Shown: positions 1 through 39,210, counted from the first letter of the stretch. The stretch: DNA of 39,210 nucleotides from a virus (IMGVR_UViG_3300048577_000336:1-39210), one strand, 5' to 3'. Notes: generated by a model from the sequence alone, not told the origin. Translations and numbers: made by a program.

Positions 1-185
1 CCGAAGGCCTGCTGCATTTCGATTTCAGGGCCGGGATCATCATCTATCTGGTCATCAACGAGATGCTGTCCGTGATGGGCCATCTGCGCGCCTTGGGCTG
101 TCCGTTGCCGCAGGCCATCTTCAAGCGTCTGGCGGACTATCGCGACTGCGCGGTCTTTACCGGTAAGCCTGGTAAGGGGGCCTAA
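1..185 (+). CDS. Phage holin (toxin secretion/phage lysis holin family-like), 3' part only
   Basis: Frame from position 3 reads EGLLHFDFRAGIIIYLVINEMLSVMGHLRALGCPLPQAIFKRLADY...GA* (TAA 183-185). The hydrophobic helix plus NE-x-LS-x5-LG-x-P-x-P pattern is typical of this holin family's C-terminus. Not in the ORF track. Confidence 0.75.
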   Translation, partial: EGLLHFDFRAGIIIYLVINEMLSVMGHLRALGCPLPQAIFKRLADYRDCAVFTGKPGKGA

Positions 186-186
186 A

Positions 187-2214
187 ATGTCCGAGATGCT
201 TCCCAAGCTTGCCAGCAAGCTGACATCGGAACGCGACCAAGCCAAGCTGGACCGACAACTGCAAGAGGATGTCTGGCTGGAAGATTGGCGGGCGTACAAA
301 GGCATCTACGACGATAAGACCCTAAGAGAGATCGATCAGGATCGGTCGAGGGTCTTTATTAGGAAGACCAAGGTCAAATGCGACACCATTGAAGCCAGGA
401 TCATGGACATCCTGTTTCCGCAGTCCGGCGACCCGAACTGGGAGATCGGTCCGACGCCTGAGCCGCAGCTCGATAAGGATGGCATGGCCGAGGCGACAAG
501 CCGGGCCATGGAGCAACAGCGCGTCCTGGCGGATTGCGTGACGGAGGTCGCCAAGGAGCGTGCCGAAGCCATGCGCAAGGTCATGGCGGACCAGCTCGCG
601 GAGGCTCCGGACCATAGCGGCTACCGTGCCACCATGCTGGAGGTGGTGCGGTCGGCGGTGCGTCTCGGCACGGGCGTGCACAAGGGGCCGCTGGTGGAGC
701 AACGCGTCAAGGCCGTCTGGCGCCCTACGGTGAAAACCGTCAGCGATGCCTCGGGCATAGAGACCGTCCAGACCGACTGGCAACTCGTGCACGAGCCGAT
801 CGAGCTGCGGCCGACCTCGACCGCCGTCAATCTCTGGAATTTCTACCCGGATATGTCCGCCAGGGACATCGGCTCCTGCCGCTATGCGTGGGAGCTCTAC
901 CAAATGCTCTACGGCGAGGTCATGAAGCTGGCCGGGCGTGCGTCGTTCAACGGGAAGATCATCCGGGAATACTTGCGGCGGAACAAGGACGGCGATGCCG
1001 AGGAGCGGAGGATAGACGCCGAGCTGCGGCGTGTGGGCGAGAAGACCGCCACTGTGAACCTCGATGGCCGGTTCGACGTGTGGGAGCGATGGGGCTGGCT
1101 GCGTGGCGACCAGCTGGTCGAAGCCGGCGTCAAGATCCCCGAAGACCAGGTCGACCAGGAGTTCTTCTGCAACGTCTGGTTGCTGGGCGACCAGATCATC
1201 AAAGCCGTCCTTGCCCCGGTCAAGGGCGTCGCCATGCCGTACCAGCTTTATTACTGCGAGAAGGATGACGCCTCGATCTTCGGCGAGGGCGTCGCCCGCA
1301 TCCTGCATCATCCGCAGCGGGCGCTCAACGGTTCCGTGCGGGCCATGTTGGATAACGCCAGCGTTTCGGCCGGTCCTATCATCGGCATCAACAATGACGC
1401 CCTGGCGCAAAATGAGGATGCGCGCAAGCTGCACGCCTTCCGTGTGTTCCTGTTTGATAACGCCGATGACCTCAAAAATTTCATGGTCTTCCATCAGGTC
1501 CAGAACAACATCCCCTTATTCCAGACCATGATCAAACTGTTTGACGAGTTCATGGATGAGCAGTCGACGCCGCGATGGGTGCATGGGGACGGCAATGTCG
1601 CGGACGCCGCCAAGACTCTGGGTGGCATGTCCATGTTGATGGGCGCGCTCACCATTAACATCGCCGCCATGGTCAAGGTCTTCGATGACAACGTGACCAG
1701 CCCGTACATGACTGCTCTGTATCATTGGAACATGGACTTCAATAGCCGGACGGACATCAAGGGGGATTTCTCGGTTGTGGCGCGCGGCGCGACGGCGCTC
1801 GTTGCCAAGGAGGTCCGGTCGCAGCGGCTTCAGCTCTTTGCCCAGATGGCCACGCAGAATCCGGCTTTCGCTCCCATGATCGACAACCGCGAGCTGCTTA
1901 AAGAGATCGCGGCTTCCATGGAAATCAGCAAGCCGATCCTCCTGAGCGATGCGGAGGTGCAGCGGCGGCAGATGGAGCAGCTTGCCATGCAGGCCCAGGC
2001 AGCGACCGCCGGCAAGATCAAGGCCATCATCGCGGAAATGGAATCCCGGAATATCGCCCCGGCGGCGGTGCTGCAAGAGCTTCTTGGTCAATCGATCCAA
2101 GAGGCTTCGGCCGGTGACGCGGCATCGGCCGGCATGCAGCCTGAAACCGCGCAACCCGCACTGGCGTCAGCCACCGCGCAGCCGGGCAATCCCGGATTGC
2201 AACAGGCTGCGTAG
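187..2214 (+). CDS. Phage portal protein
   Basis: 675 aa. Motifs RSRVFIRKTKVK, LGTGVHKGP, NFYPD, IFGEGV..HPQRALN..RAMLDN and a coiled C-terminus resemble podoviral portals. Lies upstream of scaffold and capsid. Confidence 0.85.
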   Translation: MSEMLPKLASKLTSERDQAKLDRQLQEDVWLEDWRAYKGIYDDKTLREIDQDRSRVFIRKTKVKCDTIEARIMDILFPQSGDPNWEIGPTPEPQLDKDGMAEATSRAMEQQRVLADCVTEVAKERAEAMRKVMADQLAEAPDHSGYRATMLEVVRSAVRLGTGVHKGPLVEQRVKAVWRPTVKTVSDASGIETVQTDWQLVHEPIELRPTSTAVNLWNFYPDMSARDIGSCRYAWELYQMLYGEVMKLAGRASFNGKIIREYLRRNKDGDAEERRIDAELRRVGEKTATVNLDGRFDVWERWGWLRGDQLVEAGVKIPEDQVDQEFFCNVWLLGDQIIKAVLAPVKGVAMPYQLYYCEKDDASIFGEGVARILHHPQRALNGSVRAMLDNASVSAGPIIGINNDALAQNEDARKLHAFRVFLFDNADDLKNFMVFHQVQNNIPLFQTMIKLFDEFMDEQSTPRWVHGDGNVADAAKTLGGMSMLMGALTINIAAMVKVFDDNVTSPYMTALYHWNMDFNSRTDIKGDFSVVARGATALVAKEVRSQRLQLFAQMATQNPAFAPMIDNRELLKEIAASMEISKPILLSDAEVQRRQMEQLAMQAQAATAGKIKAIIAEMESRNIAPAAVLQELLGQSIQEASAGDAASAGMQPETAQPALASATAQPGNPGLQQAA

Positions 2215-2223
2215 GAGGCCTCC

Positions 2224-2547
2224 ATGCAGTCCATGAAAAACGCAGCTTCGAAGAAGCAATCCAAGGAAGTTCCGATTGCTTGCGAAGCTCCCGACTTTCC
2301 CTACGGTCTTCGGCTCTCGCTCAACGATGACACACTGAAAAAGCTCAAGATGAAGGCCGAAGATTTCGAGATGGACGAGGAGTTCTTTCTTACGGCCAAG
2401 GTCTCGGTTGTCGGTGTTTCCGTGGACAAGACAGCCAGCGGCCAGCGTTCTTCCGTTGATTTGCAGATAACGGAACTGGAGATCCGGGACGAGGCCGACG
2501 AAGCAATGAAGATATGGGAGGAGGCGTACGAGAATGGCGGGAAATAA
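2224..2547 (+). CDS. Capsid staple/cement protein (epsilon15 gp10-like)
   Basis: FPYGLRLSLNDDTLKKL...TAKVSVVGVS...RSSVDLQITELEI matches the gp10 staple pattern. GGAGG RBS upstream. Confidence 0.75.
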   Translation: MQSMKNAASKKQSKEVPIACEAPDFPYGLRLSLNDDTLKKLKMKAEDFEMDEEFFLTAKVSVVGVSVDKTASGQRSSVDLQITELEIRDEADEAMKIWEEAYENGGK

Positions 2548-2776
2548 GAAGGATTTTCTCCGCGAGGTGCACAAGGAAGGGCTCTCCAGGGGCGTCATGG
2601 CGATCCGAGGCCTCATCGGCTTGTACCGGGAAGAGGCGATGAAGGCCCTGAAGACCGCTGACGACGGGAATTTCCGGCGGTTTCAGGGCCAGGTCCAGGT
2701 CCTGGAGAAGATCGAGGAGGATATTGCCGGGAAGCCCGCGCCCGCGCCTTCCGGAAGCGGCGCATACGGCGGCTGA
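2534..2776 (+). CDS. Small hypothetical head-module protein
   Basis: 80 aa, helical, with an RRFQGQVQVLEKI motif of the kind seen in small genes between portal and scaffold. GGAGG upstream; overlaps the previous stop. Confidence 0.65.
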   Translation: MAGNKKDFLREVHKEGLSRGVMAIRGLIGLYREEAMKALKTADDGNFRRFQGQVQVLEKIEEDIAGKPAPAPSGSGAYGG

Positions 2777-2799
2777 TTCGACATTTTATCGGTATCGCG

Positions 2800-2858
2800 G
2801 CTGACCGGTCGCGACCCGCAGCGACCCTGGCCCGCGAAGGCGGCACCGGGGCAAGGAG
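2800..2858 (+). promoter_or_regulatory. Two tandem hairpins in the scaffold-gene leader abutting the RBS
   Basis: GCTG..GGT-CGCG-ACC..CAGC (2800-2822) and CCCTGG-c-CCGC-GAAG-GCGG-ca-CCGGGG (2825-2851), followed by AAGGAG at 2853-2858. Confidence 0.35.
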
Positions 2859-2864
2859 TGGATA

Positions 2865-3905
2865 ATGGAAGGTTTGGAAATCGACGGCGACGACTTTGAT
2901 GTCGCGTTCGGCGAAGGCGGGAGCCCCGGCCAGGAAGAGGACCGGGGGCAGGAAGCCGGTGGCGATGCCGGAGGCGGTGACGCAACCGATGGCCAGGACG
3001 GCGGCGGAAGCGAAACCGGGGGAGAAGGCGATTTAGGCTCCGAAACGGACGATCGCCCTGGGAGCGAGGGAGCCGGCGAGGGGACGGATCGGAAGCCGGA
3101 AGCCGGAGACGAGGCCGGCGGGGCCGGAGATGACGATCCGGCCAAGCTGCGCCAGGAGCTCAAGACTCTGGGCGGACGCGCCGCCGCCCTCGAAGCCCGG
3201 AAAAAGGACCTGGAGGAGGAGCTGGCCGCGCTCCGGTCCGGAAAAGGACCGGAAAGCCGTCCGGAGAGCCGTCAGGATGGTGCCGGTGGGGGTGATGCCG
3301 GAAAGCTGGCTACCGTGGAAATCCCGGAGGACATCCAAAAGGATGCCGAGGAGTTTCGGGACACATTCCCCGAGCTGTATCCGCTGCTTGAGGCGGCCGG
3401 GCCCGTGGGCGAGCGGCTGCGGAAGGTTCTGCGGGAATCCGGGGCGGATGTGGCCGGCATCGCGGCCGAGAACATCGCCCTCAAGATGCGGCTCGACAGC
3501 GTGTCTTCCGAAGTGCGGGCCATCACCCGTGAAGAGCATGACGCTAAAGTGGAGGAACGGCACCCGGAAACGCGCGGCTTGCGATCAACGGACCCCGCCC
3601 TCCAGGAAGAGTCCAAGAGATTCGTCGATGGCCTCAACGGCTGGGTGGATAGACAGCCCTGGGCCGAGGCCGAGCGCATGAAGCAGGTTTTGAAGAAGGG
3701 AAGGGCGGGCGATGTGATTGCCCTGCTCGATCAGTACAAGGCAACACTCAACAAAAAGCCTGACACGCAGCTTGATGAAGACAAGCGCCGCCGGGCCGAA
3801 GAAGCCGGATCGGTGGGGAATCGTCGCCCGGTCGCGCCCCTCGCGGGTGCGCCCGATCCGGATGATTACGACGGCGCGATCATTGAGGCGTTCGGGCTTA
3901 AATAA
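2865..3905 (+). CDS. Capsid scaffolding protein (putative)
   Basis: 346 aa. Very acidic Gly/Asp/Glu-rich N-terminus, coiled coil and DYDGAIIEAFG C-terminus. Directly precedes the major capsid gene. AAGGAG RBS. Confidence 0.75.
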   Translation: MEGLEIDGDDFDVAFGEGGSPGQEEDRGQEAGGDAGGGDATDGQDGGGSETGGEGDLGSETDDRPGSEGAGEGTDRKPEAGDEAGGAGDDDPAKLRQELKTLGGRAAALEARKKDLEEELAALRSGKGPESRPESRQDGAGGGDAGKLATVEIPEDIQKDAEEFRDTFPELYPLLEAAGPVGERLRKVLRESGADVAGIAAENIALKMRLDSVSSEVRAITREEHDAKVEERHPETRGLRSTDPALQEESKRFVDGLNGWVDRQPWAEAERMKQVLKKGRAGDVIALLDQYKATLNKKPDTQLDEDKRRRAEEAGSVGNRRPVAPLAGAPDPDDYDGAIIEAFGLK

Positions 3906-3916
3906 AGGGACATCGT

Positions 3917-4951
3917 ATGACCCGTTTCGGTACGACGACCACCCAAGACGTTTCCAATCGGACGCGGGCCTACCTGGCTAGCGAGTTCCTCAAGGTCATG
4001 TATCCCCGGCTGCTGCTGTGCCTTTTCGCGCAGCATGCGCTGATTCCCAAGAACCAGACCGAGGTCATCGAATGGCGGCGCTATCTGCCCTTGCCGACCG
4101 ATCCCAAGGTGCTGGCCGAGGGCGTGACGCCGAAGCCGGGCAAGATGCAGTGGGAAGACGTAGCCGCCACCCTGAAGGAATACTACGATCTGTACATGAT
4201 CACCAACCGGGTGGAGGACACGCATACCGACCCGACCTTGCAGCTCTCCAAGGACTACCTGGGCAAGGCCGCCGCCGTGATGTTCGAGAAGGTCACGGCA
4301 GCCGAGCTCCTCGGCGGCATCAACGTCTTCTACGCCAATGGCGCTTCCAGGAGTGCGGTCAACACCACGGTTAACTACGGTCTGATCCAGAACGTGGTGC
4401 GGATGCTGGAACGCAACCTGGCCGAACCCATCACCAAGGCCCTTTCCAGCACGCCGGCCTACGGCACCGAGGCCTTGGACGACTGCTATATCGCGGTCTG
4501 CCATTCGGACTTGGCCAAGGACATCCAGAACTGCGACCGGTTCGTGGAAAAGAAGAACTACGGTTCGGTCTCGCCCTATCCCCAGGAGATCGGGGCGATC
4601 GGTCCGGTGCGCTTTCTCAAGAACAACGTTTTGACGGCCTGGGCCGGCGCGGGCGGCGATGCCGGGGGTTCGGTCCTGAGCTCTTCCGGCGGCAAGGCCG
4701 ACGTCTATCCCATCCTTATCTTCGGAGCCGACTCCTACGGTTGCGTCGCCCTCAAGGGCTACAAGACCAAAAACGCCGATGGCAAGGGAACGGCCGTTTC
4801 TCCCGTGGAGATCTCGGTCGTGCCCGTGGACAAGCGTGACAAGGACGACCCCTTGGGCCAGCGGGGCTACGTGGGCTGGAGGAGCTACTACGTGGCGAAG
4901 ATCCTCCAGGATCTGTGGCTGTCCCGGGTCGAAGTGGCCTGTTCCATCTAG
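3917..4951 (+). CDS. Major capsid protein, N4-gp56 family
   Basis: IPKNQTEVIEWRRY, LAEGVTP, EIGAIGPVRF, DVYPILIFG, DPLGQRGYVGW and SRVEVA are hallmark N4-gp56-type capsid motifs. Confidence 0.92.
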   Translation: MTRFGTTTTQDVSNRTRAYLASEFLKVMYPRLLLCLFAQHALIPKNQTEVIEWRRYLPLPTDPKVLAEGVTPKPGKMQWEDVAATLKEYYDLYMITNRVEDTHTDPTLQLSKDYLGKAAAVMFEKVTAAELLGGINVFYANGASRSAVNTTVNYGLIQNVVRMLERNLAEPITKALSSTPAYGTEALDDCYIAVCHSDLAKDIQNCDRFVEKKNYGSVSPYPQEIGAIGPVRFLKNNVLTAWAGAGGDAGGSVLSSSGGKADVYPILIFGADSYGCVALKGYKTKNADGKGTAVSPVEISVVPVDKRDKDDPLGQRGYVGWRSYYVAKILQDLWLSRVEVACSI

Positions 4952-4978
4952 CGGCAAAATACAACGAGGAGCTCTTCC

Positions 4979-5446
4979 ATGAATCGCACGCTTACCGACG
5001 CCTTTCCGCGCGAGCAACAGGCGTCGCTGCTCGGCTTCTTGCGGGACGGACCCATCGGCCCTCCGGGTCTGACCATCGCGGCGGCCGGCAGCCCGGCGGC
5101 CAAGGCTTCGGCTTTTGACTACCGCATCAACGGCAAAATCTACGCCAAGGCGGCCCAGGCCACCATTTCCCTGGTCACCCTCGGCGTGGTGGCCGCCGGG
5201 AAGACTTCGGCCGTCTTTCTGACCATTGACGCGGCCGGCAACGTCACCGTGTCGCCCGTGGTTCCCGACGAGTCGGGCGATATCGTCGTGCCCGATCCCG
5301 GTTATGGCCTGTGCCTGTTCGGCGCGGTCAAGGTGTCCAACGGCGCGGCCACGGCCTTCACGGGCGGCACCACGGCCTTGGACGCGGCCAGCGTCACGGC
5401 GACCTACTACAACCTGTCCGGCGTGATCCCCGGCGAAAGCCTGTAG
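4979..5446 (+). CDS. Putative capsid decoration/virion protein
   Basis: 155 aa, Ala/Thr/Val-rich beta character, FTGGTTALDA motif. Immediately after the capsid gene; GAGGAG RBS. Confidence 0.6.
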   Translation: MNRTLTDAFPREQQASLLGFLRDGPIGPPGLTIAAAGSPAAKASAFDYRINGKIYAKAAQATISLVTLGVVAAGKTSAVFLTIDAAGNVTVSPVVPDESGDIVVPDPGYGLCLFGAVKVSNGAATAFTGGTTALDAASVTATYYNLSGVIPGESL

Positions 5447-5455
5447 GGGGCGGCC

Positions 5456-5656
5456 ATGGAACGCACTCTCAACGATATCCTGTCCAGCGTCCATGATCCC
5501 GGCACGAAGATCGCCCTGCAAAAGGCGTTTCGGCTGGTCATCGATGCGGTCGAAAATCATGCGCACAAATGCGGCGGCGACGGCGTGGTGTCTTCGGTAG
5601 CCTGTACGGACCCGCCAGGCCATACCGCCACTACGCCGCTGGTCCTGCCCAAATAA
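5456..5656 (+). CDS. Hypothetical protein
   Basis: 66 aa, fills the gap exactly, GC3-biased codons, purine-rich upstream. Confidence 0.6.
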   Translation: MERTLNDILSSVHDPGTKIALQKAFRLVIDAVENHAHKCGGDGVVSSVACTDPPGHTATTPLVLPK

Positions 5657-5668
5657 GGAGCGGATGCT

Positions 5669-5992
5669 ATGGCCAAAAAGGAATCGCCCGTCGCGTCCGA
5701 GACGACGGGCCACCGGATCGTGATCGCCAGCGAGAAGACCAAAGAGGGCCGTCGGGCCGTTACGGGGTGCCATGCCGGCGTCAACTTTCAGATCCCTCGC
5801 GATACGGAATGCACCGTTTCCGAGGCGGTGCTGGAGATCCTGCGCAACGCCCAGGTGCCCGACGTCGAGGTGTTGGAAGACGGCGGCGTGGATATGCGCA
5901 TGGTGCAGCGTTTCCCGATCACGTACCTCGGCCCGGCGAACGAGGAAACGGCCGGCGCGGAGAACGTGGGGGCGGGTTTTGCTGCTCCCTGA
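5669..5992 (+). CDS. Hypothetical phage head-associated protein
   Basis: 107 aa with GVNFQIPRD..V.EAVLEILRNA...RFP pattern of the kind seen after N4-gp56 capsids. AAGGAG RBS. Confidence 0.7.
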   Translation: MAKKESPVASETTGHRIVIASEKTKEGRRAVTGCHAGVNFQIPRDTECTVSEAVLEILRNAQVPDVEVLEDGGVDMRMVQRFPITYLGPANEETAGAENVGAGFAAP

Positions 5993-6830
5993 CCTGCGCG
6001 AAGAGGCGCGGCGGCCGCTCCTGGATGCGTCCGTTGGTGACGATGAGCTGAATCGCTACGCTAACGAGGCGTTGCGGACGGCGGCCTTCCGGGTGTTCTT
6101 GCCCGATCTGGAGGCCGCCGCTGCCGTCGTCGTTCCGGCCGGGGCTTCGGTAGCCGCCTTGCCCGGCAATTTCCAGCGGGAGTTGTTCTGCGCTGCAGAC
6201 AGCGATGGCCGGCCGCTGGATGTCGTAACTTCGCGGTTTGATGGAGCCCGGTTGGACTCGGCCCATTTTCCGGTCGGCGGAATCCGGTTTGTGGCGGCCG
6301 TGGGCACCACTCAATTACGGGTTTGGCCCGCGCCCGAGGCGGAGACAACCATCATCCTTGGCTATTACCGGATGCCGCATACGTTGGAACAGGGCGCGGG
6401 CCGAGTGGCCTTTGCTTCCTCAGGATTACTGACGGCGGATGTCCCGCTGTTTGGTCGGTTCCAGCCCGGGGACGTGTTTACGGTTTTGGGCAGCGTCAGC
6501 AACGATGGCGAGCACGTCGTGGAGACTGCGTCGGCTTCTTCCTGCCGGGTGGTTGGCCCCCTGGTTGAAGAGGCGTCTGTGGCGGTCAATGTCGCGGCGG
6601 TCATCATTGAGGCCGTTCCGGAACATTTGCATCGGAATGTGCTGGTGAACGGCATCTTGGCCAGGGCCTTTGACTCCAGGGAAGACGCTTTCGAGGGAAA
6701 GAAAAACGCAAACTATTATAGAGCGATGGCCGAAGAGGCCATTCGCGAACTTAAGCGGGACATCAATGCCACGGGCTATCGGGCGCGCATTGCTGGCTCA
6801 AACGAGCTTCGCGGCAGGTCGCTGGTATGA
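5979..6830 (+). CDS. Head-tail adaptor protein (putative) with an inserted beta-domain
   Basis: Likely TTG start at 5979; the ORF-track N-terminal extension is a shadow of the previous gene. L.DLR..AR..L.D...DDELNRYANEA, LRVWPAP...GYYRMP and VPEHLHRNVLVNG.LARAF are adaptor-type motifs. Confidence 0.7.
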   Translation: MLLPDLREEARRPLLDASVGDDELNRYANEALRTAAFRVFLPDLEAAAAVVVPAGASVAALPGNFQRELFCAADSDGRPLDVVTSRFDGARLDSAHFPVGGIRFVAAVGTTQLRVWPAPEAETTIILGYYRMPHTLEQGAGRVAFASSGLLTADVPLFGRFQPGDVFTVLGSVSNDGEHVVETASASSCRVVGPLVEEASVAVNVAAVIIEAVPEHLHRNVLVNGILARAFDSREDAFEGKKNANYYRAMAEEAIRELKRDINATGYRARIAGSNELRGRSLV

Positions 6831-7753
6831 TGCGCTTTGCCTTTCGCGCCTTTCGCGGCCTCGATACCGTAAGCGACCCAGAGTCCGTAGCCTATGACCG
6901 GCGAAGCGGCGCGTGCGCCCTGGCCGTGGCCACGGACGTGGAGATCCTGGACGGCGGCCGTCGTCTGGCCCGCCGGCCGGGGCGCGTGAAGGCGGCAGGC
7001 GGCCATTGGCGTGACGGCTGGAACGCGCCGGACGGCACGGCTTATGCCGTGGTGGACAATGTGTTGTGCGAGGTGCGGCCCGGGCCGGCCACGCGGGAGC
7101 TGGCGACCCTGGCGACGACGGGGCCGGTGCGGTTCGCGGCGCTGGCCGATCTGGTCTTCTGGGACAACGGCGTGGAGGCCGGGCTGATCCAGGACGGCCA
7201 GGCCGTGGCCTGGGGCGGCAAGCTCTTCCCTGTGGCCTCCGAGGCCGGCCGGCATGTGTCGCCGGCTCCGGGCGGCGGTGTGCTGGCCGGATTCGCTGGT
7301 CGGGTCTGGTGGGCCGACGGGCGCGACCTGCGCTACACGGCCGGGGCCGGGCGCTGGCATTTCTACAAGACCGGGGCCGGCTCCATCCCCATGCCGGCGG
7401 ACATCGCCATGCTGCGGCCGGTGGACAACGGCCTGTATGTCGGCACGGCACTTGGAGTCTATTTTCTGGCCGGCACTGATCCGATCAAGGGGATGCCGCG
7501 CCTGCTGGCCAGCCCGGAGCCGGTGACGGCCGTGGGCAGCGACGTGGCCGTTCGGGCTGATGCCCTTTCATCCAGGATACCGCCGGCGGCGGCCTGCCTG
7601 TGGACGTCGCGCAGCGGCATCCACGGCGGCCTGGCCGACGGCGTTGTTCTCAACCTCACCCATTCGCAGGTGGCCATGGACGTGCCGGCCTTGCGGGCGG
7701 CGGCTGTCTGGCTGCCGTCCACGCGGCGCTACGTGGTCGTGCTGCATCCGTAG
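6827..7753 (+). CDS. Tail/nozzle-type virion protein (putative)
   Basis: 308 aa, beta-rich. N-terminal FRGLD...DVEI...LARRPG pattern resembles short-tail nozzle/tail proteins. ATGA overlap with the adaptor gene. Confidence 0.55.
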   Translation: MMRFAFRAFRGLDTVSDPESVAYDRRSGACALAVATDVEILDGGRRLARRPGRVKAAGGHWRDGWNAPDGTAYAVVDNVLCEVRPGPATRELATLATTGPVRFAALADLVFWDNGVEAGLIQDGQAVAWGGKLFPVASEAGRHVSPAPGGGVLAGFAGRVWWADGRDLRYTAGAGRWHFYKTGAGSIPMPADIAMLRPVDNGLYVGTALGVYFLAGTDPIKGMPRLLASPEPVTAVGSDVAVRADALSSRIPPAAACLWTSRSGIHGGLADGVVLNLTHSQVAMDVPALRAAAVWLPSTRRYVVVLHP

Positions 7754-7762
7754 GAGGGAGCC

Positions 7763-8221
7763 ATGGGGGTTCGACTCTCGACCGGGCTGCGTAACGGCAT
7801 CCTGGCGACCGGCAGCTTCAAGTCCATTTTTAATAACGGCGTCATCCGGGTGTTCGCTGGTTCGCAGCCGACCAGCGCTGACGACACCGAAGGGAGCAGT
7901 CCCCTGTTGGAAATCACGGTTTCCTCGGGCGTGTTCACCCCCGGTTCGACGGATAATGCCTTGCAGTTCGGCGACGCCGCCGCCGGATCAATGCCGAAGT
8001 TGTCGTCGCAGGTCTGGTCAGGCCTGGGCCTGTTGTCCGGCACGGCGGGCTGGTTCCGGCTGTACGCCAACGACCGGACCACGGGGCCGAGCGCGACCGC
8101 GCCGCGCCTGGACGGCGTGTGCGGCACGGGTTCGGGCCAGCTCAAGCTGGCTTCCACGGCAATTGTCGCGGGGCAGACCACGACCGTGGACAGCTTCGAC
8201 GTCGTGACGCCGGCCTCTTAG
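7763..8221 (+). CDS. Phage virion structural protein
   Basis: 152 aa with RLSTGLRN...GSQPTSADD...GTAGWFRL...RLDG..G, a pattern common in phage structural genes. GGAGGGAG RBS. Confidence 0.7.
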   Translation: MGVRLSTGLRNGILATGSFKSIFNNGVIRVFAGSQPTSADDTEGSSPLLEITVSSGVFTPGSTDNALQFGDAAAGSMPKLSSQVWSGLGLLSGTAGWFRLYANDRTTGPSATAPRLDGVCGTGSGQLKLASTAIVAGQTTTVDSFDVVTPAS

Positions 8222-8246
8222 CCGGCCTTTTGCGCAGGACGGCCCC

Positions 8247-10091
8247 ATGGATAGGCATGACGACGTTTCGCCGCTGCTTCCGTACAGCCAGGACTTGATC
8301 CGGTTTCCGGACCAGGACTGCTGGTCTTTGACCGGGGATTGGCAGCGCGCCGCCATGTTCCGTGGGGCCGCCCGGCAACTGAAGGCCGGCCTGGTCGCCA
8401 GTTCGGGGGACCAGGCCATTTGCTCTGTGAGCCGCCAATACGACGACGGCACCGTGATCGAGGTGCACAAGGCCGGGAGCATTTTTCAGCTGCGCATCCA
8501 TTGCCCGGTGGGACGGACAAGCTCCGGCCGGGTTGCGCCGGAACTTGTGCCGACGCTGTCGGGCGGGCAGTTTTTTTGGGTCCCTGGGTGTTTTGCCCGC
8601 TATGGCTTCCAGGAAGGGCAGGAACTGCACAACGAGATTCTGTTGAAGGCTGGGAGCCTCGACGGCGATACGTCGAACGAGGGGTTTGGGACCGTCTTCG
8701 AAAATCTGGACGACGTCGGCCTGCCGCCTCCGGGGACTTCGCCGGATGGTTCCATTTCCCGACGCTACCGGACGTGTTGGTTGGAAGGTGTGGGGCCGGA
8801 TTCCGGTGAGTATTATTCGCAGTTTAAGATGGCCTCTGCCCATATTCCGGCGAAAGGATCGTTCTCCATCTCCTGTGTCGTGCGACTGCGCGAGCCGATC
8901 CAGGTGGACTACTCGTTTCAGTACCGCACCGCGGAACTCGGCAACGGCTACACCGTCTGGAACCCGATCAAGGCGCGCTTGCTGACTTCGGAAGATGGCG
9001 TCACGTGGTCGTCGGCCTGCCCCGGGAGCCTTGCCCCGTTGGTCGGCTATAAAATTCCATCCCGGTTTTCGAATCACTGGGTCAACTTCACCTACCCCTG
9101 GCCGAGCTTCAACGAGGATTTTGTGGCCGGCATTGAGAGGCAAATCGGCTGCCGGGAGATCGGTCGCGTTTGCCCAAATGAACCGCTGATGGCGTCTGAC
9201 TATGCCCCGGCCTCTCCTTACTGGGACAAGGTGTCGACCGGTGACCTTGAAACGCTGCACGGCGAATTTGTGTCGAGCTGGTCTGAAAATGCCGAGGTGC
9301 AAAATTTCGCGCCCTATGCCTCTTACTGCAAGTTCAAGGTCGAAGGCGATCACGGCAAGGCGGTCGGAACGCGGGCTGTTGCCTCGCTTGATGACGGCGG
9401 CAAGAGGTATGCCACGGTCTATTCTGTAGAATACGAACGTAACCAGGATAATTCGATTAAGGCTACTATCTTCACCCTGAAAGATTACCAGTACAAGCGG
9501 TTTGTGGCGGACGCTCGGCCGGATGTGACGTTTGGGATGCAGCCGTTTCCTGTTGCGCACCCGGAAGGCTACATGATCGGCGTCAATATTATGGGTCTGT
9601 GCTGGTTTAATGGTGATAGAATTATTGCCGGAAAAATTTGTGACTTTGAAAGTGAGTATAACTTAAACACCATTGTTTCAGATCCATTAGACATTGGGTT
9701 ATGGTATCATGTTTTGATGTCATATGATGAAAATGGTGTAATTAATCTGTATGTCGCCAAGCTAGGTGAAAGAACAATACAATTGAAATCTGGAATCGCT
9801 TCGACTGGAACGTACGTCAACATGGACGGATTTGGCCGGAGCGAGAAAATAATGGTCGGCTCAGATAGTTGGCGGTTGACTCCAAAAGCAACAAGTCCTG
9901 AATCAGAAGATACGTCGGAGTGGGTGTATTCATCTTCCATGGATATCGGCCTGCTCCGATTCTATCACCGGGCGCTGTCCAAAGCGGAGGCGCAGGTGCT
10001 GGCCATGGAAGTGCTGGACGGGGTGTTCGTGGCGGATGACCAGGAGGCCGGCCAGCTTGTGGCGGCCGGCTATGTCCCGATCACGGTGTAA
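8247..10091 (+). CDS. Virion protein with LamG/concanavalin A-like domain (possible receptor binding)
   Basis: 614 aa. SFSISCVV, WYHVLMSYD..G.INLYV and IGLLRFYHRALSKAE are LamG-like jelly-roll motifs. Confidence 0.65.
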   Translation: MDRHDDVSPLLPYSQDLIRFPDQDCWSLTGDWQRAAMFRGAARQLKAGLVASSGDQAICSVSRQYDDGTVIEVHKAGSIFQLRIHCPVGRTSSGRVAPELVPTLSGGQFFWVPGCFARYGFQEGQELHNEILLKAGSLDGDTSNEGFGTVFENLDDVGLPPPGTSPDGSISRRYRTCWLEGVGPDSGEYYSQFKMASAHIPAKGSFSISCVVRLREPIQVDYSFQYRTAELGNGYTVWNPIKARLLTSEDGVTWSSACPGSLAPLVGYKIPSRFSNHWVNFTYPWPSFNEDFVAGIERQIGCREIGRVCPNEPLMASDYAPASPYWDKVSTGDLETLHGEFVSSWSENAEVQNFAPYASYCKFKVEGDHGKAVGTRAVASLDDGGKRYATVYSVEYERNQDNSIKATIFTLKDYQYKRFVADARPDVTFGMQPFPVAHPEGYMIGVNIMGLCWFNGDRIIAGKICDFESEYNLNTIVSDPLDIGLWYHVLMSYDENGVINLYVAKLGERTIQLKSGIASTGTYVNMDGFGRSEKIMVGSDSWRLTPKATSPESEDTSEWVYSSSMDIGLLRFYHRALSKAEAQVLAMEVLDGVFVADDQEAGQLVAAGYVPITV

Positions 10092-10102
10092 GGGCGGTTT
10101 GC

Positions 10103-10930
10103 ATGTCCATCATTGACGAACGCTGTACGTCCATCGGCTGCCTGAAGCCCGGCGCTGCCGGCGTGTCGGACCGTGAAGCGCTGTTGGCGGCGGCCGGAAC
10201 CCACCGCTTCAACGAACTGTATGTGCCGCAACCGCCGGCCCGCCTGGGCTGGTGCCAGAACGAGCGGGGCATCTATGTCGGCTGCGGGCGGGGAGACGAC
10301 TTGCGGCCGCTGGAAATGGAACCGCCCGGGGATTCAGGCTATGGGCCGCTCGGCGTCTACGACGTCGTGGAGGGTATTCGAGGCACGCCCGCGTTCGTCC
10401 CTCGGACGATTTATGAAGAAGTGCCCGAAGAGGGCATCTACGAGCGCAAGTTCAGCCAGTACATACGCGCCAAGGGTGTGTTCCGGGGCGGGGTGCTGCA
10501 CATGCGGCTTGTGGCGAAGATGCCGGATTTCGGCGCGCGGTATCCTGATGACGATTACACCAATGAGGTCCGTTTTGTCTTTTGGCTGACAAACAACGCC
10601 TTCGGCGGCGAAGGGTTCAACTTGTTCACCTGGGGCGACATGGGGTGCGTGGACGTCAGGGCGGGAGGCGTCCAGGTGCATAGGCAAAGCGGGTTTGTCT
10701 TTCCGGATGGGCGTTGGCACGCCTATGACCTGTTGATTTATAAGAATTTTACTTCGCGCCTGTATGTCGACGGCACGTACAGATGGACAAGCAGCGCATG
10801 GGAATTCGGCGGCGAAGTGTTGTGGAATGGCCTGCTGATTGACCCGGAGATTCAGATTTATTCCACGACTCGGCCTGGCGCGGCGTTCATCATCCAATCG
10901 TGTTCGCTCGAGGTGTACGATGCAGTTTGA
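10103..10930 (+). CDS. Hypothetical virion protein, lectin-like C-terminus
   Basis: 275 aa. DGRWHAYDLLI...RLYVDG is a ConA/GH16-like strand pattern. Confidence 0.55.
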   Translation: MSIIDERCTSIGCLKPGAAGVSDREALLAAAGTHRFNELYVPQPPARLGWCQNERGIYVGCGRGDDLRPLEMEPPGDSGYGPLGVYDVVEGIRGTPAFVPRTIYEEVPEEGIYERKFSQYIRAKGVFRGGVLHMRLVAKMPDFGARYPDDDYTNEVRFVFWLTNNAFGGEGFNLFTWGDMGCVDVRAGGVQVHRQSGFVFPDGRWHAYDLLIYKNFTSRLYVDGTYRWTSSAWEFGGEVLWNGLLIDPEIQIYSTTRPGAAFIIQSCSLEVYDAV

Positions 10931-11549
10931 GTACCCTGCCTCGGCGCACTGCGATTTTGCCGATTTCCCCGTATCCCTGGAGGTCCGGCTCGGGGCCAGG
11001 GCCGGCGAGGCCGTGGCCGGAGCCAGTGTTGGCACCCGGCTCTGGCTGGCCCAGACGCCGCGCAGCGGCTTTGTCCAGGGCGTGCTGTCCCCGGGCAGCC
11101 CGTTGCCCGATCTGGCCATGGTCTATTCCGACACGGGCAGCGACAGCGCGTTTTCCCTCAAGCTGTCCTTTGACGGGTTCACGAGCTTTTACCGCGAGAC
11201 GGCGCTGGACAAGACCCTGCGTTTCAACGCCTGCAAGCGCATCGTCCGCCATGACGCCGAGGGCAACGAAGATCCCTTTGTCGCGGCCGTGGATTGCGCC
11301 ACCGGCATCGCCGCTTCCGAAAGCGATCCTGTGGCCTTCGCCGAAGCGGGCAGCGTCCGCGAATTCATCTATTCCAACCAGTTCGATCCATTGCCGCAGT
11401 ATCTCTACTTTTTCGGGCAGTGGTATCTGTTCGTGCATCAGACCGTCATCAAAATCGTTTCCGCATCAGGGGAATTGCTGACCCTCCAGTACATCAGCAT
11501 GCCGATTTGGTCCGTGCGGCATCCGTATTTCGTGGTGACCCATGGATAA
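10920..11549 (+). CDS. Hypothetical phage protein
   Basis: ATG at 10920 after GAGGTG, in frame with ORF 10839-11549. Overlaps both neighbours. Confidence 0.6.
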   Translation: MQFEYPASAHCDFADFPVSLEVRLGARAGEAVAGASVGTRLWLAQTPRSGFVQGVLSPGSPLPDLAMVYSDTGSDSAFSLKLSFDGFTSFYRETALDKTLRFNACKRIVRHDAEGNEDPFVAAVDCATGIAASESDPVAFAEAGSVREFIYSNQFDPLPQYLYFFGQWYLFVHQTVIKIVSASGELLTLQYISMPIWSVRHPYFVVTHG

Positions 11550-12927
11550 TCTCTTCGAGTTCTTCGCGTCCATCGAAGGACTGGCGTCCCTTCCAGCGTC
11601 TGCCGGCGACACGCTGCCGCTGTTGCTGGCTGATGGCCGGGGAGGGGCGACCGGGAGCGTGTCTCTGCCGCTCTTTGCGATCGAGGGGATTTCTTTCGGC
11701 CTGGACAAGCCCATCGATAGCGGGGCCACGTCGGCGGCCGTCGTCAGTCTGTTGCAGCAGGGCCATGACACGCTCATCCAGGCGGCGGCGCAGATTTGCG
11801 CCTATGACGACGATGACGACCAGCGCGCCATTTCCGTGGTCTATTTCGTCTCCAATCTCCTGACCTACGTGCAGGACGGTTCCGGCATCGGCGACCGTTG
11901 GACCGGTGCGGTGGCCACCTGGAAGCGCAAGTACGGCGACTGCGAGGACGGAGCCTTCCTGATCCATGCCTTGCTGTTGGCGGCCGGGGTTGATCCCGGC
12001 CGGGTGCGCACCCTTTGCGGCCGGGCCCTGTCCACGGACCTTGCCGAAATCGGCCATGCCTGGGTCATCTACCGCCGGCTAACGGACGAGGAGTGGATTC
12101 CTCTTGAATGGACCAAACAGCCTTCGCCTTATGACGTCACGGCGGCCCAGGTTAAACGCCAGCTGGATGTGCAGGATGTCTATACCCGTATCAGCCATGT
12201 CCTGACCGCGACGTCATTTTCGTCCGTGGATTCGTCCGGCTATTACGCCCAGCTCGCCGTCAACCGGGCGTCAGGCGCGGTTTCGCTGCCGCTGTTTCAG
12301 GTTTCCGGCGCGACCGGCAACCATGCCGAGGGCGAGATTGAGCTTTTCCGGGATTTCTCCGGGGAGCTGACCTTGTCCGTGGAAGGCCGGGGCGGGGCGC
12401 GCGGCGCTGTGGCTCTGCCGCTTTTTGGTGTTTCCGGAACGGCTTCCCAGGCCAATACGGCCACGGGCGAGGTGGCGTTGCCGCTGTTCTCGGTGGACGG
12501 CCGGGGCGGGGCGAACGGGGAATGCGCGCTGCCGTTGTTCGATGTTTTCGGCCGCTGCGGCAATGCCGCGCGCGGCTCCGTGACGCTGCCGCTGTTCCGT
12601 ATCAACGCGGCGGCTGACCACGACAACCTGGCCAATGGGAAAGTGACGCTGCCGTTGTTTGTGGTCCTGGGGCACGCCGTCCAGGACAACCGCGCCCGGG
12701 GCGAGGTGGTGTTGCCGCTGCTGGGCATCAGGGGGCGGGGGGCGCAAGGACCGTCCGCCCGGGGCGAGGTGTCCCTTCCTTTGTTCCAGGTCGCAGGCAC
12801 GGCGCACCAGGAGTCCGTGGCCCGTGGCGAGATCCTCCTGCCGCTTTTTGAGGTGCGCGGGCACGCCGTCCAGGGCGTCCCTGGTTTTTCCGCGGTCCTT
12901 TCCCACGATCCTTCGAGGTGGCTATGA
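11542..12927 (+). CDS. Virion protein with transglutaminase-like (Cys-His-acid) domain and G-x-V-x-LPLF repeats
   Basis: GDCEDGA (Cys codon at 11941), GHAWV and WIPLE form a transglutaminase-like triad. One N-terminal and nine C-terminal LPL[FL] repeats. Confidence 0.75.
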   Translation: MDNLFEFFASIEGLASLPASAGDTLPLLLADGRGGATGSVSLPLFAIEGISFGLDKPIDSGATSAAVVSLLQQGHDTLIQAAAQICAYDDDDDQRAISVVYFVSNLLTYVQDGSGIGDRWTGAVATWKRKYGDCEDGAFLIHALLLAAGVDPGRVRTLCGRALSTDLAEIGHAWVIYRRLTDEEWIPLEWTKQPSPYDVTAAQVKRQLDVQDVYTRISHVLTATSFSSVDSSGYYAQLAVNRASGAVSLPLFQVSGATGNHAEGEIELFRDFSGELTLSVEGRGGARGAVALPLFGVSGTASQANTATGEVALPLFSVDGRGGANGECALPLFDVFGRCGNAARGSVTLPLFRINAAADHDNLANGKVTLPLFVVLGHAVQDNRARGEVVLPLLGIRGRGAQGPSARGEVSLPLFQVAGTAHQESVARGEILLPLFEVRGHAVQGVPGFSAVLSHDPSRWL

Positions 12928-13370
12928 ACACGCTTTGCCTGGCCTACGCCGCCGATGCCGGCGCGGCGAGCCAGTTCACCAACCAGCCCTTTACGAGCTT
13001 TCTGACGCTGGGCGGCCTGGTCTACGGCACCACGCCGGACGGGCTGTATCTGGTCGGCGGCGACGACGACGCGGGCGACCCCATCTGCCCGGTGGTGGAG
13101 GGGCCGCGCACGGACGGCGGCGACGACGCGTTCAAGCGGGCGCGGTCGGCCTCGATCCTGGGCAGCGGCCAGGACAGCCTGTCGCTGTCGGTGCGCCTGG
13201 GCGACGGCGAGTGGCGCGAGGCCCTGCGCACCGGGCGTGGGTCGTTCTCCCTGCGCGGCGGCGGCCCGGGCCGCGAGGCGCAGTGGCGCATCGAGGGCGA
13301 CGGCGGGGATTTTGCCGTGACCGGCATCGATCTGGAACTGGAATCCCTGGGCCGACGGGGAAGGGGGTAG
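12924..13370 (+). CDS. Hypothetical phage tail-associated protein
   Basis: ATG at 12924 overlaps the previous TGA. SQFTNQPFTSF...YG...GLYLVGGDDDAG motif; strong GC3 bias. Confidence 0.65.
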   Translation: MNTLCLAYAADAGAASQFTNQPFTSFLTLGGLVYGTTPDGLYLVGGDDDAGDPICPVVEGPRTDGGDDAFKRARSASILGSGQDSLSLSVRLGDGEWREALRTGRGSFSLRGGGPGREAQWRIEGDGGDFAVTGIDLELESLGRRGRG

Positions 13371-13373
13371 CCG

Positions 13374-15302
13374 GTGGCTAGCAACGACGCCAGTGGAGCG
13401 ATTGGGACGATCCAGCAGAACGCGATGCAGTACCAGCGCGACATGTATCAAGCTGTCAATATGGCGATGGCGCGTCTTGGCTCGCTGTTCATTGTCGGCG
13501 GCTACCCATCGGTTGATGTGTCAGGCGAGCCGGACGGCGTGTCGTTAACGCAACGGCCGGGCGCGCCTGGACTCTCTGCGCCCGTTGTCGCCGGGCCGGT
13601 CGCGCCGGATGTTCCGGCGCTGGTGGAGCCGTCCATTACGGACGTCGAAGTGCCGATATTTTCCGGTGAAGCGCCGAAGCTGAACTTCCCGGGGTTTGAC
13701 GACCTGACTTTGCCCGAGGCTCCGGGTCCCGCGCCGACGGTGGCCGATGTGGCTTTGCCGGCCGATCCTGACGTGGAGCTGCCCGAGGTTCCGGTCTTCG
13801 AGGCTGTGGACATCCCGGCCCTGCCGTCGCTCATCCAGCCGCAATTCGAGGGCGTGCGGCCGGTGCTGCCGGACATGGAAACGCCGGGGCGGGTGTTCGT
13901 CTACGAGGAAGGGGCATTCGAGTCGCCGCTGTGGACGGCCCTGCGCCAGCGGTTGCTGGAGGACCTGGAGAACGGCGGCGACGTGGCCGCAATCCTGGAG
14001 ACGGGCCGGGTATTCGAACAGCAAGAGCGGTGGGTTGTCGCCGAGCGGGAGCGCCGCAAGGAAGAGATCGTGGCCGAGTATTCGGCCATGGGCTACGAGC
14101 GCCTGCCAGGCGAGGCTCACGAGCGCCTCCGGCTGGTGGAGCTGGACGCCGAGAAGTCCCTGGAAGGGCTTCTCAATACGATTTCCGCGAAGAAGGCCGA
14201 TCTGTCGGTGCAAAGCCGCCAGTTCGCCGTGGAGAAGTCCTTGGCCGCCGTGGTGGGCGTGTGCCTGGACGTGTTCAACAAGGGCAATGACCGCGCCCTG
14301 GAGGCGGCCAAGGCCACGGCGCAGTTCGCTTATCAGGAAGTGGACGCCCGGGTGGCGCTTTTTAACTGCCAGGTGGCGGCTTTTACTGCCGAGGCGGCCG
14401 TGTTCGAGGCGCGTATCCGGGCGGCCCTGGCCGATCTGGAGGCCTTCAAGACGGCCATGGAGGGGGCGCGGATTCGTGGCGAGCTGCGCCAGCAGGACGT
14501 GGCCCTCTATGTCGCCAGGGTCCAGGCCGTGGGCGAGATCATCGGCATTTACAAGGCACGCATGGAAGGCGCGGCTGTGGCCGCCGAGGTGGACAAGGCG
14601 CGCATCCAGGCCTTTGAGACGTCCGTTCAGGCCTACATCGGGCAGGTGAACGCGGTGACGGCCCAGGTCAACGCCCGGGTGGCCCGGATCACCGGCGAAA
14701 AGGCCCGGGCCGAGGCGTTTGAAAGCGAGGTGCGCGCCTACCAGGGGCAGGTGGAGGCGGCCGGGGCCGTAGCCAAGATCGGCGAGATCCGGGCCAACGT
14801 GGCCGGCCAGCTCAACGCCTCGCGTGTGCAGCTTTTCACGGCAAAAACCCAGGCCTTCCAGGCCGAATGGCAGGGCCGGCTCGGCCAGGCCGAGGCGCTT
14901 TCCCGCCATGCCGCCAACCAAGTGGCGCTGTTTCAGGCCGAGGTCAGCGGCGTGTCGGCCGAAAACCAAGCCAAGATCCAGCAGCTCGTAGCCGAGGTGC
15001 AAAAATGGCAGGCCAGGCTGGACGCTTCCCTTAAGGAAGCCGGTTTGGAGCTGCAACGCACCCAGGCCCAGGCTGATCTGCAAGGACGGGGACTTATGGC
15101 CGCTGCTCAGGTGGCGGGCCAGGGCTTCGCAGCAGCCGGCAGCATGGTCCACGCCGCCGTGTCGCTGGGGTCGAGCTGGTCGGAATCCGTGTCCGAAGCC
15201 AAGAGCGTGAGCGAGTCGACCAGCGAAGTCAAAAGCACAAGCACGGCTACGAGTAATTCCAGCAGCACTTCCACGAACTATAACTACACGGCGAGTGTCT
15301 AG
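13374..15302 (+). CDS. Putative internal virion/ejection protein (Pro-rich N-terminus, long Ala-rich coiled coil)
   Basis: 642 aa, GTG start after GGGGG. Composition and position before the giant protein fit podoviral ejection proteins. Confidence 0.55.
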   Translation: MASNDASGAIGTIQQNAMQYQRDMYQAVNMAMARLGSLFIVGGYPSVDVSGEPDGVSLTQRPGAPGLSAPVVAGPVAPDVPALVEPSITDVEVPIFSGEAPKLNFPGFDDLTLPEAPGPAPTVADVALPADPDVELPEVPVFEAVDIPALPSLIQPQFEGVRPVLPDMETPGRVFVYEEGAFESPLWTALRQRLLEDLENGGDVAAILETGRVFEQQERWVVAERERRKEEIVAEYSAMGYERLPGEAHERLRLVELDAEKSLEGLLNTISAKKADLSVQSRQFAVEKSLAAVVGVCLDVFNKGNDRALEAAKATAQFAYQEVDARVALFNCQVAAFTAEAAVFEARIRAALADLEAFKTAMEGARIRGELRQQDVALYVARVQAVGEIIGIYKARMEGAAVAAEVDKARIQAFETSVQAYIGQVNAVTAQVNARVARITGEKARAEAFESEVRAYQGQVEAAGAVAKIGEIRANVAGQLNASRVQLFTAKTQAFQAEWQGRLGQAEALSRHAANQVALFQAEVSGVSAENQAKIQQLVAEVQKWQARLDASLKEAGLELQRTQAQADLQGRGLMAAAQVAGQGFAAAGSMVHAAVSLGSSWSESVSEAKSVSESTSEVKSTSTATSNSSSTSTNYNYTASV

Positions 15303-15311
15303 GGGATTGCC

Positions 15312-15971
15312 ATGGCCTCGGATCAGCAGTTTTTCCAGGAAGCCTTGCAGCGGAAGTACGACATTTTGCAGCAGCAGGCCAATGCCGGGAGCCAGGACGC
15401 AGCCAGCCGGGCCCAGTCCGTGGCCCAACAGTCCGGATTGCAGCAGATGCAAAACCAGGGTTCGGCCAACGTGGCGGGCATCCACGGCGAGTATGGACTG
15501 CGGCAGACTGCGTTGTCTGGCCAGAATGCGGCCAATGTGGCGGGCATCCAGGGCGGATTCGGTTTGCAAGAACGAGCCATGGCCGTGAAGGGCGCGGCGG
15601 ATGTGGCTAATATCCAGGGGGGATATGGCCTGCGGGAAGCCGAGACCCGGGGACAATACGGTGTCCAGGAAGCGCAAGTGCGTGGCCAATACGGCCTTGA
15701 GGCCGCGAAGCAGCCTGAATACTCGGCCATCGAAAATCCGCTTTACACCGGCAAGCCCGGTCAGTCGCCGTATATCTCCACGCCTAGAAACCAAGCAGGT
15801 ATGGAGTACCTGAATTCTCAGAAGCCGACGCCGCCGGCCCTGCCCGGGGGATTGTCCGCGCGATCGACATCCTCTCCTTCGGCGAGCACTTCGGATCAAG
15901 CCGGCGGATATGGCCTTAGCGACCCCAAGCGGCGTGCAAGCGCTACGCCCGGTGCATCGGGGGGCTGGTAG
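15312..15971 (+). CDS. Putative internal virion/pilot-like protein with Gln/Gly repeats
   Basis: 219 aa with repeats ANVAGIHGEYGL, ANVAGIQGGFGL, ADVANIQGGYGL, ETRGQYGV, QVRGQYGL. Confidence 0.6.
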   Translation: MASDQQFFQEALQRKYDILQQQANAGSQDAASRAQSVAQQSGLQQMQNQGSANVAGIHGEYGLRQTALSGQNAANVAGIQGGFGLQERAMAVKGAADVANIQGGYGLREAETRGQYGVQEAQVRGQYGLEAAKQPEYSAIENPLYTGKPGQSPYISTPRNQAGMEYLNSQKPTPPALPGGLSARSTSSPSASTSDQAGGYGLSDPKRRASATPGASGGW

Positions 15972-15974
15972 ACT

Positions 15975-18900
15975 ATGGGCATCGACCTCGCCAGATACCG
16001 GGACGAAAATTCTGGGTACTACGGTGATGTCTCCCTGGCCGATGTAGCGGCCGATCTGCACGAGCGAAGCGGATCTGCCGCCGCTGGAGTGCCGCTCGAT
16101 CAATTCGCCAAGGAGAACGGTTTTGACGGGCAGCTTGCCGACGAGGTCCTGGCAAAAGGCGGCTTTGGGCTGTCGGAGTCCAAGCCCACGGTGGGCGATT
16201 ATGCCCGGTCGGTCGGAGTCGGCCTGGATCAGTTCGGCCAAGTGCTCGGGCGGAGTATGCAGTGGGTCGGCCTCGACCGTGCAGGGAAGGCTGTCGAGGA
16301 TCTGTATAAGCAGCGAGAAGCGGCCACCCGCAGTGAGCAGACCGACGCCTACAAGGCCGAAATGTCCAAATCCTTTCTTCGGGAGAGATCGGACGGCGGC
16401 GGTCTCTTTGGGTACGGCCTGGGGGAGGGGGCGACTTCTCCGACGAAGATTTTAGGTTCGATCATCGAAAGTGCGCCGTCTATGGCGGCTGCCGGCGGTC
16501 CGGGTATCGCGGCCACGAAGGGCTTGATCGGCCTTGGTCTACGTTCCGGCGTGGCTGGCATCGTCGGATCGGGGCTAGGAGAAGGAACCATCGGTGGCCT
16601 GTACGCGGCCAAAGAAGGTGAAGATCAGATTTTACAAGCTCCGGATGAAGTGTTGCGGCAACATCCGGACTATCAGAAGGCTTTTGCCGAACAGCCGGTG
16701 GACCTACCCGAAGAAGCGCGCCACGCGGCGGCCCGGGCTTCGGTGGCGCGCAGCGAGGCATTGCGCAGCGGCTTGCTCGTAGGCACGGCCACGGCCGCTC
16801 TTGGCGCGCCGTCCGGTCATTTCATGGGCAAATCCATCGGCGGTGAGACCGGCAAGACATTGGCCCGCACCATAGGCAAACAGGCTGTGCTGGAAGCCGG
16901 GCAGGAAGCCAGCCAGAACGCCGTCGAAAAGATCATCCACAACCAGGCCGCGCGGAAATATATCGATCCAAACACCAGCCTGTGGGAGGGAGTCGCCGAA
17001 GAAGCCATGGGCGGCGCAATCACCGGCGGCGTCATGGGCGGCGGCCTGGGCGGTTTTTCCCATAACAAATCGGCTCTGCGCTATCGGCAGGATTTTCAGG
17101 TCGAAGTGGGAAAGGCCTTGGCCGACGGCTCTGTGGCCGGCCTGTCTGACGCAGACCTGAGCGCGGCCTACCGCATTGCCGAAGGACAGCACGAGGAAAA
17201 TCCTGACGAGGCGGCCCGACAGGTTCTGCTTGGGCTCAATGCTGAGCAGCTCCGTCGCCAGGGCAAGGCGCGGGGCTTTCCGCTCAATGAGATTTTGGCC
17301 GAGGAAGTGGCGGCCCGGGCTGCTATGGGGCAGACGGGCGAGGCGGTTGCCGTACCCGAGGCGGATGTCGCGAATGAGCCGGCGACGCAGCTGGCCGGTC
17401 CGGATCGGGCAACGGAGCTGGCGAAGCTGTCTAAACGCCAGCTCAATGACCTGGCCAGCGGGTTGGGCATCAATACCCCGGGCCGGATCAAGCGTGACGC
17501 TTTGGTGGCATCCGTACTCCAGGCCGAGGAAGCGGCCCGTAAATGGAACGAACCGGATGCTGTGGAAGCCCGCTATCTGGAGGCCCACGCCGCGCCGTTC
17601 CCGGCCAGCCAGGATGATTTCCTCGGCCAGGCCGCGCCGGTTTCGCCCGAGGCCGCAGCGGAAGCGGCCGTCCAAGAATCTCTTCTGCAGGGGGGGGCTT
17701 CCGAGGGGGCCGTGCCTCCGGACAGGGCGGCCGAACTGGCCGACCTGTCCCATTCCGAGCTGCGCCGCATGGCCGCCTCGCTCGGCATCGAAAAGCCGGG
17801 GCGCATGCGCCGCGACGTCCTGGTGCCGGCCATTGTCGCGGCCGAGGAGCGAGCCCGTCAATTTTATGAGCCCGAGAATATTGAGGCTCGGTACCAGGAA
17901 GAGCACGCCGCGCCGTTCCCCGGCCAGCTGGATGACTTTTTGGACGGGGCCGCGCCCACGGGCCGGCGGGCGCGGCCCCGCAAGGTCGGTCCGGCCGCCA
18001 CGGAGACGGCTCTGGCGTCCCAGGCTGAACCCGGAACGGCGACGCCCAAACAGGTTTCCACGGCGTCCCCCACGGGCGAGATCCCGCTGGTCGAAGCCGG
18101 TTCAAAACCGGCCGCGCCCGAGTCGCAGCCCCCTTCCTCTGTCCCTCCGTCCCGTCCTGCCCTGGTGGAGCAGACGCCCGAAGGCGCGCTGCCGACCGGC
18201 GAGGTGCCTTTGGTGGAGGCCGGGCAAGAGATCGAAGCGGCAAACGGACAGCAGGGAAGGGCCCCCAACGTCGAGGCGCCTGTATACGAAGCGGCCAATT
18301 CCCTGAACGAAACGCCACCGGCGGTGCGGCCGGCCGAGGATTTGGCCGCCAAGTCCAAGCGGGAGCTGAACGCGCTGGCCGCCTCCCTCGGCGTGGAACG
18401 GCCCGGCGGTATCCGGCGCGAAGATCTGGTGGGCCGCATCGAACAGGCCCGACAGGAGCCGGCGGCCCAGGGGCAACCGGAAGCCTCTATCGGGCAGACG
18501 CCGGCAACGGCGCGGCCGCAGACGGAACAGGCCCGGCCGTGGATGCGGGAGGGCGGCAAAAAAGCCACGGTAGGGGCGCTGCTGCGCGCCGATGACCACA
18601 TGGTGGCGCGTAAGCCTGTCGAAGGCCAGGTGGTTCATTTCGAGATCCCAGGGCTTGAGGATGTGGGTTTCGTGGCCCACCACGACCTGAACGGCGGCAA
18701 GGGCTGGACCGTCACGGAAACACAGTCCGGAACCGCCGCCGTGATCGGAGCCGCGACCGAACAAGAGGCCTTGCGTGCCGTTTATGACCGGCTGGCCGGC
18801 TTTGACGCCGAGCGATTTCGCGCCAACCGCGACGATCTGGTCGCCCGGTTAGGGAGCGCTGAACAGACGACGCCAGCACAATCGGCCACCAAACCGCAGG

Positions 18901-21900
18901 AGCAGCCGACGCCCCCGACTATGGGAGGGTTTGCGTCTGGCGAGGAAGGGCCGCGTTACGCCATGAGCTTGCGGGAGACGCGCCATGCCAAACGAGGCCA
19001 CCCCCTCTATGTCGTGACCCTGGACGAGCGGACGTCGAGCGAGGCGTATGCGGGGCTCAAAAAAGAATTCGTCAAGCTCGGCGGCTACTGGTCGGGCTTT
19101 GCCCGCAACGGCGCAATCAAGGGCATCCAGTTCACGGACAAGGCCAAGGCCGAAGCCTTCCTGGAACGGTTCGGCAAAAAGTCGGCAGTGCAGGAGTCCT
19201 CCAGGGAAGGTGGGGCCGCGCCGGCCAGAGAGTCCCGCCCGTCGACTACTCCGGAGCAGTCCACCGCGAAGCCCCTTGGCGTCAACAGCGAGGGCAACCA
19301 AGTCTTCGAGGATGAACGCGGCAACCGCTCCGTGCGCGAGGGTGGAGTCCGCATCAAGGCCCCGGTTCCGGTCCGGCCGACCCGGGCCGGGGTGGTGGCC
19401 GAAGCGCATGGACCGGAGCAGCTTTACCGGGATGGGCACAGTGAGTTTCTGACCAAGGAGGAACTGGCCGCGTTCGAGCGCCCGGAGGCCTCGACACCGG
19501 CCGGCGAAGGCCTTATTTCCGAGAAGGAAGACCAAGGAGCGCGCGATGCAGGAAGTGCACACCCTGACCGATCCCGACCGGATGTGGGACTGGAAGGCCC
19601 ATCTGACGTGGCTCCTGGAGAACAAGCCCCAGGAGACGTGGGAGGACTTCCAGACGAATCCGGACGGCCTGAAAGAGGCCATCGACCGGAAGACGCTGCA
19701 GTCAGCCAACGTCCAGTACAAGCTCAAGAACAGCAAGGCTCCGGAGGACGCGATTCAGGAGGCGATGCTGGCGGTGGTCGCGCCGTCGGACGGCCCGGCC
19801 CTGAGCGCGGAGAATCCTCCCGAGCCCCTGCCCCGGCAAAAGGAAAGCCGGATATGGGCGTGGTGGGAGAACCTGCCGCCCCGAAAGATCACGGTCCTTC
19901 CAGACGGAACCTATCGAGAGACCATAACCACCGCATAGCCCCCGACGATGTGCTGGTGCCCGGCGGCAACGCCACCCGGGCCAAGGCCAACCTCGCCGCT
20001 GTCCGGCTCCTTAAGGAGTTGGAGGCGAAAAAACGTCTCCCCACGCCTCAGGAGCGCAAGGTCCTGGCCCAATTCTCGGGCTGGGGCTCCCTGGCCGAAG
20101 AGGTCTTCAAAAGGGATTTCGAGGACCTTGCCAACCGTTACGGCGGCGAGGTGCCGGCTAACCACCGCGTCCTCTTCCACCCGCCTCACCTGGAGAAGTA
20201 CGACGCCTGGCGGCGCAGGTACGGCGAACTCCATCCCAACATCGGCGGCCTGTTCTCCAAGGAGGAGTGGGACGCGGCCAAGCGTTCGACGCTCAATGCC
20301 CACTACACCGACCGGGACGTCGTCACGGCCATGTGGGATATGGTCCGGCAGCTAGGATTTGCCGGCGGCCAGGTGGTGGAACCGGCCGCCGGCATCGGCC
20401 ACTTCTTTGGCCTGATGCCCGAGGACCTGGCCGCCGCCTCCCACCTCAAGGGCGTAGAGCTGGATTCCATCACCGGCCGGTTGCTGGATAAACTCTATCC
20501 CGCCGCCGACATCCAAGTCACCGGATTCCAGGACGCCAAGCGCATGGGGAACAACACGGCGGACCTGGTCATCTCCAACGTCCCCTTCGGCGACTTCCCG
20601 ATCTACGACAAGGCGCACAAGGATTATTCCGGTTGGAGCATCCACAACTACTTCCTGGCCAGGGCCCTGGACGTGGTGCGGCCCGGCGGCCTGGTCGCGG
20701 CCATCACCTCGCACTACACCATGGATACGACTCGGTGGGGCAAGGTCCGGGAATACTTGGCCGGCAAGGCTGATCTGGTGGGCGCGATCCGCTTGCCTGG
20801 CACGGCCTTTTCCAAGAACGCCGGCACCGACGTCACGACCGACATCCTGATCCTGCGCAAAAAAGACGGACGCCCCTTTGAGGGCCAGCCCTGGCGGCAG
20901 GTGGAAAAGGTGGAGACGCCCGAGGGCCAGGCCGGAGTCAACGAATACTTCGTGACCCACCCGAAAATGGTGCTGGGCAGGCACTCCATGACCGGCTCCA
21001 TGCACGGCGGCCTCGAATACACCGTCCTGCCGGACAAGGCCCAGCCCCTGATCCAGCAGGTGCGGGAAGCCGTGGCACAGTTGCCTGTGGACATCCTGGG
21101 CCAAGGGCCGGCCAACCAGCCGAAGACCCTGCCTCAGGCCCTTGGCGAGCGGGCCGACGCGGACATGCGGGAGGGCACTCTTGTTATCCGGGATGGCGAC
21201 GTTTTTGCCGTAGAGGATGGACGGCTCGCGCGACCGGAATGGCAAGACGACAAGCTGGCTGCAACGCGATCGGCCATCGCCCGCAAGTATGTCGGCGTCA
21301 AGGCGGCTGCCCAGGGCTTGGTTCGGACCATGTTGTCCGCAGAAGCGACCGAAGCGGACGTCGTCGCGAAACAAAAGGAGCTTGGCCGGCTCTATGACGC
21401 CTTTGTCGAAGAACACGGCCCGTTCCTCGACAACCGGAAGCTGACGTTTCTTCGCGATGACGTCGAATACCCCAACGTCCTGGCCCTGGAAAAGAAGGAA
21501 GAACAGGTTGTCGACGGCGACAAGAAGGTCGTCGTCACCAAGGCCGACATCTTCACCAAACGGACCATCCGGCCCTTTGCCGAGCCCAGGACCGCCGCCT
21601 CGGCCGAGGACGCCGTCAAAATAAGCCTGCTCTACCGTGGGCATGTAGACGCCGCCAAAATCGGTGAGCTGCTCGGCCTCCCCGAGGCCGAGGCCAGGCG
21701 GAAGCTTGTGGAGACCGGCGCGGCCTATGAAAACCCGGAAACGGGGTTGCTCGAAACGCCGCAGGAATACCTGTCAGGCGACGTGCGCCAAAAGCTCCAG
21801 GTCGCCAGGGACAGCGCGGAAAGCAATCCGGATTACAAGCGCAACCTGGACGCCTTGGAGGCAGTGCAGCCGCCCAAAAAGCCCGTCAGCCGCATCGACG

Positions 21901-24900
21901 CCCGGCTGGGAGCGACTTGGATTCCCGATGGCGTGGTGTCCGCGTTCATGGAGCATATGGGCGTCCGTTGGGGCAGGGCAACCCAGACGCGCACCCGCGC
22001 CGGCGAGGACGGCATGTCCTCCTGGGACGTCAAGGGAACCCTGACGCAGGAGGCACAAAACCGTTGGACCGTGGGCGACACGGACCTTTTGGACATCCTC
22101 CAGGACTCGCTCAACCTCAAGCTGTCCAAGGCTTACAAATACCTGCCTGACGGCAACGGCGGCCGCAACCGCGTGGTCGACCAGGAAGGGACGCTTCTCG
22201 TCCAGGAAAAGCAAAAGGCCCTCCATGAGGAGTTCCTCAAATTTGCCCGCGAGACGCCCAAGGTCGCCACGGAGTTGGAGAACCTCTACGACGAGCGTTT
22301 CGGCGGGCAGATCCCCCGCCAGTACAACATTCCGGACGTGGCCCATTATCCGGGCGCGGTCGATACCATCACCCTGCGCGACCACCAAAAGCGCGGGGTT
22401 TCGCGTGGGCTCCAGGAAAACACGCTCTTCTCCCACGGGGTCGGGTCCGGCAAAACCTACCTCGTCACGACCCTGGCCATGGAGGCCCGGCGGCTTGGCA
22501 CGGCCAAAAAGCCGATGATCGTGGTCCAGGGGGCGACGTTGGAACAGTTCGCCAGCGCGTTCAAGCGGCTGTATCCGGCCGCCAACGTCCTGGCCCCCAA
22601 TGCCGAAGACCGGACCAAGGCCAACCGGCAGCGTCTGCTTTCCCAGATCGCCACGGGCGATTGGGACGCCGTGATCGTACCCCATTCCTTTTTCAACGGC
22701 TTGGCGATTTCCCCGGAGCGGGAAGCGGCCTTTATCGAAGAGGACCTGGACGCCCTGCGGGCGGATCTGCGCGAAGCCCAGGCCGACAAGAGCGAAGGGC
22801 GGGGCAAGAAATCCCCCCGGGTCAAGCAGATCGAAAAGATGATGCTCAAGCGCGAGGCGCGGCTCAAGGCCCTGCTCGACGCGCGCAAGGATGAGAACGT
22901 CTTTTTCGAGGACACGGGCGTGGACATGCTGGTGGTGGATGAGGCCCACGCCTACAAGCGCGGCGATTTCGTCACCAAGATGGACAATGTGAAGGGCCTG
23001 GACCGGGATTCCTCCCAGCGGTCCATGCAGCTTCTGTTGAAGTCCCGGTACATCGCCGAGAAGACCGGGGGCAAGAATGTCCACCTGGCCACGGGGACGC
23101 CGGTTTCCAATACCCTGGCCGAACTGTGGACCGCCCTGCGCTACATCCGCCCGGACCTCCTGGAGCGGTTCAACGTCACGCAGTTCGACGACTTCGCTTC
23201 GACCTTTTGCGCCACCAAGACCGACATCGAGGAGACGGCCACGGGCGACTACAAGCCCGTGACCCGGTTCAACCGCTACCAGAACCTGGGCGAACTCATC
23301 TCCATGTGGAAGGCCGGCGCGGACATCGTGCTGGCTGAAGACCTGGACTACATCAAGGACATTCCGAAGCTGAGAGGCGGCCGGCCCCAGGAAGTGTCCC
23401 TGGAGCGCAATCCGGAACTGACCGGCTACATTCAGCACCTCAAGCAGCGGCGGATGGAGTGGGAACATCTGACCGGCAAGGAGAAGCGGGAGCAGTCCCA
23501 TGTGCCGCTTCTCATCTACAACCTCGCCCAAAAGGCCGCCCTGGACATGCGGCTGGTCAACCCGGAGCTGGGTGAGGCTCCGGGAGGCAAGATCGACGCG
23601 GCGGCCGAGGAGATTTTCAAGCGGTATCAGGACCACCAGGACACCCGGGCGGCCCAGGCGGTTTTCAGCGACATCTACCAGTCGTCGGACAAGACCTTCA
23701 ATGTTTGGAAGGACCTCAAGCAAAAGCTTGTGGCCAAGGGCATTCCGGCCAGAGAAATCGCCATCATCTACGATTTCAACGAGAAGGCACGGGAAAAGCT
23801 TTTTGAGGCGGTCAATGCCGGCGATGTGCGGGTGGTGATGGGGTCCACGGAAAAGCTCGGCGTGGGCGTCAACATCCAGGAGCGTCTGGCCGCCCTGCAC
23901 CACCTGTCCCCACCGGTCCGGCCCATGGATTGGGAGCAGCGCAATGGCCGCATCCGCCGCCAGGGCAACATGTTCGGGGAAGTTGAGGTCCTGGCCTACG
24001 GCGTGAAAAACACGCTCGACTCGGTCAGCTTCAACATCCTGCAGAACAAACAGAAGTTCATCAACCAACTCCTTCGCGGCGAGATCGACGGCGACGTGAT
24101 GGAGAACCCTTTTGACGACGTCCAGCTCTCCTTCGAGGATATGATGGCGGCCTTTTCCGGCAACCCGCTGGCCATGGAGCGGGTGAAGCTTGAGGGGCAG
24201 GTGCGGGACCTGGGTCGGCTGCGCCAAGCCTTTCAGGACGAAAAGGCCGGCCGCATTCGCCAGCTCGACCTTTTGCGCGAGAGCCGGATACCGGCCATCG
24301 AAAAGAGCCTGGCCGCAGCCGAAAAGGAAGTGGATCGGCTGCGGCGCTCTTTCCCGGACTTCAAGGCGGAAACCTTTACGCTCAAGGACGGCACGTTCGA
24401 GAAGAAGGATTTCACCAGGAAGCTCACGGATTGGTACGATGGGCTCAAGGGCCGCCTGGAAAAGGAGACCGTGGGCAAGACCGTGGCCCACTATGAAGGG
24501 GTGCGGAGCGGCGGTAAATTCGGCGGCGCGGTTACCTTCGAGACCGGCGGCCATGAAGTCGAGATCAAGGTTCGTCCCGTATCCGCCGGCCTGGTCGGCG
24601 TGGACTCTAACCGGGGAGACGGTCTGGCCATGGTCACCGAGGCCACCTTGACCGGTGCCTTCACTGTCACGACCAAAAACGGGGAAGTCCTTTTCGAGCG
24701 TAATTTCGGCGCGCCCTCCGGATTTATCCGCTCCTTTAACAACGGCCTTGAGGAGCTTTCCCGGGAGCCCGAACGCATCAAGGGCCAGCTCGATCGGGCT
24801 CGGGAGTCGGCCGCGTCCCTGGAACGGCTTGTGGAGGAGAAGTTCACCAGAGAGGATGAATACTCCCAGGTGTCCGGTCGGTTGCGGGAAGTCGAGGAGG

Positions 24901-27900
24901 AACTGAAAAAGGCCAAGAACGAGGACTTGGCCGCTGTGGCGCAGGCGGCGGAGACCGCCGGGGAAGACGACGGCGGTCCGGCTGCCCGGCTGTCCCGGGC
25001 CGAGGCCAGCGCCGCCAATGCCGCACCCATCGCCAGGGCCGTAGCCGGGGAACTGCGCAAAGGAATTGCGCAGTTTCCGGCGCTTCGCGGCATCGTGGAC
25101 ATTTACCATGCCGAGTCCGATCTGCCGGCGGATCTGCGGCGCGAAGTCGAGGATGCGGGCGTTTCGGGGCGGTTCTACGGGGCCTATAACCCCGAAACCA
25201 AGCGCATCGCGCTTGTAGCCGGGAATATCCCCACGGAAAAGGCCGGGCAAGTCGCGTTCGTTCAAACGTTGCTGCGCCACGAGGGCCGGCACGGCGGGCT
25301 CGACCTGGTGCTCGGGGGCCGGGAGGCGCGGCAGGAGTACATGACCCGGGCCGCGCATGCCATGCCGCGCCAGGTTTCCCTGTGGCTGGAACGCCAAGGC
25401 CTCGACTCCACGCGCGCGACCCGGGCCGAAGCGGCCGAGGAAATACTCGTTTCCTGGGCCAAGGACGGCACAGTTCACCGGGTGTTGGACCGTCTGCTGG
25501 CCAAAATGGCCGAGTGGGTCCGTTCCATTTTCCCGAGTCTGAAGCTGACCAAGGCTGAGCTGCGCCAGATCCTGGCGTTGGCCGATGACTTCGTGGACGG
25601 CAAGGGGCTGGATTTCGTCGCGCCAGTCGGCTCGTCGTTCGTCGCCGCGCCGGCCTTCGCCCGCGAGGAGACGCGGTTTGCCCGGGCCGGCGAGCTGGCC
25701 GGCGTGCCAGTGGAAAAAGAAGAGGTGGCGACCTGGTTCAAGGGCGAGGTCACGGCCCATGTCCGTTCCTTTCTGCCAACCCTGCGCGGGACACTCAAGG
25801 AAACCGCAGTGCTTGGCAAAATCCTGCGGTCGCCGGAATATTGGAAACATCCGGTCCTCAAGCGGCTCTACGAGATTTTCCGTGACAGGACGGACCAAGC
25901 CCACGAGTTGCTGCATGCTGCCTTTGACCTGGGCGATGGCCGCACCATCGTCGAGTCGGCCAAGGAAGTCTTCAAGGATAAGAAGCAGCGGGAGATACTG
26001 AATCAAGGCGTGGACTACGCCGACGTGAACGAGATCAAACCCGAGGAAATGGAGGCCTGGTTCCGGGAACATGGCGCGACTGAAGCGACCATCGGCCTTT
26101 GGCGCTCGATGCGGGACGGCTACGACATGCTTCTCGATGCACGGCTGAAATCCTACCGCGCGCTGGTGGACAAGGCCCGGGACAGTTACGGCCGTAAAAT
26201 CGTCCGGCGTTTGGTTGAAGCCGGCGTTCCGGCCAAGGAGGCCCAGTCGTTCGATGCGAAGGCCTACCATGCTGACAGGACCCTTTCGGATGCGTTGGCG
26301 CCCTATTCCCAGCAGGTGGCCGAAGTGGTGTCCACGGCACGCAAGGCCGGCATCACCATCCAGGGCCAGCTAGCTGATGTGCGGTTGTCCGGCGAGGACG
26401 GCACATCGTTTTCGCTCAAGGAGCTTATCGAGCGCATGGGGCAACTTCGTGGCTCCTATGCGCCCCGTTTGCGCGAAACCGGAGAGTATGTGGTGCGGGG
26501 CCAGCGAATGGCCCCGAACGGCAAACTGGAGCGTTTCCGCGCGCACAAGGAGTGGCGCTCCGGGGCCGAATCACTGCGGGCGAAGATGGCTCGGGCTGGT
26601 TGGGACATGGAACCGGTCGGACGGATCGAGAAATTGCCCGAGGCCACGCAGGGAATCATCAAAGCCTTGGAGCTGGCCAAGACCGTGGAAAGCGCCGTCA
26701 ACCAGGTCGGCGAGGACGTGGACGCCGGTCTTGTCGGCGAACTCTTGGAGACGCTGGCCGACGAGGTTAAGGCACGGGGGTTTAGGGCACAGTCCATCCG
26801 GCGCACGGGTCGCCACGGCGACGTGGTGCAAGGTTATTTTGTAGATGCCCTGGAGCGGTACACCCGGTACGCCGGGGCCACGGCCTACGGCCTGGCCAAG
26901 ATGGAAGCGGCGGGAAAGGCCTCCAAGGCTCTTTTCGGCCAGGACGGCGCTACAGGCATCGACATCCAGAAGGAACGCGACGTCTATCGGCTGGCCGTGG
27001 ATTATCTTGCGGAAAACCTGCGTAACGCCGAGGCGGGGGACCGGGTCTTCAGCCTAGCCAAGTCGGTGGCCAGCCTGAAATACTTGGGGCTCAATCCGCG
27101 TTCGGCCCTGGTCAACCTTTCTTCCATGGCCACTTCCGTGCCTGCGGCGCTCCACGCCTACGCCCTGGAGGGCAAGGGCGGCTGGGCCAAGATCGGTCGG
27201 GAGACGGCCCGGGCCATGGCCGACTATCTGGGCGTGATGACCGGCAAGTGGGGCTCCTTCACGGCGGACGAAAAGCGGTTCTTGGAGGGCATCCGCAAAG
27301 AGTCCCTGGACGATCCGCAGTTTGCCCGTGAGGCCCTGTCCACCTATCGCGATACGGCCGGAACAAGCTGGTCCTGGCTCATGGGCAAGACCTTGGCCCT
27401 TTTCGGGGCGACCGAGCAGCTCAACCGGGGTTCGACGCTTCTGGCCGCCTACCGGCTGGCCCGTTCGGCCGGAGCGGACCACGAGGCGGCCACGGCCAGG
27501 GCGCGGGAGACGTCCGACCGGGCGCACGGCGTCTACGACCGGGCGACCCAGCCCGCCTGGACCTGGGGCACGTCGGCCGGGTCCAGACTCGGCCAGAGTT
27601 GGTACGTCTACAAAAAGTACGGCCACAACTACCTCCAGCTCGTCCATGAGCTGTTCCAGAAAAAAGACTGGCAGGCGGCCACGTTCGCCCTGGCCGCGCC
27701 GATGGCGCTTGGCGGCTTGGGAAGCCAGGTGCTGACGTCCATCGTTAAGGCGTTGTTTGTAGCCGGCGGTTCCGATGATGATCCGGAAAAATGGCTCTAT
27801 GACTTCATTCGACGCAACATGGGCGACCAAGGAGAGGAATTGGCTCGGTTCGGCCTGCTTGGGCTCGTGACCGGCACCGACATGTCCGGCTCCCTTGGCA

Positions 27901-28826
27901 CCATGATCGACACGCCGGACAGCGTAACCGACGTGCTCGGCCCCATGGGCGGCTTGGCCCGGGATGTGCTGGCCGGCATCGGCTTTTTCGCGGCCGGCCA
28001 GCCGGGACGGGGCGCGGAAAAAATCCTGCCGACCGGCCTGTCCAAGATTCTGCAAGCCGCGCGCGAATCCTCCCAGGGCGTGTCCACCTCGAAGAACTTT
28101 CCCGTTGTGGGGCCGGACGGCAAGCGGTTGATGCCGACAGCCGGGGAGTCCGCGGCCAAGGCGCTCGGCTTCCGCCCGGCGCGTGAAGCCACGGCCCGGG
28201 CCCGGACCTCGGAGGCCATCGAGGAGGAAAAGCGGTGGTCCGAAAAGCGGGACAAGATCTACTCGCGATTCCGGGCGTTCACGCTGGCCGGCGGGAATGA
28301 CGCCGATGAGCGGCAGGCCCTGGTCGCGGCCGTGGCCGGCTACAACAAAGACGTGGCTGATGCTGGCCTTTCCGGACGCGTGACCTACATCACCCGCGAA
28401 TCGCTCCTGCACCAGACAGAAAGGTTGGCCCGGCCGACGAAACGCGAACAGGCGCGGCTTGGCGATAAATCTGGAATGACCAAACCCTATGCGTCGGTTT
28501 CCGGAGAAGACATCGAGGACCTTTCCCATCCCTACTACGCCGTGCGCAGGAATTATACCGAGATGAAGGAGCGTTATGACGCCCTTCGTCAAGCCGGGGA
28601 CCTGGAAGGCGCGGCGACTCTGCGCGGTGAAGTCCGATTACCGCTCCTGCGCAGGCTGATCGGTCGTGTCTCTTCCGTGCGTGAGGAGATGGGCAAGGTA
28701 CGTGAAAGCCGTCTGGCGGACGATGTGAAGTCACGTCGTATGGATGCATTGCGGGAGCGGGAACGGCTGGAAATGGACAGGGCCGCGCGCATGGCGTCGG
28801 GGATACAGACGCCCAAAGGGGAGTGA
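15975..28826 (+). CDS. Giant DarB-like polyvalent virion protein: Rho-N-like repeats, N6-adenine MTase, SNF2-type helicase, HExxH metallopeptidase, PLxRFG-like C-terminus
   Basis: 4283 aa. MTase: ANLAAVRLLK..FSGWG, NAHYT, EPAAGIG (20379), NVPF (20577). Helicase: HGVGSGKT (22434), DEAH (22938), ATGTP, QRNGRIRRQGN (23937). Peptidase: HEGRH (25278). C-terminal region: YAPRLRETGEYVV and ALGFRP. Confidence 0.88.
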   Translation: MGIDLARYRDENSGYYGDVSLADVAADLHERSGSAAAGVPLDQFAKENGFDGQLADEVLAKGGFGLSESKPTVGDYARSVGVGLDQFGQVLGRSMQWVGLDRAGKAVEDLYKQREAATRSEQTDAYKAEMSKSFLRERSDGGGLFGYGLGEGATSPTKILGSIIESAPSMAAAGGPGIAATKGLIGLGLRSGVAGIVGSGLGEGTIGGLYAAKEGEDQILQAPDEVLRQHPDYQKAFAEQPVDLPEEARHAAARASVARSEALRSGLLVGTATAALGAPSGHFMGKSIGGETGKTLARTIGKQAVLEAGQEASQNAVEKIIHNQAARKYIDPNTSLWEGVAEEAMGGAITGGVMGGGLGGFSHNKSALRYRQDFQVEVGKALADGSVAGLSDADLSAAYRIAEGQHEENPDEAARQVLLGLNAEQLRRQGKARGFPLNEILAEEVAARAAMGQTGEAVAVPEADVANEPATQLAGPDRATELAKLSKRQLNDLASGLGINTPGRIKRDALVASVLQAEEAARKWNEPDAVEARYLEAHAAPFPASQDDFLGQAAPVSPEAAAEAAVQESLLQGGASEGAVPPDRAAELADLSHSELRRMAASLGIEKPGRMRRDVLVPAIVAAEERARQFYEPENIEARYQEEHAAPFPGQLDDFLDGAAPTGRRARPRKVGPAATETALASQAEPGTATPKQVSTASPTGEIPLVEAGSKPAAPESQPPSSVPPSRPALVEQTPEGALPTGEVPLVEAGQEIEAANGQQGRAPNVEAPVYEAANSLNETPPAVRPAEDLAAKSKRELNALAASLGVERPGGIRREDLVGRIEQARQEPAAQGQPEASIGQTPATARPQTEQARPWMREGGKKATVGALLRADDHMVARKPVEGQVVHFEIPGLEDVGFVAHHDLNGGKGWTVTETQSGTAAVIGAATEQEALRAVYDRLAGFDAERFRANRDDLVARLGSAEQTTPAQSATKPQEQPTPPTMGGFASGEEGPRYAMSLRETRHAKRGHPLYVVTLDERTSSEAYAGLKKEFVKLGGYWSGFARNGAIKGIQFTDKAKAEAFLERFGKKSAVQESSREGGAAPARESRPSTTPEQSTAKPLGVNSEGNQVFEDERGNRSVREGGVRIKAPVPVRPTRAGVVAEAHGPEQLYRDGHSEFLTKEELAAFERPEASTPAGEGLISEKEDQGARDAGSAHPDRSRPDVGLEGPSDVAPGEQAPGDVGGLPDESGRPERGHRPEDAAVSQRPVQAQEQQGSGGRDSGGDAGGGRAVGRPGPERGESSRAPAPAKGKPDMGVVGEPAAPKDHGPSRRNLSRDHNHRIAPDDVLVPGGNATRAKANLAAVRLLKELEAKKRLPTPQERKVLAQFSGWGSLAEEVFKRDFEDLANRYGGEVPANHRVLFHPPHLEKYDAWRRRYGELHPNIGGLFSKEEWDAAKRSTLNAHYTDRDVVTAMWDMVRQLGFAGGQVVEPAAGIGHFFGLMPEDLAAASHLKGVELDSITGRLLDKLYPAADIQVTGFQDAKRMGNNTADLVISNVPFGDFPIYDKAHKDYSGWSIHNYFLARALDVVRPGGLVAAITSHYTMDTTRWGKVREYLAGKADLVGAIRLPGTAFSKNAGTDVTTDILILRKKDGRPFEGQPWRQVEKVETPEGQAGVNEYFVTHPKMVLGRHSMTGSMHGGLEYTVLPDKAQPLIQQVREAVAQLPVDILGQGPANQPKTLPQALGERADADMREGTLVIRDGDVFAVEDGRLARPEWQDDKLAATRSAIARKYVGVKAAAQGLVRTMLSAEATEADVVAKQKELGRLYDAFVEEHGPFLDNRKLTFLRDDVEYPNVLALEKKEEQVVDGDKKVVVTKADIFTKRTIRPFAEPRTAASAEDAVKISLLYRGHVDAAKIGELLGLPEAEARRKLVETGAAYENPETGLLETPQEYLSGDVRQKLQVARDSAESNPDYKRNLDALEAVQPPKKPVSRIDARLGATWIPDGVVSAFMEHMGVRWGRATQTRTRAGEDGMSSWDVKGTLTQEAQNRWTVGDTDLLDILQDSLNLKLSKAYKYLPDGNGGRNRVVDQEGTLLVQEKQKALHEEFLKFARETPKVATELENLYDERFGGQIPRQYNIPDVAHYPGAVDTITLRDHQKRGVSRGLQENTLFSHGVGSGKTYLVTTLAMEARRLGTAKKPMIVVQGATLEQFASAFKRLYPAANVLAPNAEDRTKANRQRLLSQIATGDWDAVIVPHSFFNGLAISPEREAAFIEEDLDALRADLREAQADKSEGRGKKSPRVKQIEKMMLKREARLKALLDARKDENVFFEDTGVDMLVVDEAHAYKRGDFVTKMDNVKGLDRDSSQRSMQLLLKSRYIAEKTGGKNVHLATGTPVSNTLAELWTALRYIRPDLLERFNVTQFDDFASTFCATKTDIEETATGDYKPVTRFNRYQNLGELISMWKAGADIVLAEDLDYIKDIPKLRGGRPQEVSLERNPELTGYIQHLKQRRMEWEHLTGKEKREQSHVPLLIYNLAQKAALDMRLVNPELGEAPGGKIDAAAEEIFKRYQDHQDTRAAQAVFSDIYQSSDKTFNVWKDLKQKLVAKGIPAREIAIIYDFNEKAREKLFEAVNAGDVRVVMGSTEKLGVGVNIQERLAALHHLSPPVRPMDWEQRNGRIRRQGNMFGEVEVLAYGVKNTLDSVSFNILQNKQKFINQLLRGEIDGDVMENPFDDVQLSFEDMMAAFSGNPLAMERVKLEGQVRDLGRLRQAFQDEKAGRIRQLDLLRESRIPAIEKSLAAAEKEVDRLRRSFPDFKAETFTLKDGTFEKKDFTRKLTDWYDGLKGRLEKETVGKTVAHYEGVRSGGKFGGAVTFETGGHEVEIKVRPVSAGLVGVDSNRGDGLAMVTEATLTGAFTVTTKNGEVLFERNFGAPSGFIRSFNNGLEELSREPERIKGQLDRARESAASLERLVEEKFTREDEYSQVSGRLREVEEELKKAKNEDLAAVAQAAETAGEDDGGPAARLSRAEASAANAAPIARAVAGELRKGIAQFPALRGIVDIYHAESDLPADLRREVEDAGVSGRFYGAYNPETKRIALVAGNIPTEKAGQVAFVQTLLRHEGRHGGLDLVLGGREARQEYMTRAAHAMPRQVSLWLERQGLDSTRATRAEAAEEILVSWAKDGTVHRVLDRLLAKMAEWVRSIFPSLKLTKAELRQILALADDFVDGKGLDFVAPVGSSFVAAPAFAREETRFARAGELAGVPVEKEEVATWFKGEVTAHVRSFLPTLRGTLKETAVLGKILRSPEYWKHPVLKRLYEIFRDRTDQAHELLHAAFDLGDGRTIVESAKEVFKDKKQREILNQGVDYADVNEIKPEEMEAWFREHGATEATIGLWRSMRDGYDMLLDARLKSYRALVDKARDSYGRKIVRRLVEAGVPAKEAQSFDAKAYHADRTLSDALAPYSQQVAEVVSTARKAGITIQGQLADVRLSGEDGTSFSLKELIERMGQLRGSYAPRLRETGEYVVRGQRMAPNGKLERFRAHKEWRSGAESLRAKMARAGWDMEPVGRIEKLPEATQGIIKALELAKTVESAVNQVGEDVDAGLVGELLETLADEVKARGFRAQSIRRTGRHGDVVQGYFVDALERYTRYAGATAYGLAKMEAAGKASKALFGQDGATGIDIQKERDVYRLAVDYLAENLRNAEAGDRVFSLAKSVASLKYLGLNPRSALVNLSSMATSVPAALHAYALEGKGGWAKIGRETARAMADYLGVMTGKWGSFTADEKRFLEGIRKESLDDPQFAREALSTYRDTAGTSWSWLMGKTLALFGATEQLNRGSTLLAAYRLARSAGADHEAATARARETSDRAHGVYDRATQPAWTWGTSAGSRLGQSWYVYKKYGHNYLQLVHELFQKKDWQAATFALAAPMALGGLGSQVLTSIVKALFVAGGSDDDPEKWLYDFIRRNMGDQGEELARFGLLGLVTGTDMSGSLGTMIDTPDSVTDVLGPMGGLARDVLAGIGFFAAGQPGRGAEKILPTGLSKILQAARESSQGVSTSKNFPVVGPDGKRLMPTAGESAAKALGFRPAREATARARTSEAIEEEKRWSEKRDKIYSRFRAFTLAGGNDADERQALVAAVAGYNKDVADAGLSGRVTYITRESLLHQTERLARPTKREQARLGDKSGMTKPYASVSGEDIEDLSHPYYAVRRNYTEMKERYDALRQAGDLEGAATLRGEVRLPLLRRLIGRVSSVREEMGKVRESRLADDVKSRRMDALRERERLEMDRAARMASGIQTPKGE
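17400..17957 (+). repeat. Two 80-codon internal repeats (17400-17639, 17718-17957), each with a Rho-N/HeH-like motif; partial third copy ~18336-18446
   Basis: PDRATELAKLSKRQLNDLASGLGI...HAAPFPASQDDFLGQAAP versus PDRAAELADLSHSELRRMAASLGI...HAAPFPGQLDDFLDGAAP. Third copy EDLAAKSKRELNALAASLGVERPGGIRREDLV. Confidence 0.85.
19546..19938 (+). CDS. Nested gene overprinted in the +1 frame of the giant ORF (130 aa; weak resemblance to TnpV/DUF1896-like helical proteins)
   Basis: AAGGAG at 19534-19539, 6 nt before ATG. 45 of the first 50 codons end in G/C, versus 18 of 50 for the host frame over the same bases. Globular composition, while the host frame here is G/R/P/D low-complexity. Confidence 0.75.
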   Translation: MQEVHTLTDPDRMWDWKAHLTWLLENKPQETWEDFQTNPDGLKEAIDRKTLQSANVQYKLKNSKAPEDAIQEAMLAVVAPSDGPALSAENPPEPLPRQKESRIWAWWENLPPRKITVLPDGTYRETITTA

Positions 28827-29119
28827 TGATGTCGAAGAAAAAGCCCTACGTCGGTGACATCGGCACCGAAATCATTTTGGATGTGTACGAAGGGCTGGCC
28901 GGCGCGACGGTCGGGATTTCCGTGCGCAAGCCTACAGGAGCCACAGTCATCTGGCCGGCGGTTGTCTACGAATCACGGTCCGTGCGGCACACTACGAGGG
29001 ACGGGGATTTCAATGAGGCCGGCGTGTACCGCGTACAGCCCGTTGTCTCCCTGGCCGATGGCACGTGGTCGGGCCTGGGGGCGACGGCTGAATTCCGTGT
29101 GTACGGCAAACATCAATAA
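28823..29119 (+). CDS. BppU-like Ig-fold tail/baseplate protein (putative)
   Basis: VGDIGT...VRKPTG...GDFNEAGVYRVQ...FRVY pattern. Start overlaps the giant ORF stop. Confidence 0.6.
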   Translation: MMMSKKKPYVGDIGTEIILDVYEGLAGATVGISVRKPTGATVIWPAVVYESRSVRHTTRDGDFNEAGVYRVQPVVSLADGTWSGLGATAEFRVYGKHQ

Positions 29120-29131
29120 AAGGAGCGTTTC

Positions 29132-29491
29132 ATGGGCGCATTGACTGCTTCCGGGAAAAATTCGGTCCTGGATTCCGGACTGCCCGCCAACCTGTACGCG
29201 GCCCTGCATAGCGGCGCGCCGGGCGCGGACGGATCGGGCAACGAGCTTGCCGGCGGTACGCCGACTTATGCTCGCAAGGCTGTCGTCATGGCCGCCGCGT
29301 CGGGCGGAGCTCGGGCGATCAGCGCCGGGGTGACATTCGATGTGCCTGCGGGCGGAGTCGTGGCTTACGTCAGCCTGTGGACAGCGGCGACCGGTGGAAC
29401 GTGCGTGGCGACCGACGACGTCACCAGCGAATCCTTTACCGGCCAGGGCACCTACAACCTGACAGCCTTTACCGTCTCGTTGGCTGATTAA
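29132..29491 (+). CDS. Phage tail-fibre-associated structural protein
   Basis: LYAALHSGAPG..G.GNE..GG..YARKAV...FDVPAG...VSLWTAATGG is a common minor tail protein pattern. AAGGAG RBS. Confidence 0.7.
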   Translation: MGALTASGKNSVLDSGLPANLYAALHSGAPGADGSGNELAGGTPTYARKAVVMAAASGGARAISAGVTFDVPAGGVVAYVSLWTAATGGTCVATDDVTSESFTGQGTYNLTAFTVSLAD

Positions 29492-29505
29492 GAAGAGGGC
29501 GCTCC

Positions 29506-30582
29506 ATGCTTAGCCCCTGGGTTAATTATAATACCGCCTGGGTCGACTACAATGCGGCCTGGCAACCGCCAGAAGCGAAATCCGCTTCTGGCGATGCGGC
29601 GGCGACGGGCATCACATCTGCAGTTGCCTCAGGGGCAAAGCAGGGCAGGGGCGTCGCATCCACGCATGGAGCGACCTTTGGTGCGGGGAATGGTTTCAAG
29701 GATGCCCACGGACATGCCGAGGCCGCATCCACGGACCAAGTTCATACTGCAGGGCGGCAGCAGGCCCTTGGGCATGGAGCCGCCCTTGCAGCCTCTGACG
29801 CCGTTGCGGCTGGGCGCAAGCGTGTGTTTGGTCAGGCCTCGGGTCATGCTTCGGCTCCATGCGTGGCCACCGGGTCGCGTCAGGTGTACGGGGGGGCGGC
29901 TTCGATTGTCCCGGCCACGGCCACCGCCATTGGCGAGAAGGCCGGGAGAAGCGCGTCGGCTTGTATGGTCCGGCCTGATACGGCTGGTGCAGGACAGAAG
30001 AGGGCTTGCGGCCAAGTTGCGATCCTTTCACAAGTCCTGGTTTCGGCTGTCGGAAAAGCGCCCCTGAGCGGTGCCGCTTTTGCTGGGGGCCTCACTTCAG
30101 TTCTTGCCACGGGGAGCAAAGGAGCTTCCGGTGCATCCTTCGCCCGCTCAGGCAACCAGGTCGGGGGCCTGGCGCAGAAGGTGGCCCTGGGGAACGGCGC
30201 GGCGGACTTCCGGGCAGCCGTGGACATATCAGGTCGCAAACGGGCGTTTGGGACGGTCGGTGTCTTGGCTCTTGCCCAGGCGTTCGCGGACGGCTCCTTT
30301 GGAGGATACGCCGGGTACGAGGCGGCAGCGGCGTCAATCATTTACGTCCTGGCTTCGGGGTACAAGGAGTCTGCGGGGGTGGCTTCGGCGGAGGCCGCGA
30401 CCCTGGCCATGGCCGTAGGCCCGGCCGCGCCGCTTGGTCTTGAGGTGATCCGCTTGTCGTGCCCGCTTGCCCGCGCTGTCCGATATTGTTGCCCCATTGA
30501 GCGCACCGTCAGGGCGTTCTGTCCCATCACTCGGGACATCCGTCTGTCGACTCCGGTCGTGGAAACTACGCCCTGGAGTTAG
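29506..30582 (+). CDS. Ala/Gly-rich tail-fibre-like protein with ~14 repeats of 20 aa
   Basis: Period-20 units x-K-x3-G-x13-G (e.g. AKSASGDAAATGITSAVASG / AKQGRGVASTHGATFGAGNG). C-terminal 10-aa R-x-x-[CT]-P repeats. Confidence 0.65.
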   Translation: MLSPWVNYNTAWVDYNAAWQPPEAKSASGDAAATGITSAVASGAKQGRGVASTHGATFGAGNGFKDAHGHAEAASTDQVHTAGRQQALGHGAALAASDAVAAGRKRVFGQASGHASAPCVATGSRQVYGGAASIVPATATAIGEKAGRSASACMVRPDTAGAGQKRACGQVAILSQVLVSAVGKAPLSGAAFAGGLTSVLATGSKGASGASFARSGNQVGGLAQKVALGNGAADFRAAVDISGRKRAFGTVGVLALAQAFADGSFGGYAGYEAAAASIIYVLASGYKESAGVASAEAATLAMAVGPAAPLGLEVIRLSCPLARAVRYCCPIERTVRAFCPITRDIRLSTPVVETTPWS

Positions 30583-30654
30583 TTCGCATGACGGTGAAGA
30601 CTGATTGGCAGCAAGTACGCCAGCATATTGTCTGAACTCTTTTGGAGGAAAGCT

Positions 30655-31290
30655 ATGTCCTTGAGCGATCGCGTCCAGTATCGGACCTATAATATCCGAA
30701 TGATTGAACCGTTGCTTGGCTCCCTGCCGTCATCGAAGCAAGTATACCAGGATTTTATAGCGAGTAAGGCTCCCGAGCCAGACCAGGAAGGAGCAGAGGA
30801 AACGGCCATGCTCCCGGAAGAAGCACTTCCGAAAACGACAGTGTTTCTTCGGGATGACAAAGATCAGTGTTGCCTGATGGATTATCAGTTCATGGGTTTC
30901 ATGAAAGAAGCGGGAAATACTTTAAAAAGTATTATCGAATATGAAGTTTTCTCAAAAGGGGCGCGCAGCAAGAAGAAAGGGATCAAGAATCTTCGCAGTA
31001 AGCTGTCACAATTTTTGTATATAGGCCCCAGGATTATTCATTTAGGACGCACCCCCGATGGTATTTATGAACGACCTCTGCAGACGATGAGCATGAAAGG
31101 TCCTCGTACATGCCTAGCAAGTTCCGAAATAATCAACCCAGAACTTTCTTTTGAGATTATTATTGGTTTGCTGCCGCATGAGGAACTTTCCTGGGTTGTC
31201 ATAGAGCAGCTTCTTGAATACGGTCAGTTCAAGGGGCTCGGTCAGTTCCGTGGTGGCGGATACGGACGATTCGCGTTCGATGCCGCTTAA
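30655..31290 (+). CDS. Solitary Cas7/Csm3-like RAMP-fold protein (Vipr-like)
   Basis: ATG at 30655 after GGAGGA; 211 aa. RAMP landmarks: N-terminal strand plus Gly (YNIRMIEPLLGS), helix MDYQFMGFMKEA, SEII...SFEIII, and C-terminal glycine loop GLGQFRGGGYGRF (31234-31272). No other cas gene in the window. Confidence 0.8.
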   Translation: MSLSDRVQYRTYNIRMIEPLLGSLPSSKQVYQDFIASKAPEPDQEGAEETAMLPEEALPKTTVFLRDDKDQCCLMDYQFMGFMKEAGNTLKSIIEYEVFSKGARSKKKGIKNLRSKLSQFLYIGPRIIHLGRTPDGIYERPLQTMSMKGPRTCLASSEIINPELSFEIIIGLLPHEELSWVVIEQLLEYGQFKGLGQFRGGGYGRFAFDAA

Positions 31291-31292
31291 AC

Positions 31293-31441
31293 GGACATGC
31301 AACGTACGGCAAAGGCCCGGTAAGGTTCGTTAGCGCAGGGTCAGGTACCGTGATTGCTAGGCGGCGTAAGGTAGCGAGAGGTACTGCGGGGCAACAGCTC
31401 AGCCGTCCTTGGTTTCGTGATCTGTCGCATTGGCATCGCTT
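31293..31441 (+). ncRNA. Pentameric NGY-NN (largely GGY-NN) repeat array, putative guide RNA(s) for the adjacent RAMP protein
   Basis: Starts 2 nt after the RAMP stop: ggaca tgcaa cgtac ggcaa(a) ggccc ggtaa ggttc gttag cgcag ggtca ggtac cgtga(t) tgcta ggcgg cgtaa ggtag cgaga ggtac tgcgg ggcaa(c) agctc agccg tcctt ggttt cgtga tctgt cgcat(t) ggcat cgctt. From 31298, 24 of 28 pentamers are NGY and 12 are GGY. The periodicity is seen; RNA function is inferred. Confidence 0.7.
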
Positions 31442-31474
31442 GTTAAAAGCCGTGTTTCCAGATCGAGCCCTTTT

Positions 31475-32347
31475 ATGAATGAACCTACGATGTTTGATTG
31501 CGTTGGTCTTTCGGCCCGCATATCCGTCATTCAGTGCCGTGCAAACCGCACGAGGCCTCTCTCTGCATCCTTGAAGAATGTTCCTACCAGGCCACCGGCC
31601 TGTCTGCGGTGCACGCAGTGGGAAAGTCTCGATCCTCCTCTTCCCGATGCCATCGATCCGGCGCAGCAAGCGCTCGCAGAAACGTTGTCAGCCTTGACGC
31701 CTGATGTCGAATATGGCCGATTGGGGATAAAGTACCTCATGCTCGAATACAACAAACGAGCTGAGAGTTCATTGCGGCATAAAAGACCACAGGCGATGGT
31801 CCAGTGGTGCCATATGTTGGGCTTTACTGTTGTTGATCATGAGGAATTTCGAGGCATTCGAGGTACAGCCTGTCTGGTTGTTAATGACGAAGTTGCACGC
31901 TTTGTCCGCGAAAACCGGGCGACCGGCGAGGCTTTGGAAACCAGCGAAGAATATGCGGCAGATGCTCCTGTGATTGAAAAAGCTGTTGATGGAATCATGC
32001 GGGCTTGCGCCAAGGCGCGGAGCAATGTCCCGGATGCGATGCCGCCGCTGGAAGAGTCCAATATTTTTGCCGTGGCGTGTGAAGATGAGGAACATTGGGA
32101 TGAAGAGGATAAGGCTCGCCCCTCATCGGGTTTGCTCCGGCCTCCTGAGTTGAAGCGATCAGACAATCCCCCGTGTTCCCTCTGTCTTTATTTCCGGCCG
32201 CTGCCGACTTTCTACAACGGAAACAAAGGGGTGCGGTTGTGTTGGTCCGGGAGCCCCGCCTGGGACTTTGGGTGTTTTGAGATGCGCAAGGAGGTTCCCC
32301 ATGAAAGTCGTTCTGAACCGGGATCTGCGCCTGGTGGCCACCCATAA
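31475..32347 (+). CDS. Hypothetical protein with two Cys clusters (putative Zn-binding)
   Basis: Likely ATG at 31475 or 31490. N-terminal C-x10-C...CxxC (FDCVGLSARISVIQC...PPACLRC) and C-terminal CSLC...C...C. Confidence 0.6.
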   Translation: MNEPTMFDCVGLSARISVIQCRANRTRPLSASLKNVPTRPPACLRCTQWESLDPPLPDAIDPAQQALAETLSALTPDVEYGRLGIKYLMLEYNKRAESSLRHKRPQAMVQWCHMLGFTVVDHEEFRGIRGTACLVVNDEVARFVRENRATGEALETSEEYAADAPVIEKAVDGIMRACAKARSNVPDAMPPLEESNIFAVACEDEEHWDEEDKARPSSGLLRPPELKRSDNPPCSLCLYFRPLPTFYNGNKGVRLCWSGSPAWDFGCFEMRKEVPHESRSEPGSAPGGHP

Positions 32348-32813
32348 CGATGACCAGGACGTCGTTGACAAGTACCCTGGCTGTCATGTGATCCGCGTGA
32401 CCTCGGGGGTGGCGATGGATATCAATACGCCGCTGGACGTCTCCTTGGAGGAGCTCCGGACGGCCGCCTGCGAAGCCATTGACGCCAGGGCCGAAACGCG
32501 ACGTCTGGCGGTCCTGACGCCCGGGTCAGGGCAAATGGCGGCCTATCAGGCCAAAGCGGTCCAAGCAGCCGCCCTGGTTCAAGATCCGGACCCGACTGAG
32601 GCGGAATATCCTGATATTTTCAATGAGATCGGCATCACGGCGGATACTGCGCATGAGGTCGCAATGACCATACTGGCCGCCGCCGAACGATGGCAGCAGT
32701 ATGGGCGTGGAATCGAGAAGGCGCGGTTGGCCGGGAAGAAAGCCGTGGCCGAAGCCAACGACTCGGCGTGCGTCCTGAGCGCTCGGGATGGCGTGGCCTG
32801 GTCGGAGGCGTAG
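32301..32813 (+). CDS. Tail fibre assembly/chaperone-like protein (DUF4376-like)
   Basis: ATG at 32301 after AAGGAGG. IDARAE..R...TPGSGQ...YQAK..QA...IEKARL.GK.AV pattern. Confidence 0.7.
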   Translation: MKVVLNRDLRLVATHNDDQDVVDKYPGCHVIRVTSGVAMDINTPLDVSLEELRTAACEAIDARAETRRLAVLTPGSGQMAAYQAKAVQAAALVQDPDPTEAEYPDIFNEIGITADTAHEVAMTILAAAERWQQYGRGIEKARLAGKKAVAEANDSACVLSARDGVAWSEA

Positions 32814-33107
32814 ATGCTGACGTCCAAGGTGGCTTACGGATCGTGCCGCAAAGGGCTGACCGATCCGCTTGCGGTGTTGCGCTCCAAGGGGGCGCGCGTT
32901 TCCCTGGTTGACGGGAAAATTCAACTGCTTTTCGACAACCACGTGGGCCGGGATATCAGGAAGCGGTGCTACGAGTATGCCGCGCATTTCGAGGCGTTGC
33001 TCAAGCTGCAACTTGACGTGCCTCCGGGGGAAAATCCGCGCACGATCCAAAAGTTGGTTGGCGTAGGGCGGGTCCGGTGGACTGGCCAGAGGTTCGAGAT
33101 CCCATGA
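32814..33107 (+). CDS. Hypothetical protein
   Basis: 97 aa, starts immediately after the previous stop. GGAGG upstream; ATGA overlap with the next gene. Confidence 0.6.
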   Translation: MLTSKVAYGSCRKGLTDPLAVLRSKGARVSLVDGKIQLLFDNHVGRDIRKRCYEYAAHFEALLKLQLDVPPGENPRTIQKLVGVGRVRWTGQRFEIP

Positions 33108-33334
33108 CGTTGCCGCGTGGATTGGCCCTGCCGGCGGACTGGTCGATGCTCCCCAGGGAGCAACGACTGCGGCTTTGGCTGCGGGGGCAGGGCATGACCC
33201 TGGCCAGCCTGGCCAGCCGGATGGGGGTGCATAAAAGCGCCCCGGGGAAGTGGCTGGTGAGTTGTTCGGAGCCTTTGCCGGAGAAACGGAGGGCGGCACT
33301 TGTGGCTATGGGGATGCCAAATGATTTATTGTAG
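33104..33334 (+). CDS. XRE/Cro-like helix-turn-helix protein
   Basis: ATG at 33104. LRLWLRGQGMTLASLASRMGVHKSAPGKWL is an HTH motif. Confidence 0.7.
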   Translation: MTLPRGLALPADWSMLPREQRLRLWLRGQGMTLASLASRMGVHKSAPGKWLVSCSEPLPEKRRAALVAMGMPNDLL

Positions 33335-33349
33335 CCGATCCGATTAAGC

Positions 33350-34102
33350 TTAATGTTTGTGCAGAAGCAGGGCGTGGAGTTCCATAATAGTGAGCCATGG
33401 TTTTTTAGCGTGTATTATGCGATGGCAATTAGCGCAGACAAGAGCTAGGTCTTTTGTCGAAGTTTTTGTGCCAGGCATAAGGCTCATAAGTGGTTTTGTG
33501 TGATGTACTTCGATGCAGCTATTGCCACGTTCGCCATACATATATTCAAAGTTAAAGCCACAGCCTTCGCATTCTAATTTGCCTTTATTTTTTAAAACGG
33601 AAGCTTTTTTTTTAGCGACAAGTTTTCGAGACCTCTCTCTAACCATATGTTGCCGCGCTAAAATCTGCCCTTCGTCAGCTTCAAAAAAATTTTCCATGTC
33701 TTGGAATAATTCGTTTGAGTTTTTATCGCCGAGTTCAATGTTTGCGGCTATTGTCGAAGAAATGCGTTGAAGTTCTTCTCTTCGATTAGCGTATTTTTGC
33801 CACACAATCTCTTCGTCGTGACTGCCTTGTTTTAATCCAAGTTTACCTTGGACAATAAAGTCTGGGTCAAACCGACGAAAATTCATCAATTTCATGTAAA
33901 CGCCTGCAGGATTTCGAAATGTATCGTTGTGTTTGCCTAGTAAGTCACCCAATTTGTTTAAGAGTAAAGAGAGATCTAGGATTTCTGGATCGTTCTTCCT
34001 TGGTGCTGTCCCTCTGTGCTTCATGTAGAGATTTAGAGCAAGAATGAGTTCGTCACGAGACCAGGTAGGGTTCTTGAGTGTTTTTTTAAAATTATTTTGC
34101 AT
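33350..34102 (-). CDS. HNH endonuclease (McrA-like)
   Basis: WSRDELILAL...VYMKLMNF N-terminal domain, then EG...RERS...CEGCGFNF...IEVHH..P...VCANCHRIIH. AT-rich. Confidence 0.88.
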   Translation of the reverse strand: MQNNFKKTLKNPTWSRDELILALNLYMKHRGTAPRKNDPEILDLSLLLNKLGDLLGKHNDTFRNPAGVYMKLMNFRRFDPDFIVQGKLGLKQGSHDEEIVWQKYANRREELQRISSTIAANIELGDKNSNELFQDMENFFEADEGQILARQHMVRERSRKLVAKKKASVLKNKGKLECEGCGFNFEYMYGERGNSCIEVHHTKPLMSLMPGTKTSTKDLALVCANCHRIIHAKKPWLTIMELHALLLHKH

Positions 34103-34171
34103 GTCGTATATGTGTGGTTATTCTTTGAAGTTAAATTTAATGATTCAAGAAGAAAGCAAGGTGAAGCACAC

Positions 34172-35185
34172 CTAACGGCCTTGACTTTCCAGGGGCAGAA
34201 GGTCCCAGAATATCGGTTCACGGTCCATCAGCATCTGAGCAGATAGGCACTCCACAACGGAAAGATCAGAGCGAAATCGCACTTCGCTGACGCCGTCTGG
34301 TAAATTACTGCGGATAGCTGGTAATTCTGCGAGATCAAAGAATTTGAGTGATGATTCCGCGAGCTTTGCATCGAAGGTCACTTCTAGGGCTTCATTGAGA
34401 CTTGAGCCCAACGTGGATGCCGTAACCTCGTGTAGCTTAAAAACAAGATCCGGGTTGGAGGCAACATCTGAAGCGATCCCGGCAATTATTTTGCGCATGC
34501 TTAAGCCGTTTGATACGCGCTCTGCGAACAGTGAAGCTGCGACGGCGATGGTGCCAGGTGGCGGATTGCATTGCTCGTAGGAGAAGACGTGCGAACGCTG
34601 GCGTTTGCTAGTTGCTTTTACATCAAGTCTGACGTCACCATCGACAAAATCAAAACGGGCGGTCTCGTCCGCACGCCAAGCGGACAGTGTCCTGATGGGG
34701 TTTGAACTGCGAAAGATCAGAAACAATTCCCCGAATAGACCTTGAACGGTCCGGGTAGGCGGTTTTTGAGCTTTCTGAAAAATCGAGGCGAGCCGGTGCA
34801 CGGCGAGTGATACGGTCGCCTGGTCCGGCTCATCACCCGCCATGCGCAGAACTGTTTCGCATACTGAAAGGAAGTAGCGAATGGTTTCTGTGTCGTGGGC
34901 GCGGCAGCGAATGACGGTGAAGTATCCTTCCTTCCGAACCTGCCCCCAGGTCAGGTGGCAAGGCAAATCAAATTGAACATCGATGCTTTCAAGACGGATT
35001 GGCGATGGCTGGCGTCGTTTCTGGTTAATCGTTGCGACTAGAAGGCAAGCACGCTCCTCGTTATCTTTGCCGACGTAGTAGCTCTGATAGCCGAGAACCG
35101 GCAACACCGCGTAGAGCGGCTTGTTTGCATTGGTAACGACAGGAGCGACAATCGTCTCAAATAATGTTTCAAGCGAACCAGTCAT
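34172..35185 (-). CDS. PD-(D/E)XK motif protein (DUF4420-like)
   Basis: QGLFGEL...W.....FDF......DVKAT...R.H.FS.EQ pattern. Directly downstream of the Z1 gene. Confidence 0.82.
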   Translation of the reverse strand: MTGSLETLFETIVAPVVTNANKPLYAVLPVLGYQSYYVGKDNEERACLLVATINQKRRQPSPIRLESIDVQFDLPCHLTWGQVRKEGYFTVIRCRAHDTETIRYFLSVCETVLRMAGDEPDQATVSLAVHRLASIFQKAQKPPTRTVQGLFGELFLIFRSSNPIRTLSAWRADETARFDFVDGDVRLDVKATSKRQRSHVFSYEQCNPPPGTIAVAASLFAERVSNGLSMRKIIAGIASDVASNPDLVFKLHEVTASTLGSSLNEALEVTFDAKLAESSLKFFDLAELPAIRSNLPDGVSEVRFRSDLSVVECLSAQMLMDREPIFWDLLPLESQGR

Positions 35186-35193
35186 CCGTCGCC

Positions 35194-37410
35194 CTAAGCA
35201 GGCTGGTCCTGGCTAATCCATGCACGCGCAAGCCGAGCCGGAATCCAGACGGCGATAACAGGCACGTTTTCCATGATGACAGCGCCGTCCTGCGTGAGAT
35301 CTAGGGTGTGAATTTGCACCGTCACTGTATCTTGATCACGAAGCGCGCGGTCTCCGGGATATATATCACCACGTCGTTCAGGCGGGTGAACAGGAGATTC
35401 ACCTTGAAAGAGATTAGTTACTTCGCCATTATCATCGACGCCGCGCTGACGTCTTACGGCAGGACTCATCCGGTAGATGGTGCAAGGCTCGTCAGGGTCT
35501 TTTTCGAGCGCTCTGCTGAGTTGAAGAAGCAGGCCGGTGTTGCGCTGCGAATCGGTGTTCCCAGTGATCCGGAGGCGCACGAGTAGTTGCTCCATGACTT
35601 CTTGCAACGGGACATCGCGGCAGATTTCATGGCGCTGAGCATCAGTGCGCTCAGAATGGCCTTCGTCAGGCGAAAACTGTCGCTGGCCTTCAAACCCTGC
35701 TACGATCTCGCGGTTCATCTGATGGACGGCATGAGAAGCAAGCACGACGCGCGGTGAAACCCAGGTATCAGAGAAGCGTCCGCGCATGTAGTCGAATTCA
35801 AGCACCTGCTGACGGCATGGACGTAAGGCTCTGTCAAGTAAAAAGGCTCGTTTCCATTCGTCAAGTGGCCTGCCTGACTCTTGAAATGTTGTAAGTTGGC
35901 CGCGAATATCCTCTTCATGTTCAACATAGTTCTGGAAAGCACTTAATGTGCCTTGCTCAAGGTAGAGACGGCAAAAGCCAAGGTATGGCCTCTTGTATCC
36001 AAAGAAGCGTGCGCGCTGTTGTATAGTATCGGCATTCCCAGTGCCAATCCCTCTTGGCATATAGGTGACTGTCAGTCCTTCAATGGTAAATCCTCTATCC
36101 ATGGCCTGCCCACCAACTAGAATCCAGCCGTAAGCGCTTCGCCAATCGACTGGGGGGGTGCGCCCAGCACGTGCGTTAACCTCCAGAACTCGTGTATTAC
36201 GGAATGCAAGAGAGAATGAGGGCACGAGTTCGGCAAATGTCGGCAGAATCTCGCCGGCTGTTCTGGCGAGATCATCATAAGCACCGCGAAGGTCCTCTAT
36301 TAGCTCTGTCTTGTCAGGATCGCCGTCAGGAAGGGTAAGGATCCTTTTCCATTCCTCAAAGATTTCGCGGACCCAGTTATAAAATTCTTGATGTTGGGCC
36401 GTGAGATGTGAGGGATGAACCAGCATCGAACGATTGCCGGTATTGTGGCTCATGCGGATGCCGGCAGTCACGCCAACCATGAAGACACGCAGCGCGCCGA
36501 GCAATGAGTCTGGAGGCTCGCTTAGAGGATTGGATCGGAGAGGAACATCCTGCGGAGGAATGACACGCACGTAATTGAGATTGCTGGCAAAGAATTCACG
36601 CCCCCCGACATAGGCCTCGCCTGGTTCAAGAACTTGAACGAAGTTGGGTGAGAGCGAGTCAATGATGCTTACGAGTAACGGTGCTTGAGGTGTTGCTGTG
36701 TACTGCAGGTAACTGTGGTTGAGAAGCGCCTGGCGAAGTGCCATCAAACAGCGATAAGTTGTGCTTTCCTGTCCTTGAGCGACCTCAGTATTAAGGCTTG
36801 CCTGGTCGGCCTCATCATCAATGACCAGCACGGGAACTCCCTGCAAATCGAGCGTTTTGGCCAAGTTTGTTAGATTTTGCAAGCGGCGATGATGCTTCAA
36901 AACGGTAATAAGAACTGTCTTTTTGTATTCATCAGGCGTGCCTGGATCACGCCAGTCATTTATGACATCTCGGATGGCCTGAACTATCGAATCGTCATTG
37001 GTTGGATTTTGAAACTGAATCCATTGTCTTGCTTGATTCGGATCATCAAGCCCGAAATCTCGGCGTAGCCGCCCAACCGACTGCTCGAGAAGGGGGTTGG
37101 ATACGCCGGCAACGACAATAACAATCTGATAGCCGTTTTCACGCGCGAGTACGGCCACAGTCTCAAACGACATTGTCTTGCCGCTTTGAACATATCCGAC
37201 GATCAGCCCTGTTTCCTGGCCAGTTGCTGCTGTGGGCGGCGTCCCTTTTGCTAAGATTGAAACAGCAGCATCCAGGACTGTATGACGACTTTCGGCAGGC
37301 ACCTTCTTCGTCAGAAAATCGACCGTCTCGGGGCCGGCTTCTGGCGACCAGTTGCCCTGACCAACTTGATTAGATGCTGGCTCTACGATAATCGGACCGT
37401 CATCGGACAT
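35194..37410 (-). CDS. Z1 domain-containing protein (SF2 helicase-like N-terminus)
   Basis: GYVQSGKT, IDDEADQASLNT, YTATPQA, SMLVHPS, VGGQAMDRGFTIEGLTVTY and DTIQQRARFFGY are Z1-family motifs. Confidence 0.9.
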   Translation of the reverse strand: MSDDGPIIVEPASNQVGQGNWSPEAGPETVDFLTKKVPAESRHTVLDAAVSILAKGTPPTAATGQETGLIVGYVQSGKTMSFETVAVLARENGYQIVIVVAGVSNPLLEQSVGRLRRDFGLDDPNQARQWIQFQNPTNDDSIVQAIRDVINDWRDPGTPDEYKKTVLITVLKHHRRLQNLTNLAKTLDLQGVPVLVIDDEADQASLNTEVAQGQESTTYRCLMALRQALLNHSYLQYTATPQAPLLVSIIDSLSPNFVQVLEPGEAYVGGREFFASNLNYVRVIPPQDVPLRSNPLSEPPDSLLGALRVFMVGVTAGIRMSHNTGNRSMLVHPSHLTAQHQEFYNWVREIFEEWKRILTLPDGDPDKTELIEDLRGAYDDLARTAGEILPTFAELVPSFSLAFRNTRVLEVNARAGRTPPVDWRSAYGWILVGGQAMDRGFTIEGLTVTYMPRGIGTGNADTIQQRARFFGYKRPYLGFCRLYLEQGTLSAFQNYVEHEEDIRGQLTTFQESGRPLDEWKRAFLLDRALRPCRQQVLEFDYMRGRFSDTWVSPRVVLASHAVHQMNREIVAGFEGQRQFSPDEGHSERTDAQRHEICRDVPLQEVMEQLLVRLRITGNTDSQRNTGLLLQLSRALEKDPDEPCTIYRMSPAVRRQRGVDDNGEVTNLFQGESPVHPPERRGDIYPGDRALRDQDTVTVQIHTLDLTQDGAVIMENVPVIAVWIPARLARAWISQDQPA

Positions 37411-37426
37411 ACTGGCGTTCTCCCGG

Positions 37427-38956
37427 TCATGGCTCTGAAAGAGCGTCTCTTAGAATGTCGTTGACATTACGTCGCACCGTTCCCGCTTTTCGAACTCCAG
37501 AATCGCGAGCTAGTACTTCTGCCAATGCAATGGCCGAAGCTATCCGCAGTAGGCCCTCGACATCCTCTCGGTCAGTCTGGGCAAAACGCACCATGAATGG
37601 GTGCGCCATGGAAACGCGAATGCTGAGACGGCGTGGATTAGTGAGAGTTTCAGTGCTCTCACTTATCAACAGCCACTGGCTCTCGGCTGGGTCGTTACTT
37701 AACGCTACGCGGATTGACCAATTCTTGTCGTGGAAGCGAATATCGAACTGCCGATCGGCCAGAAGTGCGGTCGCGGGGGATTCCTCCTCGGGCGTATCGA
37801 CTGTTCCGGCAGCGGCAATCGCAGGTAGTGCAGTTGGCAGGCGTGTGGCCATGGCACGGGTGGTGTTGGTGACTGCCTGCCTGGCAATGGCCTGAAGCTG
37901 AACTCGAGCCACACGAGCACGATAACCTTCTGCCTGCTTGAGCAACGGGATTTCACCGTCATCAAGATATTCGCGTAAGAGTTCCAGAAACGGCTGCTCG
38001 TTTTCATCCCATCGAAAGCCGTCTTTGGTATGACTGACCTCAAATCCATCGAGATGTAGCTCACCAAATAATCTTTGATAGCGGTAACTGTTAGAGCTTC
38101 CGAAAATATAGTCAGGCCGGTATCCTTCGTCACCTGTGCCTTGAATCACGCGCCCCCGTCGAAAAAGCGAGAATCCGGCCTTCGCTGTGTTTGCCGTTTC
38201 ACGTAGGGCCGCAAAGCCATGCACTGATAGCCCTTCACCAAAATCAAACTCAATGTCCTTTCGCCAAAGCCGGTCTGGACCTGCCTTGTCTCTGAAGAAG
38301 GGGGCACTTAGGACCTTCGGTTCGCGGTAGCTTAGCGCCTCGCCATTGAAGCGTAGCTCAAGCAGCCCAGTGCGAATAAATTCCCGGTAGATATCCGTCA
38401 GATGCTCTTTGAGCTTCGTGATCGTACGGCCAACCGGAACGTGAAAGATATCCTCAAGAGTGATCTCAGTAAAATGGGTTTCAGATTTTTCTTGAGCCTC
38501 TGCGATTGCGAGTTCCTTAATGTCATCATTGACGATACGGGCTATATCAAATCGGATGGTGCGGCAGATAGGTTCGCCAAACGCCGAGGTTCGAACGCCC
38601 CATCTCGGTGCGAACCAGCATGCGGCGCTTTTCATGCCCATGCCGAATTCTGCGAGCCCGCTCCGATCCGGCGGGATGGCAGCTGGCCTGAAGGCTCTTC
38701 CGAGTTCTGATTCAAAGATGCCAGCAGCGTTATCCTTGATGGAGATACGAGCAGGCGCGGCGGTGTCGATGTCGATATCGACACGGAGCTTGAGCATACC
38801 CGAATGAGTTGCCTCCAGTGCTGCGCGATGTTTGATAAAACTCTCAACAGCGTTGTCGACAAACTCGCCAAGCGCAAACCAGGGCTTGTAGTTGAGATGA
38901 CGCAAAACGGCCAGAACACTGACGCCAGGTCGTATGTCAACTGTTCTGGGTGCCAA
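37427..38956 (-). CDS. MORC/GHKL-type ATPase (HATPase_c-like)
   Basis: ALGEFVDNA, IKDNAAGI, FGMGMKSA and HFTEI are GHKL motifs. TTG start after AGGAGG. Confidence 0.88.
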   Translation of the reverse strand: MAPRTVDIRPGVSVLAVLRHLNYKPWFALGEFVDNAVESFIKHRAALEATHSGMLKLRVDIDIDTAAPARISIKDNAAGIFESELGRAFRPAAIPPDRSGLAEFGMGMKSAACWFAPRWGVRTSAFGEPICRTIRFDIARIVNDDIKELAIAEAQEKSETHFTEITLEDIFHVPVGRTITKLKEHLTDIYREFIRTGLLELRFNGEALSYREPKVLSAPFFRDKAGPDRLWRKDIEFDFGEGLSVHGFAALRETANTAKAGFSLFRRGRVIQGTGDEGYRPDYIFGSSNSYRYQRLFGELHLDGFEVSHTKDGFRWDENEQPFLELLREYLDDGEIPLLKQAEGYRARVARVQLQAIARQAVTNTTRAMATRLPTALPAIAAAGTVDTPEEESPATALLADRQFDIRFHDKNWSIRVALSNDPAESQWLLISESTETLTNPRRLSIRVSMAHPFMVRFAQTDREDVEGLLRIASAIALAEVLARDSGVRKAGTVRRNVNDILRDALSEP

Positions 38957-38957
38957 T

Positions 38958-39210
38958 CTACATTCCTCCTAATCTACACTCTGCGAGGACAGCGAACTTT
39001 TCAGTCGCCGCCGAGAACCGATTTTCTTCGAGATCAGCGACAGGTGATGAGTCGTCACTCATCAAGAGGTGTCGTGCAATCTCACGGACAACATCAACAT
39101 TGACTGCGTTGCCGAGAGCCTTGAATGCGCTAGATTGTGTCGCCGGCAAGTGAGCCAACCCACCCATGCTTTGTAGGCGACTGCACTCTCTGATCGTCAT
39201 GAATCTTCGT
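38958..39210 (-). CDS. dcm: DNA (cytosine-5) methyltransferase, 3' end (runs out of the window)
   Basis: [15 protein letters not shown] (motif IX) and [11 protein letters not shown] (motif X). Confidence 0.8.

Follow-up and report, generated by a model that had tools for sequence, protein, structure and literature searches.

Does the giant DarB-like gene of a phage harbour a second, complete gene in another reading frame, and, if so, what might the product of this second gene do? Long same-strand nested genes are thought to be rare in bacteria and phages. The DNA analyzed here, hereafter called the window, is a virus record of 39,210 bases, in which the portal, major head, and head-closure genes precede a giant gene of 4283 codons.

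An open reading frame nested in a giant virion gene

The giant gene, the nested ORF, and the adjacent domains have the following positions:

15975..28826, plus strand: giant DarB-like virion gene, 4283 aa (Pfam and PHROG matches; downstream of the portal and major head genes)
19534..19539, plus strand: AAGGAG, ribosome-binding site of the nested gene, separated by 6 nt from its ATG and invariant in the close relatives L001 and L002
19545..19940, plus strand: linker in the frame of the giant (host frame), aa 1191-1322, low-complexity, poorly conserved, and stop-free (composition, alignments)
19546..19938, plus strand: nested gene for a 130-aa helical TnpV-like protein, +1 frame relative to the giant, ATG to TAG
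19938..20372, plus strand: LPD36-like helical domain, GWGS motif at aa 1369 (motif position; definition from PMC5512222, section 14)
20373..20867, plus strand: N6-adenine methyltransferase core, aa 1467-1631, with EPAAGIG and NVPF (Pfam, motifs)
22368..23198, plus strand: first lobe of the SNF2-type helicase, GSGKT at aa 2157 and DEAH at aa 2322 (Pfam, motifs)

The giant consists of an ejection-protein-like N-terminal part with Rho_N-like repeats, a linker, an LPD36-methyltransferase (MTase) block, an SNF2-type helicase, and a long C-terminal part. Pfam matches were obtained for Rho_N, N6_Mtase (below the cut-off), ResIII, and SNF2, and the methylase-helicase part matched the DarB-like family phrog_10089 with 1399 bits. 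Two hallmarks of the methylase-helicase dyad were found, namely the LPD36 motif GXG[GAS] ahead of the MTase (GWGS, aa 1369), and an NPP(Y/F)-type MTase followed by an SF2/SNF2 helicase, with NVPF at aa 1535 as a variant. The giant is thus predicted to be a DarB-like protein encoded in a virion module, which may be packaged and may protect DNA from type I restriction. According to the accessible text of PMC9144972, a homologue of the giant was detected in the virions of phage JC1.

An ORF at 19546-19938 in the +1 frame, preceded by AAGGAG, had been predicted, and both were found at exactly these positions. The reported difference in GC content at third codon positions (GC3), 45/50 in the nested frame versus 18/50 in the host frame, was reproduced for the first 50 nested codons. 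Over the whole nested ORF, GC3 is 0.84 in its own frame and 0.44 in the host frame (a codon flip of 0.40), and the overall GC3 of the giant is 0.78. This flip is the strongest among all 24 ORFs of at least 60 aa that start inside the giant in the +1 or +2 frame, the runner-up having a value of 0.17, and the lowest host GC3 of the entire giant (17-21/50 in 50-codon windows) also lies over the nested ORF, followed by 25/50 near position 16575. The host linker is rich in Gly, Pro, Arg, Ala, Asp, and Ser, and Phe, Trp, Tyr, and Cys are all absent from it. Positions 19546-19938 are hereby confirmed as a real dual-coding locus, which encodes the linker of the giant as well as a 130-aa protein one base out of step. 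The small gene had been described as overprinted; nesting was confirmed, but the direction is best reversed, since the small gene has the ancestral-looking codon pattern and the giant linker is the frame of low constraint.

It had also been proposed that the nested stop codon marks the beginning of the MTase region. This is valid for the start of the LPD36-MTase block, but not for the catalytic domain, because the GWGS motif follows 47 codons downstream of the stop and the Pfam N6_Mtase match begins only at aa 1467.

Conservation and selection on both frames

Independent gene calls in public assemblies include four proteins with 88-93% identity to the nested protein. When 1.84 billion representatives were searched with a profile, 60 matches were obtained at E<=0.001, mostly of 100-130 aa, which correspond to about 60 relatives at the 50%-identity level. 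Stop codons breaking the +1 frame in close homologues had been named as evidence against the nested gene, but none were seen: the two close phage contigs L001 and L002 preserve the Shine-Dalgarno (SD) motif, the start, the stop, and both frames. In three close relatives, the synonymous changes switch frames: they are found in the host frame where they lie in the flanks, and in the +1 frame where they lie within the overlap. For example, in the overlap of L029 the +1 frame has 35 synonymous and 30 nonsynonymous changes and the host frame 7 and 62, whereas in the downstream flank the host frame has 66 and 46 and the +1 frame 12 and 103. The frame-specific analysis that had been suggested thus revealed purifying selection on the +1 frame in the overlap, in close relatives. 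When the window was compared with 119 other nested loci, using alignments optimized separately for each frame, z exceeded 4 in 24 cases for the nested protein and in 4 cases for the host peptide.

Selection on the host frame became apparent at the third positions of the nested codons. If AA, AG, or GA follows a nested codon, a T at the third position of this codon would create a stop in the host frame; at such sites T was found in 0/2460 cases, compared to 835/5767 (14.5%) elsewhere. In single-coding controls, the respective T rates were 0.21 and 0.25. Moreover, only 71/992 control windows of the same length were open in the host-equivalent frame, and the nested family matches had not been selected for an open host frame. 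The lack of stop-making T and the small number of open control windows, together with the absence of a host start with an SD motif downstream of the nested stop in the window, indicate that host read-through is under selection. An SD motif of at least 5 nt precedes 89/120 nested starts, compared to 66/541 control +1 ORFs picked in the same way. Judged from these substitution and codon patterns, both frames of the overlap are under selection.

Family and fold of the nested protein

The nested protein of the window has no Pfam and no PHROG match, and it fails the curated cut-off of TnpV (PF14198; 27 bits). However, 6 of the 56 members of its alignment matched TnpV weakly (best E 0.015), and HHalign of the window family versus TnpV resulted in a probability of 91.7% (E 7.7e-7, 51 columns; reversed control 0.2%). 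An iterated HMM connects the window family with the TnpV set. TnpV matches far above the cut-off were obtained for the nested proteins of the Clostridia loci (7/7 scanned); one phage nested protein also exceeded the cut-off, 14 more of the 46 scanned matched weakly, and the product of a free gene situated downstream of an SNF2 gene in Streptococcus was likewise above it. By profile comparison, the nested protein is a remote TnpV relative below the Pfam cut-off. The assignment to a TnpV- or DUF1896-like type in the original prediction was therefore borne out for TnpV and weakly for DUF1896 (PF08989), for which HHalign gave 11.3% and a Pfam match is absent.

AlphaFold2 (AF2), supplied with the 56-sequence alignment, generated a helical model with a pLDDT of 92.7 and a pTM of 0.86. 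Among 48,161 chains, the top structural match was 2APL (PG0816; Z 5.4, rmsd 2.1 A over 62 residues; next Z 4.3), which we take to be a DUF1896 structure; the Foldseek E value of this match is 4.0, and common helical arrangements can also reach a Z of this size. Foldseek gave no match at E<=0.001 in PDB or BFVD, PDB sequence searches returned nothing meaningful but designed repeat proteins, and all ESM Atlas matches were below 0.9. Homology to the small P1 protein Ulx was considered and rejected (HHalign 0.05% versus an alignment of two Ulx sequences only).

Recurrence in phages, plasmids, and ICE-like loci

To survey the layout, loci were chosen purely by similarity of the MTase region. The 80 top-ranking loci were taken from 218 viral matches, and another 80 top-ranking ones from 361 genome matches. 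To these were added 2 earlier viral loci, P1, and 17 of the 95 records from a phage collection, comprising 13 cultured phages chosen for diversity and 4 others. An HMM built from the 56-sequence alignment was run over 18,554 six-frame ORFs of 181 sources; it matched 50 loci in the first round and 135 after four rounds, with no match on the minus strand. Thus, 135 of the 180 loci with an MTase match contained a family match, and 131 of these are nested in the +1 frame of a methylase-helicase ORF, the remainder being 2 in-frame cases and 2 separate ORFs downstream. The two in-frame fusions (L135 and L160) were considered as Rosetta-stone evidence and rejected, each being a single-base insertion relative to close relatives. 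The 131 nested loci represent 120 distinct proteins, 118 of which have enough upstream DNA and form 45 clusters at 50%; the locus counts are not independent, because several loci are from the same contig or from near-identical phages.

Among the 45 loci lacking a family match, 24 contain a codon-flipped +1 ORF (flip of at least 0.25) at the MTase boundary. At least three other conserved groups of small proteins without a family HMM match occupy the nested slot (L017, L081, L088, L097, L099, and L101; L048, L052, L054, L055, L057, L062, and L098; L045-L047 and L049), and these would be either divergent members or replacements. The small gene is absent in about 21/180 loci, and it is lacking in P1 and PHB04. 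In two loci it is damaged while the host frame is intact: in L176 (1930-2238) a stop codon interrupts the nested gene, and in L182 (about 3640-3950) it has decayed. Could the nested ORF then be the unexpressed remnant of a gene that was once captured, or could it arise as a side effect of the host frame? A few broken or decayed copies would fit, but the nested frame is intact in 130/131 nested loci, and the purifying selection on the +1 frame in close relatives, the enrichment of SD motifs, and the confident AF2 fold make this explanation extremely improbable.

All 13 cultured phages have a +1 ORF at the MTase boundary, 9 of them with an HMM match. As had been anticipated for annotation pipelines, none of the 13 records annotates the nested ORF as a gene of its own. 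In the record of PBC5 (L013, NC_003324.1 22144-28115), the giant contains frame breaks, which are probably sequencing errors; the annotated upstream CDS, gp22, terminates in the nested frame, and no annotation covers the MTase stretch. The record of Itty13 (L018) places hypothetical CDSs of the opposite strand across the DarB-like gene. In L005, two tandem nested +1 ORFs (5438-5626 and 5660-6004), both codon-flipped, lie ahead of the MTase. Vibrio phage VvAW1 (L011, 1014-1748) has three more codon-flipped +1 ORFs upstream of the family member, which may reflect merely an acidic host sequence. A metagenome scan with alignment A2 returned one already-known contig and L008, which turned out to be spurious. 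Taken at the level of sequence comparison, the nested layout is kept over hundreds of mobile elements in many bacterial phyla.

A probable internal promoter and RNA-library contigs

Upstream and downstream of the nested gene, the following elements were noted:

19491..19519, plus strand: candidate sigma70-type promoter, TCGACA-17 nt-TATTTC, with 26 nt between the end of the -10 box and the nested ATG (by eye)
19539..20391, no strand assigned: stretch of RNA-library contigs covering the entire nested ORF (single contigs, three metatranscriptome runs, two studies)
20384..20410, plus strand: weak terminator-like hairpin near the ends of the RNA contigs (5 sites in 2 kb, 1.9 expected)

The candidate promoter is weak in the window, reads TATTTT in L028, and is near-consensus in several relatives. 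The -10 box of the window lacks the last T, 19/266 windows of the giant gene score equally well, and a strict sigma70 scan of 18500-20500 found no promoter. The relatives were more informative. In the 118 upstream regions, strict -35/-10 pairs with a spacer of 17 occurred in 10, compared to 0.3 expected per spacer from coding controls; spacers of 16 or 18 were found in 5, and all remaining spacers from 8 to 27 also in 5. With one locus per cluster, a spacer-17 pair was present in 6/45 versus 0.2 expected, and just 12/45 clusters had a strict promoter site within 15-60 nt. Seven Clostridia loci have TTGACG-17-TAYGAT in common, 238-256 nt upstream. The spacer statistics suggest that the nested gene probably has a sigma70-like promoter of its own in a subset of the relatives.

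In the metatranscriptome runs X3 and X4, the longest contigs among those listed on a 14-kb stretch cover 19543-20391 and 19539-20313, respectively. They start 13-17 nt past the predicted start, and the point where they begin is crossed by the DNA-type runs X1 and X2. A contig of run X20, from a diverged strain and the second study, covers 19544-20315 and does not share this 5' end, because it extends 311 unlike bases further upstream. The runs X17-X19 are probably DNA and gave short pieces only. X3 and X4 come from one study, parts of the giant left uncovered in the RNA runs were not counted as silence, and because the contigs carry no information about strand, start, or level and all runs were found with a stretch of the window as query, we treat the RNA contigs as a weak hint.

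Origin of the nesting

The original prediction derived the nesting from an ancestral two-gene unit that had been fused by read-through to a virion ejection protein. The first part of this proposal was supported, since in Bacteroidetes 5/8 DUF1896 copies directly precede a methylase gene and such a two-gene unit does exist. The second part was not supported. The methylase-helicases of plasmids and ICE-like elements show the same +1 nesting and have no virion part, and the phage fusion therefore did not create it; moreover, in all 4 Bacteroidetes pairs read, DUF1896 has its own start and overlaps the methylase in the opposite phase. The simplest inference is that the phage giants would have acquired a cassette that was already nested. 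A FastTree tree of 53 MTase rows, comprising about half of alignment A8 and every far-nested row, was rooted at the midpoint and built without a support test; it groups the short-host and far-nested loci among the phage giants and gives no order of events.

Plasmids show the nested layout in 5/8 and lack the small gene in 3/8 of those examined, which are 8 of 921 matching records; four of the five calls were made by HMM (one weak, E 0.02), and one by likeness to the weak one. A gene for a conjugative coupling protein lies upstream in 4/8 of the short-host loci checked. Among the loci listed, those of the Acidobacteria type have some 25-95 methylase-helicase codons before the nested start, through which the host frame is read. 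In the Clostridia loci, the nested gene is found 1.4-3 kb upstream, and YodL, ArdC-N, or LPD domains are encoded in the vicinity.

These positions bear on a further possibility, namely that the nested ORF is an internal operon leader and that ribosomes stopping at 19938 re-initiate in the host frame, which would yield a shorter, cytoplasmic methylase-helicase and make the small protein itself less important. In the majority of the phage and Acidobacteria loci, the nested stop coincides with the LPD36 boundary, which agrees with this possibility, as do the overlap of Bacteroidetes DUF1896 with the methylase start and the GTG codons at 19950 and 19956. However, neither GTG is preceded by an SD motif, and many relatives among the loci listed have no host start in the interval from the nested stop to the GWG motif. 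Together with the distance in Clostridia, the end of the RNA contigs near 20313-20391, and a conservation of the small protein that far exceeds the needs of a leader, this renders a leader function highly unlikely.

A QLSLF or QL(S/T)(L/M)F-like motif recurs at the N-termini of the short methylase-helicases (L123-L185, L196, L199, and L202, among the loci listed), and in the Clostridia loci it directly follows the nested stop. The motif resembles the sliding-clamp-binding motif, which suggests that short methylase-helicases may dock on the host clamp.

Proposed function and alternatives

We tentatively favor, at somewhat less than even probability, a model in which the small protein, expressed separately, would act as a partner and would bind and restrain the methylase-helicase in the cell carrying the element. 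The internal promoter would transcribe the nested gene independently of the late giant gene, and its own ribosome-binding site would drive translation. The small protein would then bind the methylase-helicase and keep this translocating enzyme, which methylates DNA, inactive or in solution as long as it is in a lysogen, producer, or donor. The enzyme would later be ejected or transferred into the new cell without the small protein. Nesting would keep the enzyme and its partner linked as the cassette joins different N-terminal parts. The fixed place of the small gene ahead of the LPD36-MTase block in phages, plasmids, and ICE-like loci is consistent with a partner, and P1 DarB, with its small dedicated neighbor Ulx, offers an analogy; against it are the many methylase-helicases that lack an intact small gene, i.e., the three plasmids, P1, PHB04, and the other loci mentioned above.

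A more general version of the partner model, which we consider doubtful, would apply to the DarB-like methylase-helicases of many phyla, whether encoded by phages, plasmids, or conjugative elements. Each would bear its own inhibitor as a complete hidden transcription unit within its coding sequence, composed of a promoter, a ribosome-binding site, and a gene of the TnpV superfamily. The antidote would stay behind and the enzyme would be injected. Such a unit might explain TnpV and DUF1896, including free tnpV genes, which would shield mobilizable elements from a helper enzyme or tame it.

TnpV is also found beside relaxases on mobilizable elements, in 16/24 MOBQ2 IMEs, with no methylase-helicase named in the accessible text of PMC12084326. 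Thus, a role on DNA or in transfer fits as well. The nested protein could be a factor for excision, mobilization, or regulation, as has been postulated for TnpV of Tn4451, and the linker would simply be a free place that is always co-inherited. An Xis-like role of TnpV, postulated in the accessible part of PMC3158075, the neighboring relaxases, and an own promoter would all be compatible with this reading. We nevertheless judge it unlikely, because the window protein is acidic (21 D+E versus 15 K+R), the structure searches gave no prominent DNA-binding fold, and the small gene keeps its place beside the methylase-helicase in phages, plasmids, and ICE-like loci that differ in their mobility machinery.

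A small dedicated neighbor is known for DarB of P1, where Ulx aids DarB localization, as listed in a table of PMC9024508. By analogy, the nested protein might be a loading or folding chaperone, which would assist the entry of the giant into the capsid, or that of the ICE enzyme into the secretion system, and might itself be carried along. This functional precedent, the fixed linkage to a class of packaged or transferred proteins, and the coupling-protein genes flanking half of the short-host loci checked speak for a chaperone. Against it are the lack of Ulx homology noted above, and the consideration that a factor needed only when the late gene is on requires no housekeeping-type promoter. The nested protein is also missing from the JC1 virion table, as far as the available text goes, but, being unannotated, it was probably outside the search. 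A chaperone role therefore appears improbable to a similar degree as a DNA or mobility factor.

Comparison with known systems

The true TnpV members (PF14198; Tn4451/Tn4453-type elements, Firmicutes ICEs, and IMEs) are nested in the methylase-helicase genes of Clostridia in the same manner as the window gene (7/7 loci). In contrast, tnpV appears solely as a free gene in the accessible texts of PMC3158075 and PMC12084326, where a role in excision or transfer is postulated. The Tn4451-type context of a mobilizable element with recombinase and relaxase also differs from that of the window gene, which lies in a phage virion module. DUF1896 shares the position directly before the same kind of methylase (the five of eight copies), but is a separate gene that overlaps the methylase start in the opposite phase.

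DarB of P1 and the methylase-helicase dyad of polyvalent proteins (Iyer et al. 2017, PMC5512222) have the LPD36-MTase-SNF2 order, the virion context, and the DarB-like PHROG in common with the giant, but in P1 a nested family match is lacking and ulx follows darB. The main text of PMC5512222 contains 0 occurrences of TnpV, DUF1896, or overlapping gene; its supplement may bear on the point. Ulx might be a functional analogue of the nested protein, as both are small proteins whose genes are tied to a DarB gene; ulx, however, is a separate gene downstream of darB, whereas the window gene is nested upstream of the MTase.

Rz1, nested in Rz of phage lambda, is an embedded gene, and the two products are partners. 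Like Rz1, the window gene lies wholly inside another gene on the same strand in a shifted frame; it has its own ribosome-binding site, and both frames are selected. The differences are that Rz1 is short and Pro-rich, whereas in the window it is the nested product that is folded and conserved, and the host stretch is a linker, and that the window layout recurs in many phyla, in phages as well as in plasmids and ICE-like loci. An Rz1 embedded in Rz is present in JC1 (accessible text of PMC9144972).

In the literature searched, chiefly openly accessible main texts, no description of a gene nested in a DarB-like gene was found, and the accessible texts of PMC9144972, PMC9024508, PMC11437467, PMC3158075, PMC12084326, PMC13639185, PMC9815147, PMC12810830, and PMC5512222 do not describe one. 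The parts are known, but the arrangement was not found in print.

The nested gene sits unannotated in well-studied cultured phages, and deleting or truncating such giant genes would remove two genes together. In plasmids, annotation chooses one frame: it retains the small gene in some cases and the large gene in full in others, and it often truncates the enzyme. TnpV, and perhaps DUF1896, both of unknown function, gain a concrete candidate partner, which bears on the control of a large DNA methylase-helicase ahead of its delivery.

Further observations in the window

The Rho_N-like repeats are located at 17400-18460 (giant aa about 480-830), in the N-terminal part of the giant. A 62-aa +1 ORF at 16594-16782 (plus strand), preceded by AAGGA and with a mild codon flip of 0.17, is possibly a second, weak nested gene; the host GC3 also dips there. 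At 33350-38956 on the minus strand, opposite in orientation to the phage genes, a cassette of four genes encodes a HATPase, a Z1 domain protein, a DUF4420 PD-(D/E)XK protein, and an HNH protein. From its gene content, it looks like a restriction-type defence cassette, either of the phage or of flanking host DNA.
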